Assembly: GCA_014874185.1 (NCBI GenBank) | Contig: JACWAF010000033.1 | Span: 21,234-85,233 of the forward strand | From: Nitrospirota bacterium | GTDB lineage: Bacteria; Nitrospirota; Thermodesulfovibrionia; Thermodesulfovibrionales; JdFR-88 | Direction of reading: 5' to 3' | Length of the DNA: 64,000 bases | Part shown: one piece after another, positions 1-64,000 of the stretch | Position numbering within the stretch: position 1 is the stretch's first letter | Layout of the letters: the number at the start of each line of letters is the position of its first letter | The notes under the pieces: generated by a model | Told to the model about the DNA's origin: nothing | Databases searched by the model: none | Seen by the model: only the letters and a program-made list of their open reading frames with translations | Made by a program: the position numbers and the translations under genes

Positions 1-1022
1 CGGCCAGCCACATGGCATCCCTGTGCAGGGAGTTCAGGCTGCCAACCGTCGTCAACGCAGGGGACGCCACGAAGAAGCTTGAGCACGGGCGTGAGGTGAC
101 GCTTGCGGCGGCGGACGGGGGCTATGCCATATACGACGGGATCGCCAGGGAACTCCTGGCGGAGGCGAGGCGGGGTTCGCCCGGCGTCGAAGGGCTTTAC
201 GAGTTCAGGAAAAAAAGGTACATAATGAGGTTCATCTCCATGCTGAACCTCGTAAACCCGCTTACGGATGAATTCACCCCCGAGAAGTGCAGGACGATGC
301 ACGATATTTTGAGGTTCATGCACGAGAAATCTGTGCAGGAGCTTATAGAGTCATCGAGGCGGGCGGGCGGTGGATTCGCGCTGAAAAAGCTTGAGATGGC
401 CGTCCCCGCTGGAATCCAGGTGGTGGACATCGGCGGCGGCCTCAGCCCTGAAACGGGAGAAACGGCGCACCTGGATGATATCGAGTCGGTCCCGTTCAGG
501 GCCATTCTGGAGGGAATGCTCTATCCAGGCGCCTGGCAGGAGGCGGCAGTGGGTTTGCACGCCAGGGACTTTCTTTCCAGCATGATGAGGATGGAGGACA
601 TCACAAGCGGCGGTGCCGCCTACGCTGAAAAAAATATTGCCGTGATAAGCAGGGAGTACGTGAACCTCTCGCTCCGGTTCGGGTATCATTTCAACCTGGT
701 GGATTCTTTCTGCACGGAACGCGCGGCAAGCAACCACATATATTTCCGCTTTGTCGGCGGCGCGACCGATATTTCGAAGAGGTCCAGAAGGATAAGGCTG
801 ATAGAGGCGGTCCTGCGGGAATACGGCTTCGTCTCGTCCGCGAAGGGGGACCTGATCGTGGCCAGGATATCCAATATCGCAAAAGAAGAGGCGCTCAGGG
901 TGCTGGACCGCGCCGGAAGACTTATCGCCTTCACACGGCAGCTGGATGCCGTGCTGGAGAGGGACGACCAGGTGGAAGAGTTCAAAAGGCGCTTCCTGGA
1001 GAACAATTTCCGGATTGGCTAG
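1..1022 (+). CDS. PEP-utilizing enzyme family protein (phosphohistidine swivel domain plus ~290-aa C-terminal region); 5' end cut by window edge
   Basis: Frame is open from base 3. Residues A-S-H-MASLCREFRLPTVVN resemble the T/S-H-x-A-x-x-A-R-E-x-x-I/L-P phospho-His loop of PEP synthase/PPDK swivel domains. Stop TAG at 1020-1022. Confidence 0.55.
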   Translation, partial: ASHMASLCREFRLPTVVNAGDATKKLEHGREVTLAAADGGYAIYDGIARELLAEARRGSPGVEGLYEFRKKRYIMRFISMLNLVNPLTDEFTPEKCRTMHDILRFMHEKSVQELIESSRRAGGGFALKKLEMAVPAGIQVVDIGGGLSPETGETAHLDDIESVPFRAILEGMLYPGAWQEAAVGLHARDFLSSMMRMEDITSGGAAYAEKNIAVISREYVNLSLRFGYHFNLVDSFCTERAASNHIYFRFVGGATDISKRSRRIRLIEAVLREYGFVSSAKGDLIVARISNIAKEEALRVLDRAGRLIAFTRQLDAVLERDDQVEEFKRRFLENNFRIG

Positions 1023-1209
1023 TGTAGTGCGTCATAAATCTCTTTACATAGAAAACTCCGGGAAACCCGTTTTCCGTCATTCCCGAGGTAGTAATCGGGA
1101 ATCCATTTATTCTTTTGAAAACAAGGAGTCCCTGGATTCCCGCTTTCGCGGGAATGACGGCTAAAACACTCGAACATATGTAAAGAAGCGTTGGCCGCAC
1201 TACACTAGC
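1018..1209. mobile_element. MITE-like palindromic element with perfect 14-bp terminal inverted repeats and a nested double hairpin
   Basis: GCTAGTGTAGTGCG (1018-1031) is the exact reverse complement of CGCACTACACTAGC (1196-1209). Inside, CCGTCATTCCCGA..TCGGGAATCC and GGATTCCCGC..GCGGGAATGACGG (1074-1160) form two hairpins that also pair with each other. No ORF with a recognisable function lies inside. Confidence 0.55.
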
Positions 1210-1264
1210 ATATCATGGGTTATACTAGGCGATCATCAGTTTTAAACAGTCTCATAATAGGATG

Positions 1265-1392
1265 CATATGATTATAAATAAATCCCTCCTAACCTCCCTT
1301 TGCCAAAGGGAGGAATTTACCCCTCTTTTGCAAAGAGGGGCAGGGGAGATTTTTTATCAAATGTCAATTCAATTTTGAGGCCATTAATAGGC
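1265..1392. repeat. Structured intergenic repeat, family B copy 1
   Basis: Tandem hairpins CCTCCCTTTGCCAAAGGGAGG and CCCCTCTTTTGCAAAGAGGGG, then GGGGAGATTTT and the tail AAATGTCAATTCAATTTTGAGGCCATTAATA. Aligns by eye with 48285-48455; the core AATCCCTCCTAACCTCCCT is identical at 1281-1299 and 48301-48319. Confidence 0.6.
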
Positions 1393-1507
1393 TGCATCCG
1401 TTGTCATTCTGTCATGGTGAGGTCTTAATGAGCCTATTAGCAATAGCCGAATCTGAGTTTAGCGGGAGGCCGTTCTGAGGGTTCCGTCCGAAAGCAGTCT
1501 GCATAAA

Positions 1508-2413
1508 TTGTTCTCTATTCCCCTTTTCCTGGGCAGGCTGTCAGGGCTCGTAAAAAAATCCAACTGGTCTATCGGCATTGTCAGCGGCGAATCACCGTAC
1601 TCCTTCAGCCAGGCTGCAATCATAAACCCCGTACTCACCGCTTCGGACGTTACCGATACGGAGGCCCTTTTCCTTGCGGACCCTTTCATGCTGAAAGAGG
1701 GCGGTCTTTGGCACATGTTCTTCGAACTGCTGGAAAGGAAAACCCGCAAGGGCGTTATCGGCTGGGCACAGAGCCGGGACGGCTTCAGGTGGGAGTACGG
1801 TGGGAAAGTGCTTGAAGAGGATTTCCACCTCTCGTACCCTTACGTGTTCAGGTGGGAGGAAGGCATTTACATGGTCCCTGAGGCATCCAGGATGGATTCC
1901 GTAAGGCTCTACAGGGCGGCACGCTTTCCAGGCCGGTGGAAGTTCGTAAAAGAGCTTTTAACGGGGCGTGATTACGTGGACAACTCCATATTCCGCTATC
2001 ACGGAGGGTGGTGGATGCTCAATTCAAACCGCGCCTCCGATACCCTGCGGCTCTTCCATTCCGATGAGCTGGAAGGCCCGTGGCAGGAGCACCCGAAGAG
2101 CCCGGTAATAAAGGGCGATAAAATGACGGCAAGACCGGCGGGGAGAGTCGTCGAGCATGAAGGGAGGCTTATCAGGTTCGCCCAGGACGACAGCAAAAAA
2201 TACGGCAAAAGGATTTTTGCGTTCGAGATAACACGCCTCTCTGAAACCGATTACGAGGAGAGGTTTTTGGGGGAGCCGGTTAAAAAACCTTTTTTTGGCT
2301 GGAACTCCTCAAGGGTGCACAATATAGACCTGCATCCGATGGAAGACGGCAGGTGGCTGGCCTCGCTGGACGGGAAGGGCTACCGTTGGGCCTTCCAAAG
2401 GGCAAGACGGTAA
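1508..2413 (+). CDS. GH43-like beta-propeller fold protein (family usually annotated glucosamine inositolphosphorylceramide transferase-like); start uncertain (TTG)
   Basis: 301-aa ORF. Motifs ADPF..., HMFFE, LSYPYVF..G.YMVPE, LY.A..FPG.W, GGWWML, ARPAGR, IRFAQD...YG recall that family from memory. There is no in-frame ATG near the 5' end. Confidence 0.45.
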   Translation: MFSIPLFLGRLSGLVKKSNWSIGIVSGESPYSFSQAAIINPVLTASDVTDTEALFLADPFMLKEGGLWHMFFELLERKTRKGVIGWAQSRDGFRWEYGGKVLEEDFHLSYPYVFRWEEGIYMVPEASRMDSVRLYRAARFPGRWKFVKELLTGRDYVDNSIFRYHGGWWMLNSNRASDTLRLFHSDELEGPWQEHPKSPVIKGDKMTARPAGRVVEHEGRLIRFAQDDSKKYGKRIFAFEITRLSETDYEERFLGEPVKKPFFGWNSSRVHNIDLHPMEDGRWLASLDGKGYRWAFQRARR

Positions 2414-3462
2414 ACATCCATGGTTTTTTCGGCCATTGCCCGGAGGGTGAATTTTTCCTTAAAGCTGGTATAGGCATTTTCGCCCAGCCTTTTTTGAAGG
2501 GGCTTATCATCCGCTAATCTCTTTATAAGCCCTGCAAGCTCTTGCCAGCTGCCGTTCCTGAACAGGAAACCGTTTTCACCATTGGTGATGGCCTCCGGTA
2601 TTCCCCCCGTATCCGAAGCAATCACGGACAGGCCGGCCGAGAGGGCCTCCAGTATCGAAAGCGGCATGGCCTCTCTCCTGGAGGGGGCCAAATATATGTC
2701 CATTGCTCCAAGGAGGGCCGGGACGTCTTCCCTGTGGTCTAAAAAGATTACTCTATCATGAAGGCCGTAATCCATGACCGTCTTTTCTATTTTTTTATGA
2801 AATTCCCCTTCTTCCTTTCCGGCGAGGAAGAGGTGCAGGCGCGGATTATTTATGGTTCGCAGTGCCTCGATTGCCAGGTCGTGGCCCTTGTCTTCGATGA
2901 ACCTTGCCGCCATGAAAAGGGCGATATCCGATCCCTTTATCCCCAGCGCCGTCCTTTTTTCAGCCTTTTCTTCAGGGCTGGCCGGTCCCACTTCGGGCAC
3001 GCTGTTATGGATAACAGAGATTTTTTCCGGCTTGAGCCCTTTTTTAACCAGGTTATCTTTAACAGCCTGCGAGACCGCTATAAGCCGCTCCGACATCTGG
3101 AAATGTTTATGCGTATGGGTGGCATGGGCCGTTGCAACGCAGGGCACGCCGGAGAGTTTCGAGGCAAGCCCGCCGTAAAAGGCCCCCCTTGTAAGATGTG
3201 CATGGACCAGGCCGGCCTTAATCTTCTTTGCGAAATGGGCCAGCTTTAAAACCGAGTAAAAATCATATGTGCCGTGCATGGGGAGGGAAAGCGACTGGAT
3301 CCCGGCCCGCTTCGACTCTTCCCACAGCCAGGAGTCCCGCGGCCCGGCATAGGCTGCGGAATGGCCGGACTGGATAAGCGATTCCATAAGGTAAAGGGCG
3401 TGCTTTTCAGCGCCGCCGCATTTATGGCTGTGCAGGGCCAAAATTATATTCAGCTTTTCCAT
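2380..3462 (-). CDS. Glycosyltransferase family 4 (GT-B fold)
   Basis: 360-aa ORF. N-terminal HS.K.GGAEKH and C-terminal PSR.EAMPLSILEALSAGLSVIASDTGGIPE are the typical GT4 E-x7-E region. It overlaps the convergent upstream ORF by 34 nt. Confidence 0.85.
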   Translation of the reverse strand: MEKLNIILALHSHKCGGAEKHALYLMESLIQSGHSAAYAGPRDSWLWEESKRAGIQSLSLPMHGTYDFYSVLKLAHFAKKIKAGLVHAHLTRGAFYGGLASKLSGVPCVATAHATHTHKHFQMSERLIAVSQAVKDNLVKKGLKPEKISVIHNSVPEVGPASPEEKAEKRTALGIKGSDIALFMAARFIEDKGHDLAIEALRTINNPRLHLFLAGKEEGEFHKKIEKTVMDYGLHDRVIFLDHREDVPALLGAMDIYLAPSRREAMPLSILEALSAGLSVIASDTGGIPEAITNGENGFLFRNGSWQELAGLIKRLADDKPLQKRLGENAYTSFKEKFTLRAMAEKTMDVYRLALWKAQR

Positions 3463-3538
3463 GAAATATAATACCTTCCAGGGCCCGTTTTAAGAAATAG
3501 AAGCTGTTCTCCGCCCCGGATATAAGGTTATAATCAAC

Positions 3539-3566
3539 TTGACTCAGACAGGACCGAAAATATAAT
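3539..3566 (+). promoter_or_regulatory. Near-consensus sigma70-type promoter upstream of nuoA
   Basis: TTGACT (3539-3544), 16-nt spacer, TATAAT (3561-3566), about 100 nt upstream of the nuoA ATG. Sequence match only. Confidence 0.45.
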
Positions 3567-3664
3567 GAGGGTATAACGGACTCCTTGACTTTTCATGTCC
3601 CGGTGCTAGTTTGTTAATAGGCTTGGAGGCGAACGGTTCACCCTTTTTGGGGAGGACGGATTTG

Positions 3665-4075
3665 ATGGTCACGAAGGCCGGATACAGTGCAGAGTTATGG
3701 CCGCTTGCGGTCTATTTCGCGGGGGCGCTCCTCCTGGTCACAGGGCTTCTGGGCCTATCGCATTTCCTCGGAGAACAGCACAGGGAAAGGGCAACCGGCC
3801 AGCCCTATGAATCCGGCATTGCCGCCACAGGAACGGCTAGGGTCCGCTTCGACGTAAAATTCTATCTGCTGGCGATGATATTCGTGGTCTTCGACCTGGA
3901 GGCGGTCTTTTTAATAGCCTGGGCCATATCCGTCCGGGAGGACGGCTGGGCCGGATATATAGAGGTACTTGTCTTTGCGGGAGTGCTGGTGGCCGCCCTT
4001 GTTTACCTCTGGAAAATAGGCGCCCTGGACTGGGGCACCGAGGCGAAAAAAAAGGGGAGGGGATTCAGTCGATGA
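3665..4075 (+). CDS. nuoA: NADH-quinone oxidoreductase subunit A
   Basis: ATG at 3665 follows GGAGG (3651-3655). Three TM helices. PYESG and FDLEAVFL motifs typical of NuoA/ND3. Confidence 0.9.
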
Positions 4076-4701
4076 GGCCCAAAGGGGAAAGGGCATGGCC
4101 CGAGCTTCAAAAAACAGACCCGATACATGAGGCCGTAAAGCGCAATATCGCCTTCACCCGTCTTCAGGACATGATCTCCTGGGGCAGAAAGAATTCGATC
4201 TGGCCGTTCAACTTCGGCCTTTCCTGCTGTTACGTGGAGATGGCCACAAGTGTGACCAGCAGGTACGATATAGCCAGGTTCGGCGCGGAGGTCTTGAGGG
4301 GCTCCCCCAGGGAAGCCGATATGATTGTGATTGCCGGAACGGTCTTTGTAAAAATGGCCCCGGTCATCAAATGGCTTTATCAGCAGATGATGATGCCCCG
4401 GTGGGTAATTTCGATGGGTTCCTGCGCGAACTCCGGGGGGATGTACGATATCTACAGCGTTGTTCAGGGGGTGGACCAGTTCCTGCCGGTGGACGTCTAT
4501 GTGCCAGGCTGCCCGCCACGGCCCGAGGCCTTCATGGAGGGGCTTCTGCTTTTGCGGGAGAAGATAGGTAAGGAAAGGCGCCCGGTAAGCTGGGCAGCCG
4601 GTCCGCAGGAGGAGGAAATCCCGCTGATGCCCTCCATGCGCGACCTGAAAAGGGAAGAGAGGTCCCGGGTTACCGAGCTGCCTTCGCCGGATACCGTATG
4701 A
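4072..4701 (+). CDS. nuoB: NADH-quinone oxidoreductase subunit B, with a ~40-aa charged C-terminal extension
   Basis: ATGA overlap with nuoA. N2-cluster cysteines in GLSCC...[10 protein letters not shown]...VPGCPPRPE. Confidence 0.95.
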
Positions 4702-6458
4702 GCCACGTGGAAGCAAAAGGGCCCCCTTCCGTCCTGGATGAGCTTTCCGGGAAGTTCAAGGGCTCGGTGCTTTGCTTTCAGGAAACAAAGGACCGGATTC
4801 CCACGGCCTGGGTCAGCAGCATGGCCGCCCATGACGTGCTTGAATACCTGAAGACAGGCAGCCGCCGTTACCGCACGGTTTACGACCTCACCGCCATTGA
4901 CGAGCGCGTCCGTTCGAACAGGCAGGGCCAGCCGGAAAGCGATTTCACGGTCGTCTATCACCTGCTTTCATATGACAAGAACGAAGACGTAAGGATAAAA
5001 GTACCCCTGAAGGGCGAGAGCCCGTCACTAAAAAGCATCGTCGATATCTGGCCCGCGGCCAACTGGTACGAGCGCGAGGCGTGGGACATGTTCGGGATCA
5101 AATTTGAGGGGCATCCCTCGCTCAGGCGGATCCTGATGCCCCCATACTGGAAGGGGCACCCCCTCAGAAAAGAGCACCCGGCCAGGGCCACCGAGCTTGG
5201 CCCTTTTCTGATGCCGGATGAGATGGAGGCCTCGCTGGAGGACATGCTCAAATTCAAGCCTGAGGACTACGGGATGGTGCGGCACGCCGGGGACACGGAT
5301 TTCATGTTCCTTAACGTGGGGCCGCACCATCTGGGCACGCATGGCGTGCTCAGGATAGTACTGGAGCTGGACGGTGAAGAGATCATCGACGCAGTTATGG
5401 ATATCGGGTTCCACCACCGGGGCGCTGAGAAGATGGGGGAGCGCCAGTCATGGCATACATACATCCCCTATACGGACAGGATAGACTACCTTGGGGGCCT
5501 GCTGAACAACCTTGCCTACCTGCTGGCGGTGGAACAGCTGGCGGGGATAGACATCCCGCCCAGGGCGATGGCGATACGGGTGATGCTTGCGGAGCTGTTC
5601 CGCATAGAGAGCCATCTTGTATGGCTGGGCACATTCGCGCAGGACCTTGGCCAGCTCTCACCGGTCTTTTACACCTTCAACGACCGGGAGAGGATATTCT
5701 CAATCATCGAGGCGGTCTGCGGCGGAAGGATGCATCCAGAGTGGTTCAGGATAGGGGGGGTTGCCCAGGACCTGCCGAAGGGCTGGGACAAGATGATGCG
5801 CGATTTTCTCGCCTATCTGCCGAAACGGCTCCGCGAATACGACAGGCTGATAATGAACAACCGCATCTTCAAGGCCCGCACCCAGGGCGTGGGCAGATAC
5901 AGCCTTAGCGACGCAATAGAGTGGGGGGTCACGGGGCCGAACCTGAGGGCCTGCGGGCTGGAATGGGACTTCAGAAAAAAAAGGCCGTATGCGGGTTATG
6001 AGAATTTCGATTTCGAAATACCGACCGCCCCTTACGGGGACTGCTACAGCCGTGCACTGGTGCGCATGGAAGAGATGAGGCAGAGCATGCGGATAATCGG
6101 GCAGTGCATGGAGAATATGCCGGAGGGGCCTTACAAGTCGCATCATCCTCTTGCCGCCCCTCCCCTGAAAGAGCGCACGATGCACGACATAGAAACCCTG
6201 ATAGACCATTTTTTGAACGTGAGCTGGGGGCCTGTCATCCCGGCCGGAGAGGCGGTCTCCCGCATAGAGTCATCCAAGGGGAACTATTCATATTATCTGG
6301 TCAGTGATGGAAATACCGTTTCCTACCGGACCAGGATAAGGACCCCTTCGTTCCCACATATACAGACCGTCTCTTTTTTATGCCGGGGGCTGATGGTCTC
6401 CGACCTGATAGCCATCCTGGGGAGCATTGATTTCGTCCTTGCGGACATAGACAGATAG
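4698..6458 (+). CDS. nuoCD: NADH-quinone oxidoreductase fused subunits C and D
   Basis: 586 aa. The N-terminal 30-kDa part has [21 protein letters not shown]. The 49-kDa part has [15 protein letters not shown] and a C-terminal ADIDR. ATGA overlap with nuoB. Confidence 0.95.
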
Positions 6459-6487
6459 CGCGCGCATGGACGGGTGAAGGAAGGGCG

Positions 6488-6952
6488 ATGCTGAGCGAAG
6501 AGGAAAGAAAAGAGATCGAGGCGGAGGCAGGGCAATACGACAGGAAAGAGGCCGGGTCGGTGGAGGCCCTGAAAGTAGTCCAGAGGCACAGAGGATGGGT
6601 CTCCGATGAGGCCATCAGGGACATATCAGCAGCCCTCGATATGACGCCGGACGAACTGGACGCGGTTGCCACCTTCTACTCTTTCATCTTCAGAAGGGAA
6701 GTGGGCCGGAACCTGATACTGGTCTGCGACAGCGTTGCATGCTACGTAATGGGGTACCAGGGGGTGCTTGATTCGATAAAGGAAAAGCTGGGGATAGACC
6801 TGGGCGGCACGACGGAAGACCGAAGGTTCACCCTGCTGCCCATCTCCTGCCTGGGACAATGCGACAAGGCCCCGGCAATAATGATAAACGAGGACATTTA
6901 CGGCAATCTGGGGCCGGAGATGCTCGATTCCATTTTATCGAGGTATAAGTGA
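6488..6952 (+). CDS. nuoE: NADH-quinone oxidoreductase subunit E (24 kDa, 2Fe-2S)
   Basis: CDSVAC...CLGQCDKAP cysteine pattern; 154 aa. Confidence 0.93.
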   Translation: MLSEEERKEIEAEAGQYDRKEAGSVEALKVVQRHRGWVSDEAIRDISAALDMTPDELDAVATFYSFIFRREVGRNLILVCDSVACYVMGYQGVLDSIKEKLGIDLGGTTEDRRFTLLPISCLGQCDKAPAIMINEDIYGNLGPEMLDSILSRYK

Positions 6953-8223
6953 ACGAACGGCCGCTTACGGGGATGTTCAGGCCGGACGGGCTTGCCCCGG
7001 ATATAAAGGAATATGAATCCAAAGGGGGCTACCAGGGGTTGCGCAGGGCGCTCTCGATGAGCCCCGGGGAGGTGCAGGAAGAGGTGAGGGCCTCGGACCT
7101 GAGGGGCAGGGGCGGGGCGGGCTTCCAGACAGGCGCCAAGTGGAGTTTCGTTCCGATGGGAGAGAACGCGCCCAGACCCAAATACCTGGCGGCCAACTGC
7201 GACGAGATGGAGCCGGGGGCCTTCAAGGACCGCCTGCTGATGGAAGGCAACCCGCACCTTTTGATAGAGGGAATGATAATAGGCGCGTGGGCGGTGCAGG
7301 CGGATATCGCCTTCATCTTCCTGCGCTGGGCATATAAGGAGGCGGCACGGCGGCTGGAGAAGGCGCTCCACGAAGCCTGTCAAGGCGGCTATCTTGGGAA
7401 AAACATCCTGGGCTCGGGGTTCAGCCTTGAGATGCGAATTCACACGAGTGCCGGCCGCTACATCTGCGGCGAGGAGACGGCCCTTATTACCGCCCTGGAG
7501 GGGAAGCGCGCGACTCCCAGGTCGAAACCCCCGTTTCCGCAGACGAGCGGGCTATGGGGAAAGCCTACCGTGGTGAACAATACCGAGAGCTTTTGCAATG
7601 TGCCCCATATCCTTGCGAAGGGGGCCGAATGGTACAAGTCCATAAGCCGCTCCGCAGACGGCGGCACCAAAATATATACGGTAAGCGGAAGGGTGAAAAA
7701 CCCCGGCTGGTGGGAACTGCCGATGGGCGCCACCGTCCGCGAACTCATTTATGAACATGCGGGCGGCATGCGCGAGGGGTATAAATTCAGGGCTGTGATA
7801 CCGGGCGGGGCTTCGACCGAGTTTCTGATAGAGGAACACCTGGACGTGAAGATGGATTTCGATGATGTCCAGAAGGCGGGAAGCCGCCTTGGCACCGGGA
7901 CCATGATAGTGCTTGACGACCGCACCTGTCCGGTAGGGACCGTCTTCAACCTGGAAAATTTTTTCGCACGCGAGTCCTGCGGCTGGTGCACGCCGTGCAG
8001 GGAGGGCCTGCCGTGGATAGCAAAAACCCTGAATGCCATCGAATGCGGCGAGGGCCGTTATGAGGACCTGAGTATGCTGGAGGCCCATTGCCATCTGCTT
8101 GCTCCGGGCCATACCTATTGCGCGCTGGCGCCGGGGGCGGTAGAGCCCCTGCAGAGCGCCCTCAAGTACTTCCGCGAGGATTTTTCAAGGCATATTGAGG
8201 GGAAAGGCTGCCCGTGGAGCTAG
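6949..8223 (+). CDS. nuoF: NADH-quinone oxidoreductase subunit F (51 kDa; FMN/NADH site)
   Basis: GTG start in a GTGA overlap with nuoE. Motifs GRGGAGFQTGAKW, CDEMEPGAFKDR, SCGWCTPCREG. Confidence 0.95.
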   Translation: MNERPLTGMFRPDGLAPDIKEYESKGGYQGLRRALSMSPGEVQEEVRASDLRGRGGAGFQTGAKWSFVPMGENAPRPKYLAANCDEMEPGAFKDRLLMEGNPHLLIEGMIIGAWAVQADIAFIFLRWAYKEAARRLEKALHEACQGGYLGKNILGSGFSLEMRIHTSAGRYICGEETALITALEGKRATPRSKPPFPQTSGLWGKPTVVNNTESFCNVPHILAKGAEWYKSISRSADGGTKIYTVSGRVKNPGWWELPMGATVRELIYEHAGGMREGYKFRAVIPGGASTEFLIEEHLDVKMDFDDVQKAGSRLGTGTMIVLDDRTCPVGTVFNLENFFARESCGWCTPCREGLPWIAKTLNAIECGEGRYEDLSMLEAHCHLLAPGHTYCALAPGAVEPLQSALKYFREDFSRHIEGKGCPWS

Positions 8224-8227
8224 ACCA

Positions 8228-10960
8228 ATGGCGACCATATATATAGATAACAAACCCTATCAGGCAAACGAGAAGCAGAACCTGCTGCACGCCTGCCTGT
8301 CACTGGGCTTCAACATACCTTATTTCTGCTGGCATCCGGCGATGAACTCGGTGGGCGCGTGCAGGCAGTGCGCCGTAAAAGAGTTCAAGGACGAGAACGA
8401 TAAACGGGGAAAGATCGTGATGTCCTGCATGACAGCGGTAAGAGACGGGCTCAGGATATCGATAGACGACCCGGAGGTAAAGGAATTCCGCGCCAGGGTG
8501 ATCGAGTGGCTGATGACCAACCATCCCCATGACTGTCCCGTCTGCGACGAAGGCGGCGAGTGCCACCTGCAGGACATGACCGTGATGACGGGCCATGTTT
8601 ACCGCCGGTTCCGCTTCAGGAAGCGCACGTATGTAAACCAGGATTTGGGGCCTTTCGTGAACCATGAGATGAACCGATGCATACAGTGTTACAGGTGCGT
8701 TCGGTTTTATAACGAATACGCGGACGGCCGGGACTTTGGCGTATTCGCCTGCCATAACCACGTCTACTTCGGACGGCATAAGGACGGAGTGCTGGAGAGC
8801 AAATTCAGCGGAAACCTGGTAGAGGTCTGCCCGACGGGGGTCTTCACGGACAAAACGCTGAAGCGCCATTACACGCGCAAATGGGACCTGCAGACCGCGC
8901 CCTCCATATGCCCCCACTGCGGAATGGGCTGTAATACAATACCCGGCGAGCGGTACGGCACTCTGCGCAGGATCAGAACCCGCTACAGCGGGCAGGTGAA
9001 CGGGTATTTCATCTGCGACCGGGGCAGATACGGCTATGAGTTCGTCAATTCCCCGGAGCGGATAAAGGACCCCCTCCGCCGCGTATCAGGGGAAGGCGCC
9101 GGGCCCGGTAAATATGCCCCTTTTGAAAAAGGGACCGCCTTGGGGGCGATAAAAGACGTGCTGAACGTCTCCAGGGGGGTGATGGGAATAGGTTCGCCGC
9201 GCGCCTCGCTTGAGGCCAATTTCGCCCTTAAAAAACTGGTGGGGGCGGAGAATTTTTTCCTCGGCATACCTGATGCGGACTACCGGATTTTGTCTCTGGT
9301 CCTTGATATATATACCAAAGGCAGCGCAAGGACGCCCACCCTGGACGAAGTGGAATCCTCCGATGCAATCCTTATTCTGGGGGAGGATGTCTCCAGTACG
9401 GCCCCCAGGCTTGCCCTTGCGATACGGCAGGCCGTAAAAAGAAAGAGCTTTGAGGCGGCCGGCGGTATGACGATACCCTATTGGGACGACAAGGCGGTGC
9501 GTATTGCCGCGGGCGGCCGGAGAAACCCGCTTTTCATTCTCTCCTGTTCGCATACAGGTCTGGACGACATGGCCAAAGAGAGATATTTTGCCGCTCCGGA
9601 CGATCTGGCCCGGCTGGCATTCGCCTTCGCCAGCCGGATAGACACGGGCGCGCCCGGACCAGAGGGCATGAGTCCGGATTTTAAAGATCTGACCGCCAGG
9701 ATTTGCGGCGCGCTCGAAAGCTCAAAAAATCCGTTAATCGTATGCGGCGCGGGCGCAAAAAACGAAGGCCTGGTGCAGGGGGCGGCCAACCTGGCTTGGG
9801 CCTTGAGAAAACAGGGGAAGAGCGCGTTCCTCTCTTTTGTCCTGCCCGGGGCCAACGAGCTTGGCCTTGGCATCATCGGGGGCCGCCCTGTTGCGGACGC
9901 TTTGAAGGCGATAGGGGAACAAAAGGCCGATACCGTCATAGCGCTTGAAAACGACCTCTATAGGTCCCTCGATAAAAAAAATGCGGACACGCTTTTGTCC
10001 GCAAAATTCTCGATAACGCTGGACCAAATCTCAAATGAGACCACAAAAAAAAGCTGGGCCGTCCTTCCCGCCGCGAGCTTCGCCGAATCGGAGGGCACCT
10101 ATGTTAATTTCGAGGGCAGGGCGCAGCGGTTCTACAAGGTTTTTGTTCAGGGCGGGGGGACGGAAGAGAGCTGGAAGTGGCTGCGCGACATAATGCTTGA
10201 GGCCGGAAGGCCGGAGGCCTCAAACTGGGATACGCTGGACGGCATACTGCGGGACATGGCAAACGAAATTCCGGTCCTTGCCCCGATAACGGGGATAGCC
10301 CCGCCTGAGACTTTCCGGATAGCCGGGATGAAGGTGCCCCGCCAGCCGCACAGGTATAGCGGAAGGACGGCCATGCACGCGGACAAGAGCCTGCTTGAGC
10401 CCAAGCCCCCGGAAGACCGTGATTCCGCACTTTCATTCTCCATGGAGGGCTATGCCGGGGTGCCGCCTCCGGCGCTGATACAGCGGTTCTGGGCCCCAGG
10501 ATGGAATTCGGTGCAGGCGTTGAACAAATTCCAAAGCGAAGTGGGCGGCCCGCTCCGGGGCGGAGACCCTGGGAAGAGGCTCTTCGAGCCGGGGCCGGGG
10601 GCATCTCCGGCTTACTTCGCCCAGGTCCCGCCGGGTTTCCAGCCCAGGAAAGACGAGTGGCTCCTGTTGCCCGTTTACCACATTTTCGGCTCGGAAGAAT
10701 TGAGTATGCATGCTCCGGGAATAGCCTCACTCGCCCCTGATCCGTATATAGCCCTTTCTGAACAGGACCGCCTGCAGTTGGGCAAACAGGAAGGGGAATA
10801 CATGGAGGTCGGCATAGGGGAAACGTCTTACAGCCTTCCTGTAAAACCGGTCCGGGAATTGCCGGAGGGAATAGCGCTGATGCCGTCAGGGCTGCCCGGC
10901 CTTTCCGGGATCGGATTTCCGGTCTGGATAAAAAAGCCCGGCAAGGGAGCACGAAGATGA
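8228..10960 (+). CDS. nuoG: NADH-quinone oxidoreductase subunit G, long (~910 aa) form
   Basis: ATG at 8228 (MATIYIDNKPY). Motifs CRQCAV, HPHDCPVCDEGGECHLQD, CIQCYRCVRF...CPTG, then a molybdopterin-oxidoreductase-like C-terminal region. The upstream extension of the ORF to 8195 overlaps nuoF and is not needed. Confidence 0.93.
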   Translation: MATIYIDNKPYQANEKQNLLHACLSLGFNIPYFCWHPAMNSVGACRQCAVKEFKDENDKRGKIVMSCMTAVRDGLRISIDDPEVKEFRARVIEWLMTNHPHDCPVCDEGGECHLQDMTVMTGHVYRRFRFRKRTYVNQDLGPFVNHEMNRCIQCYRCVRFYNEYADGRDFGVFACHNHVYFGRHKDGVLESKFSGNLVEVCPTGVFTDKTLKRHYTRKWDLQTAPSICPHCGMGCNTIPGERYGTLRRIRTRYSGQVNGYFICDRGRYGYEFVNSPERIKDPLRRVSGEGAGPGKYAPFEKGTALGAIKDVLNVSRGVMGIGSPRASLEANFALKKLVGAENFFLGIPDADYRILSLVLDIYTKGSARTPTLDEVESSDAILILGEDVSSTAPRLALAIRQAVKRKSFEAAGGMTIPYWDDKAVRIAAGGRRNPLFILSCSHTGLDDMAKERYFAAPDDLARLAFAFASRIDTGAPGPEGMSPDFKDLTARICGALESSKNPLIVCGAGAKNEGLVQGAANLAWALRKQGKSAFLSFVLPGANELGLGIIGGRPVADALKAIGEQKADTVIALENDLYRSLDKKNADTLLSAKFSITLDQISNETTKKSWAVLPAASFAESEGTYVNFEGRAQRFYKVFVQGGGTEESWKWLRDIMLEAGRPEASNWDTLDGILRDMANEIPVLAPITGIAPPETFRIAGMKVPRQPHRYSGRTAMHADKSLLEPKPPEDRDSALSFSMEGYAGVPPPALIQRFWAPGWNSVQALNKFQSEVGGPLRGGDPGKRLFEPGPGASPAYFAQVPPGFQPRKDEWLLLPVYHIFGSEELSMHAPGIASLAPDPYIALSEQDRLQLGKQEGEYMEVGIGETSYSLPVKPVRELPEGIALMPSGLPGLSGIGFPVWIKKPGKGARR

Positions 10961-11910
10961 GCGAGACCGCCCGCGGCCTGATAACCGTCTTCGTGGTCCT
11001 TTTTGTGCTCATGTCCGTTGCGGCAGGGCTTATCTGGCTGGAGCGCAGGCTTCTGGCCCTTTGGCAGGACAGGTACGGGCCGAACCGGGTTGGCCCGTTC
11101 GGGGTTTTGCAGGTGTTGGCGGACATGATAAAGGTGCTTTCCAAGGAGGACTGGGTCCCGCCCTTCGCCGATAAAGGGGTGTTCATAATCGCGCCAACCA
11201 TTATAATGATGACCACTTTGCTTTCTTTCGCAATCGTCCCGTTTGCCCCCGGAATGCGAGTGGTTGACTTGAACATAGGGGTGCTCTTTTTTCTGGCGAT
11301 GGTGGCCCTTACGGCATACAGCGTCGCATTGAGCGGCTGGGCGTCAAACAGCAAGTACTCGCTCCTTGGAGGATTGCGGGCCCTTGCCCAGATGATAAGC
11401 TATGAGGTCTTCATGGGGCTCTCCATGATGGGGGTGGTCATGCTGGCGGGTTCCTTTGACCTTTCAAAGATTGTGGAGGCGCAAAGGAAGATATGGTTTG
11501 TCATCCCGCAATTCCTCGGGTTCATATCGTTTTTCATCGCCAGCATCGCGGAAGCTCACCGGCTCCCGTTCGACCTGCCGGAATCGGAAAGCGAGCTTGT
11601 CGCGGGGTTCCACGTAGAGTACTCTGGAATGAAGTTCGGGATGTTCTTTGTGGGTGAGTACATTGCCATAACCCTGGTCTCCGCGCTGATGACAACGATG
11701 TTCCTTGGCGGATGGCTGGGGCCGGTGCTGCCCCCGCTGGCCTGGTTCATCATAAAGACGTTCGCTTTGATCTGCGTATTCATTTTGTTGAGGGCGGCCC
11801 TGCCAAGGCCGCGTTACGACCAGCTTACCGAACTGGCATGGAAGGTGATGCTCCCAGTGACCCTGCTGAACCTGATGGCAACCGGAGGGATACTTCTGGC
11901 ATGGAGATAA
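10957..11910 (+). CDS. nuoH: NADH-quinone oxidoreductase subunit H
   Basis: ATGA overlap with nuoG. Motifs RYGPNRVGP.G.LQ and EAHRLPFDLPE.ESELVAGFHVEYSG. Confidence 0.95.
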   Translation: MSETARGLITVFVVLFVLMSVAAGLIWLERRLLALWQDRYGPNRVGPFGVLQVLADMIKVLSKEDWVPPFADKGVFIIAPTIIMMTTLLSFAIVPFAPGMRVVDLNIGVLFFLAMVALTAYSVALSGWASNSKYSLLGGLRALAQMISYEVFMGLSMMGVVMLAGSFDLSKIVEAQRKIWFVIPQFLGFISFFIASIAEAHRLPFDLPESESELVAGFHVEYSGMKFGMFFVGEYIAITLVSALMTTMFLGGWLGPVLPPLAWFIIKTFALICVFILLRAALPRPRYDQLTELAWKVMLPVTLLNLMATGGILLAWR

Positions 11911-11913
11911 CGA

Positions 11914-12429
11914 ATGTTTAGCATACTGAAAACCATGTGGTATACATTTCTGCACATGTTCAGCAGGAGGTTCACCGTCCAGTACCCGGACGAGAGGCCC
12001 AGGATAGCGCCAAGATGGCGGGGCAGGATCATACTCTCCAGGGACCCCGATGGACAGGAAAGATGCGTTGCATGCCATCTCTGCTCGGTGGCCTGCCCGG
12101 TGGACTGCATAGCCCTGCAGGCCGCAGAGGACGAGACCGGGAGGCGCTATCCGGAGTTCTTCAGGATAAACTTCTCCAGGTGCATATTCTGCGGGTTCTG
12201 CGAGGAGGCCTGCCCCACTTATGCCATTCAGCTCACCAACGATTTTGAGATGGGCGAATATCACAGACATAATCTCGTTTACGAGAAAGAGCATCTCCTT
12301 ATAAGCGGCACGGGCAAGTACCCCGGCTATAATTTTTACCGGGTGGCGGGGCTCGCCATCGGAGGCAAGGGAAAGGGCCAGGCCGAAAACGAGTCCCCGC
12401 CGGTTGACGTCAAGGACTTGATGCCATAG
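11914..12429 (+). CDS. nuoI: NADH-quinone oxidoreductase subunit I (2x[4Fe-4S])
   Basis: [12 protein letters not shown] and [12 protein letters not shown] ferredoxin motifs. Confidence 0.95.
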
Positions 12430-12436
12430 GAGCGAT

Positions 12437-12949
12437 ATGGAATACCTTTTCTACATATCGGGTGCGGCGGCGGTAATTTCCACCTTCATGGTTATCATCC
12501 AGACGAAGGCGGTGCACGCCCTGTTGTACCTGATCGTCTCACTGCTTTCAGTGGCACTGGTCTTCTTCTCGTTTGGGGCGCCGTTCGTTGCCGCCCTGGA
12601 GGTGATTATCTATGCCGGGGCGATCATGGTCCTGTTCGTCTTCGTTATCATGATGCTTAACCTCGGCCCCGAGGCCGCTGAAGAGGAGAAGAAACTCATC
12701 TCCGCCAGGATGTGGATAGGGCCTTCCATACTGGCCGCAATCCTGCTTGCGGTGCTCATCTACACGCTGACCAGGACCGGAACAATAGCCAATCCGCTGA
12801 TAGTCGGGCCAAAAGAGGTGGGGATGGCGCTCTACGGCCCGTATCTCATAGGCGTGGAACTGGCCTCGATATTGCTTCTGGCCGGAATGGTAGGGGCCTA
12901 TCACCTGGGCAGGGGACGGCGTTACGGCGGCCCTGGGGAGGGGGAGTAA
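12437..12949 (+). CDS. nuoJ: NADH-quinone oxidoreductase subunit J
   Basis: 170 aa and hydrophobic. Position between nuoI and nuo[17 protein letters not shown] motif. Confidence 0.9.
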
Positions 12950-12950
12950 G

Positions 12951-13259
12951 ATGGCTTATCTGCCCGTGGAGCATGGGTTCATCCTGGCCGCGATTCTATT
13001 CGTAACCGGGCTTGCCGGCGTCCTGGTGAGGCGGAATATCATCTTCATACTCATGTCCATAGAGATCATGTTGAACGCCGCCGGGCTGGCCTTCATTTCG
13101 GCGGGCTCCAGGTGGGGGCAGCCGGACGGGCAGGTCATGTATATCTTCATTCTGGCCATGGCCGGGGCCGAGGTCTCGGTTGGGCTGGGTCTTGTGCTCC
13201 GCTTCTATCACCTGTTCAGGACCCTTGACGCCGACGAGGCAAGCAGGATGAAAGGATAA
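12951..13259 (+). CDS. nuoK: NADH-quinone oxidoreductase subunit K
   Basis: 102 aa with three TM helices. SIEIMLNA and AGAEVSVGL motifs. Confidence 0.93.
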
Positions 13260-15155
13260 ATGGATATGATGGGATTACTCTGGCTGGTCCCACTCTTGCC
13301 GTTCATCGGGTTCATAATCCTGGCCCTCTTCGGGAAGAGGATTTCAAACAGGGGCGCCGCCGCCGTGGGATGCGCATCCGTGGGGCTCTCCGCGGTCATT
13401 TCCATGCTTATCGCGGCAGACTTCATCTCCTTCAATCCCGATGGAAGGGCGTATTCGCAGGTGCTATGGACGTGGCTGCAGGTGGGCGGCTTCAGGCCGC
13501 AGATAGGCCTCTACCTGGACAGCCTTTCCCTGATAATGGTTCTCGTGGTCAGCTTTGTGGCCTTTTTCATACACCTCTATTCCGCGGCCTACATGAGGGG
13601 CGATGATGGCTACAGCAGGTTTTTCGCTTACATGAACCTCTTTGTTGGCTCGATGCTCACCCTCGTCCTGGCCGACAACCTGCTCCTTCTATACCTGGGA
13701 TGGGAGGGGGTAGGGCTTTGCAGTTATCTCCTTATAGGCTTCTGGTACAGGGACCCGGCGAACATACGGGCGGCCGTGAAGGCGTTTATCATAACCCGCG
13801 TGGGCGACACCTCGATGGCCATCGGGCTGTTTTTTCTTTTCCTGAACCTGGGCAGCCTGAACATACAGCAATTACTGGGGCTTGCAAGCCGGAGCTGGCC
13901 CATTGGTTCCGGGATGGCGGTTGCCGGAGCGGCCCTGCTGTTAGGAGGGGCGCTTGGCAAATCGGCCCAGCTTCCGCTTCAGACCTGGCTTCCTGACGCC
14001 ATGGCGGGCCCCACGCCCGTGAGCGCACTTATACACGCGGCCACAATGGTGACGGCGGGCGTCTATCTCATCGCGCGCACGCACGTGCTCTTCGAGCTTG
14101 CCCCCCAGGTGCAGGCGGCCGTGGCCGTAATCGGCGCGGTCACATTGCTTGTTTCGGCCGCGAGCGCGCTTACGCAGGTGGACATAAAACGGGTGCTTGC
14201 GTATTCGACAATAAGCCAGATAGGCTATATGTTTCTTGCCCTGGGGGTGGGCGCGTGGTCCGGGGCGATATTCCACTTCATGACGCACGCGTTCTTCAAG
14301 GCCCTCCTGTTCCTTGCGGCGGGCGTGATAATAACCGCCATGGGCGGAGAGCACGACATCTTCAAGATGGGCGGGCTAAGGAAGACCCTGCCCCTGGCGT
14401 TCTGGGCCTTTCTTGCCGGTGCGGCCTCGCTTGCGGCCATTCCCTTCATAACCGCCGGTTTCTACAGCAAGGACCTGATCCTCTGGAGCGTCTTCTCCTC
14501 AACTAAAGGGGGGGTATGGCTCTGGCTGACGGGATTGGCCGGGGCATTCCTCACCGCGCTTTATATCTTCCGGGTCTTCTTTGTGGTCTTCTTCGGCCAG
14601 ATGAAGGCCATTCCCCTGAGAAAGCGCGAGACCCTGTTCATAATACCCCTAGTAGTGCTTGCGGTCTTTTCGGTGATAGCGGGCTTCGTGGACCTGCCCG
14701 GCTGGATGGGGGCGGAGCGTTTCACCGGGTTCATAAGCACGAGTCTCCCCCTTACGCAGACCCTGCCCGTCGGCGGGGGGGCCGAGTTCATGGTGGACCT
14801 CCTTGGGGCGGTTGTGCCCCTGATAGGGCTCCTCTTTGCGTATCTGATCTACATTAGAAAACCTGCCTTTGCCGCAAACGTGGTCAGGAACCAGGCTGGC
14901 CGCGCCCTGAACCGGTTCTGGCTTGCCGGATGGGGATTCGATGCCGCCTATGACATCCTTCTGGTCCGCCCGTTTGACCGGCTCTCGCGGATGCTGAGAG
15001 GGGATGCGATTGATCTCGTTTACTCCGGGATAGCCTGGCTGAACAGGCTGGTCCATCTCCTCCTGAGCGGCACGGAGACGGGCAGGCTGAGGTGGTACGT
15101 CCTGGTGCTGGGGTTTGGCGGGGCGATCCTGATAGGGATAGCGGTGCTCTTATGA
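13260..15155 (+). CDS. nuoL: NADH-quinone oxidoreductase subunit L
   Basis: 631 aa antiporter-like subunit. WLPDAMAGPTPVSALIHAATMVTAG motif. Confidence 0.95.
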   Translation: MDMMGLLWLVPLLPFIGFIILALFGKRISNRGAAAVGCASVGLSAVISMLIAADFISFNPDGRAYSQVLWTWLQVGGFRPQIGLYLDSLSLIMVLVVSFVAFFIHLYSAAYMRGDDGYSRFFAYMNLFVGSMLTLVLADNLLLLYLGWEGVGLCSYLLIGFWYRDPANIRAAVKAFIITRVGDTSMAIGLFFLFLNLGSLNIQQLLGLASRSWPIGSGMAVAGAALLLGGALGKSAQLPLQTWLPDAMAGPTPVSALIHAATMVTAGVYLIARTHVLFELAPQVQAAVAVIGAVTLLVSAASALTQVDIKRVLAYSTISQIGYMFLALGVGAWSGAIFHFMTHAFFKALLFLAAGVIITAMGGEHDIFKMGGLRKTLPLAFWAFLAGAASLAAIPFITAGFYSKDLILWSVFSSTKGGVWLWLTGLAGAFLTALYIFRVFFVVFFGQMKAIPLRKRETLFIIPLVVLAVFSVIAGFVDLPGWMGAERFTGFISTSLPLTQTLPVGGGAEFMVDLLGAVVPLIGLLFAYLIYIRKPAFAANVVRNQAGRALNRFWLAGWGFDAAYDILLVRPFDRLSRMLRGDAIDLVYSGIAWLNRLVHLLLSGTETGRLRWYVLVLGFGGAILIGIAVLL

Positions 15156-16684
15156 CGCTTGGGCTGATTATCCTGATACTCATTGCCGGCGGGGTGCTCG
15201 CCTGGGCTCTGGGCAGGGTGAACGAGGTATTGGCAAGGGCGGTTTCCCTTCTGGCTATTTTCGTGGATTTGATTCTAACTATAAGCCTTCTTGCGGGCGG
15301 CGAATTCCGGATCTCGGGGGGCGGCGCATTCGTGGACCAGCTAAAAATGCCCTGGATACCCCAGCTTGGGATATCGCTTCATTTCGGGGCGGATGGGCTG
15401 AGCCTTCTTCTTCTGCTTCTGACCATGCTCCTTGGAATCGTCTCGGTGCTTGTCTCATGGAGGGAGATTACCGAGAGGGTTGGGTTTTTCCATTTCAATC
15501 TCCTGTTGGTGCTGGCGGGGATAGCGGGGGTATTTACGGCTCTGGATCTGTTCCTTTTCTATTTCTTCTGGGAGCTGATGCTGATACCCATGTACTTCCT
15601 CATCGCGGTCTGGGGGCACGAAAAGCGGGTCTATGCCTCGATAAAGTTTTTCATCTTCACCCAGGCGGGGGGGCTCCTGATGCTCCTTTCCATACTGGGG
15701 CTCTTTTATCTCCACGGGCAGGACACCGGAGTTTATACCTTCGATTATTTCAGCCTGGTTGGGACGCGAATGCCTTACGCGGTCTCCTTCTGGCTCATGC
15801 TGGGGTTTCTGGCCGGTTTCCTGGTGAAGGTCCCCGCCGTGCCGGTACACAGCTGGCTTCCAGACGCGCACACCGAGGCCCCTACGGCCGGGAGCGTGGT
15901 CCTGGCGGGCCTTTTGTTGAAGACCGGCGCGTACGGGCTCATCAGGTTCGTGGTGCCGTTTTTCCCGGACGCCTCGGCGGCCTTCGCCCCGGTAGGGATG
16001 GCACTGGGGGTTGCGGGCATAATTTACGGCGCCGTCCTTGCGTTCGGCCAGACCGATATGAAGAGGCTTATAGCCAACTCCAGCATAAGCCACATGGGGT
16101 TTGTCATACTTGGCATATATGCCTGGAACACTCTTGCCCTTCAGGGGGCGGTCATACAGATGCTCTGCCACGGGATCAGCACGGGGATGCTCTTTGTGAT
16201 CGCTGGCGCCCTGCAGGACAGGCTCCATACCAGGGAGATGGCGCGGATGGGCGGGCTGTGGGATGCGGCCCCGGCGCTTTCAGGTGTGGCGCTTTTCTTC
16301 GCGATGGCCTCACTGGGGCTGCCCGGGCTGGGTAATTTCGTTGCCGAGTTCCTCGTCCTCATGGGGACGTTCCGCTCGGATATGGTCTATTCGGTCCTGG
16401 CCTCTACGGGTTTCGTGCTCTCGACCATTTATTCGCTTAGTTTCGTGAGCAGGGTCTTTCACGGCAGGAGACCGGAGGGCCTTGCCCTTGCCGATCTCTC
16501 CCCCCGTGAAGGCGCGGTTTCACTTGTAATGATAGCCCTTATACTCTGGATAGGCCTTTATCCCCAGCCCATACTGCGGGTCTCAGGGGCGGCCCTCAAA
16601 GAGATAGAGCTTGGCGCGGCGGGCAGGCAGATGGCTGAGACGGCCGTCCCGCTCCTTCCGGAGGCATCCAATGGCGCCAGATGA
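15152..16684 (+). CDS. nuoM: NADH-quinone oxidoreductase subunit M
   Basis: ATG at 15152 in an ATGA overlap with nuoL. SWLPDAHTEAPTAGSVVLAG motif. Confidence 0.95.
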   Translation: MTLGLIILILIAGGVLAWALGRVNEVLARAVSLLAIFVDLILTISLLAGGEFRISGGGAFVDQLKMPWIPQLGISLHFGADGLSLLLLLLTMLLGIVSVLVSWREITERVGFFHFNLLLVLAGIAGVFTALDLFLFYFFWELMLIPMYFLIAVWGHEKRVYASIKFFIFTQAGGLLMLLSILGLFYLHGQDTGVYTFDYFSLVGTRMPYAVSFWLMLGFLAGFLVKVPAVPVHSWLPDAHTEAPTAGSVVLAGLLLKTGAYGLIRFVVPFFPDASAAFAPVGMALGVAGIIYGAVLAFGQTDMKRLIANSSISHMGFVILGIYAWNTLALQGAVIQMLCHGISTGMLFVIAGALQDRLHTREMARMGGLWDAAPALSGVALFFAMASLGLPGLGNFVAEFLVLMGTFRSDMVYSVLASTGFVLSTIYSLSFVSRVFHGRRPEGLALADLSPREGAVSLVMIALILWIGLYPQPILRVSGAALKEIELGAAGRQMAETAVPLLPEASNGAR

Positions 16685-18092
16685 TCTGAGGGCCCTTCTG
16701 CCTTTTATGATACTTGCGGCAAGCCCTGTTGCCGTAATCCTCGCCATAGCCTTTTACCGGGGCCACGCGCTCTCGTTCATAATCTCGATAGCCGGGCTTC
16801 TGATATCCTTCGGTTCCCTTTTTTATTCCTTCCGGTATGCCCCAAGGGCCGTCACGCCGCTTTTAATAATAGACAGGTACAGCCTTTTTTTTACCGGGCT
16901 TATCCTGCTGGCCACGCTTGCGGTCTCATTGATCTCGTTTGGCTATCTTGAGAACCGCTCATACAGGAGGGGTGAATACTACGCCCTGCTATTGAGCGCG
17001 GCGCTGGGCGCGTCAACCCTTGTTGCAAGCTCGCATTTCGCCTCCTTCTTCCTGGGTCTTGAGATACTTAGCCTCTCCCTTTACGCGATGGTGGCCTACA
17101 CGCGCGGCAGCAGGTTCAGCCTGGAAGCCGCTTTCAAGTACCTGGTGCTGGCCTCGGTCTCATCCGCGTTCCTGCTCTTCGGGATGGCCCTGATATATTC
17201 GTATGCGGGCACGATGGAGCTGGCCGGGCTTGCGCTGGTCTCACGGGCAGGCCCTTCGGTGTTCGCCACGGCAGGGCTTGCGATGATGCTGGTGGGGATT
17301 GGCTTCAAGCTGGCCCTGGCGCCTTTTCACATGTGGACGCCGGATGTGTACGAAGGGGCCCCGGCCCCCGTATCCGCCTTTGTGGCTACAGTCTCCAAGG
17401 GGGCGGTCTTCGCGCTCCTGGTGCGCTATTTCTCGGCGTTCAGCCTGCACGACTACCCCTACTTGTTCTGGGTGCTCGCGGGGATTTCCATACTGTCCAT
17501 GCTCATAGGCAACCTGCTGGCTCTTTTGCAGAACAATGTAAAGCGCATCCTTGCATACTCCTCTATCTCCCAACTGGGTTACCTGCTGGTGGCCTTTCTC
17601 GCTTCCGGACCTCAGTCCTTCGCGGCCGTCTCCTATTACCTGGCCTCGTATTTTGTCGCGATGCTGGGCTCATTCGGCATAGTGGCCGTCCTGGCCGGCC
17701 CGCGAGGCGAGCTGGTGAACCTGGAGGATTATCAGGGGCTGGTCTGGAACAGGCCCTGGCTGGCGGGGATATTCACCGGCATGCTCTTATCGCTGGCGGG
17801 GCTTCCGCTCACCGCGGGTTTCATAGCCAAATTCTATATCGTCTCGGCGGGCGTCCAGGCGGGCCAGTGGGCGCTTGTCCTGGTGCTTGCCGCAAGCAGC
17901 GTGATAGGGCTTTTCTACTATGTCCGGGTGATAGCGGCCATGTATTCCAAACGGCTTGAGGCCGTCCCTTACGGAGAGGTCCCGGTGGGGGGAGGGATAG
18001 CTGTCGCCGTCCTGACGGTAGCGCTCCTCTGGCTTGGGATATGGCCCTCTACGCTGATAGGGATCATACAAAGAATGATTTACGGCAACTGA
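16671..18092 (+). CDS. nuoN: NADH-quinone oxidoreductase subunit N
   Basis: ATG at 16671 (MAPDDLRALLPF), 14-nt overlap with nuoM. HMWTPDVYEGAPAPVSAF motif. Confidence 0.93.
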   Translation: MAPDDLRALLPFMILAASPVAVILAIAFYRGHALSFIISIAGLLISFGSLFYSFRYAPRAVTPLLIIDRYSLFFTGLILLATLAVSLISFGYLENRSYRRGEYYALLLSAALGASTLVASSHFASFFLGLEILSLSLYAMVAYTRGSRFSLEAAFKYLVLASVSSAFLLFGMALIYSYAGTMELAGLALVSRAGPSVFATAGLAMMLVGIGFKLALAPFHMWTPDVYEGAPAPVSAFVATVSKGAVFALLVRYFSAFSLHDYPYLFWVLAGISILSMLIGNLLALLQNNVKRILAYSSISQLGYLLVAFLASGPQSFAAVSYYLASYFVAMLGSFGIVAVLAGPRGELVNLEDYQGLVWNRPWLAGIFTGMLLSLAGLPLTAGFIAKFYIVSAGVQAGQWALVLVLAASSVIGLFYYVRVIAAMYSKRLEAVPYGEVPVGGGIAVAVLTVALLWLGIWPSTLIGIIQRMIYGN

Positions 18093-18107
18093 ATCTCTAA
18101 ACTAAAC

Positions 18108-18135
18108 TTGACACTGAAAGCCCTCATGATAGACT
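18108..18135 (+). promoter_or_regulatory. Candidate sigma70-type promoter for the cytochrome c / nar unit
   Basis: TTGACA (18108-18113), 16-nt spacer, TAGACT (18130-18135), inside the 123-bp nuoN/cytochrome-c spacer. Sequence match only. Confidence 0.3.
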
Positions 18136-18215
18136 TCAAAGAGAAAAAACCGGGCCTTCTCAAATTGAAAAGCAGGATTGTTTTGTTTTTAAAATAGCGG
18201 TCTTAGAGGTGTTTG

Positions 18216-18731
18216 ATGCTTAGGGTTCCAGGTGCCGTTATGCTGGTCTTCTTTCTGGTCCCGTTCCTCCCGGCGCAAGCCCCTATGGCAGCGGGCGACC
18301 CGCAGACGGGAAGACAGCTTTTCATCGGCACAAGGGAATTGAAAAATGGCGGGCCGCCCTGCATGGCCTGCCATAACGCCGGAGCCATAGAATTCCTCGG
18401 GGGCGGCAATCTTGGCCCGGACCTGACCAATTCGTTTTCCTCTTTCGGGCCGGGAATCGCCGGACTTCTGGAAAACGTGAGCTTTCCGGTCATGAAGCCC
18501 ATTTATGACGCGCACCCGATACAGCCGGATGAGGCGCAGGATATCGCGGCCTACTTGAAGGGCCTTTCGGGCGTTATTGTGCCCGTAGACCTGTTTTACA
18601 GGTTTCTCGTCCTCTCTCTTGTTGTATTCGTGGTCTTCATGCTCATAATCTGGTTCGCCTGGCGGCACAGGCTTGTGGGCGCAAGAAAGAGGCTTGTCAG
18701 CGCAGGACTGCCGCTTAATCCCCAGAGGTGA
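18216..18731 (+). CDS. Monoheme c-type cytochrome with signal peptide and C-terminal membrane anchor (NarC-like position)
   Basis: AGAGGTG Shine-Dalgarno then ATG at 18216. Hydrophobic N-terminal leader, a single CMACH heme motif, C-terminal TM helix LVLSLVVFVVFMLIIWFAW. The stop at 18729-18731 lies 1 nt before the narG ATG. Confidence 0.8.
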   Translation: MLRVPGAVMLVFFLVPFLPAQAPMAAGDPQTGRQLFIGTRELKNGGPPCMACHNAGAIEFLGGGNLGPDLTNSFSSFGPGIAGLLENVSFPVMKPIYDAHPIQPDEAQDIAAYLKGLSGVIVPVDLFYRFLVLSLVVFVVFMLIIWFAWRHRLVGARKRLVSAGLPLNPQR

Positions 18732-18732
18732 T

Positions 18733-21700
18733 ATGGGCTGGATACAGGACATAGTGGACCCCAAGGCAAGACTGTGGGAGGAATTGTACCGGAACCGGTG
18801 GGAATACGACCGACTGCACAGGAGCACCCATGGCGTGAACTGCACGGGCGGATGTTCCTGGGAGGTCTACGTGAAAGACGGCATCGTGGTCTGGGAGCTG
18901 CAGGCCACCGATTATCCTTCCCTTGAGCCCGGACTTCCCGGTTATGAGCCCCGCGGATGCCAGAGGGGCATAACCTTTTCCTGGTATATATACAGCCCTC
19001 TCAGGGTGAAATACCCCTATATAAGAGGCGTACTGGCCGATATGTGGCGGAAGGCCAGGGCGGCCTTCGCCGATCCCGTCGAGGCATGGGCGTCGATTAT
19101 GGAAGATGAAGAGGCCAGGAAGAGATTTCAGAAGGCCAGGGGAAAGGGCGGACTGAGGCGCACTACATGGGACGAAGCCGTGGAGATAATCTCCGCCGCC
19201 ACCCTTTATACCATAAAGAAGTACGGCCCCGACCGGCTGGCGGGTTTTACGCCCATCCCGGCCATGTCCATGCTCAGCTACGCCTCGGGCGCCAGGTTCC
19301 TGCAGCTTCTGGGCGGGGTAGTCCTCAGCTTTTACGACTGGTATGCCGATTTCCCTCCGGCCTTTCCGGAGGTCTGGGGGGACAAGACCGACGTTGGGGA
19401 GAGCGCGGACTGGTACAACAGCAAGATGATCGCCGTTATGGGGTCGAACCTGAACATGACGAGGACGCCTGACGTGCACTTTGCCGCGGAGGCAAGGAAC
19501 AACGGCTCCAAACTTGTCGTCTTCTCCCCGGATTTCAGCCAGCTCTCCAAATACGCCGACTGGTGGCTGCCAGTGAGGGCCGGGCAGGACGCGGCCTTCT
19601 GGATGGCCGTGGACCACGTGATCCTTAAAGAGTTTTACGCCGATGCGGAGGTCCCTTTCTTCTCCGGGTATCTGAAAAAATATACGGACGCCCCGTTCCT
19701 GGTTGAAATAGAAGTGAAAGAGGACTCCAACAGGGCTGGAAAATTCCTCCGGGCGGGCGAGCTTGACCGGTATAAAGGTTCCGAAAACCCCGAATGGAAA
19801 CTCCTGGTATTCGATGCCAAAACGAACTCGGCAAAATCTCCCAACGGCTCGATAGGGTTCAGATGGCAGAAGCGGGAAGGGCTGTGGAACCTCAATATGA
19901 AAGACGGCGAGGACGGTTCGGAAATAGAGCCGGTGCTCAGTTTTATAAAAGACAGGGATGCCGTCATCCCGGTAGATTTCCATTCTGCCGGGGATGCCGG
20001 GAATCTCCGGCGCGGGGTGCCGGTAAAGTACATCGAGACTGCGAGGGGCCCGGTGGCCGTAAGCACGGCCTTTGACCTGATGACGTCGCAGTTCGGCGTC
20101 TCGCGCGGCCTGGAGGGGGATTATCCTGAAGGGTACGGCGATAATATGGCTTATACCCCTGCATGGCAGGAAAAACATACGGGGATAAGTGCGGACACCG
20201 TTGTGCAGTTCGCGCGCGAATGGGCCCGCACCGCAGTCAGCACCAGGGGCAAATGCATGGTAATCGCGGGCTCCGGCGTGAACCACTGGTACAACGCCAA
20301 CCTGATTTACCGTTCGGCCATTACGGCCCTGATGCTCTGCGGGTGCGTGGGGGTGAACGGGGGAGGGATGAACCACTATACCGGGCAGGAGAAGATCGTC
20401 CCCGAGTCGGCCTGGCGCACTATCGCGTTCGCGACGGACTGGCTCAATCCGCCACGCCTTCAGAATACGCCCTCTTACCATTACGTGCACAGCTGCCAGT
20501 GGCGCTACGACTCGCCCGGACGCGAGGACAGGATCCTTGGGAACGATCACCCCATGGATATGCAGGCCATGGCGGTGCGCCTAGGGTGGCTGCCTTTTTA
20601 TCCCCAGTTCGACAGGAGCACCATCGGGCTTGTGAAAGAGGCCGCAGGGGCGGGTGCGAAAACGGATGATGAGATAATAAGCTGGCTTATACGAGAACTG
20701 AAGGAAGAGAGGGTCCGCTTCGCCGTGGAGGAACCGGACAGGCCTGAAAACTGGCCCAGGGTTCTTTTCATATGGCGCGGCAACGCCCTCCACACCAGCG
20801 CAAAAGGCGAAGAGTATTCGTTCAAACATTACCTTGGCACCGGCACAAACGAGATATCCGAAGAGACGAAGAACCCGCCCATCCATGATGTAAGCATGAA
20901 GTGGCCGGCCCCCGAGGGAAAGCTGGACCTTGTCGTGGATCTTAATTTCAGGATGGACACCTCGGCGCTTTATTCCGATATCATACTGCCCTCCGCAAGC
21001 TGGTACGAAAAAGACGACATGAACACGACCGACCTTCATTCCTATATCCATCCCCTTTCCGCCGCGGTGCCCCCGTGCTGGGAGTCGAAGGACGACTGGG
21101 AGATTTTCAAGACGATAGCAAGGAAAGTGAGCGAGCTTTCCAGGGCCCATTTCCCAAGGCCGTTCAAGGACATCGTTGCCACCCCCCTCATGCATGATTC
21201 AAGGGATGAAATGGCACAGCCCTCGGTCAAGGACTGGAAAAAGGGCGAGTGCGAGCCCATCCCCGGAAAGACCATGCCCAGGTTCACCATAGTGGAAAGA
21301 AATTATCCGGACCTCTATAACAGGTATATCTCCTTCGGCCATCTTCCCAAAAAGACCGGCATGCACGAAAAGGGCGTCCACTGGCAGATGGAAGACCTCT
21401 ATTACGATTATCTGAAGGGAGCGCCGTCTGAAACCTGGGGCGGCAAGACCTACATATCACTTTCGGGGGCAAGGGAGGCGGCCAATGTGGTCCTGTTCTT
21501 CGCCCCGGAGACAAACGGTGAGGTATCACACAGGGGTTTTGAGGACCTCGAAAAAAAGACCGGCGTGAAACTGGCCGGCCTGGCGGAAGAGACGAGGGGG
21601 GTGCGCTACAGTTTCGCGGACCTCCTGGCCCAGCCAAGAAGGATACTTACATCTCCATGCTGGACCGGCATAACGAACAGGGGCAGGGCATACTCGGCCT

Positions 21701-22329
21701 TTGTGATAAACGTGGAGCGGGGAGTGCCCTGGCGGACCCTTTCCGGGCGGCAGCATTTTTACATGGACCATGAAGGCTATCGCGAGTTCAACGAGGGCTT
21801 CCCCACCTTCAAGGCAAAGCTTACGAAAGAGCGCTCCGGGGACCTGCGGAAGACAGCCTCCGCGGGCAGGTCCGTCCTTCTCAACTGCCTGACCCCGCAT
21901 GGCAAGTGGCACATACACAGCACCTATTCTGACAACTTGCTGATGCTGCTCCTGTCGAGAGGGGTGGAGCCTTTCTGGCTGAACCTGGCGGACGCCGCGG
22001 AAATTGGCGTAAGGGACAACGACTGGGTGGAGGTCTACAACGACAACGGGGTGGTGGTGACCAGGGCGGTCCTGAGCGCGCGAATCCCGAGGGGGGTGGG
22101 CTTCTTCTATCATGCCCCTGAGCGCACTATGGGTTTCCCGAAATCGCCCTTGAGAAATATGAAACGGGGAGGCGGCACGAACGCCCTGACGCGCGTGCGC
22201 CTTAAACCCCTTTTCATGATCGGCGGATACGCGCAGTTTTCATACGCGTTCAATTACTGGGGGCCTCCGGCCCCGGACAGGGACACGTACGCCCTGGTCC
22301 GGAAGCTGGAAGGCAAGCCGGTTTTTTAA
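18733..22329 (+). CDS. narG: Respiratory nitrate reductase alpha subunit (NarG-type Mo-bisMGD enzyme; could equally be a cytoplasm-facing NxrA)
   Basis: ATG at 18733 after AGAGGTG. HRSTHGVNCTGGCSWEVY is the FS0 H-x3-C-x3-C motif. Similarity to my recollection of E. coli NarG runs end to end (GPDRLAGFTPIPAMSMLSYASGARF, YDWYADFPP, ILPSASWYEKDDMNT, TPHGKWHIHSTYSDNLLML). No twin-arginine signal. Confidence 0.93.
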   Translation: MGWIQDIVDPKARLWEELYRNRWEYDRLHRSTHGVNCTGGCSWEVYVKDGIVVWELQATDYPSLEPGLPGYEPRGCQRGITFSWYIYSPLRVKYPYIRGVLADMWRKARAAFADPVEAWASIMEDEEARKRFQKARGKGGLRRTTWDEAVEIISAATLYTIKKYGPDRLAGFTPIPAMSMLSYASGARFLQLLGGVVLSFYDWYADFPPAFPEVWGDKTDVGESADWYNSKMIAVMGSNLNMTRTPDVHFAAEARNNGSKLVVFSPDFSQLSKYADWWLPVRAGQDAAFWMAVDHVILKEFYADAEVPFFSGYLKKYTDAPFLVEIEVKEDSNRAGKFLRAGELDRYKGSENPEWKLLVFDAKTNSAKSPNGSIGFRWQKREGLWNLNMKDGEDGSEIEPVLSFIKDRDAVIPVDFHSAGDAGNLRRGVPVKYIETARGPVAVSTAFDLMTSQFGVSRGLEGDYPEGYGDNMAYTPAWQEKHTGISADTVVQFAREWARTAVSTRGKCMVIAGSGVNHWYNANLIYRSAITALMLCGCVGVNGGGMNHYTGQEKIVPESAWRTIAFATDWLNPPRLQNTPSYHYVHSCQWRYDSPGREDRILGNDHPMDMQAMAVRLGWLPFYPQFDRSTIGLVKEAAGAGAKTDDEIISWLIRELKEERVRFAVEEPDRPENWPRVLFIWRGNALHTSAKGEEYSFKHYLGTGTNEISEETKNPPIHDVSMKWPAPEGKLDLVVDLNFRMDTSALYSDIILPSASWYEKDDMNTTDLHSYIHPLSAAVPPCWESKDDWEIFKTIARKVSELSRAHFPRPFKDIVATPLMHDSRDEMAQPSVKDWKKGECEPIPGKTMPRFTIVERNYPDLYNRYISFGHLPKKTGMHEKGVHWQMEDLYYDYLKGAPSETWGGKTYISLSGAREAANVVLFFAPETNGEVSHRGFEDLEKKTGVKLAGLAEETRGVRYSFADLLAQPRRILTSPCWTGITNRGRAYSAFVINVERGVPWRTLSGRQHFYMDHEGYREFNEGFPTFKAKLTKERSGDLRKTASAGRSVLLNCLTPHGKWHIHSTYSDNLLMLLLSRGVEPFWLNLADAAEIGVRDNDWVEVYNDNGVVVTRAVLSARIPRGVGFFYHAPERTMGFPKSPLRNMKRGGGTNALTRVRLKPLFMIGGYAQFSYAFNYWGPPAPDRDTYALVRKLEGKPVF

Positions 22330-22340
22330 GAGGAGATAAA

Positions 22341-23828
22341 GTGGACATCCGCGCCCAGGTATCGATGGTCTTTCATCTGGACAAGTGCATAGGCTGCCAC
22401 ACATGCAGCATCGCCTGCAAGAACATCTGGACCCCCAGGCGCGGCACCGAGTACATGTGGTGGAACAACGTTGAGACGAAGCCCGGCACCGGCTATCCCA
22501 CCCTGTGGGAAGACCAGGGTAAATACAGGGGCGGCTGGGCCGTCCACAAGGGAAAACCCAAACTGAAATTGCAGGGCAGGGCGGGCGCGCTGGCCAACAT
22601 ATTCTTCAACCCGTATCTGCCCACGATGGGCGACTATTACGAGCCCTGGACATATCACTATGAAGACCTCGCCAATGCCCCGGAGGGCGACGACCAGCCG
22701 GTCGCGACCCCGGTCTCGGAGATAACCGGCCGGGACATGGAAATAGAGGCCGGGCCTAACTGGGATGATGATCTGAGCGGCTCTTACATTTATGCCGAAA
22801 GCGACCCGAACAGGCTGGCGCTTACGCCGGAGGAGAGAGAGGTCTCCTTCAGGATGGAGAGGCTCGCCTTCTTCTACCTGCCCAGGATCTGCAATCACTG
22901 CCTGAACCCCGGCTGCCTTGCCGCGTGTCCGGCGGGCGCCATTTACAAACGCGGGATGGACGGCATAGTGCTTGTAAGCCAGGACAAGTGCCGGGCGTGG
23001 AGGATGTGCATATCCGGCTGTCCGTATAAAAAAGTCTATTACAACTGGGCGACGGGAAAATCCGAGAAGTGCATATTGTGCTATCCAAGGCAGGAAACGC
23101 AGCAGCCGCCCGCGTGTTTCCACGCGTGCGTGGGGCGCATCCGTTATCTGGGGCTGGTGCTTTATGATGCCAAGATGATAGAGGCGGCCGCCTCCGTTCC
23201 GGACCATGAGCTTGTGAGCGCGCACAGGGACATTATTAAAGACCCGTTTGACCCGGAGGTCATCGCCAGGGCGAAAGAGAATGGCATATCCGATCACATG
23301 ATCAAAGCCGCGCAGTCGTCGCCCGTATACAAATTTGTGAAAGAGTGGCGGATCGCGCTCCCCCTTCATCCAGAATTCAGGACACTGCCGATGCTCTTTT
23401 ATGTCCCGCCGCTTCTTCCGGTTACAGCCTCGATGAAAGACGGCATCTACGAGAGCACGGGTGAATTTTTCGGCTCACTTGAGAATTTGAGGGTCCCTCT
23501 CAGGTATTTCGCGTCGCTTCTGGCCGGGGGGAACGAAGCCGAAGTGGAGCGCTCTTTCAAAAAGCTCTACGCGGTGCGGGTCTACAGGCGCGCGCAGACG
23601 GCGGGCGATATAAGCCAGAAGGAGGTCAGCCGGGTGCTCGAAGCGGCGGACACGTCTCCGGAGGAAGTCGAAGCCATATACAAAATGAGCTCGCTTGCCT
23701 CATATGAGGAGCGGTTCGTCATGCCGCCGTTCATGCGCGAGGCGGCCATAGAGGCCGAGGAAGAGCCGTCCAGGAGAAAAACGGATGCAGGGGCCGGGTT
23801 CATAAGCAAACTGAGGAGGGGTATCTGA
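22341..23828 (+). CDS. narH: Respiratory nitrate reductase beta subunit (Fe-S)
   Basis: GTG start 7 nt after AGGAG. MDIRAQVSMVFHLDKCIGCHTCSIACKNIW..WWNNVETKPG closely parallels E. coli NarH. Further Cys clusters CNHCLNPGCLAACP and CRAWRMCISGCPY. Confidence 0.95.
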   Translation: MDIRAQVSMVFHLDKCIGCHTCSIACKNIWTPRRGTEYMWWNNVETKPGTGYPTLWEDQGKYRGGWAVHKGKPKLKLQGRAGALANIFFNPYLPTMGDYYEPWTYHYEDLANAPEGDDQPVATPVSEITGRDMEIEAGPNWDDDLSGSYIYAESDPNRLALTPEEREVSFRMERLAFFYLPRICNHCLNPGCLAACPAGAIYKRGMDGIVLVSQDKCRAWRMCISGCPYKKVYYNWATGKSEKCILCYPRQETQQPPACFHACVGRIRYLGLVLYDAKMIEAAASVPDHELVSAHRDIIKDPFDPEVIARAKENGISDHMIKAAQSSPVYKFVKEWRIALPLHPEFRTLPMLFYVPPLLPVTASMKDGIYESTGEFFGSLENLRVPLRYFASLLAGGNEAEVERSFKKLYAVRVYRRAQTAGDISQKEVSRVLEAADTSPEEVEAIYKMSSLASYEERFVMPPFMREAAIEAEEEPSRRKTDAGAGFISKLRRGI

Positions 23829-23832
23829 AAAT

Positions 23833-24363
23833 ATGGAAAACTGCCCTGCGGGGCTTTATGCCCTTTTTGCGGACCTGATGGATTATCCCACCCCCGCCTT
23901 GAAGGAAAAGGCGGGCGAGTGCGCTTCCGCCTTGCCGGCGGTGAACGGAAAGGCCCTGGGCCCGTTTTCCAGGTTCAGGGATTTTCTGGAAGGGGCCGAA
24001 CTCTCCCTGGTCGAGGAACTTTACACAAGGACATTCGATCTGCAGCCCGTGTGTCCCCCATACGCCGGGCAATACCTCTTCGGTCAGGACATGAGGCGGG
24101 GCATGTTCATGGCGAAATTAAGGAAGCTCTACCGCGAGCGCAATTTCCCGGAGAACGGCGAACTTCCGGACCACCTTGGCGTGATGCTCAGGTTCGTGTC
24201 GAAAAGCCCCTCCATCGAGGAGGCCAGGGAGATTGTGGAATTCTGTCTTGTGCCCTCTTTTCAGAAAATGGTCTCGAAGCTTGCGGAAGGGGAAAACCCT
24301 TACGGGTTTCTGGTCAACGCAATCCTCCTGGCCCTGAACGGGAAAGAGGAGAAAGCGGCGTAG
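23833..24363 (+). CDS. narJ: Nitrate reductase molybdenum cofactor assembly chaperone (NarJ/TorD family)
   Basis: 176 aa. Position between narH and narI. YTRTFDL and ELPDHLGVMLRF motifs typical of NarJ. Confidence 0.8.
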   Translation: MENCPAGLYALFADLMDYPTPALKEKAGECASALPAVNGKALGPFSRFRDFLEGAELSLVEELYTRTFDLQPVCPPYAGQYLFGQDMRRGMFMAKLRKLYRERNFPENGELPDHLGVMLRFVSKSPSIEEAREIVEFCLVPSFQKMVSKLAEGENPYGFLVNAILLALNGKEEKAA

Positions 24364-24367
24364 AGAT

Positions 24368-25072
24368 ATGTCAGATACGGTCTATTTCATAGCCTTCCCC
24401 TACCTTGCCCTCTTTGCCGCATTGGGAGGCGGCCTTTACAGGTACTACAAGCACCGGTTTACGTATTCGAGCGTCTCCTCCCAGCTACTGGAGAACAGGA
24501 TGCTTTTCTGGGGTTCCGTGCCCTGGCATTACGGGATAATCCTGATACTTCTTGCCCATATCGTTCCCCTGGTGGCAACGCCCTTCTGGATATGGCTCCA
24601 TGCGGATCCCACCAGGATACTGCTCCTGGAGGTCATCGGCTCGGCCATGGGGTTCCTGGCCATCCTGGGCATGGCGGCCCTGATCCTGAGGCGCCTCTTC
24701 AGCTTGAAGCCGCGCCATGCCACATCCATCATGGACTGGGTGCTATTGATCGACCTGGCATTTCAGATAGCGCTCGGGTTTTACATCACCCTGTATTACA
24801 GGTGGGGATCAAGCTGGTATCTGTTCACGGCCACTCCGTGGATACGCTCGCTTGCCGCCCTGAACCCCAGGGTAGATTTCGTCAATGAGCTGCCGCCGGT
24901 TGTCCAGCTCCATTTCGTGAACGGGTTCCTGGTTATCGCCCTGATACCGTTTACAAGGCTGGGCCACTTGTTTACCGTTCCGGTCACTTATCTGTGGAGG
25001 CCGTTCCAGGTATTTATATGGAGCAGGAAGAAAAACGGCTATAATGAAACGGGAGGCATATATGGGAAATGA
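24368..25072 (+). CDS. narI: Respiratory nitrate reductase gamma subunit (diheme b, membrane)
   Basis: 234 aa with five TM helices. Conserved His in WHYGIILILLAHIV and later helices. The gene order narGHJI fits. Confidence 0.85.
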   Translation: MSDTVYFIAFPYLALFAALGGGLYRYYKHRFTYSSVSSQLLENRMLFWGSVPWHYGIILILLAHIVPLVATPFWIWLHADPTRILLLEVIGSAMGFLAILGMAALILRRLFSLKPRHATSIMDWVLLIDLAFQIALGFYITLYYRWGSSWYLFTATPWIRSLAALNPRVDFVNELPPVVQLHFVNGFLVIALIPFTRLGHLFTVPVTYLWRPFQVFIWSRKKNGYNETGGIYGK

Positions 25073-25589
25073 AGAGGAGCGGTCAGCCCCTACGGTCTCA
25101 AGGCGGAGCTTTGTATTGAGAGCGGTCATAGGCGTGTTCACTTCGCTGGGCGCGCTGGTGATGGCCGTGCCTTTTTTAAGGGTGGTATTCAACGCCGCCC
25201 CGCTTAGAAAGGCCGAATGGGCCGAAGCCGCCAATATCAGCATATTGCCGGAAGGGCAGCCGAAAGACGTTAAATTCGAGGCCCATTCGGTGGACGCTTA
25301 TTTGCGGCAGATGAAACTGAGGAGCGTATGGGTGATAAAGCACTCCCCCGAAATTTTTTCCGTTTTTTCCCCCATCTGCCCCCACCTGGGCTGCTATTAT
25401 AAGTGGGACCCCTCGACACAGCATTTCGAATGCCCCTGCCATGGCAGCGTTTTCACCATTACCGGGAAGGTCATAGGCGGGCCTGCTCCAAGGCCGCTGG
25501 ACACCCTCCCTTACAAGGTGCAGGGGGGCAAGCTGTTTGTGAAGTGGGAGAGGTTCCAGGTCGGCATACCTCAGAAGGTAAGGGTATAG
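25062..25589 (+). CDS. Rieske [2Fe-2S] protein with twin-arginine signal (bc-complex copy 1)
   Basis: GGGAGG then ATG at 25062 (an alternative ATG lies at 25044). SRRSFVLRAVIG Tat motif. CPHLGC...CPCHGS Rieske boxes. Overlaps the narI 3' end by 11 nt. Confidence 0.9.
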   Translation: MGNEEERSAPTVSRRSFVLRAVIGVFTSLGALVMAVPFLRVVFNAAPLRKAEWAEAANISILPEGQPKDVKFEAHSVDAYLRQMKLRSVWVIKHSPEIFSVFSPICPHLGCYYKWDPSTQHFECPCHGSVFTITGKVIGGPAPRPLDTLPYKVQGGKLFVKWERFQVGIPQKVRV

Positions 25590-25591
25590 CC

Positions 25592-27583
25592 ATGGCCTGG
25601 AAATGGTTTACCGAAAAGTGGCCCTATTACCAGCTTAAAAAGCTGCTCCTTTATGAGGAGCTGCCCGGAGGAGCTGCGTTTGCGTCTACGCTGGGAAGCT
25701 CCCTCATGGTCATCTTTACCTTGCAGGTCCTCACCGGCATAGCCCAGCTCTTCTATTATGTCCCTACGACAGACCATGCCTACGACAGCGTGGCCTATCT
25801 GCGCACGGAAGTCCCGTTCGGCTGGTTCGTTCATAACATGCACTACTGGGGCGCCAACGCGATGGTCCTCGTTATCGCCCTGCACATGATAAGGGTTTAT
25901 GTCTGGGGGGCATACAAGACACAGCTTACCTGGCTTATCGGGGTCGCCCTCATGCTTTGCGCAATGGTAATGAGCTTCACCGGCGCGCCCCTCATATGGG
26001 ACGAGAAGGGATACTGGGCAGGTGAAGTAGGCTCCGGCATAACCAGTACTGTCCCTGTTTTGGGCAATATTGTGAAAACGATACTCCGGGGCGGCGAATC
26101 GATGGGCCAGCTTTCGATATCCCGGTTCTTCGTATTTCATGTGTGGGTCTTCGCGCCGGTCCTGGCTTTCCTGATAGCGGCCCATATAGCGGCCTTAAGG
26201 ACGACCGGGATAGCAGGCCCCTGGGATGAAAGAAAGAGAAGGCGGGTGGGCCATTTCTGGCCGGACCAGGCGGCTAGAGACATTATCGTGGCCTCGGTCG
26301 TCTTTTTCATCCTGGTCACCCTTTCCGTATTTTTGCCCCCTCCGTTCACCGGGCAGGCGGACCCCCTCAACACATCCTATGTGCCCAAACCGGAGTGGAA
26401 CTTCCTTTTCGTCTACCAGGCGCTCAAATATTTTCAGGGCCCGCTGGAGCCGGTCGGCACCGTGGGCGTGCCGACAGTTCTTATAGTTCTCCTTGTCATA
26501 TTGCCCTTCATTGACAAGGGCCCGGAACGGAACCCGCTTAGAAGGCCGATTGCAATGGCCTGCCTGTTCGTATATGCCTGTTTCATAATAGCCATGACCA
26601 TAATGGGTTATCTCAGCCCCGGTTTTGCCCAGATGGCCGGGGCGGCCGGGGCCCCGGCGGCAAGGTTGGGAAAAGGCGAGACCGGCGGCGCAAAAGGGCC
26701 GGCTGGGAAGGGCGTTGCGGCCGGCCGGAAGCTCTTTCAAAGCGAAGGCTGTGCCGGATGCCACAAGGTAAACGGACAGGGCGGAACCATGGGGCCTGAG
26801 TTATCAGGGGCCACGCTGAAGGGAAAGACCAGGAAGTGGCTTGCCGATCAGATAAGAAACCCGAAATCACATAATCCGAATTCCATAATGCCCGCTTTCA
26901 GCCAGCTCTCGAAGAACCAGGTAAACGCGCTGGTTGACTATCTCATGGGTCTTGCTGGCACTGGCGGGGCCCCGGGGCCTGCGGCAAAGCCGCAGCCCCG
27001 GGCGCCGGGTGCCGGTGCTCAAGTCCAGCCCGGTCAGGCAAATGCGGTATCGGCACCGGGGCAGGCCCAACCCAGCCAATTAAAGGTGGTCCCGCCCGAT
27101 ACGGTGCCGGAAACTCCGTCGGGTAAAGCGGCATATATAATAGGCAGTGCCAGCAATGGAGAACAGCTCTTCAAGGAACAATGCGCGCAATGCCATGGGG
27201 CAAAAGGGGCTGGCGGAGTGCCCAATCCCGGTTCGGCTGAGGGGGTGGTCCCCCCGCTTAGTCCCATAAATAAAAACATCGCGAGCCCGGACCCGAAGCA
27301 GTTTGCCCGGAACATAGATAAATTCATTCAGCATGGGGCCATTCCCCCAGGGCCCAATCCGGCCCTGCAGATGCCGGTCTTCGGCGACAATAATTCCCTC
27401 ACCCAGCCGGAGATTTCAAACATAGAGGCATACATACTGAAGCTGAACGGGGTGGACCGCAGCATCCCCGCTCACCCCGGAATGGACCCGCGCCTGTTTT
27501 ATGCGGTATTCGTTATCGCCTATGTTGTCGCCGCAATCGTTCTCCTCATGATGTGGCGAAATGCGGGGAGGAGCCGGACATGA
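25592..27583 (+). CDS. Fusion protein: cytochrome b (b6-like N domain + subunit IV-like C domain) + two class I c-type heme domains + C-terminal TM anchor
   Basis: ATG at 25592 (MAWKWFTEKW). Helix B is H-x13-H (HYWGANAMVLVIALH) and helix D is H-x14-H (HVWVFAPVLAFLIAAH). KPEWNFLF sits at the PEWY position. CAGCH..MPAF and CAQCH..MPVF heme c units are separated by P/A/G/Q-rich linkers. Terminal TM helix FYAVFVIAYVVAAIVLLMMW. Confidence 0.9.
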   Translation: MAWKWFTEKWPYYQLKKLLLYEELPGGAAFASTLGSSLMVIFTLQVLTGIAQLFYYVPTTDHAYDSVAYLRTEVPFGWFVHNMHYWGANAMVLVIALHMIRVYVWGAYKTQLTWLIGVALMLCAMVMSFTGAPLIWDEKGYWAGEVGSGITSTVPVLGNIVKTILRGGESMGQLSISRFFVFHVWVFAPVLAFLIAAHIAALRTTGIAGPWDERKRRRVGHFWPDQAARDIIVASVVFFILVTLSVFLPPPFTGQADPLNTSYVPKPEWNFLFVYQALKYFQGPLEPVGTVGVPTVLIVLLVILPFIDKGPERNPLRRPIAMACLFVYACFIIAMTIMGYLSPGFAQMAGAAGAPAARLGKGETGGAKGPAGKGVAAGRKLFQSEGCAGCHKVNGQGGTMGPELSGATLKGKTRKWLADQIRNPKSHNPNSIMPAFSQLSKNQVNALVDYLMGLAGTGGAPGPAAKPQPRAPGAGAQVQPGQANAVSAPGQAQPSQLKVVPPDTVPETPSGKAAYIIGSASNGEQLFKEQCAQCHGAKGAGGVPNPGSAEGVVPPLSPINKNIASPDPKQFARNIDKFIQHGAIPPGPNPALQMPVFGDNNSLTQPEISNIEAYILKLNGVDRSIPAHPGMDPRLFYAVFVIAYVVAAIVLLMMWRNAGRSRT

Positions 27584-28059
27584 AAATAGCCATAGGCTCC
27601 GATCACGGCGGTTTCGTACAGAAGGGGATAATCAGGCAATTCCTGGCAGAGGCAGGCCACGAGGTAACCGATATGGGCGCCCACAGCTTCAATCCCATCG
27701 ATGATTACCCGGAATTTTCCAGGAAGGTTGCCGAAGCCGTCCTCGATGGCCGGGCCGAAAGGGGCATACTGATATGCGGCAGCGGGGTGGGGGCCTCCAT
27801 TGCCGCCAACAAGTTCCCGGGTATAAGGGCGGCCGTCTGCCATGATACCTTTTCCGCCCGCCAGGGGGTCGAGGACGACAACATGAACGTCCTCTGCATG
27901 GGTGAAAGGGTTGTTGGCCACGAGCTTGCGAAAGAGATAGTGGAGAGGTTCATCTCCGCCCGGTTCTCAGGGGCCGAGAGGCATCTGCGCAGGCTGAAAG
28001 AGGTAACGGAGATGGAAAAGGAATTTCTGAAGCCGGCTGGGGGGGCCGGGCCGTGCTAA
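27580..28059 (+). CDS. rpiB: Ribose-5-phosphate isomerase B
   Basis: ATG at 27580 in an ATGA overlap with the cytochrome b-c stop. MKIAIGSDHGG...ICGSGVG.SIAANK...R motifs of RpiB/LacAB. Confidence 0.9.
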   Translation: MKIAIGSDHGGFVQKGIIRQFLAEAGHEVTDMGAHSFNPIDDYPEFSRKVAEAVLDGRAERGILICGSGVGASIAANKFPGIRAAVCHDTFSARQGVEDDNMNVLCMGERVVGHELAKEIVERFISARFSGAERHLRRLKEVTEMEKEFLKPAGGAGPC

Positions 28060-29594
28060 TGAAAGAGATCATCGATATAAGATTCCTCGAGTCCTGCGAC
28101 TTTCCGGCGGAACAATACAAGATACAGCCGTTCACGATGGTGATCTTCGGGGGGGCAGGGGACCTGAGCAGGCGCAAGCTCATACCCTCGATCGTCCATC
28201 TCTTCAAGGACAGGGAGCTGGCGAACCTGAACTTTTCGATAATTTCCTTCGGCATGCCTGAGATGGGCGATTCCGCGTACAGGGATTACATGAAAGAGGG
28301 CTACCTGCTTTATGACGAGGACCCGGACAAGAATCTCTGGGACGAGTTCGCGAGGCATATCCACTACCTCCCGGCCGATTTCAACGACGACTCCAAATAC
28401 CGCCAGCTTAAAGACAAGCTGGAGCAGGTGGGGCTCTGCTCGGAGTTCCAGAAAAACCTGATCTATTACATGGCCGTTCCCCCTTCGGCCGTCCCCGCGA
28501 TAATAGGAAAACTGAAGGAATTCGAACTCTGCAAGGGGGACTACCGGACCAAGCTCATAGTGGAAAAGCCCTTCGGGCGCGACCATGATTCCGCCGCCCA
28601 TCTGGATGAAATACTAAACCAGGCGTTTGAGGAAGACCAGATATACAGGATAGACCATTATCTGAGCAAGGAGCCCGTACAGAATATATTGTTTTTCCGG
28701 TTCTCCAATTTCATATTCGAGCAGATATGGAACCGTAATTATATAAGCAACGTGCAGATCACGGCGGCAGAGGACATAGGCATAGAGCACAGGGGCGCTT
28801 TTTACGAACAGACGGGCGTCGTAAGGGACATGGTCCAGAACCACATGCTTCAGCTCCTGGCCTTTGTGGCGATGGAGCCCCCCGTCAGCTTCAAGCAGGA
28901 CTACATAAGGGACGAAAAGACCCGGGTATTCCGCTCGATTTTTCCCTTCGACAATGAGTTCATCGACAAATACACGGTCAGGGGGCAATATGCCGGGGGT
29001 GAAACAGGCGGGGAGAAAGTCCCCGGCTACCGCGGGGAGAAGAACGTTTCTCCCGGTTCAGACCAGCCCACCTTCTTTGCGGGGAAATTTTACGTGGACA
29101 ACCTGCGGTGGGCGGGGGTCCCGTTTTTCCTGCGCACCGGCAAGAGGCTGAACAAGAAGCTCACCGAGATAGCCATCCAGTTCAAATATCTCCCGATACG
29201 GCTCTTTGGCAGGATCTGCGACCTCCCGGAGGCAAACATACTTATCTTCACCATTCAGCCGGATGAAAAGATATCGATGCGCTTCGCCGTGAAAGACCCC
29301 AGGTTCGAAAACCGCATTCAGCCGGTCAACATGGTCTTCAACTATTCTGAGGTGTTCAAGACGCAGCCTCTGCCCGCTTACGAGCGGCTCCTTGTGGACT
29401 GCATGAAGAGCGATCTGAGGGCCTTCGTCCGGCGGGATTCGGTAGAGGAGATGTGGCGGGTTGTGGACCCCATAATAGCACGATGGGAGGGCGTCCCGCC
29501 AAAAGACTTCCCGAATTACACCGCCGGCTCCTGGGGGCCCGATGCCGCGCGGGAATTGATAGAGAAAGAGGGGTTCCATTGGATCACAAGCTGA
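28059..29594 (+). CDS. zwf: Glucose-6-phosphate 1-dehydrogenase
   Basis: ATG at 28059 overlaps the rpiB TAA (TAATG); a GTG at 28053 is also possible. Motifs FGGAGDLSRRKL, EKPFGRD, RIDHYLSKE (Ser in place of the usual Gly of RIDHYLGKE). Confidence 0.95.
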   Translation: MKEIIDIRFLESCDFPAEQYKIQPFTMVIFGGAGDLSRRKLIPSIVHLFKDRELANLNFSIISFGMPEMGDSAYRDYMKEGYLLYDEDPDKNLWDEFARHIHYLPADFNDDSKYRQLKDKLEQVGLCSEFQKNLIYYMAVPPSAVPAIIGKLKEFELCKGDYRTKLIVEKPFGRDHDSAAHLDEILNQAFEEDQIYRIDHYLSKEPVQNILFFRFSNFIFEQIWNRNYISNVQITAAEDIGIEHRGAFYEQTGVVRDMVQNHMLQLLAFVAMEPPVSFKQDYIRDEKTRVFRSIFPFDNEFIDKYTVRGQYAGGETGGEKVPGYRGEKNVSPGSDQPTFFAGKFYVDNLRWAGVPFFLRTGKRLNKKLTEIAIQFKYLPIRLFGRICDLPEANILIFTIQPDEKISMRFAVKDPRFENRIQPVNMVFNYSEVFKTQPLPAYERLLVDCMKSDLRAFVRRDSVEEMWRVVDPIIARWEGVPPKDFPNYTAGSWGPDAARELIEKEGFHWITS

Positions 29595-30328
29595 AGGAAA
29601 AAGGCGGCCTTTTCGTCTTTTCAAGCGAGGGCGAACTGGCGGATTTTTTCATCTCCAGATGGCGTGAGAACTCTTCCCGGTCCATCCGGGAAAGAGGTAA
29701 GTTCACCGCGGCGCTATCAGGTGGAAAGAGCCCGGTGGAGATATACTCCAGGCTCTCGCGGGCCGGTGGACTGGACTGGGGGCGCACTTTCATCTTCCAG
29801 GTGGACGAGAGGCTGGTGCCCCGGACCAGCGCGGACAGCAATTTCAATATGATCAAAAGCACCCTTCTGAACAGGATAAGGATACCCGCCGGAAACGTGT
29901 TCCCGGTGCCGGTAGAGGAGAGCACGCCGCAACTTGCGGCGGAAAGGTACGAAGCGGAAATAAAGAGCTTTTTCGGCTTGCGCCCCGGCGAATTCCCCGT
30001 CTTTGACCTCATCTCGCTTGGCATAGGCGAGGACGGGCATACGGCGTCTCTCTTTCCGGGCAGCCCGGCCTTGGATGAAAAGGAGCATATTGTCGCGGCT
30101 GTCCATCCGGGCGGCGGGATGCACGACCGGATCACGCTGACCCTGCCGGTCCTGAACAGGGCAAGAGAGGTCATATTCGCCGTGAAAGGAAAAGAAAAGG
30201 CGCACATATTCAAAAAGGTGGTTGATGGAGACAGGAATTGTCCCGCGGCACTGGTGGTGCCCGATGGAGAACTCCTCTTCGTTGCCGATATGGAAGCGGC
30301 CGCCCTCATCAGCATGGAAAAGGCCTAG
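29579..30328 (+). CDS. pgl: 6-phosphogluconolactonase; start codon uncertain (no ATG; TTG 29579 or CTG 29591)
   Basis: ALSGGKSP and GIGEDGHTASLFPG motifs. Every in-frame ATG upstream lies deep inside zwf, so a non-ATG start overlapping the zwf 3' end is inferred. Confidence 0.85.
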   Translation: MDHKLKEKGGLFVFSSEGELADFFISRWRENSSRSIRERGKFTAALSGGKSPVEIYSRLSRAGGLDWGRTFIFQVDERLVPRTSADSNFNMIKSTLLNRIRIPAGNVFPVPVEESTPQLAAERYEAEIKSFFGLRPGEFPVFDLISLGIGEDGHTASLFPGSPALDEKEHIVAAVHPGGGMHDRITLTLPVLNRAREVIFAVKGKEKAHIFKKVVDGDRNCPAALVVPDGELLFVADMEAAALISMEKA

Positions 30329-30391
30329 CGGCCCGGCGGAGAATTACAACCTGTTTGAGCTTGAGGCCAGGCTGGCCTGAAAGGAGATGTG

Positions 30392-31309
30392 ATGCAACTT
30401 GGGATGATAGGGCTTGGCCGGATGGGCGCTAACATGACGAGGCGGCTGATTCAGGCGGGCCACGAGATAATCGTTTTGGACCGGAACCCGGATAGAGTCC
30501 GGCAGATGGAAAAGGAAGGGGCTGCGGGGGCCTACTCGCACGAGGAGCTTGCAAAAAAACTGAACGCGCCCCGGGCCGTATGGATAATGGTCCCCGCCGG
30601 AGGCCCCGTGGACGAGACAATAGAAAAGCTTAAAGGGCATCTGCGGGAAGGTGACCTGGTCATAGACGGCGGAAACAGCCATTACACGGACGGCCTGAGG
30701 CGGGGCGAAGAGCTTAAAAAATCCGGCATCGGCTTCATGGACGCGGGCGTGAGCGGCGGAATCTGGGGGCTGAAGGAAGGCTACTGCATTATGGCCGGAG
30801 GGGAAAGAGACCAGTACCAGCGGCTTGAGCCCATACTGAAATCGCTTGCGCCGCCCGAAGGCCATCTCTATTGCGGCCCGCTTGGGGCCGGGCATTTCGT
30901 GAAAATGGTCCACAACGGCATAGAGTACGGCATGATGGCCGCATACGGAGAGGGATTTTCGCTGCTTAATGCATCGCGGTATTCCGATTCGCTTGATTTC
31001 GAAAAAATAGCCCACCTATGGAACAGGGGGAGCGTGGTGCGCTCATGGCTGCTGGAGCTTGCCGAGGACGCGTTCAGAAAAGACAAGCGCCTCTCAAATA
31101 TCGAAGGATATGTGGAGGATTCCGGAGAGGGGCGCTGGACCGTCCAGGAGGCAATCAATATGGCGGTGCCCGCTCCTGTAATCGCCCTCTCCTTATTCCA
31201 GAGGTTTGCGTCCAGAGGGCGAGGTGATTTCGCAAGCAGGCTGGAGGCGGCTTTAAGGAGCGAATTCGGAGGGCACGCGATAAAGAAAGAAACGGCTGGA
31301 AAGAAATAA
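30392..31309 (+). CDS. gnd: 6-phosphogluconate dehydrogenase, decarboxylating, short (~300 aa) form
   Basis: AAGGAG then ATG at 30392. MQLGMIGLGRMGANM Rossmann motif. GHFVKMVHNGIEYG motif. Confidence 0.85.
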   Translation: MQLGMIGLGRMGANMTRRLIQAGHEIIVLDRNPDRVRQMEKEGAAGAYSHEELAKKLNAPRAVWIMVPAGGPVDETIEKLKGHLREGDLVIDGGNSHYTDGLRRGEELKKSGIGFMDAGVSGGIWGLKEGYCIMAGGERDQYQRLEPILKSLAPPEGHLYCGPLGAGHFVKMVHNGIEYGMMAAYGEGFSLLNASRYSDSLDFEKIAHLWNRGSVVRSWLLELAEDAFRKDKRLSNIEGYVEDSGEGRWTVQEAINMAVPAPVIALSLFQRFASRGRGDFASRLEAALRSEFGGHAIKKETAGKK

Positions 31310-31436
31310 CTTCTACTTTTCTTTTTTGCAAAAAAGAAAAGTAGCAAAAGAAAAAATTCTTGTATTTTTTTGCCCCATTCGGGGCAAAAAAATCAAAAAG
31401 TTCTCTTTGCTACTTTCTCTAACAAGAGAAAGTAGG
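31310..31436. repeat. Structured AT-rich repeat, family C copy 1 (three hairpins)
   Basis: Hairpins at 31313-31344 (15-bp stem CTACTTTTCTTTTTT/AAAAAAGAAAAGTAG), 31364-31393 (ATTTTTTTGCCCC-ATTC-GGGGCAAAAAAAT) and 31410-31435 (CTACTTTCTCT-AACA-AGAGAAAGTAG). Same modular layout as 51237-51337 and 55674-55760. Confidence 0.6.
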
Positions 31437-31442
31437 GGAATT

Positions 31443-32066
31443 ATGTATTCCATAACGACCCTTTTTCTTGACATAGGCGGCGTGCTCCTTGAGAACGGAT
31501 GGGGCCGTGCAAAGCGGGCCATGGCGGCCCGCGTATTCGGCCTGGACCTGGAGGATTTCAACGAGCGCCATCACCTCACATTCGATACCTACGAGCAGGG
31601 CAAGATAGACCTTGAGACCTACCTGGACCGGGTGGTCTTTTATCAGGAGCGGCCCTTTACAAGAAAGGAATTCAGGGATTTCATGCTGGCCACCCGCCCT
31701 TTCCCCGAGATGATCGAACTGGTGCGTAACCTGAAAAGGGAATACCGCCTTAAGACCGTGGTAGTGAGCAACGAGGGGCGGGAGCTTACGGTTCACAGGA
31801 TACAAAAGTACGGCTTGATTAATTTGATGGACCTGTTCGTGGTCTCCAGTTTTGTCCATATAAGAAAGCCCGACCAGGACCTTTATCAAATGGCCCTGGA
31901 TCTGGCCCAGGCGAGCCCTGAGAACACAGTCTATGTGGAAGACAGGGCCATGTTCGTGGAAGTGGCCCGCAAGATGGGGATAACCGGGGTACACCATACC
32001 GGATATGAAGAGACCAGAAAGGCGCTCGAATCGCTTGGCCTTGCCTTGAAGCGTGAAGCTAAATAA
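31443..32066 (+). CDS. HAD-superfamily hydrolase (subfamily IA-like)
   Basis: ATG at 31443 (MYSITTLFLDIGGVL). Motif I reads D-I-G-G-V, so the second Asp is replaced by Gly. Also VVSNE, K-P, and VYVEDR motif IV. The ORF extension back to 31326 is translation of the repeat. Confidence 0.8.
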   Translation: MYSITTLFLDIGGVLLENGWGRAKRAMAARVFGLDLEDFNERHHLTFDTYEQGKIDLETYLDRVVFYQERPFTRKEFRDFMLATRPFPEMIELVRNLKREYRLKTVVVSNEGRELTVHRIQKYGLINLMDLFVVSSFVHIRKPDQDLYQMALDLAQASPENTVYVEDRAMFVEVARKMGITGVHHTGYEETRKALESLGLALKREAK

Positions 32067-32171
32067 AAAAGTATGCTTATCCGGTTTATTCAGTTGATCA
32101 CATTTTCTTGAGTTCGGGGAATAGCTGTAAAGGGTCTCTAAATAAGGCTCTTCGGGAATCGTGTGGGTAGT

Positions 32172-32196
32172 CCCCCCCCTTTGGAAAAGGGGGGGG
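32172..32196. repeat. Family B-type hairpin (C8-TTTGGAAAA-G8)
   Basis: CCCCCCCCTTTGGAAAAGGGGGGGG followed by ATTTTAAAAA. Resembles the CCCTTTGCCAAAGGG-type hairpins at 1294-1340 and the GGGGGATTTTAAA at 55928-55940. Confidence 0.45.
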
Positions 32197-32325
32197 ATTT
32201 TAAAAATAAATGCTCCACTAAAAAGATTGGCATTCTTGCGGGGGCTTAGAAAAAACATGGCGGACGCCGAAAAGTATCCATGGTCAAGGTTTAAAGAGAA
32301 AATTTGGAATTATTTCATGGTTCGA

Positions 32326-32362
32326 AAAATCTCCCCCTCCCCTCTTTTCCAAAGAGGGGAAT
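32326..32362. repeat. Family B partial copy in inverted orientation
   Basis: AAAATCTCCCCCTCCCCTCTTTTCCAAAGAGGGGAATT is the reverse-complement counterpart of GGAATTTACCCCTCTTTTGCAAAGAGGGGCAGGGGAGATTTT at 1312-1352. Confidence 0.5.
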
Positions 32363-32427
32363 TCCACAGAAAAGTCTGAAGAGCCCGAAATAATAACGAT
32401 ACATCTCTTTGTATGCAAAGGATTCCT

Positions 32428-32550
32428 GTCATTCCGGCTTGTCCGGAATCTACCCACCCCTTAATCCCCTCCTGGGAGGGGACGGAGGTGGGTTGGATTC
32501 CCGGCGCGCGGAGCCTGCCCCGTACTTGATACGGGGCTTGCGGGAATGAC
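32428..32550. repeat. Family A element copy 2 (GTCATTCC...GGAATGAC outer inverted repeat with internal hairpins)
   Basis: GTCATTCCGG-CTTGT-CCGGAATC, CCCCTCC-TG-GGAGGGG, GGATTCCCGG...GCCCCGTA-CTTGA-TACGGGGC...GCGGGAATGAC. Same outer logic as 1074-1160. Confidence 0.55.
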
Positions 32551-32589
32551 ATAATTGGGGGCTTTACTGGGTTTATGAGCTATAAGCAT

Positions 32590-32632
32590 ATAAAAAAATA
32601 AAAAGCCCCGCGCATCCGTCCAGCGCGGGGCC
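32590..32632 (-). terminator. Rho-independent terminator downstream of tal
   Basis: On the minus strand, a GCCCCGCGC-N9-GCGCGGGGC hairpin (32605-32631) is followed by TTTTTATTTTTTTA. It starts about 15 nt after the tal stop. Confidence 0.75.
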
Positions 32633-32646
32633 TTTTGCCTTCACGG

Positions 32647-33804
32647 CTAACGGGATTTCATTATCATGAATGCGTCCCGTTTCTGGGCGATGGCGTCCAG
32701 GACATTGAAGAACGAGTCCGAGAATTTCTTCACGCCGTCTCTTTCAAGCTCGTCCGTGACCTCGTCCATGTCGATGCCAAGGTTTTTCAGGTCTTCCATC
32801 AGCTTTTTTACTTCTTCAAGCCCTTCGCTTATCCTGACCTCAACTCTGCCGTGGTCCTTGAATGCCTGCATGGTCTCTTCGGGCATGGTGTTGATGGAAT
32901 CTGGCGCGATAAGCTCCTCAACATATTTGATATCACTGTAGGCGGGGTTTTTGGTGCTGGTGCTGGCCCATAAAATCCTCTGCACGCGCGCCCCTTTTTC
33001 GGCCAGTTTCCGCCACCTCTCCCCTGCGAAGGTCTGTTTGTATAACCGGTAGGCCATCCTGGCGTTGGCTGCGGCGGCCTTTCCGTACATGTCCTTAATG
33101 GCTTCTTTCTCCGGGATGTCGCCCTCCTCATACAGCCGGTCCAGAAGGCTGTCCACCAGGGTGTCCACCCTGCTTACGAAGAAGCTTGCGACGGAATTTA
33201 TTTCGTTCACCGGCTGCCCCGCACTCGTCCGCCTCTCCAGCCCTTTCATGTACGCGTCCATCACCTCTTCGTAGCGTTTTACTGAGAAGAGCAGGGTCAC
33301 GTTCACGTTGATGCCTTCGCTTATGAGTTCTTCTATGGCGGCGAGGCCTTCCTTCGTCCCCGGCACCTTTACAAAGATGTTCTTCTTGCCCACCATCGAG
33401 GAGAGTTGCCTTGCCTCTCTTATCGTGGCCTCCGTCTCGTATGCCAGGTCCGGCGAGACCTCGATGCTGACAAACCCGTCCACTCCCCTGGTCTGCTCGT
33501 GCACGGGCCACATGATGTCAGCCGCCAGGTGGACGTCCGCCGTGGTGAGCCCTAAATATAATTCCTTGGGATTGGAGACGTTTTTTGCGAGCAGGTCATG
33601 CAGGCCGTTGTCGTATTCCTTGCCGCGCTCTATGGCCTTCTGAAAGATGGTGGGGTTTGAGGTTATGCCCTTCAGCCCGTCCTCCTTTATAAGGCGGTTC
33701 AGCTCGCCGGAGTTTATGAGGTTTCTGCTCAGGTTATCCAGCCAGACGCTCTGGCCTGCCCTGCCAAGCTGTATTAAAGGGCTTTCTCCCGTTATCGCGC
33801 TCAT
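32647..33804 (-). CDS. tal: Transaldolase (long, ~380 aa type)
   Basis: GQSVWLDNLSR, ITSNPTIF, FVSIEVSP, NIFVKVPGT and SFFVSRVD motifs. Confidence 0.9.
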   Translation of the reverse strand: MSAITGESPLIQLGRAGQSVWLDNLSRNLINSGELNRLIKEDGLKGITSNPTIFQKAIERGKEYDNGLHDLLAKNVSNPKELYLGLTTADVHLAADIMWPVHEQTRGVDGFVSIEVSPDLAYETEATIREARQLSSMVGKKNIFVKVPGTKEGLAAIEELISEGINVNVTLLFSVKRYEEVMDAYMKGLERRTSAGQPVNEINSVASFFVSRVDTLVDSLLDRLYEEGDIPEKEAIKDMYGKAAAANARMAYRLYKQTFAGERWRKLAEKGARVQRILWASTSTKNPAYSDIKYVEELIAPDSINTMPEETMQAFKDHGRVEVRISEGLEEVKKLMEDLKNLGIDMDEVTDELERDGVKKFSDSFFNVLDAIAQKRDAFMIMKSR

Positions 33805-33817
33805 ATCGCCTCCTTTT

Positions 33818-35917
33818 CTAATGCAGGGCCCCGGCCTTTTTGCCCAGTATGGCCTTTGCCGTCTCTATTATATGCTCCGCGGTAAAGCCGAATTCCCGCA
33901 TATTGGTCTTCCCCGGTGCGGAGGCTCCGAAGTGGTCCAGGCCTATCACCGCACCCTCGCCCATGTATTTTGGCCCGGCGTACTTGTACCAGTCCTGGGT
34001 TGCGGCCGCCTCTACGGCTATCCTCTCGCCCACTTCGGGCGGCAGCACCTTGTTCCTGTACTCCTCCGGCTGGCTGTCGAAGAACTCCTGGCAGGGCATG
34101 CTCACCAGCCGCGCGCTGATCCCCTCGGACCTGAGCGTTTCGTAAGCTTGCAGGCAGATATGCACCTCGGAGCCGGTCGCGATGATTATAATATCGGGCT
34201 TTTCGGTCTCGTCTCCCGCCAGGACGTAAGCGCCTTTATGAAGGCCGCTGGCTGCGGCGTATTTTTTCCTGTCTATGGTCGGAAGGTTCTGCCTGGACAA
34301 TATAAGAGAGACCGGGCCTTCCTTGTGCATGAGGGCCGCCTTCCATGCCTCGGCGGTCTCGTTGGCGTCGGCGGGTCTTATCACGGTCATGTTGGGAATG
34401 GCCCGGAGGCTTGGTATATGCTCAACCGGCTGATGGGTAGGGCCGTCTTCGCCCAGGGCCACGGAGTCGTGCGTGAAGACGTATATAAGCCTCAGTCCGC
34501 CAAGCGCGGCAAGCCTTATCGCGGGCCTCATGTAGTCGGAGAAGATGAGGAATGTGGCCCCGTATGGGAGGAAGCCTCCGTGCATGGCAAGCCCGCTTAT
34601 TATGCCTCCCATTGCGTGTTCCCTCACGCCGAAATTGAGATTTGCCCCGCCGTACCACCACTTGCCCTCGGAGCCCTGTATCTCTTCGCCGCCCTCTTGC
34701 GGCGGCTCGAATGTGCCCCCGTCCTTGAGGGCCGTCTTTGTGGAGGGGTTCAGGTCTCCGGAGCCGCCAATCAGAAAAGGCAGGTCGTTTGCTATGGCGT
34801 TCATCACTTTGCCGCCTGCCGAGCGTGTGGCGATCCCCTTCTCATCAGGCCCGAACGAGGGGACCTTCTGCTGCCAGTCAGGTGGGAACTCCAGTTTCAT
34901 CATCCGGTCCCATTCCCGCCTCATGTCGGGATAGGCTTTGGCGTATTCGCTTAGTTTATTGTCCCAGCCGGATTCCAGTTTGGCCCCTCGATCTCCGGAC
35001 TGCCTGAAGAAAGAGAGCACTTCGTCCGGGACATAAAAGGGCGGCTCGGTGGGCCAGCCCAGGTTCTCTTTCGCCTTTCTTGTGTCTTCCGGGCCAAGCG
35101 GGCTTCCGTGGGCCTCAAAGCTGTCCTGCTTCGGACTGCCGTAGCCTATATGGGTGCGCACCTCTATGAGCGAAGGGCGGCCGGTCTCTTCGCGGGCTTT
35201 TTTTATTGCCTCTTCGATTGCGGCGAGGTCGTTGCCGTCCTCTACGTATTGATAATGCCAGCCGTAGGCCTCGAACCTCTTGCCAACGTTTTCGGTCATG
35301 ACAAGAGAGGTCGCGGCAGAAAGGGTTATGTGGTTGGAGTCATAAAGATAGACCACTTTTCCAAGTTTCAGATGCCCGGCCAGGGAGGCGGCCTCCGAGG
35401 CGACGCCTTCCATTATATCGCCGTCGCTCACTATGGAATAAGTATAATGGTCCATAATTTCGTGCCCCGTGCGGTTGAACCGGGCGGCGAGGAACGCCTC
35501 GCCCATGGCCATGCCGATTGCGTTTGCAAACCCCTGTCCCAGGGGGCCTGTGGTGCACTCCACGCCAGGGGTCCGGCGGTATTCGGGGTGCCCAGGGGTC
35601 TTGCTCCCCCATTGCCTGAACTGCTTTATATCGTCCAGCGAGAGGTCATAGCCGGAAAGATATAAGAGCGAATAGAGGAGGGCGGAGCCATGCCCAGCTG
35701 AAAGGACAAAGCGGTCCCTGTCCGCCCAGTATGGGTCTTTCGGGTTGAACTTCAGGAATTTAGTCCAGAGGACATAAGCCATAGGGGCCGCGCCCATCGG
35801 CATCCCCGGGTGACCGGAATTCGCCTTCTCAATCATGTCCACGGATAAGAACCTGATAGCGTTTATGCATCGGGTGTCAAAATCCACGAAGGACCTCCAG
35901 GATGTGAATTCGGTCAT
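33818..35917 (-). CDS. tkt: Transketolase
   Basis: 699 aa. [12 protein letters not shown]...[42 protein letters not shown] motifs. Confidence 0.95.
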
Positions 35918-36125
35918 ATTGGCCGGAGAAAAAAGATAAAATCATATTTCCTCTATTCAAGAACTATCAGGAAAACCATGTATTGTCAAGGAAATGCGGT
36001 TCCGCGGTGATGGATTAATCCAGGACAGGCGGTCATTACCCGGGCTGGACACAACCCGTCCTATGAATCCATAATAGAGGAGCTTCCTTTTCCGGAAGAA
36101 ATTGGCAACGGGGGTAGATGGAGAG

Positions 36126-36515
36126 ATGCCGGGCAGGGCCAGGATACTGGTCATGGATGATGAAGAGATAGTAAGGCTTACGCTGGCCAGCATGCTTGAG
36201 GGGCTTGGCTATGAGGCGGAACTGGCCGAAGACGGTTTGCAGGCGGTCGGCCTGTATAAAAGGGCACTGGAAGAGAAAAGGCCGTTTGACGCGGTCATTA
36301 TGGACCTTACCGTAAAAGGGGGGATGGGTGGCAGGGACGCCATAAAAAGTCTTCTGGAACTGGACCCGCAGGTTAAGGCGATAATCTCCAGCGGCTATTC
36401 CGAGGACGCCATGACAGCCGGCTACAGGTCACTGGGCTTCAGAAAATGCATTTTGAAGCCCTACAGCATTGAAGAGCTGAGGGCCGGGCTGGTTGAGCTT
36501 TTAAACCAGGATTAA
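36126..36515 (+). CDS. Stand-alone response regulator receiver domain (CheY-like)
   Basis: ILVMDDEE, phospho-acceptor context DAVIMDLTV, SSGYS, KP. No output domain and no adjacent histidine kinase. Its TAA stop shares the palindrome TTAA with the convergent helicase stop. Confidence 0.85.
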   Translation: MPGRARILVMDDEEIVRLTLASMLEGLGYEAELAEDGLQAVGLYKRALEEKRPFDAVIMDLTVKGGMGGRDAIKSLLELDPQVKAIISSGYSEDAMTAGYRSLGFRKCILKPYSIEELRAGLVELLNQD

Positions 36516-38764
36516 CCCTTTCGGGAAATCCTTTCTCCGGCCTCAAGCAGCATCCCGGCCAGCCGCATTGCCCCTGCCTTGTGCAAGGGCCTGTTCGCGT
36601 TGCCGCACTGGGGGTCCTGCACGCAGGATGGGCAGCCCTCTTCACACGGGCACTCGGTCATGATGGCAAGCGATGCGCCGAGCCATTTCGAAAGCAACTC
36701 ATAGGGCTTCCATGTAAGCCCTATGCCGCCCTCCACGCCGTCATAGAAGAAGATGGCGCTCCCCCCGAAAGACGGATAGAAAGGATAGCTTATCCCGCCT
36801 ATGTCCATCTTGTCGCACATGGAAAAGAGCGGCATGGCCGATATGGCGGCGTGCTCGAAGGCATGCAATGAGCCGCCAAGGTCTGTCTGCTCAAGCTCCT
36901 TTACGATTCCATCCGCCAGCCTCATCCAGACCCCTTTCGTGCTGAAGACGTATTCGGGCAGTTCCAAGGGGTGCACGGAATATCTTTTGCCGTCATGGAG
37001 GCCCCTCTTCTCAAACCCGGTTACCCTGAAGCGAAGTCTGATGCTGCCTTTATGCAGGCTGAAGCCCTTAAAGTTTTCATGCGCGTTTTCATCGATTATC
37101 TCAGCGTTCTGCTCGGACAGGGCCCTTGTAAAATATTCAGCCCCGGTCTCCTCGCAAAAGACCTTCCTGTCCGCATAATCGATCTCCCGCACCCTGTACT
37201 GCCTTCCCCTGTGCAGGTAGATGGCGCCTGGGAAGGCCTCCTTTAAAAGCCTCAGCCCGCCGGTCTCCCCTATCTTCGCGCCCTTTGCGATTATTGAACA
37301 GGCCTCGCCTATGGCCCTTATCCCGGCGTCCCTGTGGGGTGTCCTTCCGGTGGAGAACCAGGTGCCGGGAATCCTCCCCGGGTTCAGTTTCCCTTCTCTT
37401 GCAAGCTCTTCAATGACCGGGTATATTATTTTCCGATCGTAGACCGGGTCGTCCTCTTTAAGGAAGACCTCTTTTGCGGCGCACGGGAGGTGCGCCTTCA
37501 GGATGGCCTCGTTGTCCTGGTCTGTTACGGCCGACTCGCTTGGTTTTCCGAAGAACTCTTCCGGGTGCCTGATGATGTACTGGTCCAGTGCATCGTTCAG
37601 CCCTATGAGCGCAACGATGCTCTCCTGCCCCTGCCTGCCCACCCGCCCGGCCCTCTGCCATGTGCTCGAGACCGAGCCCGGATAGCCTATCAATATGCAG
37701 ACGTCCAGGCCGCCGATGTCAACGCCCAGTTCCAGGGCCGAGGTGGAGACCACGCCAAGGAGTTCTCCATTGAATAGAGCCTGCTCTATCTCCCGCCTTT
37801 CAGAGGGCAGGAACCCCGCCCGATAGGGGCTTACAAGCCCGGCAAGATGCGGGGACTTGGCCAGCGCCCAGGAATAGACAAGCTCGGTTATCTTCCTGGA
37901 TTTGGTAAAAACGATCGTCCTCAGTCCCCGGTCAAGGCAATAGGTGAACAGGTTTACCCCCATCGTGTAAGGGCTTTCGTACTGCGGACTTATGAACAGG
38001 AAATGCTTTCCTCCGGAAGGGGCCCCGCTCCGCTCGACCAGATCGAAGGGAAGCCCTGTCAGGTTTCGGGCCAACTCCGCTGGGTTGGCGATAGTGGCGG
38101 AGCATGTTATGAACTGAGGATTCGCGCCCCATCTCAGGGCTATGCGCCTCAGCCTTCGTATGACCTGTGCCACGTTTGAGCCGAATACCCCCCTGTAGGC
38201 GTGGATCTCATCGAGCACTACAAATTTCAGGTTTCTGAAGAACGCCTCCCACTTTGGGTGGAACGCGTTTATAGCCAGGTGCAGCATGTCAGGGTTGGTG
38301 AATATCACATCCGGCAGATTTTCCCTGATCTTCTTTCTTCTGTACGGGGTGGTGTCGCCGTCGTAGACGGCCCCGCCGGAAAGCCCGAGCGGGCCGGCCA
38401 GCGAATTCAAAGCGCCAAGCTGGTCCTGCTCCAGCCCCTTCATGGGCGAGATATAGAGGGCCTTCGAGCCGGGCGCTTTCAGAAGCATCTCCAGTATGGG
38501 GATATTGTAAATTAGGCTTTTGCCGCTTGCCGTGGGGGTCATCACGACCAGATTGCGGCCCGCCCTTATCAGCCGCAGGGCCTCCGCCTGATGAGAGAAG
38601 AGGCGCTCAATCCCGTTTTCCCTCAGCAGCCTTGAAAGCTCCGGGACGAGTTCGATTTCGGCCCATTCGGCCGGTTTTGGCGGAATGTATTTTTCAAAGG
38701 AAAGCTCGCCCTCCCGAAGGACCCCGCCTTTCAGCCCGGCGAGAAGTTCTTCTGTTTTTTTCAC
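36512..38764 (-). CDS. DEAD/DEAH-box helicase with C-terminal DUF1998 zinc domain (MrfA/YprA family)
   Basis: Walker A TPTASGKS, DEIH box VVLDEIHAYRG, QRAGRVGRQG motif VI, C-terminal C.CEEGCPSCV..PQCGN. The start is set at GTG 38764, a GTGA overlap with the upstream subunit IV stop. The longer ORF to 38977 would overlap that gene by 217 nt. Confidence 0.85.
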   Translation of the reverse strand: MKKTEELLAGLKGGVLREGELSFEKYIPPKPAEWAEIELVPELSRLLRENGIERLFSHQAEALRLIRAGRNLVVMTPTASGKSLIYNIPILEMLLKAPGSKALYISPMKGLEQDQLGALNSLAGPLGLSGGAVYDGDTTPYRRKKIRENLPDVIFTNPDMLHLAINAFHPKWEAFFRNLKFVVLDEIHAYRGVFGSNVAQVIRRLRRIALRWGANPQFITCSATIANPAELARNLTGLPFDLVERSGAPSGGKHFLFISPQYESPYTMGVNLFTYCLDRGLRTIVFTKSRKITELVYSWALAKSPHLAGLVSPYRAGFLPSERREIEQALFNGELLGVVSTSALELGVDIGGLDVCILIGYPGSVSSTWQRAGRVGRQGQESIVALIGLNDALDQYIIRHPEEFFGKPSESAVTDQDNEAILKAHLPCAAKEVFLKEDDPVYDRKIIYPVIEELAREGKLNPGRIPGTWFSTGRTPHRDAGIRAIGEACSIIAKGAKIGETGGLRLLKEAFPGAIYLHRGRQYRVREIDYADRKVFCEETGAEYFTRALSEQNAEIIDENAHENFKGFSLHKGSIRLRFRVTGFEKRGLHDGKRYSVHPLELPEYVFSTKGVWMRLADGIVKELEQTDLGGSLHAFEHAAISAMPLFSMCDKMDIGGISYPFYPSFGGSAIFFYDGVEGGIGLTWKPYELLSKWLGASLAIMTECPCEEGCPSCVQDPQCGNANRPLHKAGAMRLAGMLLEAGERISRKG

Positions 38765-39135
38765 AGGTTGAAGACGGAGAGTATGCTGAGGGTTACCGCG
38801 CTTGCAAGCAGAAAGAGGCCGGCCACCACCGCGATCTTCCTTCCCCTTCCATCCTTGTCCATATACGGTATGAAGACCAGCAGCGAGATGAACACAAGGG
38901 GCATTATAACCGTTCCGAAGAAGGTCCATCGGCCGGGAAAATACCTCAGGAGCTGATAGAGCCAGAGGAAGTACCATTCCGGCTTCGGCGTGAAGCGCGA
39001 GACGAAATCTATCGCCTGCCCGGCCCGCGGCGGAAAAAGGAGCGCCACGGCCAGAAGCAGCTCGAAGGCTATAAAGGCGCTTGCAGCCACATAGGGCAGG
39101 TATTCCGGGTACAGCCGCATTTTCTTTTTTGCCAT
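38761..39135 (-). CDS. Cytochrome b6f subunit IV-like protein (cytochrome b C-terminal domain), bc-complex copy 2
   Basis: 124 aa with three TM helices and a canonical Qo motif, TPKPEWYFLWLYQ. Confidence 0.85.
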   Translation of the reverse strand: MAKKKMRLYPEYLPYVAASAFIAFELLLAVALLFPPRAGQAIDFVSRFTPKPEWYFLWLYQLLRYFPGRWTFFGTVIMPLVFISLLVFIPYMDKDGRGRKIAVVAGLFLLASAVTLSILSVFNL

Positions 39136-39136
39136 A

Positions 39137-39787
39137 TCAGAGCCCCCCTGAAATCCCCTGCCTCTTCACCATATGAAAGTGCGCCCATAGCACCATGAAC
39201 ATGAAAACGGGTATCCAGAGGACGTGCAGGCTGTAAAACCTTATGAGCGTTGCACCCTGCACCTCGGCACCGCCACGGAGAAGCATGACTACAAACGGCC
39301 CGATGCCGGGCACTGTGCCGCCCATCGATGTGCCAACCACCGTGGCCCAGTATGCCTTCTGGTCCCACGGGAGCAGATATCCGGTAAATCCGGAGGCAAG
39401 CACCAGGACAAGGGTAAGCGAGCCGGCTATCCAGTTAAGCTCTCTTGGCGGCCTGTACGCCTTGTAAACGAAAACCCGGACAGTATGGAAGACGATGAAG
39501 ATTATCAGGATGGTTGCGGACCATTTATGCAGGCTTCTTATCAGCCAGCCCCCCCAGACGGCGTTGTTTATCTCAAGCACGCTCTTGTAGGCGTCCGTGG
39601 CGGAGGGCACATAATAGACCGAAAGCATCAGCCCGGTGACAACGGAGGTCATGAAGCAGACAAAAGCCATCCCGCCGAAGCAGTAGGAAAAGTTCAGCTT
39701 TACGGGGACCGACCTGGAGAGGAACCCCTTGTGAGGCTCCCTCAGCCTGAAGAGCCTGTCCAGTACGCGTACGATGAGGTCTATCAA
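39137..39787 (-). CDS. Cytochrome b6-like protein (cytochrome b N-terminal domain), bc-complex copy 2
   Basis: 216 aa. H-x13-H (HKWSATILIIFIVFH) and H-x14-H (HVLWIPVFMFMVLWAH). NFSYCFGG matches the FYCLGG Cys that binds heme ci in b6-type cytochromes. Confidence 0.9.
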   Translation of the reverse strand: MIDLIVRVLDRLFRLREPHKGFLSRSVPVKLNFSYCFGGMAFVCFMTSVVTGLMLSVYYVPSATDAYKSVLEINNAVWGGWLIRSLHKWSATILIIFIVFHTVRVFVYKAYRPPRELNWIAGSLTLVLVLASGFTGYLLPWDQKAYWATVVGTSMGGTVPGIGPFVVMLLRGGAEVQGATLIRFYSLHVLWIPVFMFMVLWAHFHMVKRQGISGGL

Positions 39788-40248
39788 GTCCTCACCCCGA
39801 TGTAGAAATCCCCGTTCACTATCTTATAGGGCAGGCGTGTAAGGGGCCTGGGGGCGGGGCCGCCGATTACCTTGCCCGTTATATCGAAAGCGCTCCCGTG
39901 GCAGGGGCAGTCGAATTCGTTCTTGAAGGGGTTCCAGCGCACCTGGCAGCCAAGATGGGTGCATGTGGGCGAGAGGGCGATAATCTTCCCGTTCGCGTTT
40001 GAGAGGTAGACCCTGAAGCTCTGGTCACGGAAGGTGAAATCCACTTTCTTGACCCCTCTGCGCGGGAGGGAGTACTCATCGAATACCCTGACGAACTCTA
40101 ACGCGCCTTCTTTTCCCGTGCTGAAAGGATAGAAATAAGGCAGGCCGGCAAGCCCTCCGAGTCCCAAAACCGCCAGAGAGGCCTTTACGAGAGCGGAAAG
40201 GAAATCCCTTCTGCCTTCATGGCCTTTATTCCTCTGTGTCCTCAACAT
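39784..40248 (-). CDS. Rieske [2Fe-2S] protein with Tat-like signal, bc-complex copy 2
   Basis: GRRDFLSALVKASLAV, CTHLGC...CPCHGS. 4-nt overlap with the b6-like gene. The start overlaps the ihfB 3' end by 23 nt. Confidence 0.9.
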   Translation of the reverse strand: MLRTQRNKGHEGRRDFLSALVKASLAVLGLGGLAGLPYFYPFSTGKEGALEFVRVFDEYSLPRRGVKKVDFTFRDQSFRVYLSNANGKIIALSPTCTHLGCQVRWNPFKNEFDCPCHGSAFDITGKVIGGPAPRPLTRLPYKIVNGDFYIGVRT

Positions 40249-40525
40249 CTATGTTCAGGGCCTCTTTAAGGGCCTTGCCCATTTTGAAGTGCAGGGCTAC
40301 TTTTCTGGGCACTTCAACGCTCTCGCCGGTCTTGGGGTTTCTGGCCTTGCGGGGCTTTCTCTCCCTGAGCCTGAAATTGCCGAACCCGCGGATCTCGATC
40401 TTTTCCCCTTTGGCCAGGGATTCCCGCATGCTGTCGAAGACGGTGTCTATTATCATCTCGGTCTGCTTAACCGTCAGTCCTTCCACCTTCTGAGCCACCT
40501 TCTCGATAAGGCCGGACTTCGTCAT
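40226..40525 (-). CDS. ihfB: Integration host factor beta subunit (HU/IHF family)
   Basis: 99 aa. MTKS.LIE..., GEKIEIRGFGNF, ARNPKTGE. Lies downstream of rpsA, as in many proteobacterial-type operons. Confidence 0.8.
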   Translation of the reverse strand: MTKSGLIEKVAQKVEGLTVKQTEMIIDTVFDSMRESLAKGEKIEIRGFGNFRLRERKPRKARNPKTGESVEVPRKVALHFKMGKALKEALNIDVEDTEE

Positions 40526-40537
40526 ATAAAATCCCTC

Positions 40538-41386
40538 CTATGGAGAAAAGAAGTATTTGAACCTTATTGCGGGAGAGGTGTCGGGCAGCGCGGTCTTGAC
40601 CTCCTGCCTCAGAAGATCGAATATCCCGCCTTTCTTTTTCTTGGTGACCAGGGTTGGCTCTCCTTTTATGCCCGCAAGCTTCTGGGCCAGCTTTATCGCG
40701 TCGTTCAGGTCCCCGAGCTGGTCAACAAGCCCGATCTCCATGGCCTGCCTTCCCGAGAAGATCCTGCCGTCCGCTATGGCCCTGACCTTTTCAACCGGCA
40801 GTTTCCTGCCCTCGGCCACGGCCGCTATGAACTGCTCGTGAACGTCGTCAAGGACCCCTTGCAGGATAGCGCGCTCCTCCGGGCTGATCTCCTTGAACAT
40901 GGAGGCTATGTCCTTGTTCTTGCCGCTCTTTATGACTTGCGCCTTTACCCCGATCTTGTCCATCAGGCCCTTTATGTTGGGTATCTCCATGATCACGCCG
41001 ATTGAGCCGGTGATGCTGCCCGGATTGGCAACGATCCTGGTCGCGGGGGCGGAGATATAATAGCCGCCGGAGGCCGCCATCGAGCCTACCGAGACGACTA
41101 TTATCTTTTTGGCCACGGCCTTCACCATCTCTTCATGGATCTCCTGCGAGGGGGCCACTCCCCCTCCGGGGCTGTCCACCCTTACCACTATGGCCTTTAT
41201 GGAAGGGTCCTTGACGTAATCCCGAAGGGTGTCTATCGTCTCGCGGGAGCTGTTGATGGTGCCCTCGATCCTGAGGACGGCGATCTTCTCTCCGCCGGGC
41301 AGCCTGTTTGACAAAAGCGCAATTATGGCGCTTATTACCAAGATCGACAGCAGGATGACAGCCAGCACAAAGCAGACCTTTTTCAT
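40538..41386 (-). CDS. sppA: Signal peptide peptidase SppA (36K type)
   Basis: N-terminal TM helix, VDSPGGGV, SMAASGGYYISAPA (catalytic Ser context), GSIGV. Confidence 0.85.
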   Translation of the reverse strand: MKKVCFVLAVILLSILVISAIIALLSNRLPGGEKIAVLRIEGTINSSRETIDTLRDYVKDPSIKAIVVRVDSPGGGVAPSQEIHEEMVKAVAKKIIVVSVGSMAASGGYYISAPATRIVANPGSITGSIGVIMEIPNIKGLMDKIGVKAQVIKSGKNKDIASMFKEISPEERAILQGVLDDVHEQFIAAVAEGRKLPVEKVRAIADGRIFSGRQAMEIGLVDQLGDLNDAIKLAQKLAGIKGEPTLVTKKKKGGIFDLLRQEVKTALPDTSPAIRFKYFFSP

Positions 41387-42958
41387 CTAGGAGCCGGCTG
41401 CCGCCTTCACGTTCTTCATGCTTAGCCCTATCTTCCGGTTATCGAGGTCTATCTTTATTATTCTGGCCCAAAGCTCTTCGCCTTCCTGCACGGGCTCTTC
41501 CCGCCTCAGCGCCTCGGAGGCATAGATAAGCCCTTCCACTTCGCCGGGCATCTCCACGAATATCCCGAAATCGGTCTGCCTCAGCGCACGGCATTTTACC
41601 TCGTCTCCCAGGTGGAAGGTGCGGGGTATCTCTTCTATCCAGGGGTCTTCCTTCAGCTGCTTGAGCCCGAGGGCTATCCTCTCTTTTTCCGGCTCCACGC
41701 TGAGCACTACCGCGTCTACCTTCTGCCCTTTTTTGAGGACCTCGGAAGGGTGCTTTATGTGTCTTGTCCAGGAGATATCGGATATATGGATCAGGCCGTC
41801 AACACCCTCGGGAAGCCCCACGAAGGCCCCGAACTCGGTCACGCTCTTCACCTTGCCCGATATCGTCATGCCCGGCTTGTAGTTTTCCGACACCATCTGC
41901 CACGGGGAGAGCTTCAACTGCTTCATGCTCAGTGACAGCCGTCTCTCGTCCCTGTCCGCCTTGAGGACGAGCGCCTCCACCTCGTCGCCCACCGAGACGT
42001 ATTTGGAGGGGTGCTTGGGTTTGGGGGCCCAGTCCATCTCGGAGACGTGCACAAGCCCTTCAAGTCCTTCTTCCACCTTGACGAATGCGCCGTAATCGGT
42101 GATGCTCACGACCTTGCCGCTGACCTTCATCCCGGCCGGGTATTTCTGGTCCACATTGCTCCACGGGTCGGGCATCTTCTGCTTGTATCCCAGGGTGACC
42201 TTCTCGGTAGCCGGATCGTACTTGAGGACCAGCACCTCCACTTCCTGGCCCACGGAGAGCATCTCGGAGGGATGTGATATCCTGCCCCAGGACATGTCCG
42301 AGATATGGAGGAGGCCGTCTATCCCGCCCAGGTCTATGAAGGCGCCATAGTCCGTGATGTTCTTGACCGCGCCTTTCATTATCGCGCCCTCGTGCAGGAA
42401 CTGGAGCGTCTCGGATTTTTTCTTCTGCCGTTCCTCATCCACGTAGCTCTTCCTGGAGACCACGAGGGTGGTGCGTTTATTGTTCACTTTAAGTATCTTG
42501 AATGTGAGCTTTTTGCCGAGGAGCGCCTCCAGCTCATTGGCCTTGGCCCCTATATGCGAGCCGGGCAGGAAGGCCTTTACGCCGTAGATGTCAACGAAGA
42601 GGCCGCCTTTGGTCTTCGAAAGAATAGTGCCCTCCACGGGCTCTTCCTTTCCCATCGCCTCTTCGATCTGCTCCCAGGCCTTCATCCTGACGGCCTTGCG
42701 CCTGGAGAGCACGACCATTCCCTCGGCATCGGATATGTGCTGGACATAGACTTCGAGGACATCGCCAAGCTTAAGTTCGGCCAGTTCCTCTTCGGTGAAT
42801 TCCTCCCGGGGCACGAATCCCTCGGATTTGTATCCGACATCGACCACGACCCCGGTTTCCTTTACTGAGATGACCCTGCCATTGATCAGCGTGCCGGCTT
42901 CAATCTCATGGAAAGACTCCTCGTAAAGCCTTTCTAGTTCGTTTTCGTTCATTTCCAT
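41387..42958 (-). CDS. rpsA: 30S ribosomal protein S1
   Basis: 523 aa with repeated S1 domains (G.V..I...GAFV.L..G..GL.H.S). Confidence 0.93.
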   Translation of the reverse strand: MEMNENELERLYEESFHEIEAGTLINGRVISVKETGVVVDVGYKSEGFVPREEFTEEELAELKLGDVLEVYVQHISDAEGMVVLSRRKAVRMKAWEQIEEAMGKEEPVEGTILSKTKGGLFVDIYGVKAFLPGSHIGAKANELEALLGKKLTFKILKVNNKRTTLVVSRKSYVDEERQKKKSETLQFLHEGAIMKGAVKNITDYGAFIDLGGIDGLLHISDMSWGRISHPSEMLSVGQEVEVLVLKYDPATEKVTLGYKQKMPDPWSNVDQKYPAGMKVSGKVVSITDYGAFVKVEEGLEGLVHVSEMDWAPKPKHPSKYVSVGDEVEALVLKADRDERRLSLSMKQLKLSPWQMVSENYKPGMTISGKVKSVTEFGAFVGLPEGVDGLIHISDISWTRHIKHPSEVLKKGQKVDAVVLSVEPEKERIALGLKQLKEDPWIEEIPRTFHLGDEVKCRALRQTDFGIFVEMPGEVEGLIYASEALRREEPVQEGEELWARIIKIDLDNRKIGLSMKNVKAAAGS

Positions 42959-43806
42959 TTGTTTTTACTTCCTCCCATTTCCTTTAATGCATTTTCTACT
43001 TCTTTTATGATCCAGTCGGGGGTCGATGCCCCGGCGGTCAGTCCTATTTTCTCCACCTTTTCAAACCATTCCTCTTTCAGTTCCCCTGCGGTCTCTATAT
43101 GATATGTCCTGACGGAAAGAGACTCGCAGAGCCTGGCAAGCTGGGTTGTGTTGGCGCTGTTGCGGCCCCCAACGACCACCATGGCGTCCGCCCCGCGCGC
43201 GACCTCCTCGGTCTCCTTGAGCCTCAGGGCGGTGGAACTGCATATCGTATTATAAACTTTCATTTCCTTCGTGTGTTCAACTATTCTGGAGACGAGCTTT
43301 TTCAGGGCTTCGACAGGCTGGGTGGTCTGCACTACTATGCCGGCCTTGGACTTTATCTGCGGCAGTTCCTGGTCTCCCCTGACCACCGCGACGCCTTTGC
43401 CGGCATAACTCATCAACCCTTTTACTTCGGGGTGTTCCATGTCCCCCAATATAATTACCTGGCAGCCTTCTTCCTTAAGAAGTTTAGCATAATGCTGGGC
43501 CTTTTTTACATAAGGGCAGGTGAGGTCTATGAGCTCGAAGCCCTCTTTTACAAGCCTCTGCATCTCCTCCATCGGGATGCCGTGGGTGCGCACTATCACG
43601 GTGCCCGCTTTCCTGTCCTTCAGCTCGCCGATGCTGTTTGCAACGCCCACGCCTTCACGCTCCAGGGCCTCTATCACCTGAGGGTTGTGTATTATGGGGC
43701 CAAGGGTATAGACGCCCTTCCGGTTTCTCGCCGTCTCAAAGGCCATGTCTATTGCCCTTTTCACGCCGAAGCAGAACCCGGCCTTATTGCCCACCACCAC
43801 CTTCAA
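42949..43806 (-). CDS. ispH: 4-hydroxy-3-methylbut-2-enyl diphosphate reductase
   Basis: GFCFGVKRAI, GPIIHNPQV, CPYV, NTIC and SANT motifs. Confidence 0.93.
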   Translation of the reverse strand: MKVVVGNKAGFCFGVKRAIDMAFETARNRKGVYTLGPIIHNPQVIEALEREGVGVANSIGELKDRKAGTVIVRTHGIPMEEMQRLVKEGFELIDLTCPYVKKAQHYAKLLKEEGCQVIILGDMEHPEVKGLMSYAGKGVAVVRGDQELPQIKSKAGIVVQTTQPVEALKKLVSRIVEHTKEMKVYNTICSSTALRLKETEEVARGADAMVVVGGRNSANTTQLARLCESLSVRTYHIETAGELKEEWFEKVEKIGLTAGASTPDWIIKEVENALKEMGGSKNKWK

Positions 43807-44396
43807 TTTTTCAGTCTCCTTAAAGCATCAAGCACCACGGGCGCAATCTCTTTTTCATGGTAATCACTTTTATAAATCAATGGCGGCCCGAAGCGGACCC
43901 TCACTTTTACCGGCTTTGGAATTTTCTTGCCCACGGGCAGCGACCTTCCCGTCCCGTCAAGATAGGCCGGCAGGATGGCTGCCTTTGAAAGCCGGGCTAT
44001 AAGCTCCACCCCGCCCCTTATCTCCTCCGTGCCGTCACCCTCCGCGGCCCTTTGGCCTCCGGGGAATATCGCTATGGCCTCCCCGGCGCAGAGCCTCCGC
44101 ACGGTCTCTTTTATCACGTTATGGGATGTCTTTCCCCTGTTCACCGGGAATGAAAAACTGCCCACGAACCTGCCCACGCCAAGCGGGGCGGCGAACAGCG
44201 ATTCTTTTGCCATATAGGTCATCCTGCGCGTCATTGCCACCCCAAGGAGGGGCGGGTCCAGGTAGCTTGCGTGGTTGGCCACCACTATCAGCCCGCCGCT
44301 TTGGGGGATGTGCTCACGCCCTTCCACTTCAAGCCTGTTCCAAATCTTGAAATAGAGGCAGAAAAAATCCCTGAATACATAATAACAGTTTTTCAA
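43803..44396 (-). CDS. plsC: 1-acyl-sn-glycerol-3-phosphate acyltransferase
   Basis: VANHASYLDP (H-x4-D) and IFPGG motifs. 4-nt overlaps on both sides. Confidence 0.8.
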   Translation of the reverse strand: MKNCYYVFRDFFCLYFKIWNRLEVEGREHIPQSGGLIVVANHASYLDPPLLGVAMTRRMTYMAKESLFAAPLGVGRFVGSFSFPVNRGKTSHNVIKETVRRLCAGEAIAIFPGGQRAAEGDGTEEIRGGVELIARLSKAAILPAYLDGTGRSLPVGKKIPKPVKVRVRFGPPLIYKSDYHEKEIAPVVLDALRRLKN

Positions 44397-45043
44397 TCGC
44401 CGATTGCTTTAAGTATTTTTTCGACCACCTCTTCCGGGGAGAGGCTGGTGGAATCAATATATATCGCGTCCGGGCTCTTGCTTAGAGGCGCGATCTCGCG
44501 CGAGGAATCCCGCCTGTCCCGCTTCAACACGTCCTCAAGCGCGTCAGCCTCTGTCATCGGATTCGGGCTGTCCTTCATCTGCTCGTATCTTCTCCTGGCG
44601 CGCTCTTTGGCCGAGGCATCAAGATATATCTTTTCCCAGGCGCCAGGGAATACAACCGTTGTCATGTCCCTGCCTTCCGCCACCAGGTTGTGTCCTTCAC
44701 CCAGCTTCCTTTGAATAGGGAAGAGGAAATCCCGCACCGGTTTCCTCGCGGAGAATACGGAGGAATAGTGCCCGGCCTCCTTGGTCCTTATCTCAGCCGA
44801 TACATCCCTGCCGTTCAGATAGACCCTGCCATCTTTAAAATCCACTGACACGCTTTTTAGTGTTTCGAGGATATTTTCATCGCTTTCGTCCGGGCCGATG
44901 CCCTTCTGCACCAGATACAGGGCCACGGCCCTGTATAACGCGCCGGTGTCCAGGTATTCGAAGCCGAGCCTCCTGGCGAGCATCCGGGCCACCGTGCCCT
45001 TTCCCGCCCCGGAGGGCCCATCTATGGCGATGACCTTACCCAA
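44393..45043 (-). CDS. cmk: Cytidylate kinase
   Basis: IAIDGPSGAGKGT P-loop, YLDTGALYRA, and position upstream of rpsA. Confidence 0.93.
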   Translation of the reverse strand: MGKVIAIDGPSGAGKGTVARMLARRLGFEYLDTGALYRAVALYLVQKGIGPDESDENILETLKSVSVDFKDGRVYLNGRDVSAEIRTKEAGHYSSVFSARKPVRDFLFPIQRKLGEGHNLVAEGRDMTTVVFPGAWEKIYLDASAKERARRRYEQMKDSPNPMTEADALEDVLKRDRRDSSREIAPLSKSPDAIYIDSTSLSPEEVVEKILKAIGD

Positions 45044-45048
45044 TTTTT

Positions 45049-46371
45049 TTATCCAGCCGGGATTCGCCGCAGCTCCTCGAAGAATTCCGGATAAGAGATA
45101 TTTACGGCCTGGGCTTCATCGATAACGGTTTTTCCTTCCGCCCGGAGCGCGGCAACGGCAAAGGCCATGGCAATCCTGTGGTCTCCGAAGCTCCGCACAA
45201 TGCCCCCCCGGAGCCTTCCGCCATTTATCGTGAGCCCGTCCTTATGTTCTTCCGTCTCTATCCCCATAGTCCTCAGGTTTTCGGATACGGCCTTTATCCT
45301 GTCTGATTCCTTTACCCGCAGCTCTTCGGCCCCCCTTATGGAGGACTCTCCGGACGCGGCCGACATGGCAACCGCAAGTATCGGCACTTCATCTATCAAG
45401 AGGGGGATTTCCCCCCCTCTTACGCTTGTCCCTTTCAGGCCCCCGGAATATCTTGCAACCAGGTCTCCCACCAGTTCGCCTGAGACCTCCTGTTTGTTTT
45501 CGATTTGGATATCCGCGCCCATTCGATGGAGCACGTTCAGAAGTCCTGTTCTCCTCTCGTTCAGCCCAACTCCCTTTATGAGCACCTCGGAGCCCGGCAC
45601 AAGCAGCGCGGCCACGATGAAGAAAGCGGCCGATGAAAAATCCCCAGGGACAATGAGTTCGAATGGGGCAAGCTCGTCTCCCGGCTCTACCGAGATCGTG
45701 TCCCCCTCCGCCCAGACCTTTGCCCCCTGCGCGGCGAGCATCCGCTCCGTATGATCTCTGGAATAGCCTGGCTCTTTTAAAACGGTCTTCCCTTCGGCAT
45801 AGAGCCCGGCCAGTATCAGGGCGGACTTTACTTGCGCCGAGGCCACCGGCATCTCGTAATTCATCCCCGTGAGATCGCCGCCTTTTACGGCCATCGGAAG
45901 AAATTTGTTTCCGCCCCTCGCCTTGATATCGGCCCCCATTTTCGACAAAGGCGTTATCACCCGCGCCATCGGGCGGGACCTCAGCGAGTCGTCTCCGGTG
46001 AGGACGGAAAAAAAAGGATTCCCGGCGAGGAGGCCTGATAATAGCCTTGCCGTTGTGCCTGAGTTCCCGCAGTCTATAACGTCAAAGGCCTCTTTTAAGC
46101 CGGAAAGGCCGCCTCCCCGTATGGTGAAACCTTCGGCCCTTTCTCCCACATTCGGGATTTTTTTCTTCCTTAGCTCGTCCATTTGCACGCCAAGAGACTT
46201 AAGGGCGCTCAGTGTGGAAAGGGTGTCCCCGGCTATAAGATAATTCCTTATAAGAGAGTCCCCTTTGGCTATGGCGGCGAATATCGCGGCCCTGTGGGAG
46301 ATGGACTTGTCGGGCGGCGGCTGTATTGTCCCCTTAAGAGGGGTTTTTATCTTCTCAAGCTCAATTCTCAA
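45049..46371 (-). CDS. aroA: 3-phosphoshikimate 1-carboxyvinyltransferase (EPSP synthase)
   Basis: PPDKSISHRA, NSGTTARLL, RVKESDR, DHRIAMAFAVA motifs. Confidence 0.93.
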   Translation of the reverse strand: MRIELEKIKTPLKGTIQPPPDKSISHRAAIFAAIAKGDSLIRNYLIAGDTLSTLSALKSLGVQMDELRKKKIPNVGERAEGFTIRGGGLSGLKEAFDVIDCGNSGTTARLLSGLLAGNPFFSVLTGDDSLRSRPMARVITPLSKMGADIKARGGNKFLPMAVKGGDLTGMNYEMPVASAQVKSALILAGLYAEGKTVLKEPGYSRDHTERMLAAQGAKVWAEGDTISVEPGDELAPFELIVPGDFSSAAFFIVAALLVPGSEVLIKGVGLNERRTGLLNVLHRMGADIQIENKQEVSGELVGDLVARYSGGLKGTSVRGGEIPLLIDEVPILAVAMSAASGESSIRGAEELRVKESDRIKAVSENLRTMGIETEEHKDGLTINGGRLRGGIVRSFGDHRIAMAFAVAALRAEGKTVIDEAQAVNISYPEFFEELRRIPAG

Positions 46372-47209
46372 GTGTCTTCCTCAGTTTCTGCGCGCGCGAA
46401 AGGAGGCGTTCAAGCGCATTGCCGTCCTTCTCTCTCAGGGCGGACGCGATCTTTTCAAGATTCTTTATGAACATTTCCAGATATGAGACCAGGTTGTCCC
46501 CGTTTAAAATGGATACATCCCGCCAGAGTTCAGGCGAGCTGGCGGCAATCCTCGTGGTGTCCTTTAATCCCGCGCCCGCCAGCTTCATGAGTTCGGGGTC
46601 CACATCGCCCACCGTGTTCACAAGCGCATAGGCCGCAAGGTGCGGAAGATGGCTCACCAGCGCGAAGATGCGGTCGTGCTCCATAGGGTCCATCAGTTCC
46701 ACCCTGCTGCCAAGTCTCTCCCAGAGGGAAGATATCTTTTTGAACGCCTCCTCATCAGTTGAAGGCGTTTTGGCAATAATGCACTTCATTCCTTTAAAGA
46801 GGTTTCCCCTCGCGTCAGCGATGCCAGGGCGTTCGCCCCCCGCGATCGGGTGGCAGGCCACATAACGGGGCAGGATTTTCTCAAGCTCATAGACGAGGTT
46901 TCCCTTTACGCTCCCAAGGTCTATCTGGATGGAACCGCCAGCCAGGTTTTTTTTAATCTGGCTCGAAATTTCCTTGAAACAGCCCACGGGGGTGGAGAGG
47001 ACCACAAGGTCCGCGCCCTTCACCGCCTGGGCGGGGTCAAGCGAAAAAGAATCAATAATTCCACGCTCTTTGGCTTCTTCCAGGTTCTCCTTGCGCCTGC
47101 CGAAACCGGCGATGTTGCTGCAAATGCCGTTCTCCCTTATCGCCAGCGCGAACGAGGCGCCAAGAAGGCCGACACCGAGGATAGCTGTCTTTTTGAAGGA
47201 GAACCCCAA
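46361..47209 (-). CDS. tyrA: Prephenate (or arogenate) dehydrogenase
   Basis: ILGVGLLGASFA Rossmann motif, HPIAG, SHLPH motifs. Confidence 0.8.
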   Translation of the reverse strand: MGFSFKKTAILGVGLLGASFALAIRENGICSNIAGFGRRKENLEEAKERGIIDSFSLDPAQAVKGADLVVLSTPVGCFKEISSQIKKNLAGGSIQIDLGSVKGNLVYELEKILPRYVACHPIAGGERPGIADARGNLFKGMKCIIAKTPSTDEEAFKKISSLWERLGSRVELMDPMEHDRIFALVSHLPHLAAYALVNTVGDVDPELMKLAGAGLKDTTRIAASSPELWRDVSILNGDNLVSYLEMFIKNLEKIASALREKDGNALERLLSRAQKLRKTLEN

Positions 47210-47215
47210 GCGGGC

Positions 47216-48241
47216 CTATATCTCCCTTCCCACTGCCTGGGCCACGGGTTTCAGTTCCTTCATCATCTGTTTGAAGGCGTCGGGCCTGAGGGACTGCTCG
47301 CCGTCCGAGAGGGCCTCTTCGGGATGCGTGTGCACTTCGATAACCAGCCCGTCCGCCCCGGCCGCGACGGCCGCCTTCGCCATCGGGGAGACGTGCTCCA
47401 TGATCCCCACGCCATGGCTTGGGTCTACCACGACGGGCAGGTGAGTAAGCTTTTTAAGGACGGGCACGGCGCTCAAATCCAGGGTGTTTCTGGTTGCCGT
47501 CTCGAATGTCCTTATGCCGCGCTCGCAGAGGATCACGTTCATGTTGCCTCGGCTCATGATGTACTCCGCGGACATGAGCCATTCCTTTATGGTGGCCGAG
47601 AGGCCGCGCTTCAGGAGGATGGGCTTTTTGCTCTCGCCCACCACCAGAAGGAGCCTGAAATTCTGCATGTTCCTTGCGCCAATCTGTATCACATCGGAGT
47701 ACTTTTCGATCACGTCAATATCGCGCGGGTCCATTATCTCGGTCACTATCGGAAGCCCCGATTTCTCGCGCGCGAGGGCAAGGTATTTCAAACCCTCTTC
47801 CCCAAGGCCCTGGAAGGAGTAGGGCGAAGTCCTTGGCTTGAAGGCGCCGCCCCGCAGGAAGCTTGCGCCGGCCTTTTTTACTTCCTTCGCTATCTCCACC
47901 ATCATCGACTGGTTCTCTACGGAGCAGGGCCCGGCTATAACGCAAATCTTTTTGCCGCCTATGACCTGCTTGCCCACCTTTACCGTGGTGGCGGTCTTCT
48001 TGAACTCGCGGCTTGCCAGCCTGTACGGTTTCAGGATGCGCATCACGGTCTCCACGCCCGCGGCCGCGCGGATGGAGTTTTCCACCTCTTCGTTCACCTT
48101 CGATGTGTTCCCTATGACCCCGATGATGGTCCTCTCGGTCCCCTTTGATACGGTCGCTTCCAAGCCTAAGCTTTCAAGCCTCTTTATGATGTGCTTCTTC
48201 TCTTTCTCGCTTGCACGGGGTTTTAAAACGATGATGTCCAA
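47216..48241 (-). CDS. aroF: 3-deoxy-7-phosphoheptulonate (DAHP) synthase, type I-beta with N-terminal ferredoxin-like regulatory domain
   Basis: 341 aa. [21 protein letters not shown] and DPSH motifs. An ~70-aa N-terminal domain as in the Thermotoga-type enzyme. Confidence 0.85.
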
Positions 48242-48284
48242 TTCAGCCTCCAGAATTCATTTATTGATGTTTCGAAATAGGATA

Positions 48285-48455
48285 TACATAATTATACGTA
48301 AATCCCTCCTAACCTCCCTTTTCCAAAGGGAGGGATTACCCCTCTTTGGAACGGGGTCCCCGAAAAGTGGCAGACTTTTTGGGGTGCAGGTTGAGGGGTG
48401 AGGGGAGATTTCCAGTTAAAATGTCTATTCAATTATGAGACCCTTAATATCTAAA
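48285..48455. repeat. Structured intergenic repeat, family B copy 2 (longer; overlaps the last ~10 codons and stop of hisC)
   Basis: Shares the AATCCCTCCTAACCTCCCT core (48301-48319), the two hairpins, GGGGAGATTT and the AAATGTCTATTCAATTATGAGACCCTTAATA tail with 1265-1392, and carries an extra ~40-bp insert. The hisC stop (48425-48427) lies inside the tail. Confidence 0.6.
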
Positions 48456-49519
48456 ATTTTTTTGAGCGTTTCTATAAGACGGGCATTCTCTTCGGGGGTG
48501 CCTATGGTGATCCTCACCGCCCCCGGCCCCATCGGCCTTATGATGACCCCATCGCGAAGGAGCTTTTCATATAAAGAGGCGGCATTCTCCACCGGAAGAA
48601 AGATGAAATTGGCCTCCGTCGGAATATATTCCAGTCCCAGGGCGGATAGCTCCCCGTAAAGGAATTCTTTTCCTTGATTATTGATCTTTCTGGACATCTC
48701 CACATGCCCGACGTCGTCCAGGGCAGCCATGGCGGCCGCCTGCGAGATAGCGCCGGTATTGAAGGGCGGCCTCACGCGGTCCATCTGGTCAAGAATTCCC
48801 GGATGGCTTATCCCGTAGCCTATGCGCAGCCCCGCAAGGCCATAAATCTTCGAGAACGTCCTTAATATGAGGATATTTTTTTTCGCGAGAAAATGTCTCA
48901 TGCTGCGGGCGTATTCGGGTGCGGTCACGTATTCGTAATAGGCCTCGTCCATCACCACAAGAATTTCCGGCGGAATGGAGGCGAAGAGCCCGTCCAGTTC
49001 GGCCTCCGTGTTTATCGTGCCCGTTGGGTTATTGGGGTTTGCTATGAAGAGCATCCTGGTTTTTGGGGTCACGGCCTTTGCCATCGCGTCAAGATCGTGC
49101 CTGAAATCCCCGGTCAGAGGCACTTCCACGGGGATCCCGCCCTGTATCCGCACGGACGAGGCGTATACCACAAAGGACGGGCGGGCCATCACGGCCTCGT
49201 CGCCGGGGCCCATGAACGTGCGGACGGCTATATCCAGAAGCTCGTTGGAGCCGTTTCCAAGGATAAAGCAATCCTGATTGACACCCAGCACCTGAGAGAG
49301 CTTTTGCCTTAAGTAGAAACCGCCGCCGTCGGGGTAGCGGTTCAGCCCCGCCGTGCAGTTTGCGATTGCCTCGATGGCAAGCTTTGAGGGGCCAAGGGGA
49401 TTTTCGTTTGAGGCAAGCTTTATCGAGCCCTTTATGCCAAGCTCGCGCTCCAGCTCCTCTGCCGGTTTTCCCGGCACGTATGCCTTCACCTGAAGGACGT
49501 AATCAGGCGCCTTTATCAT
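48425..49519 (-). CDS. hisC: Histidinol-phosphate / aromatic aminotransferase (class II PLP)
   Basis: LASNENPLGP, NPNNPTG, RTFSKIYGLAGLRIGY (PLP Lys context). Start set at the ATG at 49519 (MIKAPDYV); an alternative ATG lies at 49546. Confidence 0.85.
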   Translation of the reverse strand: MIKAPDYVLQVKAYVPGKPAEELERELGIKGSIKLASNENPLGPSKLAIEAIANCTAGLNRYPDGGGFYLRQKLSQVLGVNQDCFILGNGSNELLDIAVRTFMGPGDEAVMARPSFVVYASSVRIQGGIPVEVPLTGDFRHDLDAMAKAVTPKTRMLFIANPNNPTGTINTEAELDGLFASIPPEILVVMDEAYYEYVTAPEYARSMRHFLAKKNILILRTFSKIYGLAGLRIGYGISHPGILDQMDRVRPPFNTGAISQAAAMAALDDVGHVEMSRKINNQGKEFLYGELSALGLEYIPTEANFIFLPVENAASLYEKLLRDGVIIRPMGPGAVRITIGTPEENARLIETLKKILDIKGLIIE

Positions 49520-50588
49520 CTTCAATCCCCATCGGATAAGAGCCAAGGATCTTCAGGAAAAGACAGTTGTCTTCTATTTCTTTTATGGCCTTTTTAACAG
49601 TCTCGTTCTGGACATGCCCTTCCATATCCACAAAGAATATATACTCCCAGGCCTTTCGTTTTGACGGCCTGGACTCTATCTTCGTGAGGTTCAGCCCCGA
49701 TTTCTTGAACGGCTCAAGTATGTCGTACAGCGCGCCGGGCCTGTCCTTGATGGAAAACATTATGGATGTCTTGTCTCTTCCGGTTACGGGCGGGCTCTCC
49801 TTCCCGATTATCAGGAACCGGGTGTAATTGTGCCTCCTGTCTTCTATCTGCCTGGCCGCGAATTTAAGGTCATACAGCCTTGCCGCCGCCTCGCTGGCGA
49901 TGGCCGCCGCGCCTTCTTCCCTGGCCGCGATCTCCGCCGCCTTGGCGGTGCTGCTTGTGTCCAGGAGCATCGCGCCGGGCAGGTTTTTTTCAAGCCATTC
50001 CTTGCACTGGGCAATGCCCTGCGGGTGGGAGTATACCCGCTTTATCTTCGAGAGGTCTCCGTCCCTTGAGAGTAGGTTGTGGGAGACCTCGAGCATCACC
50101 TCGGCTATCACCTTAAGGTCGTAGTCTATGAACATGTCCAGGGTATAGCTTACGACGCCCTCGTTGGAGTTCTCTATCGGGACCACGCCGTAAGAGGCCC
50201 GTCCGGTGTCCACTGCCTCGAATACTTCTTTTATGCTGTCCACCGGTATGTATTCGGAAGAGGAGCCAAAATGCCTCAGCGCGGCAAGGTGGGTATAGGT
50301 GGCCAAGGGGCCAAGGCAGGCTATCTTCAAGGGCTCTTCCAGTGAGCGGGAGGCCGATATTATCTCCCTGTAGATGGTCTTCAGCGCGTCATCTGGGAAA
50401 GGGCCTTCGTTTTGCGCCTTTATCCTCTCCAGCACCTCTCTTTCCCGTCCGGGGGAATAGGTGTGGGCATTGTTCCTGCGTTTTATCCTGCCAATCTCCA
50501 TGGCGAGCCTGGCCCGCTCATTGAGGAGCTTTAATAATTCCCCGTCGATGCGGTCGATTCCTTTTCTGAGGTCTTCGAGTTCTTTCAT
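49503..50588 (-). CDS. pheA: Bifunctional chorismate mutase / prephenate dehydratase (P-protein)
   Basis: The N-terminal CM helix motif R..ID.ID.ELL.LL..R, a PDT domain (TRF, ESRP) and a C-terminal ACT domain. Confidence 0.9.
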   Translation of the reverse strand: MKELEDLRKGIDRIDGELLKLLNERARLAMEIGRIKRRNNAHTYSPGREREVLERIKAQNEGPFPDDALKTIYREIISASRSLEEPLKIACLGPLATYTHLAALRHFGSSSEYIPVDSIKEVFEAVDTGRASYGVVPIENSNEGVVSYTLDMFIDYDLKVIAEVMLEVSHNLLSRDGDLSKIKRVYSHPQGIAQCKEWLEKNLPGAMLLDTSSTAKAAEIAAREEGAAAIASEAAARLYDLKFAARQIEDRRHNYTRFLIIGKESPPVTGRDKTSIMFSIKDRPGALYDILEPFKKSGLNLTKIESRPSKRKAWEYIFFVDMEGHVQNETVKKAIKEIEDNCLFLKILGSYPMGIEDDKGA

Positions 50589-50696
50589 AATGGCCTTTTA
50601 CCGGTAAAGCTTAGAATAATATTTTTTTCCTTGTTTTTTCAAGGATTATGCCCCTGAATTTGTAATGGCGGGAGCACTGAATGTATAATTCCGGTT

Positions 50697-51236
50697 ATGG
50701 ACGAGCGGGAAAAGAAAATAGCCGAAAAGGTAATGGGCGAAGAGCGCGAGACGGTCATGCTCACCGGGCTTGTCCGGGAGAGGGTTTACGAGTTCCTTGT
50801 AATGAAAAAAGGCTACTTGCCCGAAGAGATAGAGATAGACATGCCCCTGGAGGTCTCGGACGGGAAAAGATCGGAAGAGTGCACGGTGGACTATATTGTA
50901 AGGCCCGGGGGCAGGCCCCTTATGGCCATCAAATGCGCCCTGACCGCCCTGGAATCCAGCGAGAGGCATATCCTGGCCTTCTGCCGTGTGGCGGGCGGGA
51001 TACCCATAAGCGTGGTCACAAACAGCGAGGCCGCAAGGGTCATCGATACCAAAAGCGGAAAGCTTGTCTCCGAGGACATTCAATCTCTTCCCGGCAGGGC
51101 GGAGGGGCTGGAGATGACTGAAAAGCTTGGAGCCAACTATTCCGAAGACAGGATCGCAAAAGAAAAACGGATACTTCTGGCCTTCAACGCGCTCAGGTGC
51201 TCCGCGCCAAACGCCTGCCCTGGAAAAGAGGAATAA
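50697..51236 (+). CDS. Small HsdR_N-like (PD-(D/E)xK fold) domain protein; function unknown
   Basis: 179 aa. VDYIV...PLMAIKC...SERHILAFCRVAGGIPISVVTNSEAARVID resembles the D...(E/A)xK...Q..Y...y.v.TNG pattern of type I restriction enzyme R N-terminal domains (from memory). No hsdM/hsdS nearby. Confidence 0.45.
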   Translation: MDEREKKIAEKVMGEERETVMLTGLVRERVYEFLVMKKGYLPEEIEIDMPLEVSDGKRSEECTVDYIVRPGGRPLMAIKCALTALESSERHILAFCRVAGGIPISVVTNSEAARVIDTKSGKLVSEDIQSLPGRAEGLEMTEKLGANYSEDRIAKEKRILLAFNALRCSAPNACPGKEE

Positions 51237-51337
51237 CTGTTCTTTTTCTTGTAAGAAAAAGAACCAAAAAGAACTTCTGGATTTTTTCGCTCCCGTTCGG
51301 GAGCGAAAAAATATTAAGAGTTTTTTCTCTTTGGTTT
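51237..51337. repeat. Structured AT-rich repeat, family C copy 2
   Basis: Hairpins at 51239-51264 (GTTCTTTTTC-TTGTAA-GAAAAAGAAC) and 51281-51312 (ATTTTTTCGCTCCC-GTTC-GGGAGCGAAAAAAT), with linker CAAAAAGAACTTCT. It exactly fills the gap between two convergent stops. Confidence 0.6.
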
Positions 51338-52639
51338 TTATTTCCCCTCGGTCGAGACGGTTATGGTCTTCTCCGCCTTGTTGAAGAGGAAGGCGTTATC
51401 GTCCTTCACGCCGAATGGCTCGTACCATAGCTCTACGAGGACGTTGATCTTGTCATTAAGTATTTTCCGCACCGGTTTGCCGTCAATGGCCACATCCCGG
51501 CAGGGGAATTTGAACGTGAACTTCTCGTCGACATCTCGAAGCGGCGGAAGGCTTGTGTCCCTCAGGATACCGCTCTTTTCGTATGGTCCTCTGCCCATCC
51601 GGTCTCCGCGGCCCAACTGCAGCGGGATCGGCATGTAGATCCTGGAATCCTTGAAAACTTCCTGCCCGTCAGGTGTCTTAGCGGTGACTTCCAGCACCAG
51701 CCTGTTGGGGGTAGGTCAACCATCGGGTATGCCGTGGCCGGCCTTGTTTCTCAGATGGACCCGCACCTCGCCCTGGGGGACGATAACAGTGCCGTCACGC
51801 CAGATATCGGCGTCCGCGTGTACGTCGAAGTCCACGGCCATCTTTTGCATCTCCGGCGAGCGGTAGCTCTGCATATTGTGCCCAAGGCCGCTCTTTTCCA
51901 TATGGCATTCCTGGCAGGTCTCGTTGCCCCCCTCGGCCCTGTAGACCATGTTATAGCTGGCGTAAAGGGTGGCGCACTGGGAGGGGTTGTCGAACTCGAA
52001 ATTGGGCCCTGTGCCGTGGCATTGCCCGCAGAGGACGGATTCCTTCATTATGAAACTCTTTTTAAGCTTCGTGAAGGTCGGGTGCGGGTGCTTGCCATCC
52101 CTGGTGCCGTAGACGGTGTCCTTCTGGGGATAGCCGTCCGCCCATTTGTGGATTATGGCGTTCCGGTTATGGCAGATAAGGCAATTGATGTTTACCTTTT
52201 CAAGCTGCTCTCTGGCATGCGCCGCCACCTTCTCGTCTGGCGAGGATAGGTCGAAGACGTTTTTCATGATCTCCCTGGCCACGGAGTCCTCCGCGTCTTT
52301 CAATTGCGGCAGGTGGCACTTGGCGCAGACCATCAGGTGCACCACCTTGACGTCCTCGGGCTTCTTCACGCCGGAGTAGGGCCATTCCATGAACCCGTTA
52401 ATGCTGGTGGTCTTAAGCGTGGCCGCCGTACGGCCTGTGCCGAAGATGCTCCTTGAGTGGATGGATTTCTGCCAGTCCTCGTAGATCCTGGCATGGCATT
52501 CCTTGCACGAGCTGGAATCGTACATGGCCGCAAGCTCGTCAATCGTCTTCGCCTTCTTTGTCTCGGCCCCTGACTGGCCAGGCAGGGATAAGACGGCCAG
52601 GGCGAGGGCGAGACAGAACACTGCTCCCGCTGATCGCAT
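51338..52639 (-). CDS. Secreted pentaheme c-type cytochrome whose frame continues through an in-frame TGA (51716-51718)
   Basis: Signal peptide, then five CxxCH motifs (CKECH, CAKCH, CLICH, CGQCH, CQECH). The 307-aa ORF ends ...NKAGHGIPDG-TGA. The same frame continues PTPNRLVLEVTAKTPDGQEVF... for 125 more codons to TAA at 51338. The ORF track lists the tail as a separate GTG-started 119-aa ORF. Confidence 0.7.
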
Positions 52640-52984
52640 AGACTCCTCCTCCTGTTTTGGTCCTAAATAAAATACCCGCTTCCCGATTATCCATGGAAAG
52701 AAGCTAAACGTAAATCGTACAAAGCAAAAAAGATCACCAAAACTTCGGATTCAGCAGAAATCCTCCATCTCCTGGCCATATTTAAGCACTATTTAAAAAG
52801 AAGTCAATGGGTTTATAAACTATATGATTATTTTCCGCGTTTGTTCCTGGAAAGAGGGCCTTTTCAAAACTGCCTAAAATCTGAAAATAGCGTAAAATAT
52901 TACTATCTTCTGGCTGGCGGCTCGCTTGACAGTTCAGGCGGGCCCTCTATATTATTTAAGACTTGTGTGAAGGATGGCGGAAAG

Positions 52985-53488
52985 GTGAAAATAAAAGTAT
53001 CTGAAATCCCCGACGAGGGGCTGGAGATAGACGAAAGGACTTCGTTGAGGCCCAACGAAGGCGAAACGCCGGCGGAACTGAAGCTCAGGCTTCAGAAGCA
53101 GGGCCCGGAGGTGACCATCAGCGGCTCTATAAAGGCGCAGGTCACGCTTGTTTGCGGGCGTTGCCTCAAGGAGTTTCAGAAGGACACGGAGATACCGGTG
53201 GAGCTGGTCTACATGCCGGTCCGGGAATTGCGGGAGGAAAAACACGAACTTGAGCCCGACGAGCTGGACACGGGCTTTTATAAAGAGGACGAGATAGACC
53301 TGGACAGCATAGCCGGCGAGCAGGTGCTCCTGAGCGTCCCCATGAAGGCGCTCTGCAGTGACGCCTGCAAGGGCATCTGCCCCAAGTGCGGGGCCGACCT
53401 GAACGCGGGGGAGTGCGGGTGCTCTATCGAGTCCGGCGGCGGGTCAAAATTCGCCGACCTCAAGAAATTCATGAAGGAAAGGAGCTAA
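52985..53488 (+). CDS. yceD: YceD/DUF177 family protein (23S rRNA accumulation protein)
   Basis: GTG at 52985 (VKIKVSEIPDEG). CGRCL...CKGICPKCGADLN cysteine pairs. Lies immediately upstream of rpmF, as is typical. Confidence 0.8.
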   Translation: MKIKVSEIPDEGLEIDERTSLRPNEGETPAELKLRLQKQGPEVTISGSIKAQVTLVCGRCLKEFQKDTEIPVELVYMPVRELREEKHELEPDELDTGFYKEDEIDLDSIAGEQVLLSVPMKALCSDACKGICPKCGADLNAGECGCSIESGGGSKFADLKKFMKERS

Positions 53489-53492
53489 AAAG

Positions 53493-53681
53493 ATGGCTAA
53501 CCCAACCCACAGACATACCAGGACCAGAAGGGACAAGCGCAGGGCCAACTGTAAAGGCGAGCTGCCGGTGCTTGTGGCCTGCCCGGAGTGCGGCGAGCCC
53601 AGGGTCCCCCACAGAGTATGCCAGAGCTGCGGCACCTACAATAAAAGGAAAGTCCTGGAGATAGTGGAAAAAGAGGCATGA
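53493..53681 (+). CDS. rpmF: 50S ribosomal protein L32
   Basis: MANPTHRHTRTRRDKRRA..., CPECGE...CQSCG zinc-ribbon form. Confidence 0.95.
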   Translation: MANPTHRHTRTRRDKRRANCKGELPVLVACPECGEPRVPHRVCQSCGTYNKRKVLEIVEKEA

Positions 53682-54706
53682 GGATTGTCCTTGACGCCAT
53701 GGGCGGGGACCACGCCCCTTCTGTAATTGTCGAAGGTGCGATTGAAGCGGCAAACGAATACGATGACCTGGAAGTCATACTGGTAGGAGACGAGGGCGCA
53801 ATCCAGAGGGAGCTTTCCGGCAAGAAATACCCCGCATCCCGCATCTCGGTAAGGCATGCCCCCGAAGTTATCGGCATGGGAGAGCCCCCCCTGCAGGCGA
53901 TCAGGAGAAAAAAGAACTCGTCCATCCGCAAGGCGTTCGATATCGTGAAAGCGGGCGAGGGGGACGCGGTTGTGACCGCCGGGCATTCCGGCGTGGCAAT
54001 GGCCCTTGCCCTTATCGTGCTTGGCACTTCGGAAGGCGTGGACAGGCCCGCCATCGCGGCCATCATGCCTACGTTCAAAAAGCCCTTCGTCCTTATAGAC
54101 GCAGGCGCAAACGTGGACACCGGGCCGGCCAATCTGCTTCAATTCGCCCTGATGGGCAATTCCTACGCGAGGCATATCTGGAACCGGGAGTATCCGAAAA
54201 TTGCCCTCCTCAGCATCGGCGAAGAGGCCACCAAAGGCAACGAGCTTACCAAAGAGGCTTTCAAGCTGATAAGCGATTCCGGCCTGGACTTTATCGGAAA
54301 TATGGAAGGAAAAGACATATTCCTCGGAGAGGCCGACGTGGTGGTCTGCGATGGTTTCGTGGGCAATATCGTGCTCAAGACCAGCGAAGGGCTTGCCGAG
54401 GTGATAATAAAAATGCTTAAACGCGAGATCGCGGGCGTCACCATGGGCAGGGTGGCATACCTCCTCATAAAGGGCGCGGTCAGGGCGTTCAAGAAGAAAA
54501 CGGATTACGCCGAGTACGGCGGCGCGCCCCTTCTTGGTGTGAACGGCACCTGCATCATAGGTCACGGCCGCTCTACCAGCAAGGCGGTCAAAAACGCCAT
54601 TAAAGTGGCCTCCGAATTCGCGAGGAAAAAAGTCTACCAGATCATCTCCGAGGAAATAAAGAAGACCAATCCCTCCGTTAAAGGCAATACCCTTGCCGCG
54701 GGCTAG
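53678..54706 (+). CDS. plsX: Phosphate acyltransferase PlsX
   Basis: ATGA overlap with rpmF. MRIVLDAMGGDHAP, GNSGA-like HSGV, GFVGN, GAPLLGVNG motifs. Confidence 0.95.
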   Translation: MRIVLDAMGGDHAPSVIVEGAIEAANEYDDLEVILVGDEGAIQRELSGKKYPASRISVRHAPEVIGMGEPPLQAIRRKKNSSIRKAFDIVKAGEGDAVVTAGHSGVAMALALIVLGTSEGVDRPAIAAIMPTFKKPFVLIDAGANVDTGPANLLQFALMGNSYARHIWNREYPKIALLSIGEEATKGNELTKEAFKLISDSGLDFIGNMEGKDIFLGEADVVVCDGFVGNIVLKTSEGLAEVIIKMLKREIAGVTMGRVAYLLIKGAVRAFKKKTDYAEYGGAPLLGVNGTCIIGHGRSTSKAVKNAIKVASEFARKKVYQIISEEIKKTNPSVKGNTLAAG

Positions 54707-55673
54707 GATCGTCTCAACCGGTTCGTATGTCCCCGAGCGCGTCCTCACCAACCGGGAACTGGAACAGATGGTGGACACGTCCGATGAGTGGATCATCGAA
54801 AGGACCGGCATCAGGGAAAGGCGCATAGCCTCCGAGAAGCAGGCCTCCTCGGACTTGGCTTATGAGGCCGCAAAAAGCGCGCTCAAGAGGGCCGGCCTGA
54901 AGCCAAAAGACCTGGACCTGATAATAGTCGCCAGCGTTACGCCCGATATGCCCTTTCCCTCCACGGCCTGCATCCTGCAGGCCAAACTCGGGGCAAAGGA
55001 TGCCGCCGCCCTGGATGTGAACGCCGCCTGCTCGGGTTTCATATATTCCCTTTCAATGGCAAACGCCTTCATAAGCAGCGGCCAGTACCGCTGCGTCCTT
55101 GTCGTCGGCGCCGAGACCCTCTCAAAGATAACCGACTGGGAAGACCGCTCTACTTGCGTGCTGTTCGGGGACGGGGCGGGGGCGGCCATACTTGGACCCG
55201 CTGACGGCGACGCGGGGATACTCTCCGTCCGGCTCCATTCGGACGGCAGCATGGGAGACCTCCTCACCCTGCCGGGCGGCGGCTCCAGAAACCCCGTTTC
55301 AAAAGACACCATAAAAAAGAGGCTCCATTACATAAAAATGAAAGGGAACGAGACCTTCAAGTTCGCGGTAAAAACGCTTGAGAAGCTTGTCGCCGATACC
55401 CTCGCGGAATTCAGGCTGAAGCCATCCGATATCTCGCTGCTTATTCCCCATCAGGCAAATCTGAGAATAATCAAGGCCACAGCCGAGCGTGTGGGGCTGC
55501 CTATTGAAAAGGTCTTCGTGAACATAGACAAATATGGCAACACCTCAGCCGCTTCCATCCCCATAGCCCTCGACGAGGCCGTTAGATGCGAACGCGTCCG
55601 CCCTGGCGATTATTTAATGCTGGAGGCCTTCGGCGGCGGCATTACCTGGGCCAGCGCCTTAATAAGGTGGTAA
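54693..55673 (+). CDS. fabH: Beta-ketoacyl-ACP synthase III
   Basis: TTG start inferred (no ATG). RIVSTGSYVPE, active-site NAACSGF, HQANLRI, GNTSAASIP motifs. Confidence 0.93.
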   Translation: MPRARIVSTGSYVPERVLTNRELEQMVDTSDEWIIERTGIRERRIASEKQASSDLAYEAAKSALKRAGLKPKDLDLIIVASVTPDMPFPSTACILQAKLGAKDAAALDVNAACSGFIYSLSMANAFISSGQYRCVLVVGAETLSKITDWEDRSTCVLFGDGAGAAILGPADGDAGILSVRLHSDGSMGDLLTLPGGGSRNPVSKDTIKKRLHYIKMKGNETFKFAVKTLEKLVADTLAEFRLKPSDISLLIPHQANLRIIKATAERVGLPIEKVFVNIDKYGNTSAASIPIALDEAVRCERVRPGDYLMLEAFGGGITWASALIRW

Positions 55674-55760
55674 AAAGAAAATAAGGGGCTCCGCCCCTTA
55701 AACCCCGCTTGCTTTCTCTTGCAAGAGAAAGTAAGCAAAGAGAACTCTTATCTTTCGCTC
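55674..55760. repeat. Structured AT-rich repeat, family C copy 3
   Basis: AAGGGGC-TCC-GCCCCTT (55683-55699), then GCTTGCTTTCTCT-TGCA-AGAGAAAGTAAGC (55707-55736, one G:T pair), then AAAGAGAACTCTT linker as in copies 1 and 2. Confidence 0.55.
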
Positions 55761-55839
55761 AATAGCCTTGCCACGGAGGATTCCATATAATCCCCTCCCC
55801 CTTGAATGGGGAGGGTTAGGGTGAGAGTGAAAAGTATTT

Positions 55840-55965
55840 GGCCCGTTCGGGGAACGGGCCCTACAGGAAATAGCAGAAAATCTTAACAGGGCTGATCGTA
55901 ACGATCTTAATATAGGGCTTTAGGAAAGGGGGATTTTAAAGTAGGGCCCGCTCCCCGAGCGGGCC
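55840..55965. mobile_element. MITE-like unit with 25-bp imperfect terminal inverted repeats, each arm itself a hairpin
   Basis: The left arm GGCCCGTTCGGGGAACGGGCCCTAC (55840-55864) matches the reverse complement of the right arm GTAGGGCCCGCTCCCCGAGCGGGCC (55941-55965) at 23 of 25 positions. The ~76-bp core is AT-rich. Confidence 0.5.
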
Positions 55966-55991
55966 GGCTCGTTTCAGCGGGCTGGCCATTA

Positions 55992-56029
55992 ATAAAAAAA
56001 CCGCCGCAAGGCGGATTACCTCGCGGCGG
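55992..56029 (-). terminator. Rho-independent terminator downstream of the SPFH/NfeD operon
   Basis: On the minus strand, GC-rich hairpins (CCGCC-TTGC-GGCGG, or the alternative GCCGCCGC...GCGGCGG) are followed by TTTTTTTATT, about 60 nt after the SPFH gene stop. Confidence 0.65.
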
Positions 56030-56088
56030 CTGAAAAATCCCTTGCAGGGCGGACAATCCTTAGTACTTTTCCCTTAAAGGGAAATCTT

Positions 56089-56865
56089 TTACTTTCCCTC
56101 TTCCTTCTTGATTATCTTCTCGTAAAACGGCCTCAGGATGTCTATGGGTATGGGGAAGAGGATGGTAGAGTTTTTCTCGGTGGCGATCTCCGCGAGTGTC
56201 TGCAGGAACCTGAGCTGCAGAGTCATCGGATTGGTGGCCATAATGTTAGCTGCTTCGGTAAGCTTCTCCGAGGCCTGGTACTCGCCCTCGGCGTTGATGA
56301 CCTTCGCGCGGCGCTCCCTTTCGGCCTCGGCCTGGCGGGCTATGACGCGGAGCATCTCCTGCGGCAGGTCAACATTCTTCACCTCGACAGCGGTGACCTT
56401 CACGCCCCAGGGTTCGGTCTGAAAATCTATCACTTTCTGAAGCTCTGCGTTCAGTTCCTCACGTTTGGCCAGGAGGTCGTCAAGCTGGCCCTGGCCAAGG
56501 ATGCTCCGCAGGGACGTCTGGGAGATCTGGCTTGTGGCGTAGAAGAAGTCCTCCACGTCGGTTATGGCCTTAACGGGGTCTATGACGCGGAAGTAGAGGA
56601 CCGCGTTCACCTTCACTGTGATGTTGTCCCTGGTTATTACATCCTGCGAGGGGACGTCCATGGTAATCGTCCTCAGGCTCACCTTCACCAGCTTATCGAG
56701 GATAGGCCAGATTATGACCAGGCCGGGGCCTTTTACGGGTATGACACGCCCAAGCCTGAAGACTACGCCCCTTTCGTACTCCTTCAATATCCGTATTGCC
56801 GAAGTAAGGAAATAGAGCACTACGAATATTGCCGCCAGAAAGCCTATGAGAGTAGATGTGATCAC
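56089..56865 (-). CDS. SPFH/band 7 (stomatin-like) membrane protein
   Basis: N-terminal TM helix. [37 protein letters not shown] motifs. Confidence 0.9.
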
Positions 56866-58169
56866 TTGATTCCTCCTTGCTGAAATTTCCTGACCTTCAA
56901 TTTGAGCCCCTGCATGGACTCCACTATGATTTTTTCTTGTTTTGGGATTTTTTCATCCGAAAAGGCCGACCATATCTCCCCGTGGACAAGCACCATCCCC
57001 CCTTCGGGGCCGATATCCGAGCTTGCGGTCCCCTCTTCCCCTTTAAGCCCCTCCTTGCCGGTCAGGGGTTTTCGCCTGTAAGCCTTCAAGGCAAGCCGTA
57101 TGGTAAACGCAAAGAAAAGGGCCGTGATCAGCACCGCCGGAATCACGAACGAGAGGGAAAGCCTTATGAACGGCCCACCCATATCAAAGAGCATCAGCGA
57201 ACCTATTAGCATCGAGATTATGCCTCCCAGCGTAAGCACCCCGTGCGAGGTTATTTTTATCTCCAGGACGAAAAGTATTATGGCGAGGATTATCAGGAGA
57301 AGTCCCGCGTAATTTACCGGAAGGGTCTGGAAGGAGTAGAATGCCAGAATCAGCGAGATCGCCCCAATCACCCCGGGGAATATCGCTCCCGGGCTGACAA
57401 ACTCGAAGAAGAGCCCGTAAAAGCCGAGGAGCATTAAAATATAGGCCACGTTGGGGTCGCTTATCACCGAGAGTATCTTCAGCCTGAGGCCCATTTCGCG
57501 GGTGACGATTTTTGCCCCTTTGGTATCAAGCACCCTGGGGCCGGAGGCGGTCTCAACCTTTCGTCCGTCCATTTCTTTTACGAGGTCGCCCGTATTGTTG
57601 GCTATCAGGTCAATAACGTGCAGGTTCAGGGCTTCGGTATCGGTTATCGAGACGCTGTTGCGCACGGCGGCCTCGGCCCATTCCGCGTTCCTGCCGCGCT
57701 TTTCGGCAAGGCTCTTTATGAAAGCCACGGCATCGTTGGTGACCTTTTCAGTCATCGTCCTGCTCATCTTCTGCCCCATTGAGACCGGGTGGGCCGCGCC
57801 GATGTTGGTCTCCGGGGCCATGGCCGCCACCTGGGCCGCCATGGTGATGAACACCCCAGCCGAGGCCGCCCTGGCCCCGCTGGGGGACACATAGACCACA
57901 ACAGGCACATCGCTGGCCAGCATGGATTTGATTATCGCCCGCATCGAGGTGTCAAGGCCGCCCGGGGTGTCCAGCCTTATGATAAGCGCTTCGTCGTTTT
58001 CCTTGTTTGCCCTCTGGATATTTTTATCCATGAACTCGGCGGCAACGGGATTTATAATCCCTTCATATTTTATCGCTACGATATCCCTGGCGGTTGAGGC
58101 CCTTACGGGCAGGAATGCAATGAGCAGGATAAGGAAAACAAGCCCCGCGGGTAGAAATTTCCGCACCAT
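56862..58169 (-). CDS. NfeD-family membrane-bound ClpP-class serine protease
   Basis: Signal/[16 protein letters not shown], four central TM helices and a C-terminal OB-like domain. 4-nt overlap with the SPFH gene, the classic pair. Confidence 0.85.
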
Positions 58170-58221
58170 GGACTATTCTATATCAAAGAGGGGCTTAAGT
58201 GGTGAAAAGGAAAGGCGAAGT

Positions 58222-58389
58222 TCAGGTAATCTCTTTCTTTTCCGCTTCCGCCCCGCTCTTCGGAGGCTCTGGTTTGCAGACCGGACAATATGGCTCGCCC
58301 AAATCCAGAGGGCAAACATGCCCTCATTCCGGGCAGCAGACGCACTTTGAAATCGGGTTGTCGCATACGGGACAAATTTGTTCTTCCAT
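58222..58389 (-). CDS. Candidate small Cys-rich protein (55 codons) containing an in-frame TGA in a C-x-x-U context; hypothetical
   Basis: The minus strand reads ATG(58389) MEEQICPVCDNPISKCVCCPE-TGA(58326-58324)-GHVCPLDLGEPYCPVCKPEPPKSGAEAEKKEIT-TGA(58224-58222). The two CPVC knuckles lie on opposite sides of the TGA. TTGAAT-N18-TATAAT ends 6 nt before the ATG. Too short for the ORF track. Confidence 0.3.
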
Positions 58390-58500
58390 CTGAAAATTAT
58401 AATTCAGCTGGCCGGGTTTATTCAATAAAGGGCCGGGTTAAGATTACAAATGCATCCCGAAGTGGTAAAATAAATTTTATATGACCTATCAGGAGTTGCT

Positions 58501-59535
58501 ATGAAAGAGGCAATGCTGTATGAAAGGCTTGAAGGAGGCAGGGTACACTGTTATCTTTGCGCCCACAATTGCCGGTTCGGCCCCGGAAAACGGGGCATCT
58601 GCGCGGTGCGGGAGAATATCGACGGCGGTCTTTATACCCTTGTTTACGGGAAGGTGGCGGCCGCCAACATAGACCCGATAGAGAAAAAGCCCCTTTTCCA
58701 TTTTCTTCCTGGTTCGAAGAGTTTTTCCATAGCCACGGCGGGGTGCAACCTGAGATGCATGCACTGCCAGAACTACGAGATATCACAGCTCCCGCGCGAA
58801 AGGAGGGACTTGGAGATACCCGGCACGGATATGTCCCCGGAAGAGGTGGTCTCGCTTGCGGCCTCGGCTGGCTGCGGGAGCATTTCCTATACGTATACCG
58901 AGCCGACTATTTTCATGGAATTCGCCTATGACTGCATGAGGCTCGCCCGGGAGAGGGGGATGAAGAACGTTTTTGTGAGCAACGGTTTCATGAGCCCGGA
59001 GGCGGCAAATTTCATCGCCCCCTATCTTGACGCCAACAACATAGATATGAAGGGGGACGACGATTTTTACAGAAAGGTCTGCGGGGCGAGGCTTGGGCCG
59101 GTAAAAGAGACAATAAAGACCATGCATGAAAAAGGGGTCTGGGTGGAGGTTACCACATTGGTAATACCGGACTACAACGATTCGGACCAGGTGCTCTCTG
59201 ATATCGCCCGTTTTGTAAAGGGTGTAAGCCCGGATATTCCCTGGCACGTGTCGCAGTTCTATCCCGCCTACAAGCTTCTGGATAAGCCCCGCACCCCGAT
59301 AGACACCCTGAAAAGGGCCAGGCAGACAGGGCTGGATGCCGGGCTCAAGTTCGTCTACATGGGAAATGTCCCCGGAGAAGGGGAAGACACCGTTTGCCCC
59401 TCCTGCGGGGCCCCGGTGATAGAGAGGATAGGGTTCACGATAATGAAAAACCGGCTTGAAAAGGGGAAATGCCCGTCCTGCGGGCGGAGCCTGCCCGGCA
59501 TCTGGGCAGTGGAGCAAGCCGGGGTTGCAGGATAA
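58501..59535 (+). CDS. AmmeMemoRadiSam-system type radical SAM enzyme (PflA-like activase family)
   Basis: AGGAG then ATG. N-terminal C.LC.H.C......GIC, radical SAM CNLRCMHCQN, C-terminal CPSCG...CPSCG. Confidence 0.85.
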   Translation: MKEAMLYERLEGGRVHCYLCAHNCRFGPGKRGICAVRENIDGGLYTLVYGKVAAANIDPIEKKPLFHFLPGSKSFSIATAGCNLRCMHCQNYEISQLPRERRDLEIPGTDMSPEEVVSLAASAGCGSISYTYTEPTIFMEFAYDCMRLARERGMKNVFVSNGFMSPEAANFIAPYLDANNIDMKGDDDFYRKVCGARLGPVKETIKTMHEKGVWVEVTTLVIPDYNDSDQVLSDIARFVKGVSPDIPWHVSQFYPAYKLLDKPRTPIDTLKRARQTGLDAGLKFVYMGNVPGEGEDTVCPSCGAPVIERIGFTIMKNRLEKGKCPSCGRSLPGIWAVEQAGVAG

Positions 59536-59619
59536 CAACCAGCAGATTGTAGAAACAACAGTTGTTTTTAGGACATAATCTAAACTGGTCTCGATTATGC
59601 TATGGGGAAAAGGAGTGAA

Positions 59620-59988
59620 ATGTTTAAAAGCGAAAAGGCAATAGGCGCCCTGATCAGGCAATTAAGGAAGTCGTCCGGCATGAGCCAGATGCAGCTCGCG
59701 GAAAAGATCGGGGTCTCGTACCAGCAGGTGCAGAAATACGAAAAGGGCATAAACAGGCTGAGCATATCCAGGCTGAAGCAGATTGCCGGCGCCCTTGGCG
59801 TAATGGTGAACGTATTTCTGGATGACGTGGAGCCCCTGGCGGTAGGAGAGGGCAGGGCCGCTTATGGCGGACTGTCCAACGAGGAAGCCAAGCTCCTGAT
59901 GCTTTTCAGAAGGCTGCAGAGCAAGAAGCTCAAAAACGGCTTTGTAGAGATGCTCGAAGACGTGGTGAAGCTGTCAAACAGGAAGTAG
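59620..59988 (+). CDS. XRE-family helix-turn-helix transcriptional regulator
   Basis: AAGGAG then ATG at 59620. LRKSSGMSQMQLAEKIGVSYQQVQKYEKG HTH_3 pattern. Confidence 0.8.
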   Translation: MFKSEKAIGALIRQLRKSSGMSQMQLAEKIGVSYQQVQKYEKGINRLSISRLKQIAGALGVMVNVFLDDVEPLAVGEGRAAYGGLSNEEAKLLMLFRRLQSKKLKNGFVEMLEDVVKLSNRK

Positions 59989-59989
59989 C

Positions 59990-60430
59990 TCAGAGCGCCA
60001 GCGCCATCAGCACGGCGTCCTCAAACGGCTGTATGTAGTAAAGTTTTCTGCGGCCAACCTCCCTGAAACCCGCGCTCTCGTAAAGCTTCCGGGCCGCTAT
60101 ATTGGAATCTCTCACCTCCAGGTAGACATAAAGGCATCCGTTTTCCTTCATCTTCTGAAGGACGTGCTTCAGAAGCGACCTGCCTGTACCCGACCTCCTG
60201 TGCGCTGGATGCACCGTAAGATTCAGGATATGGCCCTCGTCCATCTGCCAGGAGGCGCAAACGTAGCCGACCACGGCGCCGTCCATCAGGGCGGCAAAGG
60301 AAAGGCCGTAGGGGTTGCAGAGCTCGCTTTTGAACGAGGCCTCGGACCAGGGCATGGTATAGCTTTCCCTTTCGATCTTCATCACGGAGGGCAAATGGGC
60401 ATATGAGAGCGGTTCTATTGTGATGTTCAA
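59990..60430 (-). CDS. rimI: Ribosomal-protein-alanine N-acetyltransferase (GNAT)
   Basis: 146 aa. IE..S...PWS, L.V.P..RR.G.G..LL acetyl-CoA motif. TTG start in a TTGA overlap with the tsaB stop. Confidence 0.8.
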   Translation of the reverse strand: MNITIEPLSYAHLPSVMKIERESYTMPWSEASFKSELCNPYGLSFAALMDGAVVGYVCASWQMDEGHILNLTVHPAHRRSGTGRSLLKHVLQKMKENGCLYVYLEVRDSNIAARKLYESAGFREVGRRKLYYIQPFEDAVLMALAL

Positions 60431-61125
60431 GCCTGCTTTCCTTTAAGCTTCAGTTCGGCTTCGCTTCTGCGGATGTAAAAAGGGCCGAGGCCGGCCGGGT
60501 CGCTGAACGCCCCTTCTAATGCCATTTTATACCCGATAAGGGCCACATTGACGGGGGATGGGTAAAGCATGGGCGCGGGGGCGAAAAGGGCATTTTCTCC
60601 CAGATGCCCAAGGAATTCGTCCTTGTATAAAAGAGCGCCTTCGCCGGTGAGCAGCACCTGCTTAAAAACCGAAAGGTCCCGCGCCCACTCGGAGGGGCTC
60701 TTCACTCCTTCAGGGACAAGTCTCCGGAAGCCGCCCTCTTTCCATTCAAAAACGGCGCCGTATAGCTCTTTTTTGCGGGCATCGAAAAAGGTACAGACCG
60801 GGACGGGAGAGAATGGGAGGTTCCATGCGAGGGCCTCCAGCGTGGGGACCGCAGTCACTGGTTTTCCGGCTGCGAACGCCAACCCTTTTACAAGCGAAAG
60901 CCCCACCCTCAAGCCGGTGAAAGAGCCCGGCCCGGCTGAGAAGGCAATCACGTCCACATCCCCGATGGCAAGCCCCGCCGTTTTCAGGAGATGGTCAAGC
61001 CCGGGCAGGAGCCTTTCTGAATGCGTGACCTTCACGTTCATCCTCAGCTCCCCTACCAGGCGCCCGTCTTCCAGCAGGGCCACCCCGCCGGTAAGCGTGG
61101 CCGTCTCGATGCCGAGCACGATCAT
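60427..61125 (-). CDS. tsaB: tRNA t6A biosynthesis protein TsaB
   Basis: ATG at 61125 (MIVLGIETAT) in an ATGA overlap with the MFS stop. GPGSFTGLRVG motif. The longer ORF to 61368 overlaps the MFS gene. Confidence 0.88.
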   Translation of the reverse strand: MIVLGIETATLTGGVALLEDGRLVGELRMNVKVTHSERLLPGLDHLLKTAGLAIGDVDVIAFSAGPGSFTGLRVGLSLVKGLAFAAGKPVTAVPTLEALAWNLPFSPVPVCTFFDARKKELYGAVFEWKEGGFRRLVPEGVKSPSEWARDLSVFKQVLLTGEGALLYKDEFLGHLGENALFAPAPMLYPSPVNVALIGYKMALEGAFSDPAGLGPFYIRRSEAELKLKGKQA

Positions 61126-62330
61126 ATCAGCGTCTCCCTGAGCCGCGCTCCCATTAAAAGGGACAATATCAGGCAAAGTGAAGATGAGATGGCGAGGGCC
61201 TGCGGGGTGCCCATGAGGTCCGCAGCGGCCCCAAGGAGGGTATTGCCGATCGGGGCCATCCCGATGAAGACCAGGGTGTAAACGCTCATGACCCGCCCCC
61301 TCAGTCCGTCGCTGGATTTTAGCTGAATGCCGCTGTTTGTAAGGGCCAGATAGCTGACAAGGGACCACCCGGTGATGACGAGGATCCCCATGGAAAGGAA
61401 AAAGTTTTTCGAGAAGGAAAAAGCCAGGAGAGAGGCCGGGAAGACCACGGCCGAGGTCTTGATGAACGATAGCTGTTTGCGGGGCCCACCCCTGTAAGCC
61501 AGGAAAACGGCGGCCAGGAAAGCCCCCAGCCCCGCCGAGCCCGCCAGGAACCCCAGCCCCTTCGGGCCCGTTTTCAGTACCTCAACGGCAAAAACGGGCA
61601 GAAGGCTTATGAAGGGGATGGCCAGGAGGCTGAAGATGCCGGTTATGGCCAGAAGCGACCGTATGTAGCCTTCGCCCCGTATGAACCGTATCCCTGCCAG
61701 GAGGTCCTCGACAAGGCCGTTCTTCTTCCCTGTTTGGATTGTCCCCCTCGACTTTATCATTATAAGCGCGATTATAACGGCAAAAAAACTGAGGGCGTTC
61801 AAATAGAAGCAGGCCGGCAGCCCCAGGTAGGCTATGGTGAAGCCCGCTATTACCGGCCCGATTATCCTTGCCACGTTTAAGGCGGCGGAATTCAGGGCGA
61901 TAGCGCTTACCAGACTGTCCTTCTCAACCAGCTCGGCGAAAAAGGATTGCCTTGACGGCATGTCAAAGGCGTTCACTATTCCGAAGAAAGAGACAAACGC
62001 CATTACTTCCCAGACATTTATCCGGCCCATCTGGGTAAGTACGCCAATCCCAAGCGCCGGCAGGACCGAGAGCCCCTGCGTCACTATCATCAGGTTTCTC
62101 TTCCGGAACCTGTCGGCGGCCACCCCGCCCGCGAGGCTTAAAAGGAGCACCGGAAGGGACGAGGCGGCGGCCACCAGGCCCAGGTACAGTGGAGACCTGG
62201 TCAGCGAGTAGACAAGCCATCCCTGGGCGGTCGAGTGCATCCACGTGCCGGAAAACGATATTATCTGCCCGATCCAGAAGAGTCTGAAATCTCTCTTGTG
62301 AAGGGCGGGGAACCTGCCCGTTTCTTCCAT
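61122..62330 (-). CDS. MFS transporter
   Basis: 402 aa with about 12 TM helices. GGVAADRFRKR loop motif between TM2 and TM3. Confidence 0.85.
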   Translation of the reverse strand: MEETGRFPALHKRDFRLFWIGQIISFSGTWMHSTAQGWLVYSLTRSPLYLGLVAAASSLPVLLLSLAGGVAADRFRKRNLMIVTQGLSVLPALGIGVLTQMGRINVWEVMAFVSFFGIVNAFDMPSRQSFFAELVEKDSLVSAIALNSAALNVARIIGPVIAGFTIAYLGLPACFYLNALSFFAVIIALIMIKSRGTIQTGKKNGLVEDLLAGIRFIRGEGYIRSLLAITGIFSLLAIPFISLLPVFAVEVLKTGPKGLGFLAGSAGLGAFLAAVFLAYRGGPRKQLSFIKTSAVVFPASLLAFSFSKNFFLSMGILVITGWSLVSYLALTNSGIQLKSSDGLRGRVMSVYTLVFIGMAPIGNTLLGAAADLMGTPQALAISSSLCLILSLLMGARLRETLI

Positions 62331-62476
62331 AGAGCTTTATTTTACATTATCGTCCGCTGAAAGCAGCCCGGGGGCCCTGAAAGTTGCGGTAAATTGAGCG
62401 GATATGCCAAAATAGCACTTGGTTTAATGCCAAATCGACCGTGTCCCGGAGGGGCCCGGCAAGGAGGAATTTCGAG

Positions 62477-63370
62477 ATGAGGTCTGGTCTTTACAGGATT
62501 CTGTCTGCGGCGGCCCTGCTTTTGCTTATAGCGGGGTGCTCAAAGCCGGCCGCCATAGTGAACGGAGAGAAAATATCCAAAAAGGAATTCAATAAGGCCC
62601 TGGACAACAGGATGAAGGTGATGGTCCGCATGGGGATCAGCGCCGATAAGGCCTCGCTTGCCAATACGGTAATGCACGAGCTTATCAGCGATAAGCTTTT
62701 GATGCAGGAAGTGAAAAGCAGGAAGCTCGATGTGCCGGATGTGGATGTGGAGGCCGCGGTAAGGAACATGGAGGTAATCTCCGGCGGCAAGGACAAGCTT
62801 GAAGCCAACCTGAAGCAGAACGGCATCAGCAAAGAGTCCTTCAGGAAGGAAGTGAAAAAAGACCTGCTCATCCAGAAGCTGGAGGAGACCCTTCTGCCAG
62901 ACAGCGCGGTGACCGACGAGGAAGTCAGGAATATCTACGACACCCAGCCGCAGATGTCCGTCACGCCTGAAAGGGTGAATATGAGGTTCATCGAGACCAG
63001 CTCCGAAGACCGGGCCAATGCGATCGCCGCCGATATGAAAAAAGAGAAGCTCGGCTTCGACCAGGAGGCGGCAAAGCTTGCGGGTGACAAGGACGTCAGG
63101 GTGAGCGAATACGGCTGGACGGAGCTTGTCCTGGGCCCCGTGATCGACAAGGCCCTGAATGAGCTTAAGCCGGGTGAGACCGGCGGCCCCTACAAGGGAG
63201 GACAGGACTATTACATGCTGACCGTAAAGGGGAAAGAGCCGGCCCGGAAGCTGAAGTTCGAGGAGGCAAAGGACAAGATAAAACAGCTTGCCCTTGAACA
63301 GAAGAGGCAGGCCGCGCTGATGAACCTCCTTGGCGAAAAGATGAAGGAAGCCAGGATACAGACCTTCTGA
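62477..63370 (+). CDS. SurA/PrsA-like lipoprotein chaperone with degenerate parvulin-like region
   Basis: AAGGAGG (62461-62467) then ATG at 62477. Lipobox LLIAGC. SurA_N-like helices (INGEKISKKEF...). The C-terminal region is only weakly parvulin-like. Confidence 0.65.
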   Translation: MRSGLYRILSAAALLLLIAGCSKPAAIVNGEKISKKEFNKALDNRMKVMVRMGISADKASLANTVMHELISDKLLMQEVKSRKLDVPDVDVEAAVRNMEVISGGKDKLEANLKQNGISKESFRKEVKKDLLIQKLEETLLPDSAVTDEEVRNIYDTQPQMSVTPERVNMRFIETSSEDRANAIAADMKKEKLGFDQEAAKLAGDKDVRVSEYGWTELVLGPVIDKALNELKPGETGGPYKGGQDYYMLTVKGKEPARKLKFEEAKDKIKQLALEQKRQAALMNLLGEKMKEARIQTF

Positions 63371-64000
63371 TGAAAAAGACGATTGCCATCCTTGCAGTAG
63401 TGCTTGCCCTTTGGGCCGGGCCGCTCTTCGCCTCCGCTTTCGAGCTTGACAGGGTAGTGGCCGTGGTAAACAAGGACGTTATAACCTGGGCCGAGCTTTA
63501 CAGGGCCATGGAATTCGAATTCGGCCAGAAGATGACATCTCTGGACCCGAAAGGCAGGGACGCCTTTTTCAAGCAGAACGAGAGTCCCTTCCTGGACAGG
63601 ATGATCGAGATGAATCTTCAGCTGCAGGAGGCCGAAAAGCTGGGGCTGAAAGCCGACGATGCCGAGATAAAGGACGCCATAGACTCCATCAAGAAGCGGT
63701 ACTCGATGGACGACAGCGCCTTCCAGGCGGCCCTTAAGAAAGAGGGGTTCACCCTGGAAGAATACAAGAAAAAACTCTCCGACCAGATAGCGATAGGCAA
63801 GGTCATCTCCAGGGAAGTGCGTGATAAGATCGTCATAACCGATCAGGACGTAAACGCCTATATAGCGAAGAAGGGCATGAAGGCGCAGTCCGGAGAATCT
63901 TATCGTCTTTCCCATATCCTCTTTCCCGCGGCGGCGGAAGATGAGTTCGCGGCCGCCGAGGAAAAGGCCAAAGCGGCGCTGGCGAAGATACGCTCCGGCC
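63370..64000 (+). CDS. surA: SurA-like periplasmic chaperone / peptidyl-prolyl isomerase; 3' end cut by window edge
   Basis: Not in the ORF track because no stop lies in the window. ATG at 63370 overlaps the upstream TGA by 1 nt. MKKTIAILAVVLALWAGPLFASA signal peptide, then DRVVAVVNKDVITWAELY and a SurA_N pattern. Confidence 0.7.
   Translation, partial: MKKTIAILAVVLALWAGPLFASAFELDRVVAVVNKDVITWAELYRAMEFEFGQKMTSLDPKGRDAFFKQNESPFLDRMIEMNLQLQEAEKLGLKADDAEIKDAIDSIKKRYSMDDSAFQAALKKEGFTLEEYKKKLSDQIAIGKVISREVRDKIVITDQDVNAYIAKKGMKAQSGESYRLSHILFPAAAEDEFAAAEEKAKAALAKIRSG

What the first reader, a model, noticed from the sequence alone, without database searches (positions are those of the whole stretch)
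38761..40248. Second, different bc-type complex (Rieske / split b6 / subunit IV) with no c-type partner, embedded in a housekeeping operon
This paralogous set is split like b6f. It has a Tat-signal Rieske protein, a 216-aa b6-like protein with the YCFGG heme-ci Cys, and a 124-aa subunit IV-like protein with canonical PEWYF. No cytochrome f, c1 or diheme c gene is adjacent.

It sits at the distal end of a continuous minus-strand array: pheA-hisC-aroF-tyrA-aroA-cmk-plsC-ispH-rpsA-sppA-ihfB. The Rieske start overlaps the ihfB 3' end by 23 nt.

The window therefore holds two mechanistically distinct quinol:acceptor complexes. One is fused, lacks the ci Cys and has PEWN. The other is split, has the ci Cys and has PEWY. 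The electron acceptor of this second one is not evident.
Basis: partly seen in the sequence, partly recalled or inferred. Interest (0 to 1): 0.55.

Follow-up and report, generated by a model that had tools for sequence, protein, structure and literature searches.

The report
Core-only b6-type Rieske/cytochrome b complex
The three genes are a real, intact quinol-oxidising Rieske/cytochrome b6/subunit IV complex that is typical of its bacterial lineage (Thermodesulfovibrionia, phylum Nitrospirota). Its apparently missing cytochrome c partner is probably a large eight-heme cytochrome that relatives encode either next to these genes or far away in the genome.

Summary
Three tightly packed minus-strand genes encode a Tat-signal Rieske protein (39784-40248), a 216-aa cytochrome b6 with the heme-ci Cys (39137-39787) and a 124-aa PEWY subunit IV (38761-39135). 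No heme-c motif lies in any real reading frame nearby.

One correction: the set is not the end of the array. An MrfA-like DEAH helicase gene starts at GTG 38764 and overlaps the subunit IV stop codon.

The set is not a recent copy of the window's other bc set. The two cytochromes b share 35% identity. The other set follows narGHJI and carries a fused diheme c.

The block pheA…rpsA-sppA-ihfB-Rieske-b6-SUIV is conserved in 17 related Nitrospirota loci, none with an adjacent cytochrome c.

In sister lineages the same complex sits beside a ~640-aa membrane-anchored octaheme cytochrome c. This was seen in 34 of 80 metagenome loci, in three gene orders. Two genomes with the ihfB-linked operon carry that octaheme gene about 0.2 and 1.1 Mb away. 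The partner is therefore most likely encoded elsewhere, but this could not be checked for the window's own genome.

Verdict: a new member of a known kind, of moderate-low interest. The octaheme link is the only fresh lead.

The parts
39784..40248 (-). Rieske 2Fe-2S subunit (154 aa). It has a Tat motif (GRRDFL), one N-terminal TM anchor, and the cluster boxes CTHLGC and CPCHGSAF.
   Evidence: PF00355 E=1.2e-13. Best PDB sequence hits are b6f PetC, E=3e-18. TM helix at residues 16-37. Aligned with 26 orthologues.
39137..39787 (-). Cytochrome b6-type subunit (216 aa, TTG start overlapping the Rieske TGA as TTGA). It has four TM helices, heme ligands H87/H101 and H188/H203, and the heme-ci Cys36 in YCFGG.
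   Evidence: PF00033 E=2.3e-48. PDB b6 hits at E=5e-55, full length. C36, G38, G39 and the four His are invariant in 66 clade members. Gene junction read.
38761..39135 (-). Subunit IV-like C-terminal cytochrome b piece (124 aa, three TM helices, Qo motif PEWY). Its ATG lies 1 nt after the b6 stop.
   Evidence: PF00032 E=2.2e-7. PDB hits to b6f subunit IV and to the C-terminal half of mitochondrial cytochrome b. PEWY is conserved in 20 orthologues. TM helices.
40226..40525 (-). ihfB (integration host factor beta-like, 99 aa). Its last 23 nt overlap the Rieske start. It is the last housekeeping gene before the complex.
   Evidence: PF00216 E=5e-32; NCBIfam IHF-beta E=4e-32, 110.2 bits against a cut-off of 115. 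Adjacent to the Rieske gene in 17 related loci.
36512..38764 (-). MrfA/Hrq1-like DEAH-box helicase (750 aa from GTG 38764). Its start overlaps the subunit IV stop by 4 nt, so it continues the array. This linkage is specific to the window's lineage and is not conserved in relatives.
   Evidence: DEAD, Helicase_C and MZB domains. TIGR03817 E=1e-199 from the GTG start. Junction sequence. Same gene start on Logan contig L002. Relatives have other genes downstream.

Best explanation
The three genes encode the catalytic core of a b6-type ('green clade') Rieske/cytochrome b complex. This complex is the lineage-typical quinol-oxidising complex of Thermodesulfovibrionia (Nitrospirota).

Shown:
- All redox-cofactor ligands and the Qo motif are intact and conserved across the clade.
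- The genes are translationally coupled to each other and to ihfB.
- The block pheA…ihfB-Rieske-b6-SUIV is conserved in relatives.

Inferred mechanism:
- (Mena)quinol is oxidised at the Qo site, which is formed by b6, subunit IV (PEWY) and the Tat-exported Rieske head.
- One electron passes through the two b hemes and heme ci to the Qi site (Q cycle).
- The other electron leaves through the Rieske cluster to a periplasmic c-type cytochrome that is not encoded in the operon.

The most likely partner is the orthologue of a ~640-aa octaheme cytochrome c with an N-terminal membrane anchor. In sister lineages this gene lies directly beside the same Rieske/b6/SUIV genes. In genomes with the ihfB-linked arrangement it is an orphan gene elsewhere on the chromosome.

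Embedding in a housekeeping array suggests constitutive co-expression. The Nar-linked second complex in the window is a separate module, presumably used for particular respiratory conditions.
For: - Domain and ligand evidence.
- Gene junctions: 23-nt overlap, 4-nt overlap, 1-nt gap, 4-nt overlap.
- Closest homologues are Nitrospirota/Thermodesulfovibrionales proteins at 60-75% identity.
- The synteny ispH-rpsA-sppA-ihfB-Rieske-b6-SUIV is present in 14 species-level genomes. The full pheA…SUIV array is present in L086/L088, and L003 holds it from aroF onward at the limit of its flank. None of these loci has a multi-heme (two or more CxxCH) ORF beside the three genes. Scattered single-CxxCH ORFs and one six-heme ORF about 2.4 kb downstream in L014 were not examined.
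- Orthologous octaheme genes (50-80% identical to each other, 8 invariant CxxCH, N-terminal TM helix) abut Rieske/b6 in L009, L012, L015, L021 and L092, and lie 3 kb away in L019 and L020.
- In a metagenome scan seeded with the octaheme, 34 of 80 loci carry Rieske+b6 in the flank. The figure is 15 of the 28 loci with at least 5 kb on both sides. Three different gene orders occur.
- At least 13 octaheme hits share contig-length fingerprints with b6 hits.
- In GCA_009176125.1 the ihfB-linked operon is at 0.69 Mb and the octaheme at 1.80 Mb. On contig k141_1068857 they are about 200 kb apart. In both cases no second Rieske/b6 lies near the octaheme.
- In a neighbour-joining tree, b6 genes from ihfB-linked and octaheme-linked loci interleave within one Nitrospirota clade. 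This fits one orthologous complex in different genomic arrangements.
Against: - The octaheme gene is not in the 64-kb window.
- Gene adjacency in relatives is indirect evidence. No biochemical data exist for this complex or for the octaheme family, which has no sequence or fold relative in the PDB.
- About half of the octaheme loci lack Rieske/b6 nearby, so the octaheme could have other partners.
- The tree is neighbour-joining without support values.
- This Rieske protein has an atypical box II (CPCHGSAF) where the aligned orthologues mostly have CPCHGG.Y (four have A, S or K in place of a glycine). This could mean a shifted potential and a different acceptor in this organism.
Confidence: 0.55

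Rival explanations
1. This is a genuinely cytochrome-c-less three-subunit complex. The Rieske head reduces diffusible or separately anchored periplasmic carriers directly, as in green sulfur bacteria, and no dedicated c subunit exists. Candidate carriers include small cytochromes, the ExtKL selenocysteine pentaheme cytochrome encoded 11.4 kb upstream, HiPIP, or a periplasmic reductase.
For: - No c-type gene is adjacent in 17 ihfB-linked loci.
- There is precedent. The haloarchaeal Rieske/cytb-Nar cluster has no cytochrome c gene (PMC3509893). In Chlorobaculum a separately encoded cytochrome c-556 serves the complex (PMC10172866 abstract).
- An ExtKL orthologue scores above its family cut-off in the window (574.9 vs 250 bits). 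In Geobacter, ExtKL is clustered with a Rieske/cytochrome b pair, ExtO/ExtP (PMC5877670).
Against: - ExtKL homologues sit in unrelated, variable contexts with no Rieske/b6 or pheA nearby.
- An apparent shared contig between ExtKL and the octaheme was a coincidence of contig length.
- The repeated, rearranged adjacency of the octaheme gene to this same complex in sister lineages is more specific than anything found for other carriers.
Confidence: 0.3
2. The set works mainly in a sulfur-compound pathway, linking the quinone pool to periplasmic thiosulfate, polysulfide or tetrathionate chemistry. It may run in either direction, rather than acting as a general respiratory complex III.
For: - In the 40 loci where the octaheme and Rieske/b6 are linked, nearby genes often include YeeE/YedE sulfur transporters (17), Psr-like molybdopterin oxidoreductase subunit A (11) and subunits B and C (8 each), and rhodanese (8).
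- In Thermodesulfovibrio the set lies between psrABC and YeeE-DsrEFH-octaheme-rhodanese.
Against: None of these genes is near the set in the window or in any ihfB-linked locus. The association is by neighbourhood only, and no enzyme activity is known for the octaheme. This rival concerns physiological role and is compatible with the best explanation's mechanism.
Confidence: 0.1
3. The set is a decaying or non-functional paralogue, or a recent duplicate of the Nar-linked bc set.
For: It lacks a c-type subunit gene. Its scores fall below the NCBIfam equivalog cut-offs for b6f subunits.
Against: - All ORFs are intact, and all heme and FeS ligands, the CxGG motif and PEWY are conserved in up to 66 relatives.
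- The synteny is conserved.
- The two cytochromes b share only 35% identity. The Rieske paralogues differ at almost every synonymous site, even within an identical 14-aa stretch.
Confidence: 0.03

Closest known systems
Cytochrome b6f complex (PetB/PetD/PetC/PetA) of cyanobacteria and chloroplasts
   Same: - Split cytochrome b: a 4-TM b6 of 215-216 aa plus a 3-TM subunit IV.
- The same heme-ligand spacing (13 and 14 residues), the heme ci/cn Cys in a CxGG motif, and PEWY.
- A Tat-type Rieske protein with CTHLGC/CPCHGS boxes.
- Best PDB sequence matches, at E=5e-55 for b6.
   Different: - No cytochrome f gene, and no PetG/L/M/N genes seen.
- All three subunits score far below the NCBIfam b6f cut-offs: 221.9 vs 325, 75 vs 250, and 22 vs 127 bits.
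- Subunit IV is 36 residues shorter.
- The host is a non-photosynthetic member of the mostly anaerobic class Thermodesulfovibrionia, presumably using menaquinone (my inference from general knowledge of the class).
Green sulfur bacterial (Chlorobi) Rieske/cytochrome b complex, whose operon lacks a cytochrome c1/f gene
   Same: The operon encodes only the quinol-oxidising core. The c-type acceptor is encoded elsewhere: cytochrome c-556 CT0073 in Chlorobaculum (PMC10172866 abstract). The Qo motif is PEWY despite a low-potential quinone (PMC4122944).
   Different: Chlorobi have a long, unsplit cytochrome b (PMC5600118, subfamily J). Here the cytochrome b is split. The proposed partner here is an octaheme, not a monoheme, and there is no reaction centre.
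Geobacter ExtO/ExtP/ExtQ (Rieske / cytochrome b / membrane protein) within the extHIJKLMNOPQS cluster
   Same: - The best-scoring NCBIfam model for this b6 is ExtP (230.4 bits).
- It is a split b6-like complex in an anaerobe, associated with multiheme cytochromes rather than c1 or f.
- An ExtKL selenocysteine pentaheme orthologue is present in the window.
- The octaheme shows weak similarity to ExtN (E=5e-8).
- Rhodanese and porin genes appear next to some relatives' operons, as ExtH and ExtI do in Geobacter (PMC5877670).
   Different: - The ExtP score is below the 290-bit cut-off.
- The b6 of the one Geobacter locus fetched (L057, not shown to be the ext cluster) is about 43% identical.
- No ExtM, ExtN or ExtS genes are adjacent.
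- ExtKL is not consistently linked to the complex.
Firmicute menaquinol:cytochrome c reductase QcrABC (b6c) and the heliobacterial bc complex
   Same: Split cytochrome b with a heme-ci Cys, and a menaquinol substrate. They belong to the same broad 'green clade' (PMC3509893, PMC5600118).
   Different: In those complexes the c-type heme domain is fused to subunit IV or encoded in the operon. This was seen in loci L038, L044, L048, L073 and L074, where the subunit IV ORF carries a CxxCH. Here subunit IV has no heme-c motif. Firmicutes mostly have PDWY (PMC4122944).
Multiple Rieske/cytb complexes in one genome, including cytochrome b fused to class I cytochrome c and the Rieske/cytb-Nar cluster
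   Same: The window's other set (Rieske at 25044-25589; cytochrome b plus diheme c ending at 27583; directly after narGHJI) matches the published cytochrome b-cytochrome c fusion clades and the Nar-linked arrangement (PMC4122944, PMC3509893). Co-existence of two distant sets in one organism is the published pattern.
   Different: The finding itself concerns the other, unfused set. The published trees include Thermodesulfovibrio yellowstonii, but the papers I could read do not discuss the ihfB linkage or an octaheme partner.

Membership tests
b6-type ('green clade') Rieske/cytochrome b complexes | Rieske protein with both 2Fe-2S ligand boxes (CxHxGC and CxCH) and a Tat-type N-terminal anchor | tested here: met
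   CTHLGC and CPCHGS boxes, GRRDFL motif, TM helix at residues 16-37
b6-type ('green clade') Rieske/cytochrome b complexes | Split cytochrome b: a four-helix N-terminal protein with two His pairs spaced 13 and 14 residues apart | tested here: met
   H87/H101 and H188/H203, invariant in 66 relatives. Full-length alignment to solved b6 structures
b6-type ('green clade') Rieske/cytochrome b complexes | CxGG motif in helix A (covalent heme ci/cn) | tested here: met
   Y-C36-F-G-G. C36, G38 and G39 are invariant in 66 relatives. Heme attachment itself is not testable here.
b6-type ('green clade') Rieske/cytochrome b complexes | Separate three-helix subunit IV carrying the Qo motif | tested here: met
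   124 aa, three TM helices, PEWY conserved
b6-type ('green clade') Rieske/cytochrome b complexes | A c-type cytochrome subunit encoded with the core (cytochrome f, mono/diheme c, or a subunit IV-c fusion) | tested here: not met
   No CxxCH in any real frame between 36400 and 41500. None of the 17 ihfB-linked relatives has a multi-heme ORF beside the three genes; scattered single-CxxCH ORFs were not examined. This feature varies across the clade; it is absent, for example, from Chlorobi operons.
Cyanobacterial/chloroplast cytochrome b6f (NCBIfam equivalogs PetB, PetC, PetD) | Scores above the curated cut-offs for PRK03735 (b6), NF045928 (PetC) and TIGR01156 (subunit IV) | tested here: not met
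   221.9 vs 325, 75.1 vs 250, and 22.3 vs 127 bits
Geobacter Ext selenite/tellurite cluster (ExtP cytochrome b equivalog) | ExtP model score above cut-off, with neighbouring extMNOQS genes | tested here: not met
   230.4 vs 290 bits. No ExtM, ExtN or ExtS genes are adjacent. Only ExtKL is present, 11.4 kb upstream.
Thermodesulfovibrionia ihfB-linked Rieske/b6/SUIV block (defined here) | Gene order sppA-ihfB-Rieske-b6-SUIV, with b6 at least 55% identical to clade members | tested here: met

The most novel reading that the evidence does not exclude
Thermodesulfovibrionia, including magnetotactic Nitrospirota, may use a so far undescribed 'Rieske/b6-octaheme c' complex. Its c-type subunit would be a ~640-aa membrane-anchored octaheme protein with no sequence or fold relative among solved structures. 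In roughly half of the lineages, the window's among them, the core genes would have been separated from the octaheme gene and attached to the rpsA-sppA-ihfB housekeeping array. The complex could be the main link between the quinone pool and periplasmic sulfur chemistry or other multiheme electron-transfer chemistry in these anaerobes.
Probability: 0.4. Interest if true: 0.55.

Novelty: new member of a known kind. Interest (0 to 1): 0.33.

Why it matters
The role of Rieske/cytochrome b complexes in strict or facultative anaerobes with low-potential quinones is poorly understood, and the electron exit route is the main unknown.

This locus shows three things about Thermodesulfovibrionia:
- The core is conserved.
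- It is probably expressed constitutively, because it is translationally coupled to ihfB at the end of a housekeeping array.
- It is genomically associated, in sister lineages, with one specific uncharacterised octaheme cytochrome.

That gives a concrete, testable candidate for the missing subunit. It also gives an example of a respiratory complex whose subunit genes have been split between a housekeeping operon and an orphan locus.

For the window itself, the practical value is correct annotation. The organism has two old, non-redundant bc-type modules: one Nar-linked with a fused diheme c, and one lineage-typical core.

Tried and rejected
1. Missed c-type ORF. All six frames of 36400-41500 were scanned for CxxCH, CxxxCH, CxxxxCH and CxxCK. 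Only out-of-frame chance hits were found.
2. Recent duplication or gene conversion between the two Rieske genes. They share an identical 14-aa stretch (ITGKVIGGPAPRPL), but the codons differ at nearly every third position and DNA identity is 60%. Rejected.
3. ExtKL as the linked partner.
   - ExtKL homologues are stand-alone genes in variable contexts.
   - A shared contig length (9014 bp) with an octaheme hit proved coincidental: tblastn found no ExtKL on L092.
4. Finding the octaheme in the window's own genome.
   - It is not in the 64-kb window.
   - Exact look-ups returned only short Logan contigs and no accessions.
5. Characterising the octaheme.
   - No PDB sequence hit.
   - A confident AlphaFold model (pLDDT 83.4, pTM 0.80) gave no Foldseek PDB match better than E=0.33.
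   - Only weak similarity to NrfH and ExtN.
6. SECIS-like hairpin after the ExtKL TGA. The fold was no more stable than shuffled sequence (z=0.86). This is uninformative.
7. Literature. No paper in the searchable library discusses this complex in Thermodesulfovibrionia or magnetotactic Nitrospirota. The ten Brink 2013 paper on multiple Rieske/cytb complexes is not held.
8. Promoter and terminator scan. No convincing terminator lies between sppA and the helicase gene. The matches are weak consensus hits.

Full report
**Observation**

The region 38761-40248 holds three consecutive minus-strand ORFs exactly as described.

- The 154-aa product of 39784-40248 is a Rieske protein (PF00355, E=1.2e-13).
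  - Its closest solved relatives are b6f PetC subunits (E=3e-18).
  - It has a GRRDFL twin-arginine motif, a single hydrophobic anchor (residues 16-37) and the cluster boxes CTHLGC and CPCHGS.
- The 216-aa product of 39137-39787 is a cytochrome b6-type protein (PF00033, E=2.3e-48).
  - It aligns over its whole length with Chlamydomonas, spinach and cyanobacterial b6 (E=5e-55 to 3e-51).
  - YCFGG aligns with the heme-cn motif YC[IL]GG.
  - The His pairs H87/H101 and H188/H203 have the b6 spacing of 13 and 14 residues.
- The 124-aa product of 38761-39135 matches the C-terminal cytochrome b/PetD family (PF00032, E=2.2e-7). It has three predicted helices and PEWY.

No heme-c-binding motif lies in any genuine reading frame between 36400 and 41500.

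The upstream genes are pheA, hisC, aroF, tyrA, aroA, cmk, plsC, ispH, rpsA, sppA and ihfB. All were verified by Pfam/NCBIfam.

**Gene junctions**

- The Rieske ATG lies 23 nt inside ihfB.
- The b6 TTG overlaps the Rieske TGA (TTGA).
- The subunit IV ATG follows the b6 stop after 1 nt.

A GTG at 38764 overlaps the subunit IV TGA (GTGA) and opens a 750-aa MrfA/Hrq1-like DEAH helicase gene (36512-38764).

- From that start the protein still gives E=1e-199 to TIGR03817.
- An independent gene call on an identical Logan contig uses the same start.

The bc-type set is therefore internal to the array, not its distal end. No convincing terminator separates sppA, ihfB, the three genes and the helicase gene. 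Co-transcription is inferred, not shown.

**Relation to the other set in the window**

The first set lies at 25044-27583, directly after narGHJI (18673-25072). These follow a membrane-anchored monoheme cytochrome and a nuo operon.

- Its cytochrome b is unsplit, lacks the ci Cys, has PEWN and carries two class I cytochrome c domains.
- This is the published 'cytochrome b-cytochrome c fusion' type (PMC4122944) in a Nar-linked arrangement (PMC3509893).
- The two cytochromes b share 35% identity. The Rieske domains share 50%.
- An identical 14-residue stretch in the two Rieske proteins is encoded with synonymous differences at almost every codon. There has been no recent duplication or gene conversion.

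**Who else has it**

The closest b6 homologues are 60-75% identical and come from Nitrospirota/Thermodesulfovibrionales MAGs.

- A scan of species-representative genomes and BLAST-based context mapping found the order ispH-rpsA-sppA-ihfB-Rieske-b6-SUIV in 14 Nitrospirota genomes. These include magnetotactic Nitrospirota and a Dissulfurispiraceae MAG.
- Three further contigs show the array: the whole of it from pheA in L086 and L088, and from aroF onward in L003, at the limit of its flank.
- The genes downstream of subunit IV vary (ABC transporter, permease, ffh, or the helicase here).
- None of these 17 loci has a multi-heme (two or more CxxCH) ORF beside the three genes. A few single-CxxCH ORFs, and a six-heme ORF about 2.4 kb downstream in L014, were not examined.
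- Across 66 clade members the ci Cys, the two Gly of CxGG and all four heme-ligand His are invariant. The Tat motif, the Rieske boxes and PEWY are conserved.

This is a functional, lineage-typical complex.

**The missing partner**

Within the same b6 clade, other genomes carry a ~640-aa ORF with eight CxxCH motifs and an N-terminal hydrophobic anchor.

- It lies immediately upstream of the Rieske gene in L009, L012 and L021.
- It lies immediately downstream of b6 in L015 and L092, where subunit IV has moved to the front.
- It lies about 3 kb away in Thermodesulfovibrio (L019, L020).
- These proteins are mutually orthologous at 50-80% identity, with all eight heme motifs invariant.

A protein search with this octaheme found 455 homologues.

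- Two of those contigs belong to genomes with the ihfB-linked arrangement. In GCA_009176125.1 the operon is at 0.69 Mb and the octaheme at 1.80 Mb. On contig k141_1068857 they are about 200 kb apart.
- Neither octaheme locus has another Rieske/b6 nearby.

A metagenome scan seeded with the octaheme alignment returned 80 loci.

- 34 of them carry Rieske+b6 in the flank.
- The figure is 15 of the 28 loci with at least 5 kb of flank on both sides.
- Three gene orders occur.

In a neighbour-joining tree, b6 genes from ihfB-linked and octaheme-linked loci interleave within one Nitrospirota clade (no support values).

The simplest reading is one orthologous complex whose c-type subunit gene is adjacent in some lineages and unlinked in others. 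This is inference from neighbourhood. I could not test whether the window's own genome has the octaheme.

The octaheme family is uncharacterised.

- It has no PDB sequence hit.
- It shows only weak similarity to NrfH and ExtN.
- A confident AlphaFold model (pLDDT 83, pTM 0.80) has no Foldseek match in the PDB better than E=0.33.

**Mechanism**

Established knowledge of b6f/bc complexes and the intact cofactor sites support the following model.

- Quinol is oxidised at Qo (b6, PEWY subunit IV and the Rieske head).
- The electrons bifurcate to the b hemes and heme ci on one side and to the Rieske cluster on the other (Q cycle).
- Electrons exit from the Rieske cluster to a periplasmic c-type acceptor.

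The cofactor ligands are shown by sequence. The quinone species, the direction of electron flow and the acceptor are inferred.

Context in relatives hints at sulfur chemistry. Among the 40 linked loci, YeeE occurs in 17, Psr-like subunit A in 11, and Psr-like subunits B and C and rhodanese in 8 each. In Thermodesulfovibrio the set lies between psrABC and DsrEFH-octaheme-rhodanese. None of these genes is near the ihfB-linked sets, so the physiological acceptor in this organism remains open.

**A local peculiarity**

The window's Rieske protein has box II CPCHGSAF (Ser/Phe), and so does the Nar-linked paralogue (CPCHGSVF). The aligned orthologues mostly have CPCHGG.Y (Gly/Tyr), including the closest ones; four have Ala, Ser or Lys in place of one of the glycines. 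By the published sequence rule, SF corresponds to about +200-230 mV and GY to about +120-160 mV (PMC3509893, figure legend read). This organism's Rieske clusters may therefore be tuned upward, perhaps to a different quinone or acceptor. This is a prediction only.

**Comparison with known systems**

- Structurally it is closest to b6f, but it fails every b6f equivalog cut-off and lacks cytochrome f.
- In lacking a c gene in the operon it resembles the Chlorobi complex, which however has an unsplit cytochrome b (PMC5600118).
- Its best NCBIfam match is Geobacter ExtP (230 vs 290 bits). The window also encodes an ExtKL selenocysteine pentaheme. In Geobacter, ExtKL is clustered with the Rieske/cytochrome b pair ExtO/ExtP (PMC5877670). 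ExtKL is not consistently linked to this complex elsewhere.
- Published phylogenies already include the Thermodesulfovibrio yellowstonii complex and document several Rieske/cytb complexes per genome (PMC3509893, PMC4122944).

**Verdict**

The finding is real and correctly described apart from the 'distal end' claim. It is a new member of a known kind rather than a new system. The useful new points are the class-wide embedding in a housekeeping array and the candidate octaheme partner.

Interest is 0.33. If the octaheme pairing proves true it would define an undescribed variant of bc complex (probability about 0.4, interest about 0.55).

Noticed in passing
window 51338-52639 (-), in-frame TGA at 51716-51718: This is a multiheme cytochrome c selenoprotein of the ExtKL family. 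The 307-aa ORF ends at a TGA (…GHGIPDG-TGA-PTPNR…) and continues in frame for 126 more codons. With read-through, the NCBIfam ExtKL score rises from 425.8 to 574.9 bits and covers profile positions 11-422 of 423. Database homologues are all truncated at about 305-315 aa, which suggests systematic mis-annotation at the selenocysteine codon.
   Followed up: yes
window 3611-27583 (+): A large respiratory island: a nuo operon (nuoA at 3611, nuoI at 11914, up to about 18092), a membrane-anchored monoheme cytochrome c (18213-18731), cytoplasmic-type narGHJI (NarG has no Tat motif; likely start MGWIQD about 18733; through 25072), then a Rieske gene (25044-25589) and a cytochrome b fused to two class I cytochrome c domains (to 27583).
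   Followed up: partly
window 39784-40248 (-) and 25044-25589 (+): Both Rieske proteins of this organism have Ser/Phe in box II (CPCHGS.F). The aligned orthologues of the housekeeping-linked one mostly have CPCHGG.Y (four carry Ala, Ser or Lys in place of a glycine). By the published sequence rule this predicts a cluster potential higher by roughly 60-100 mV. It could reflect a different quinone pool or acceptor in this lineage.
   Followed up: partly
window 36512-38764 (-), with 36102-36515 (+): An MrfA/Hrq1-like DEAH helicase gene (DEAD, Helicase_C and MZB zinc-binding domains) is translationally coupled to the subunit IV gene by a GTGA overlap. Its 3' end overlaps a convergent single-domain response-regulator gene by 4 nt. 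This linkage is not seen in relatives.
   Followed up: partly
L009:3378-5315, L015:6587-8611, L019:9650-11542(-), L021:966-2900, L092:6848-8782; orphan copies at L089:8001-9929 and L090:3442-5262: A conserved ~640-aa octaheme cytochrome c family with an N-terminal membrane anchor, a C-terminal beta-rich domain and a helical tail. It is widespread in Nitrospirota (including Ca. Magnetomonas, Magnetominusculus and Magnetoovum) and some Desulfobacterota MAGs. It has no sequence or fold relative in the PDB.
   Followed up: yes
L019:1669-12206 (similar in L020 and L023): In Thermodesulfovibrio the Rieske/b6/SUIV genes are flanked on one side by a divergent Psr-like molybdopterin oxidoreductase (Tat-signal A subunit, 4Fe-4S B subunit, NrfD-type C subunit). 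On the other side lie YeeE, DsrE/DsrE/DsrH, the octaheme and a rhodanese. This is a sulfur-metabolism neighbourhood.
   Followed up: partly
window 27553-35917: A pentose-phosphate gene cluster lies between the two respiratory regions: rpiB, zwf, pgl, gnd-like and a HAD hydrolase on the + strand, and transaldolase and transketolase on the - strand.
   Followed up: no
window 50646-51083 (-) and 12-1022 (+): ORFs of 145 aa and 336 aa have no Pfam or NCBIfam match. The 145-aa ORF lies between ExtKL and pheA at the head of the long minus-strand array.
   Followed up: no

Follow-up and report, generated by a model that had tools for sequence, protein, structure and literature searches.

The locus at 51338-52639 on the minus strand of the window, the whole 64-kb stretch of DNA that was analysed, raises the question of why a cytochrome reading frame should run on through a stop codon. 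A heme-rich part of 307 codons, with five CxxCH motifs at residues 45, 105, 153, 204 and 242, ends ...HLRNKAGHGIPDG at an in-frame TGA (51718-51716). The same frame then reads PTPNRLVLEVTAKTPDGQEVF... for 125 more sense codons up to a TAA at 51340-51338. At the composition of the window (56% GC), the chance of 125 stop-free codons is approximately 0.008. The frame, the position of the TGA and both codon counts are as described in an earlier note on this DNA, which had left four options standing without choosing between them. The first of these, selenocysteine (Sec), is backed by homologues, structure and a downstream hairpin; the other three, a nonsense mutation or pseudogene, a sequencing error and a split gene, are each contradicted. 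We consider it highly probable that the locus is a single gene, encoding a periplasmic selenoprotein of the MccSep/ExtKL family with five hemes, and that its UGA is read as Sec. The gene has the following features.

51338 to 52639, minus strand: whole gene, predicted 433-residue MccSep/ExtKL pentaheme cytochrome c selenoprotein (ATG 52639, Sec codon 308, TAA 51340-51338)
52637 to 52639, minus strand: start codon ATG
52643 to 52654, minus strand: strong Shine-Dalgarno sequence caGGAGGAGGAg, 4 nt upstream of the ATG, read from the sequence
52686 to 52714, minus strand: weak candidate for a sigma-70-like promoter, TTTACG-17-GATAAT, from a consensus scan alone (9/12 matches)
51716 to 51718, minus strand: UGA, very likely a Sec codon, residue 308 in the D-G-U-P loop, aligned to the catalytic U325 of Geobacter sulfurreducens MccSep
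51239 to 51264, minus strand: terminator-like hairpin downstream of the TAA

Between the TGA and the C-terminal part, the coding (minus) strand carries no terminator-like site, and no convincing ribosome-binding site separates the two halves. Public records hold the exact sequence as two separate unnamed ORFs, and the C-terminal part has entries of its own in public collections, the unnamed proteins P0121 and P0122. Gene callers give this part as a separate ORF of 98 residues (from ATG 51634) or 119 residues (from GTG 51697). The correct annotation would be one 433-residue selenoprotein, not a 307-residue cytochrome followed by an unnamed ORF of 98 or 119 residues.

The fused protein matches NCBIfam NF040886, an equivalog model named 'cyt_C_like_Sec' (multiheme c-type cytochrome (seleno)protein ExtKL), with E = 8e-173 and a score of 575 bits, the cutoff being 250 bits. 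The match is a single stretch across the TGA, which extends from residue 11 to residue 428 of the protein and takes in positions 11-422 of the 423 in the profile. MccSep (= ExtKL, GSU2937-GSU2936) of G. sulfurreducens PCA is a polysulfide reductase (Mihara et al., Sci Adv 2026; PMC13510729), and its crystal structures have been deposited as PDB 9wt8, 9wt9 and 9wta-c. Residues 25-433 of our protein can be aligned to residues 38-450 of the MccSep chain in 9wt8/9wt9 (E ~4e-170) without a gap at the TGA; the sequence identity is 59.2% over 409 residues. R83, H122, C239, D323-G324-U325-P326 and K372 of MccSep correspond to R70, H109, C222, D306-G307-TGA-P309 and K355, respectively. The roles of H122, C239, R83 and K372 and the description of the Ig-like domain are those of PMC13510729. 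The closest relatives of the protein are found in Nitrospirota/Thermodesulfovibrionales MAGs, at no more than 62% identity among genome representatives and no more than 69% among metagenome proteins. The features of the predicted protein are listed below.

52565 to 52639, minus strand: probable Sec-type signal peptide MRSAGAVFCLALALAVLSLPGQSGA, followed by ETKK (hydrophobic N-terminus and small-residue site S-G-A, read by eye)
52493 to 52507, minus strand: heme 1 motif CKECH, residues 45-49, aligned to C58/C61/H62 of MccSep
52430 to 52432, minus strand: Arg70, by alignment the equivalent of R83, an anion/substrate-binding residue at the channel entrance
52313 to 52327, minus strand: heme 2 (active-site heme) motif CAKCH, residues 105-109, with H109 equivalent to the proximal ligand H122
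52169 to 52183, minus strand: heme 3 motif CLICH, residues 153-157
52016 to 52030, minus strand: heme 4 motif CGQCH, residues 204-208
51974 to 51976, minus strand: Cys222, by alignment the equivalent of C239, the distal thiolate ligand of heme 2 and partner of Sec
51902 to 51916, minus strand: heme 5 motif CQECH, residues 242-246
51575 to 51577, minus strand: Lys355, by alignment the equivalent of K372, which makes a water-mediated contact to the Sec selenium
51341 to 51715, minus strand: predicted C-terminal Ig-like β-sandwich 'stem' domain, residues 309-433, aligned without gaps to residues 326-450 of 9wt9

The motifs of hemes 1 and 2 were compared with those of the crystallised protein, and both align. 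The Cys222 column is invariant in our homologue alignment (A1). By alignment to MccSep, heme 2 would have His/Cys axial ligation by H109 and C222. The N-terminus is probably a signal peptide and the protein periplasmic, judging from its sequence and from the example of MccSep, which is cleaved after residue 25 and located in the periplasm; a signal peptide and periplasmic location have been reported for 97% of homologues (PMC13510729).

The TGA had been suspected to lie inside one conserved motif and not between two genes, and this is indeed the case, the motif being GH-x-x-P-D-G-U-P-T-P-N-R-L-V-L. The earlier note had proposed aligning homologues at the TGA position. Among 80 related loci from different species, the codon in this column is TGA in 76, TGC (Cys) in three Thermodesulfovibrio-like MAGs (L079, L082, L083), GTC in one diverged locus and TGG in none, and the frame runs on past the TGA in all 76. 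Cys is also found in this column in two full-length database homologues (P0005, P0034). The idea that the position is often aromatic, leaving TGG one step away from TGA, did not survive the comparison: no homologue has TGG or an aromatic residue in this column, and we therefore rejected a Trp ancestry of the codon.

These data bear on the possibility that a recent nonsense mutation turned TGG or TGC into TGA, in which case the heme part of 307 residues would be the sole product and the downstream frame would be decaying. The TGA is taken as a stop by gene callers and public records, it is the ordinary stop codon of 17 of the 44 other genes in the window, and the Sec machinery was not seen nearby. 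A Pfam survey of 40 ORFs in the 64-kb window, supplemented for the remaining ORFs near the gene by reading of their translations, revealed no selA, selB or selD, and ARAGORN found no tRNA at all in the window, and hence no tRNA-Sec. The capacity of the host to insert Sec is thus an assumption. Against a pseudogene, the presence of TGA in 76/80 loci across several phyla indicates that the codon is ancestral, not recent. Furthermore, the 125 downstream codons are intact, align gaplessly with the crystallised C-terminal domain and retain the catalytic K355, and the synonymous sites just after the TGA are under extra constraint instead of being relaxed (see below). We regard a pseudogene as very improbable, and a Sec codon inside one gene as very likely. 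Sec would then be inserted in the source organism, which is probably Nitrospirota/Thermodesulfovibrionia-like and is likely to be a selenium user.

The coding sequence just downstream of the UGA contains a small hairpin.

51680 to 51702, minus strand: SECIS-like hairpin, stem starting 17-20 nt after the UGA
51682 to 51699, minus strand: core stem, U-GGUG (51699-51695) pairing with CACC-G (51686-51682), loop CUGGAAGU (51694-51687)

The earlier note had picked out the correct element, GGUG-N8-CACC, which is present at 51698-51683 and starts 17 nt after the UGA. It had also called the support for a SECIS thin, which holds for the folding of the single sequence but not for the comparative evidence, which is strong. 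Over the 50 nt that begin at the UGA, it is the hairpin of minimum free energy (-8.0 kcal/mol). Thermodynamically it is weak: when 67 nt starting at the UGA were folded, the energy of -16.2 kcal/mol did not stand out from that of shuffles (z = +0.86), a result that is uninformative for a hairpin so short. RNAalifold returned no consensus pairs for an alignment of 59 sequences and was replaced by explicit pair counting and a test of synonymous-site entropy. A search of the locus against Rfam, with E values as high as 10 allowed, brought up only chance-level matches and no SECIS family.

An equivalent hairpin is found in the same register in 59 TGA-type relatives. Each of the five core pairs is formed in at least 95% of these sequences, and for all six tested pairs the value is 86%, compared to 21-55% in slid controls. 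Pair 22:35 is GC in 53 of the TGA-type relatives and AU in five; pair 24:33 is CG in 55 and GC in one, which is the window. This compensatory swap from C-G to G-C (GUG...GUC in the window, GUC...GUG in the relatives) consists of two synonymous changes. Double changes are few (five in one pair, two in one pair and one each in two pairs), because the sequence of the stem is so highly conserved. The conservation extends to codon usage. Across 136 conserved 4- or 6-fold degenerate codon columns of the whole gene, the five lowest synonymous entropies are those of codons +6, +7, +8, +10 and +11 after the Sec codon, and the mean entropy is 0.71 for codons +5 to +12 versus 1.76 elsewhere (Mann-Whitney p = 0.001). 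At +8, Leu is encoded by CUG in 59/59 Sec-type loci; CUU, CUG and CUC are used in Cys-type loci, and a GGUC/GACC hairpin downstream of the codon is absent in the three Cys-type loci. The hairpin at 51699-51682 is the family's SECIS-like element and is selected as RNA; it is a putative SelB-binding site. The family seems to have two recoding hairpins, CCGAC-UGGUUCU-GUCGG in Desulfuromonadales and GGUC-CUGGAWGU-GACC. The latter is nearly identical across several phyla and is the type present here, with one compensated stem pair.

The hairpin also bears on the split-protein model, according to which the heme domain ends at the TGA, the Ig-like domain is made from GTG 51697 or ATG 51634, and the two halves associate. 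The corresponding ORFs of 119 and 98 residues exist and have been called as genes. The GTG at 51697 that the earlier note had pointed to is real, but it is part of the conserved hairpin, in whose 5' arm it lies, and is not preceded by a good Shine-Dalgarno sequence, and a restart at this codon would lose the Sec and the conserved PTPNRL residues. The Cys-type homologues are single polypeptides. In G. sulfurreducens, an antibody to the C-terminal part detects a single product of ~49 kDa, and in the crystal structure U325 bridges the two domains of one chain (PMC13510729). A split protein therefore seems even less probable to us than a pseudogene.

Less credible still is an altered genetic code or non-specific read-through, in which UGA would be decoded as Trp or Gly genome-wide, not as Sec. 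In every homologue the UGA is followed by C, which in bacteria makes a leaky context for termination. Since TGA ends 17 of the 44 other, well-supported genes in the window, however, any read-through at 51718-51716 must be specific to this site. The replacement residue in homologues is Cys, which is the hallmark of Sec sites, and the codon is followed by a conserved hairpin at a fixed position. Moreover, chemical analysis of the G. sulfurreducens enzyme has identified Sec at this very position: ESI-MS detected it in the peptide VEMTNHAGHSIPDGUPTPNR, 0.96 Se was found per subunit, and the U325A and U325C variants have lost their activity (PMC13510729). A sequencing or assembly error at 51716-51718, for which nothing specific speaks beyond the generic risk for a single-base feature in a metagenome assembly, is just as hard to credit, given that the TGA, its flanks and the downstream frame are identical in three independent assemblies from three runs (SRR12217121, SRR12217122, SRR12217123) and that 76 related genomes have TGA in the same column.

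The selenoprotein gene stands alone among housekeeping genes, with pheA, hisC, aroF, tyrA, aroA and cmk on one flank and yceD, rpmF, plsX and fabH on the other. An ext-type cluster (extHIJKLMNOPQS) is absent around it; in Geobacter, this cluster contains the rhodanese-like ExtH, the porin ExtI, ExtJ, downstream cytochromes and Rieske/cytochrome b genes. The Nitrospirota relatives likewise are without it, and the ext context is specific to a clade and no defining feature of the protein family. No flanking gene is common to the window and the 80 related loci, the three assemblies of this sequence excepted. There is no conserved partner beside the Nitrospirota homologues, whose flanks are variable and mostly made up of housekeeping genes; single homologues have a multiheme cytochrome (L012) or a DUF3373 protein (L062) as neighbour. 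Given these housekeeping neighbours, neither an electron donor nor a partner for sulfur transfer can be named. The same window also contains respiratory genes of the Nar type and for complex I.

We propose that the UGA would be read as Sec during translation under the direction of the hairpin just downstream in the coding sequence, whose U-GGUG/CUGGAAGU/CACC-G element may recruit SelB and Sec-tRNA(Sec). The product would have 433 residues, with an N-terminal heme 'cap', the D-G-U-P loop and a C-terminal Ig-like domain. By analogy with the G. sulfurreducens enzyme, Sec308 would adjoin heme 2 and its distal ligand Cys222. The selenolate would attack an S-S bond of polysulfide, or selenite, and the adduct would be passed to Cys222 to give an Se-S(n)-S bridge, which electrons arriving via the branched five-heme chain would reduce with release of sulfide. 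All biochemistry for the family comes from the G. sulfurreducens enzyme, and both polysulfide as the substrate of the protein studied here and its presumed physiology are extrapolated from this enzyme, across a phylum boundary and at 59% identity. A periplasmic polysulfide-reducing enzyme would point to reduction or disproportionation of elemental sulfur or polysulfide, beside the Nar-type and complex I genes.

The in-frame TGA is real but already explained, as it very likely is the Sec codon of a known selenoprotein family, the polysulfide reductase of sulfur respiration. Conceptually there is nothing new: the family, the Sec site, the structure and the presence in Nitrospirota were all published in 2026, and a curated NCBIfam model exists. 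The family is found mainly in Desulfobacterota and Nitrospirota (Thermodesulfovibrionia), its clade-specific SECIS-like folds have already been shown (PMC13510729), and ExtKL is listed as a selenoprotein family in a 2026 review of prokaryotic selenoproteomes (PMC13188914). Rather speculatively, one SECIS may have replaced another and then spread horizontally, and the stand-alone Nitrospirota copies may use another donor or chalcogen substrate, for example in sulfur disproportionation. We think this unlikely, and if true, both readings would be a modest extension of the 2026 paper (PMC13510729) at most.

Several known systems can be compared to the one described here. The E. coli fdhF SECIS is a hairpin bound by SelB that lies within the coding sequence, immediately 3' of the UGA. 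Our hairpin resembles it in being a small stem-loop within the ORF, with G-G/U in an apical loop ~20-25 nt after the UGA; the bSECISearch model, due to Zhang and Gladyshev in 2005, is said to expect a loop spacing of 16-37 nt, a range into which this loop falls. Unlike the fdhF element, it has an unrelated sequence without an Rfam match, a stem of just 5-6 bp and a SelB interaction that is putative. TsdA and SoxAX likewise carry out S-S chemistry at a c-type heme with a Cys ligand, a parallel drawn in PMC13510729. The likeness is confined to mechanism, as these proteins are not homologous overall, contain no Sec, work in the oxidative direction and have no sequence match here.

The Cys-type homologues (L079, L082, L083, P0005, P0034) share the fold, the heme motifs and the ...GH-x-x-PDG-[C]-P-[ST]-P-N-R motif, but have TGC instead of TGA and are without the downstream GGUC/GACC hairpin. 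Between the protein studied here and the NF040886 family there is no difference at the level of the model. The protein differs from MccSep in the phylum of its host, in the hairpin (GGUG-CUGGAAGU-CACC at nt 21-36, compared to CCGAC-UGGUUCU-GUCGG at nt 15-31 in Desulfuromonadales) and in having Ala in place of Cys240, a non-essential residue next to the heme ligand (PMC13510729). It resembles MccSep in its length class, probable signal peptide, five CxxCH hemes and predicted C-terminal Ig-like domain, in the probable Sec within the D-G-U-P loop, and in the small hairpin that follows within ~20 nt of the UGA.

The pentaheme cytochrome c reading frame continues through an in-frame TGA, and a short hairpin follows this codon, as the earlier note had described; the coordinates, codon counts and five CxxCH motifs were checked and bear it out:

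52639, minus strand: ATG start codon, with a strong Shine-Dalgarno sequence (GGAGGAGGA) upstream
From 52639, minus strand: N-terminal frame of 307 codons, ending ...HLRNKAGHGIPDG
Residues 45, 105, 153, 204 and 242: five CxxCH motifs within the 307-codon part
51718-51716, minus strand: in-frame TGA, directly after codon 307
To TAA 51340-51338, minus strand: post-TGA frame of 125 sense codons (PTPNRLVLEVTAK...)
51698-51683, minus strand: hairpin GGUG-N8-CACC

At the composition of the window (56% GC), a run of 125 codons without a stop would arise by chance with a probability of ~0.008. Read with the TGA as a residue, the protein gave a single equivalog match in NCBIfam, NF040886 ("multiheme c-type cytochrome (seleno)protein ExtKL"), covering profile positions 11-422 of 423 in one stretch (575 bits, cutoff 250; E = 8e-173). 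Pfam returned only generic multiheme domains for the fused protein. We conclude with high confidence that the TGA encodes selenocysteine (Sec) in a single 433-residue protein.

A protein search recovered >1,300 relatives, the best 120 of which are mostly 302-314 aa long, truncated by gene callers at the same place; a few are full length (438-455 aa). Cys takes the place of the TGA in two full-length homologs, the database proteins P0005 and P0034, which read ...GHGFPDGCPTPNRLVL and ...GHAFPDGCPTPNRLVL. We surveyed the codon in 80 related loci from species-representative genomes (Nitrospirota/Thermodesulfovibrionales, Desulfobulbales, Desulfuromonadales, Myxococcota, Rokubacteria and others). 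TGC occurs in three, GTC in one diverged copy and TGG in none, which refutes the statement in the earlier note that this position is often aromatic. Because the remaining 76 loci have TGA, the codon is ancestral and not a recent lesion; in all of them the frame goes on as P-[ST]-x-x-R. A diverged subgroup (locus L069:3963; database proteins P0083 and P0103) has neither Sec nor Cys at this column (PDSVSSNHR, PDSTSSEHR, PGSGSGQKR) and retains all five hemes as well as the C-terminal domain. Its members are presumably paralogs with different or lost catalytic chemistry.

The hairpin had been judged thin support for a SECIS element, a fair caution for a single sequence, and taken singly it is unremarkable: the 67 nt of downstream RNA folded with z = +0.86 relative to shuffles, Rfam gave no match for the downstream RNA of the window gene, and RNAalifold called no consensus structure. 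Comparison, however, supports it. Outside the Desulfuromonadales, 59 distinct TGA-type sequences share a hairpin, U-GGUC / CUGGAWGU / GACC-G, in one register (nt 20-37 from the U of UGA). By pair counting, each of its five core pairs is formed in at least 95% of these sequences, and 86% of cells are paired in the six-pair structure versus 21-55% after a shift of the 3' arm by 1-3 nt. At pair 22:35, 53 sequences have G-C and five have A-U. Pair 24:33 is C-G in 55 and G-C in one only, the window, where two synonymous changes (Val +7, GUG for GUC in relatives; Val +10, GUC for GUG) keep the pair.

We also aligned 61 Sec-type genes by codon and measured synonymous-codon entropy at all 136 conserved four- or sixfold degenerate columns. 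Entropy in the gene is lowest at exactly the five hairpin-forming codons after the Sec codon: +6 (Leu CUG, 40/41), +7 (Val GUC, 52/54), +8 (Leu CUG, 59/59), +10 (Val GUG, 58/61) and +11 (Thr ACC, 47/54). Entropy averages 0.71 over codons +5 to +12 and 1.76 over the other columns (Mann-Whitney p = 0.001). The hairpin is missing from the three Cys-type loci, whose codons in this region are variable. From these sequence comparisons we conclude that the hairpin is the SECIS-like element of the MccSep/ExtKL family in the clade of the window, where it would bind SelB.

The GGUC-CUGGAWGU-GACC type (nt 21-36), found in the window and 58 other loci, has almost the same sequence in MAGs of Nitrospirota, Desulfobulbales, Myxococcota and Rokubacteria. 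Another 14 loci, mostly Desulfuromonadales (L007-L010, L016, L018, L020, L022, L025, L026, L028, L034, L042 and L058), carry a different hairpin, CCGAC-UGGUUCU-GUCGG, at nt 15-31 after the U of UGA, ~6 nt nearer to it. Two hairpin types in one selenoprotein family may reflect SECIS replacement or horizontal spread. Immediately 5' of the Sec codon, 52 of 60 relatives have GGC as the Gly codon -1 (51719-51721), which shows one of the gene's lowest entropies (0.74); the window has GGT. The bias suggests that recoding favours a particular 5' context, from which the window copy departs.

Public collections (NCBI, Logan) hold the window gene as two separate unnamed proteins, of 307 aa (P0001) and of 98 or 119 aa (P0121, P0122; 51341-51697, minus strand). 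A split gene restarted at GTG 51697 would lose the Sec and the PTPNRL motif, and this GTG is embedded in the 5' arm of the hairpin and lacks a good ribosome-binding site. Moreover, Cys-type homologs are single chains, as is crystallised MccSep, in which heme cap and Ig-like stem are connected through the D-G-U-P loop. No coding-strand terminator was found between the two halves. A pseudogene or nonsense mutation is contradicted by the conservation of the TGA in relatives, by a C-terminal domain that is both intact and conserved, and by constraint downstream of the TGA that is extra, not relaxed. Three independent assemblies (SRR12217121, SRR12217122, SRR12217123) encode an identical 307-aa N-terminal product with the same TGA and downstream frame; this removes sequencing error as an explanation, and the TGA-bearing relatives contradict it too. 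A recoded genetic code is contradicted by normal stop usage, as TGA ends 17 of 44 other well-supported genes in the window; the code is therefore standard and read-through is site-specific. The 64-kb window contains no tRNA gene, and SelA, SelB and SelD were absent among the 40 ORFs surveyed with Pfam.

The selenoprotein gene appears to be monocistronic:

52714-52686: promoter-like site upstream
51264-51239: terminator-like hairpin downstream
50697-51236, plus strand: convergent HSDR_N_2 ORF of 179 aa (type I restriction enzyme R, N-terminal-like)

A GC-rich hairpin between this small ORF and the selenoprotein gene (CGCTCCCGAACGGGAGCG, 51270-51310), with T-runs and A-runs at its sides, looks like a bidirectional terminator. 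The other neighbours are pheA-hisC-aroF-tyrA-aroA-cmk on the same strand and a divergent yceD-rpmF-plsX-fabH. No ext-type cluster surrounds the gene, and its flanking genes are common to none of the 80 related loci. Flanks in the closest Nitrospirota relatives are variable, mostly housekeeping genes. Directly upstream of the homolog, one Nitrospirota relative has a gene for a 600-aa multiheme cytochrome (L012:920-2719) and another a gene for a DUF3373 protein (L062:1079-2776). Both are possible partners of the selenoprotein and are absent from the window.

Other respiratory genes lie elsewhere in the window:

4698-18092, plus strand: complex I (nuo) operon with fused NuoCD (586 aa)
18673-25072, plus strand: NarGHJI-like operon
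25403-27583, after the NarGHJI-like operon: 726-aa fusion of cytochrome b and two cytochrome c domains
39137-40248, minus strand: Rieske Fe-S protein and cytochrome b gene pair

In the nuo operon, NuoG (921 aa) has molybdopterin-oxidoreductase domains, and a 292-aa ORF without Pfam match (15457-16335) separates NuoL-like and NuoM/N-like subunits. The NarGHJI-like operon encodes a 1218-aa molybdopterin subunit, a 4Fe-4S beta subunit with a nitrate-reductase beta C-terminal domain, a delta chaperone and a gamma cytochrome b; it could be of either the nitrate reductase or the nitrite oxidoreductase type. The Rieske/cytochrome b pair is ~11 kb from the selenoprotein gene. Because the Geobacter ext cluster itself contains such a pair (ExtO/ExtP), the distant pair in the window may be a candidate for the complex that donates electrons to the selenoprotein.

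The G. sulfurreducens gsu2937-gsu2936 (extKL) pair yields one ~49-kDa periplasmic protein, MccSep, with five hemes and 0.96 Se per subunit; ESI-MS found its Sec tryptic peptide, VEMTNHAGHSIPDGUPTPNR (PMC13510729). MccSep is a polysulfide reductase that reduces selenite less efficiently and is needed for elemental-sulfur respiration; its activity requires U325, C239 (the heme-2 distal ligand), R83 and K372 (PMC13510729). In a PDB search the window protein aligned, from residue 25 through to its C-terminus, with the MccSep chains 9wt8/9wt9 ("Multiheme cytochrome c selenoprotein (MccSep)"; E ~4e-170; Mihara et al., Sci Adv 2026, PMC13510729), with 59.2% identity over 409 positions and no gap at the TGA. 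In this alignment the TGA of VHLRNKAGHGIPDG-TGA-PTPNR corresponds to U325, and R83, H122, C239 and K372 are all kept, as R70, H109, C222 and K355. The feature is real and correctly explained by existing knowledge. In practice it calls for an annotation fix, as automatic annotation split the gene into two ORFs, and it points to polysulfide reduction that depends on selenium in this organism. Among the 120 best homologs in the databases, most end at the Sec codon too, and the family is systematically mis-annotated. ExtKL/NF040886 is listed among prokaryotic selenoprotein families in a 2026 review (PMC13188914); 394 of 637 MccSep family sequences could be recovered only through UGA read-through, and the family as a whole occurs chiefly in Desulfobacterota and in Nitrospirota of the class Thermodesulfovibrionia (PMC13510729); the window protein is a member of this MccSep/ExtKL family.

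Follow-up and report, generated by a model that had tools for sequence, protein, structure and literature searches.

A stretch of 64,000 nucleotides from a Nitrospirota bacterium, hereafter the window, carries on its minus strand a short Cys-rich reading frame that is interrupted by an in-frame TGA. The question raised by this locus is whether that codon ends a peptide or is decoded and, in the latter case, with which amino acid and in what kind of protein. From the comparative analyses reported below, the locus is very probably an intact gene with its own transcription, which encodes a selenoprotein of 55 residues from an uncatalogued family. The elements of its coding region are the following:

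58222..58389, minus strand: complete coding sequence of the proposed small selenoprotein, with 55 sense codons including the Sec-UGA as codon 22
58324..58326, minus strand: TGA proposed to be read as selenocysteine (U22), inside C19-P-E-U22-G-H24
58276..58374, minus strand: core domain C6..C38, conserved over 121 proteins, in which ten positions are candidate ligands
58222..58275, minus strand: charged, variable C-terminal tail (KPEPPKSGAEAEKKEIT) and stop codon

The start codon is the ATG at 58389-58387, the in-frame TGA of codon 22 lies at 58326-58324 and the gene ends with a second TGA at 58224-58222. Read on the minus strand from 58389 to 58222, the encoded peptide is MEEQICPVCDNPISKCVCCPE-[TGA]-GHVCPLDLGEPYCPVCKPEPP…, and direct inspection of the sequence returned exactly the translation proposed in the first-pass annotation. 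The two CPVC knuckles that it had placed on either side of the TGA are present (residues 6-9 and 35-38), as is the C19-P-E-[TGA] segment that it had described as a CxxU arrangement. It had also set aside as noise a 65-amino acid ORF in another frame (58178-58375), and in agreement with this, stops occur in that frame in 37 of 42 family members. The gene itself has been missed by gene callers, which truncated it, skipped it or translated its Sec codon as Trp.

Homologs of the predicted protein proved to be numerous. When the codons were counted, 58 family loci had been fetched, 51 of them from species-level genomes of Thermodesulfovibrionales, and the aligned codon 22 was TGA in 45 loci, TGC or TGT in 11 and GAC in two. 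The same TGA, frame and downstream peptide recur in 45 of the 51 species-level genomes and were also found on at least 100 metagenome contigs; 103 further metagenome members combined the TGA with an intact core. More than 140 orthologs conserve the UGA at codon 22, with Cys codons in others, and given its recurrence in that many independent sequences, the arrangement is far beyond chance. About 70 database homologs, including P0001-P0004, have Cys at position 22, so that the Sec/Cys homolog pairs proposed initially as the standard test are available in large numbers. Among 121 proteins, position 22 is occupied by C in 72, U in 42, 'W' in three, D in two, A in one and R in one; the one 'W' checked at DNA level, in P0005, is a TGA translated with another table. 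The ten ligand positions (C6, C9, C16, C18, C19, U22, H24, C26, C35, and C38) are each at least 95% conserved in this set, and position 22 is the only one of them where non-ligand residues (Ala, Arg, Asp) recur with the nine others retained. Taking these comparisons together, the gene is real, and selenocysteine is almost certainly what the internal TGA specifies; the members of the family are tiny proteins that probably bind metal. The family is common in anaerobic Nitrospirota and nearly universal in Thermodesulfovibrionales. The latter are environmentally widespread anaerobes.

Both halves of the peptide are conserved at the protein level, as the test of synonymous against non-synonymous change suggested in the first-pass annotation reveals, and the half after the TGA more strongly. 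The pN/pS ratio was 0.24 before the TGA and 0.080 after it (pS 0.625; 18 codons after the UGA). In this second half, codon-position entropy reached 1.03 bits at position 3 and only 0.14-0.19 bits at positions 1 and 2, and the frame following the UGA was free of stops in all 42 members. No start codon is conserved after the TGA. These values indicate purifying selection on the peptide and its frame across the UGA.

With respect to the signal for recoding, the family has a short, G+C-rich hairpin at +13 to +32 after the UGA, with a (U)GGA loop. A hairpin in this position, with a spacing of 16-18 nt from the UGA and an early loop G, was present in 39/40 genome-derived and 85/86 metagenome members. 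The published criteria for bacterial SECIS elements (bSECIS) comprise a loop of 3-9 nt, a stem of 4-16 bp, a G in the first two loop positions, a distance of 16-37 nt from the UGA and a minimum free energy (MFE) of at most −7.5 kcal/mol (PMC13188914 Fig. 2). Criteria i-iii were satisfied by the same proportions of members (39/40 and 85/86), and a local MFE of −7.5 kcal/mol or lower was found in 35/40 and 85/86. It must be noted that criteria i-iii alone were also passed by Cys controls, but with weak stems. The median local MFE was −4.85 in Cys/Asp forms (n = 14) versus −8.3 in TGA forms (Mann-Whitney p 5.5e-4), L180 and L183 being exceptions among the Cys forms in that they fold well. Additionally, all 40 genome-derived TGA members folded better than their synonymous resamples (mean z −1.76), and the stem shows a codon bias, with CTG in 40 and GGG in 32 of 42 members against background usages of 23 and 21%, respectively. 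Recoding directed by a short G+C-rich hairpin within the coding region is strongly supported by these comparisons, and its (U)GGA loop, starting 16-18 nt after the UGA, would act as in the SelB-binding bacterial SECIS. No compensatory double changes were found in the hairpin helix, where variation consisted of one-sided pair changes (U:G, C:G, U:A) and register slippage; in the covariation test the observed score was reached by shuffles in 34-40 of 500 cases, and pair tallies on 122 sequences agreed. Covariation is not a required feature of a SECIS, and the helix is nearly invariant.

In the window itself, two structures downstream of the UGA must be considered:

58293..58317, minus strand: SECIS-like hairpin, window version, with an 8-bp stem (GUUUGCCC/GGGCGAGC) and a 9-nt loop (UCUGGAUUU)
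58281..58302, minus strand: alternative SECIS candidate, with an 8-bp stem and the loop GCCAUA, 29 nt after the UGA

By position the first is homologous to the family hairpin, but its register is shifted; the recoding signal of the window is probably the family hairpin displaced by one register. With −12.3 kcal/mol it is more stable than 99.3% of synonymous resamples, and its stem dG is −11.5; its spacing of 14 nt and the GG at loop positions 4-5 put it outside the consensus model. The alternative candidate (dG −7.2) satisfies the loop-G and spacing criteria and is part of the MFE structure of the window; by alignment inspection it is seen only there, the other members being without it. Two other RNA hairpins had been drawn in the first-pass annotation and both do exist in the window, but neither is the conserved element. 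For the 10-bp stem (CUCUGG-A-UUUG…CAAACCAGAG), 64.8% of cells were paired in 40 members and covariation was below the shuffled mean. The hairpin that includes the UGA was rejected as a SECIS since its loop starts 5 nt after the UGA, too near to it; its 5-bp core is conserved, the 7-bp form is specific to the window and the third position of Gly23 breaks one pair in 9/40 members.

Selenocysteine use by the organism is indicated by proxy, through a second gene. The other frame-preserving TGA that had been reported in the window is real and belongs to an ExtKL selenoprotein gene (52639..51338, minus strand, TGA at 51718-51716), identified by its match to NF040886 (E 8e-173, 575 bits versus a cutoff of 250). 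The genes selA, selB, and selD and a tRNA-Sec were not found in the window, whose ORFs were annotated in part, or in the fetched loci; ARAGORN scans of the window and of 51 loci yielded no tRNA-Sec, and Rfam at gathering thresholds gave no matches in the window. In this regard, selC has been described as embedded in or overlapping selB in Nitrospirae (PMC13188914), which implies that the Sec machinery occurs in this phylum. Three other segments of the window were considered as selenoprotein genes and discarded: 36512-39823, taken at first for a formate dehydrogenase with Sec, holds a cytochrome b-like ORF with a normal terminal TGA followed by a helicase, while 47216-48415 (DAHP synthase) and 22341-24389 (a NarH-like Fe-S protein) end in ordinary stops.

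Two other readings of the codon must be weighed against selenocysteine. The TGA could be a genuine stop codon, or the result of a lesion or of faulty sequencing, the locus being then a pseudogene or the gene of a 21-residue peptide, followed by a relic or by a separately initiated ORF. A single base change suffices to turn TGC into TGA, the ORF goes uncalled by gene callers and two related loci (L049 and L051) are frameshifted, all of which would fit. Such a stop would nevertheless have to recur at the same codon in 45/58 loci and at least 100 metagenome contigs, ahead of a coding segment with a pN/pS of 0.08 that lacks a conserved start codon 3′ of the TGA and contains a hairpin kept at SECIS distance; this reading is extremely improbable, and the recurrence of the TGA together with the pN/pS effectively refutes it. 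Insertion of one of the standard amino acids at the UGA, through near-cognate suppression (Trp, Gly, or Cys) or under a reassigned code, is very unlikely. It would agree with the translation of the codon as Trp in P0005 and P0006 by some annotation pipelines, and with the lack of Sec machinery genes in the sequence at hand (window and fetched loci). Nonetheless, the gene's own terminator is TGA, so there is no global reassignment of this codon; Cys in the homologs is a signature that goes with Sec, not with Trp or Gly; the ExtKL TGA of the same window belongs to a family curated by NCBI as selenoproteins; and the hairpin matches bSECIS geometry.

The region upstream of the gene holds one element that bears on its expression:

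58396..58425, minus strand: putative sigma-70-type promoter TTGAAT-N18-TATAAT, score 10/12, its −10 box ending 6 nt before the ATG

No Shine-Dalgarno sequence (GGAGG-like) precedes the ATG in the window. The leaderless promoter geometry proposed in the first-pass annotation is therefore present as described, and it extends to the family, given that 33/43 genome-derived family loci, compared with 44/426 background genes, have a −10 box whose end lies 4-10 nt before the ATG. A box so placed was also found in 46/85 metagenome-derived upstream regions. It was absent from 10/43 genome-derived and 39/85 metagenome-derived regions, some of them with a normal Shine-Dalgarno, and three loci had GGAGG instead of a −10 box near the ATG. 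Comparison thus supports a transcription start at the AUG or a few nucleotides from it, driven by a TATAAT box 5-9 nt upstream; the mRNA would therefore be leaderless and a Shine-Dalgarno would not be needed. The central interpretation of this locus, that of a selenoprotein gene with a leaderless mRNA, is well supported. A leaderless bacterial selenoprotein mRNA was not described in the literature searched.

The surroundings of the gene differ by lineage. In the window it is followed by a gene pair for a ClpP-class membrane protease (NfeD-like) and an SPFH/stomatin-type protein, whereas the neighbours in the family were YajQ-like in 12 loci, RarA-like in 10 and NfeD/SPFH in 8. The linkage to nfeD noted at the outset is thus specific to a lineage and not a trait of the family, and the neighbourhood, being unconserved, gives no clue to function. 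A divergent radical-SAM gene (58501-59535) lies 111 nt away on the opposite strand, and a short, Cys-rich, Sec-containing product next to such an enzyme could recall the precursor of a ribosomally synthesized peptide (RiPP) matured by it, like the selenobacteriocin SbtA. This is hardly credible: the neighbour is an enzyme of the AmmeMemoRadiSam system (TIGR04337, E 1.8e-104) and no peptide maturase, the radical-SAM gene is not adjacent in other genomes or among the conserved neighbours, the peptide has no leader/core architecture and TIGR04081 is unmatched. A single case of fusion, to a TadA-like protein (P0080), was too isolated to be used as a clue.

Regarding the protein, the best match among PDB profiles was the archaeal RpoB zinc ribbon, at a marginal E of 0.004, with C19, U22, C35, and C38 aligned along CxxCGH…YCPVC. 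Rubredoxin (0.06), rubrerythrin and RING were among the lower matches, the whole range of E being 0.004-0.65. Pfam Zn_ribbon_3 was reached with an E of 1.2, and all the zinc-ribbon matches were below family thresholds. The predicted model contained no helices and no strands, and no structural match was obtained for it. A thioredoxin fold found no match in Pfam, and the core of about 35 residues was modelled without helices or strands. We infer that this 35-residue core would be a metal-organised mini-domain of zinc-ribbon/RING-like knuckles, in which two metal ions may be held by eight of the ten conserved Cys/His positions and which presents the C-x-x-U pair. The reactive site would be C19-x-x-U22, the most conserved segment, where a selenenylsulfide could be made and broken in thiol/selenol exchange or in oxidant sensing; a thiol-oxidoreductase-like function, as suggested in the first-pass annotation, is likewise inferred.

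A different role for the selenol is possible, though doubtful. Sec would likewise be decoded, but U22 would be a direct metal ligand, one of the four (C19, U22, C35, and C38) of a rubredoxin/zinc-ribbon-type M(Cys)3(Sec) centre, and the protein, a natural seleno-metalloprotein, might be a small Se-tuned electron carrier, or serve soft metals and metalloids as a chaperone or sensor. This arrangement is favoured by the classic four-ligand sites that CPxCG-type knuckles form, and in the alignment to the RpoB zinc ribbon U22 falls on the first knuckle's second ligand, with rubredoxin and rubrerythrin knuckles among the matches. Asp, a possible metal ligand, replaces U22 in two members. Moreover, families with Sec in a metal site have already been predicted, namely the FmdB zinc ribbon (UxxU), zinc-ribbon protein DG, CopZ-like 2Fe-2S proteins and MbdU (PMC13188914 Table 1). 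Against this, two of the ten conserved ligand positions are left over once two tetrahedral sites have taken the eight that they need; position 22 is Ala or Arg in members that retain the other nine; and the PDB matches are weak (best E 0.004), with no structural match and a metal identity that is unreadable from sequence. If the centre does exist, its Sec ligand would be genetically encoded and part of a mononuclear Fe or Zn knuckle site, in a stand-alone protein of 5-7 kDa made from a leaderless mRNA, which could act as a Se-tuned electron carrier or a dedicated soft-metal/selenium handling factor in anaerobic Nitrospirota. In the reading preferred here C19-x-x-U22 would instead be a free redox pair, to which the RpoB alignment, with U22 as a metal ligand, runs counter.

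No Pfam or NCBIfam model matches the family, and it was found neither in the 2026 list of 119 selenoprotein families (PMC13188914) nor in BSepDB and deep-Sep. In a hmmscan of 44 members with E values up to 10, NF041197, NF041239, TIGR02605, and TIGR04081 gave no match, and NF049953 matched 1/44 members with an E of 7.2; the window's sequence by itself matched 0 families. No paper combining CPxCG with selenocysteine was found in the literature searched. The family thus seems to be previously uncatalogued, and would be one more beside the about 120 known bacterial selenoprotein families. With genes having an intragenic SECIS (for example E. coli fdhF, or the 119 families of PMC13188914 Table 1) it shares the in-frame UGA, the Cys homologs, CxxU, the downstream hairpin with an apical-loop G at 16-18 nt from the UGA, and an anaerobic host with other selenoproteins; it differs from them in being unlisted, in its apparently leaderless mRNA and in a core of only about 35 residues.

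Close parallels among Sec-containing families are FmdB (TIGR02605, UxxU) and the 'zinc ribbon-containing (seleno)protein DG' (NF049953, GUxG), likewise small and stand-alone with CxxC-type knuckles. In these, as in the present family, Sec takes the place of a knuckle Cys and the proteins are known from sequence analysis only; the Sec motif here is CPEUGH, however, and the conserved ligand positions are ten, not four. NF041197 ('dual CXXC motif small (seleno)protein') and NF041239 ('CC/Se motif family (seleno)protein') are small and Cys-rich by name and description; the latter shares CxxU, while the Sec motif of the former, RxU/GxU, is unlike it. In the C-terminal zinc ribbon of archaeal RNA polymerase subunit B (4qiw_B), C-x2-C-G-H-x10-12-Y-C-P-V-C aligns with residues 19-38, but this covers half of the domain, and both that protein and rubredoxin/rubrerythrin carry Cys and never Sec. 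The RING/PHD cross-brace (TRIM5, MUL1, WSTF PHD, zf-C3HC4_3) has a similar ligand spacing, C-x2-C…C-x-C…H-x-C…C-x2-C, and its eight ligands hold two metals, although the matches to these were weak and all below threshold; the present family is bacterial and stand-alone, and two further positions are conserved in it (C18 or C19, and U22). Thioredoxin-fold CxxU selenoproteins (SelW-like/Rdx, AhpD-like) also have CxxU and Cys homologs, a combination from which a redox function is presumed, but the protein studied here is too short and has no thioredoxin fold.

In attention to the above, the locus would reveal a new selenoprotein family overlooked by gene callers, with members among the smallest selenoproteins and built on metal-binding knuckles rather than on a thioredoxin fold. 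It may offer a compact natural system for the role of selenium beside or inside a Cys-rich metal site, in which Sec/Cys pairs a few residues apart (L005 versus P0003) are ready-made natural controls. Similarly, an mRNA that appears to be leaderless, with a SECIS only some 80 nt from its 5′ end, could be a minimal template for Sec recoding. The family alignment is a possible seed for an annotation model and for correct gene calling. Outside the core, the C-terminal tails of the family members vary in sequence and length, with a K/E-rich amphipathic stretch in some of them.

The small Cys-rich ORF, its internal TGA and its promoter were all present in the window sequence as described in the first-pass annotation, and no Shine-Dalgarno sequence was found between that promoter and the ATG. 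The features of the window considered here are:

58389 to 58222, minus strand: small ORF, probable selenoprotein gene, reading MEEQICPVCDNPISKCVCCPE*GHVCPLDLGEPYCPVCKPEPPKSGAEAEKKEIT*
58326-58324, minus strand: internal TGA, codon 22, in frame within the small ORF
58425 to 58396, minus strand: promoter TTGAAT-N18-TATAAT, 10/12 consensus positions, ending 6 nt before the ATG
58302-58281, minus strand: second hairpin, spacing 29 nt, dG -7.2
58501-59535, plus strand: AmmeMemoRadiSam-system radical-SAM gene, divergent, upstream of the small gene (TIGR04337, E 1.8e-104)
52639 to 51338, minus strand: ExtKL multihaem cytochrome gene, with an in-frame TGA at 51718-51716

Because the small gene itself terminates at TGA, the organism must also use this codon as an ordinary stop. 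On its 3' side lie a ClpP-class membrane protease (NfeD-like) gene and an SPFH gene. Comparison of its homologs showed a conserved Sec/Cys position, residue 22, within a conserved ORF of 55 residues. The homolog search with U replaced that had been proposed in the first-pass annotation returned both Cys and TGA forms. Three full-length proteins matched the readthrough product with Cys in place of U, and each of them has Cys at the corresponding site (…CVCCPECGHVCPL…). When a single genome was scanned for each species, 51 loci were obtained, nearly all from Nitrospirota/Thermodesulfovibrionales MAGs. After these loci were pooled with six contigs of Cys-form matches and the window itself (58 loci), the codon aligned to codon 22 was TGA in 45, TGC/TGT in 11 and GAC in 2, and past it the same frame continued, encoding GHVC[LP]LDLGE[PL]YCPVCKP. 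A family-profile search added about 60 called proteins, many in Thermodesulfobacteriota MAGs, with Cys at position 22 throughout except for two printed with W. In these two public gene calls, P0005 (L058:3001-3183) and P0006, the motif reads CCPEWGH. The DNA of P0005 has TGA at the W position, its Trp being the product of a pipeline that translated the contig with a TGA=Trp table, and P0006 probably has the same cause. Additionally, the degenerate DNA pattern C-x-C-C-P-E-TGA-G-H matched at least 120 metagenome contigs, 103 of which encoded an intact family core, among them a further sub-lineage predicted to bear Sec.

Selection was analyzed in 42 distinct TGA members. The pN/pS ratio was 0.236 (pS 0.852) over 16 codons before the TGA and 0.080 (pS 0.625) over 18 codons after it, and third codon positions held most of the variation. 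Drift past the TGA, which the first-pass annotation had named as evidence against a readthrough product, was therefore clearly not found. The two alternative frames carried stops in 12/42 and 37/42 members; therefore, the 65-aa ORF reported in another frame is noise, as had been suspected.

With regard to the use of selenocysteine by the organism, the second frame-preserving TGA pointed out in the first-pass annotation is real and lies inside the ExtKL gene. Read through, this gene matched end to end NCBIfam NF040886, "multiheme c-type cytochrome (seleno)protein ExtKL" (E 8e-173; 575 bits, cutoff 250), and its presence in the same window argues independently for the Sec trait. Gene callers broke it into pieces of 307 and 125 aa, and the RNA directly past its UGA was of unremarkable stability (z +1.15). 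Neither a tRNA-Sec nor any Rfam match was found in the window, and no tRNA-Sec was found in any related locus. According to a 2026 review (PMC13188914), the selC gene of Nitrospirae lies within selB or overlaps it, which implies that the Sec machinery exists in the phylum. Three other readthrough candidates of the window were ordinary genes. In one of them (36512-39823, minus strand), the apparent readthrough comes from two ordinary genes: the terminal TGA of a cytochrome b-like ORF is followed, in the same frame, by a DEAD/DEAH-box helicase gene.

The consensus of the bacterial SECIS, the RNA hairpin directing Sec insertion, comprises an apical loop of 3-9 nt with a G within its first two positions, a stem of 4-16 bp, a UGA-to-loop distance of 16-37 nt and an MFE ≤ -7.5 kcal/mol (PMC13188914, Fig. 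2 legend). A hairpin in the same place was found in 39/40 distinct genome-derived TGA sequences, typically CCUCC-UGGAUYU-GGGGG with a spacing of 16-18 nt, and in 85/86 new distinct metagenome sequences, an independent set with a median stem dG of -9.0 and a local MFE ≤ -7.5 in 85/86. All 40 genome-derived sequences were more stable than their synonymous-codon resamples (mean z -1.76), with a mean MFE of -9.3 versus about -5.2 kcal/mol. Codon choice in the stem was biased to CTG for Leu28 (40/42) and GGG for Gly31 (32/42), with background usages of 23 and 21%, respectively. The median local MFE was -8.3 in the TGA set and -4.85 in 14 members with Cys or Asp codons (Mann-Whitney p 5.5e-4, the sequences being non-independent), and two Cys-forms still folded well. 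Loop and stem size, loop G and spacing, taken alone, were also found in the Cys controls, with weak hairpins. Compensatory covariation was absent from the family hairpin, the helix being almost invariant, with one-sided changes (U:G, C:G, U:A) or register slip. Recoding would be of the SelB type through this hairpin, at +13 to +32 from the UGA, a proposal that is strongly supported.

The copy in the window is atypical of the family. Here Gly31 is encoded by GGC, and the helix is shifted to GUUUGCCC/GGGCGAGC (58317-58293, minus strand). This 8-bp helix (-11.5 to -12.3 kcal/mol) was more stable than 99.3% of synonymous resamples; its 9-nt loop carries the invariant GG at positions 4-5, and the spacing to the UGA is 14 nt. 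Both RNA folds of the first-pass annotation exist in the window sequence. As a family element, the 10-bp stem was rejected (64.8% paired across the family, without covariation), as was the UGA-containing hairpin as a SECIS. The latter has a conserved 5-bp core, but only 5 nt separate its loop from the UGA, and its pairing excludes the SECIS-like helix as a competitor.

The suggestion of a leaderless transcript was supported by promoter geometry across the family. When upstream regions were aligned on the ATG, most loci showed TATAAT, often TGnTATAAT, ending 5-9 nt before the start codon. A box with at most one mismatch occurred in 33/43 distinct family upstream regions (28 perfect) versus 44/426 other genes of the same loci (16 perfect), and the box was present in 46/85 upstream regions of the metagenome set; in three loci GGAGG took its place. 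By promoter rules, this geometry predicts a transcription start at or beside the A of the AUG, and transcription from a promoter abutting the AUG is thus supported by comparison. A literature search gave no description of a leaderless bacterial selenoprotein mRNA. The neighbouring nfeD (ATG at 58169, minus strand) has a -10-like TAGAAT within 58170-58190, ending 5 nt before its ATG, and no obvious Shine-Dalgarno sequence. Since about 10% of genes in related loci have such a -10 box near the ATG, this lineage may commonly use leaderless mRNAs.

Ten positions were conserved in ≥95% of 121 proteins (C6, C9, C16, C18, C19, U/C22, H24, C26, C35, and C38), followed by a variable, charged C-terminal tail. 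No family match was obtained in Pfam or NCBIfam, including the small Cys-rich selenoprotein models NF041197, NF041239, TIGR02605, and TIGR04081; NF049953 gave one match at E 7.2. When 1.84 billion representatives were searched exhaustively with the profile, only 41 matched, about 27 of them small stand-alone proteins. The gene downstream was YajQ-like in 12 loci, RarA-like in 10 and NfeD/SPFH in 8 (window included), and this varying neighbourhood gives no functional lead. The radical-SAM gene was not beside the small gene in other genomes, and its position here is coincidental.

Among PDB sequences, archaeal RNA polymerase subunit B gave the best profile match (E 0.004), through its C-terminal zinc ribbon, which aligns with C19-x2-U22-G-H…Y-C35-P-V-C38; rubredoxin, rubrerythrin, and RING fingers followed below threshold. 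This alignment speaks for the main rival reading, in which U22 would bind the metal of an M(Cys)3(Sec) centre and which we regard as possible though rather unlikely. Position 22 alone was repeatedly swapped for the non-ligands Ala and Arg or for Asp, the other nine positions being kept. Because it is replaceable and ten ligand positions exceed the eight of two tetrahedral sites, we favour a scaffold of the cross-brace or ribbon type that would hold two metals and present C19-x-x-U22 as a free, redox-active selenenylsulfide pair.

New bacterial selenoprotein families still turn up regularly, and the small gene is outside every catalogued one. No match was found among the 119 families of prokaryotic selenoproteins inventoried in 2026 (PMC13188914, Table 1), among the nine deep-Sep families or in BSepDB, which holds reported families only. 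The locus resembles other bacterial selenoprotein genes, except for covariation and, in this copy only, strict SECIS geometry. It adds a tiny, probably knuckle-based protein with an apparently leaderless mRNA, in a family that annotation misses although nearly every genome of one order carries it.

Among the homologs, L005 and L054/L026 (P0003) encode near-identical 57-aa proteins with few substitutions and carry TGA and TGT, respectively, at position 22. The Cys form retains the hairpin, which points to a very recent Sec/Cys switch, and the pair is useful as a natural control. In an "RDWG"-motif sub-lineage (L048:6001-6114, L050:6001-6114, and P0088), Asp or Ala replaces Sec/Cys with the other nine ligand positions kept; two of its contigs carry a Bathyarchaeia bin assignment, for which horizontal transfer or mis-binning could be the cause. 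Copies frameshifted past the Sec codon (L049:3308-3457 and L051:6001-6057) are pseudogenes or assembly errors. In a single protein, P0080 (195 aa), the family domain is fused N-terminally to a TadA-like (CMP/dCMP-type) deaminase; the fusion may be genuine or an error of gene calling. Finally, Cys-form genes of the Thermodesulfobacteriota type (L179, L181, L182, and L183) were convergent to an OB-fold plus HD-domain gene in 4/5 examined loci, with a uracil-DNA glycosylase gene intervening in two, an arrangement that looks like synteny and not an operon.
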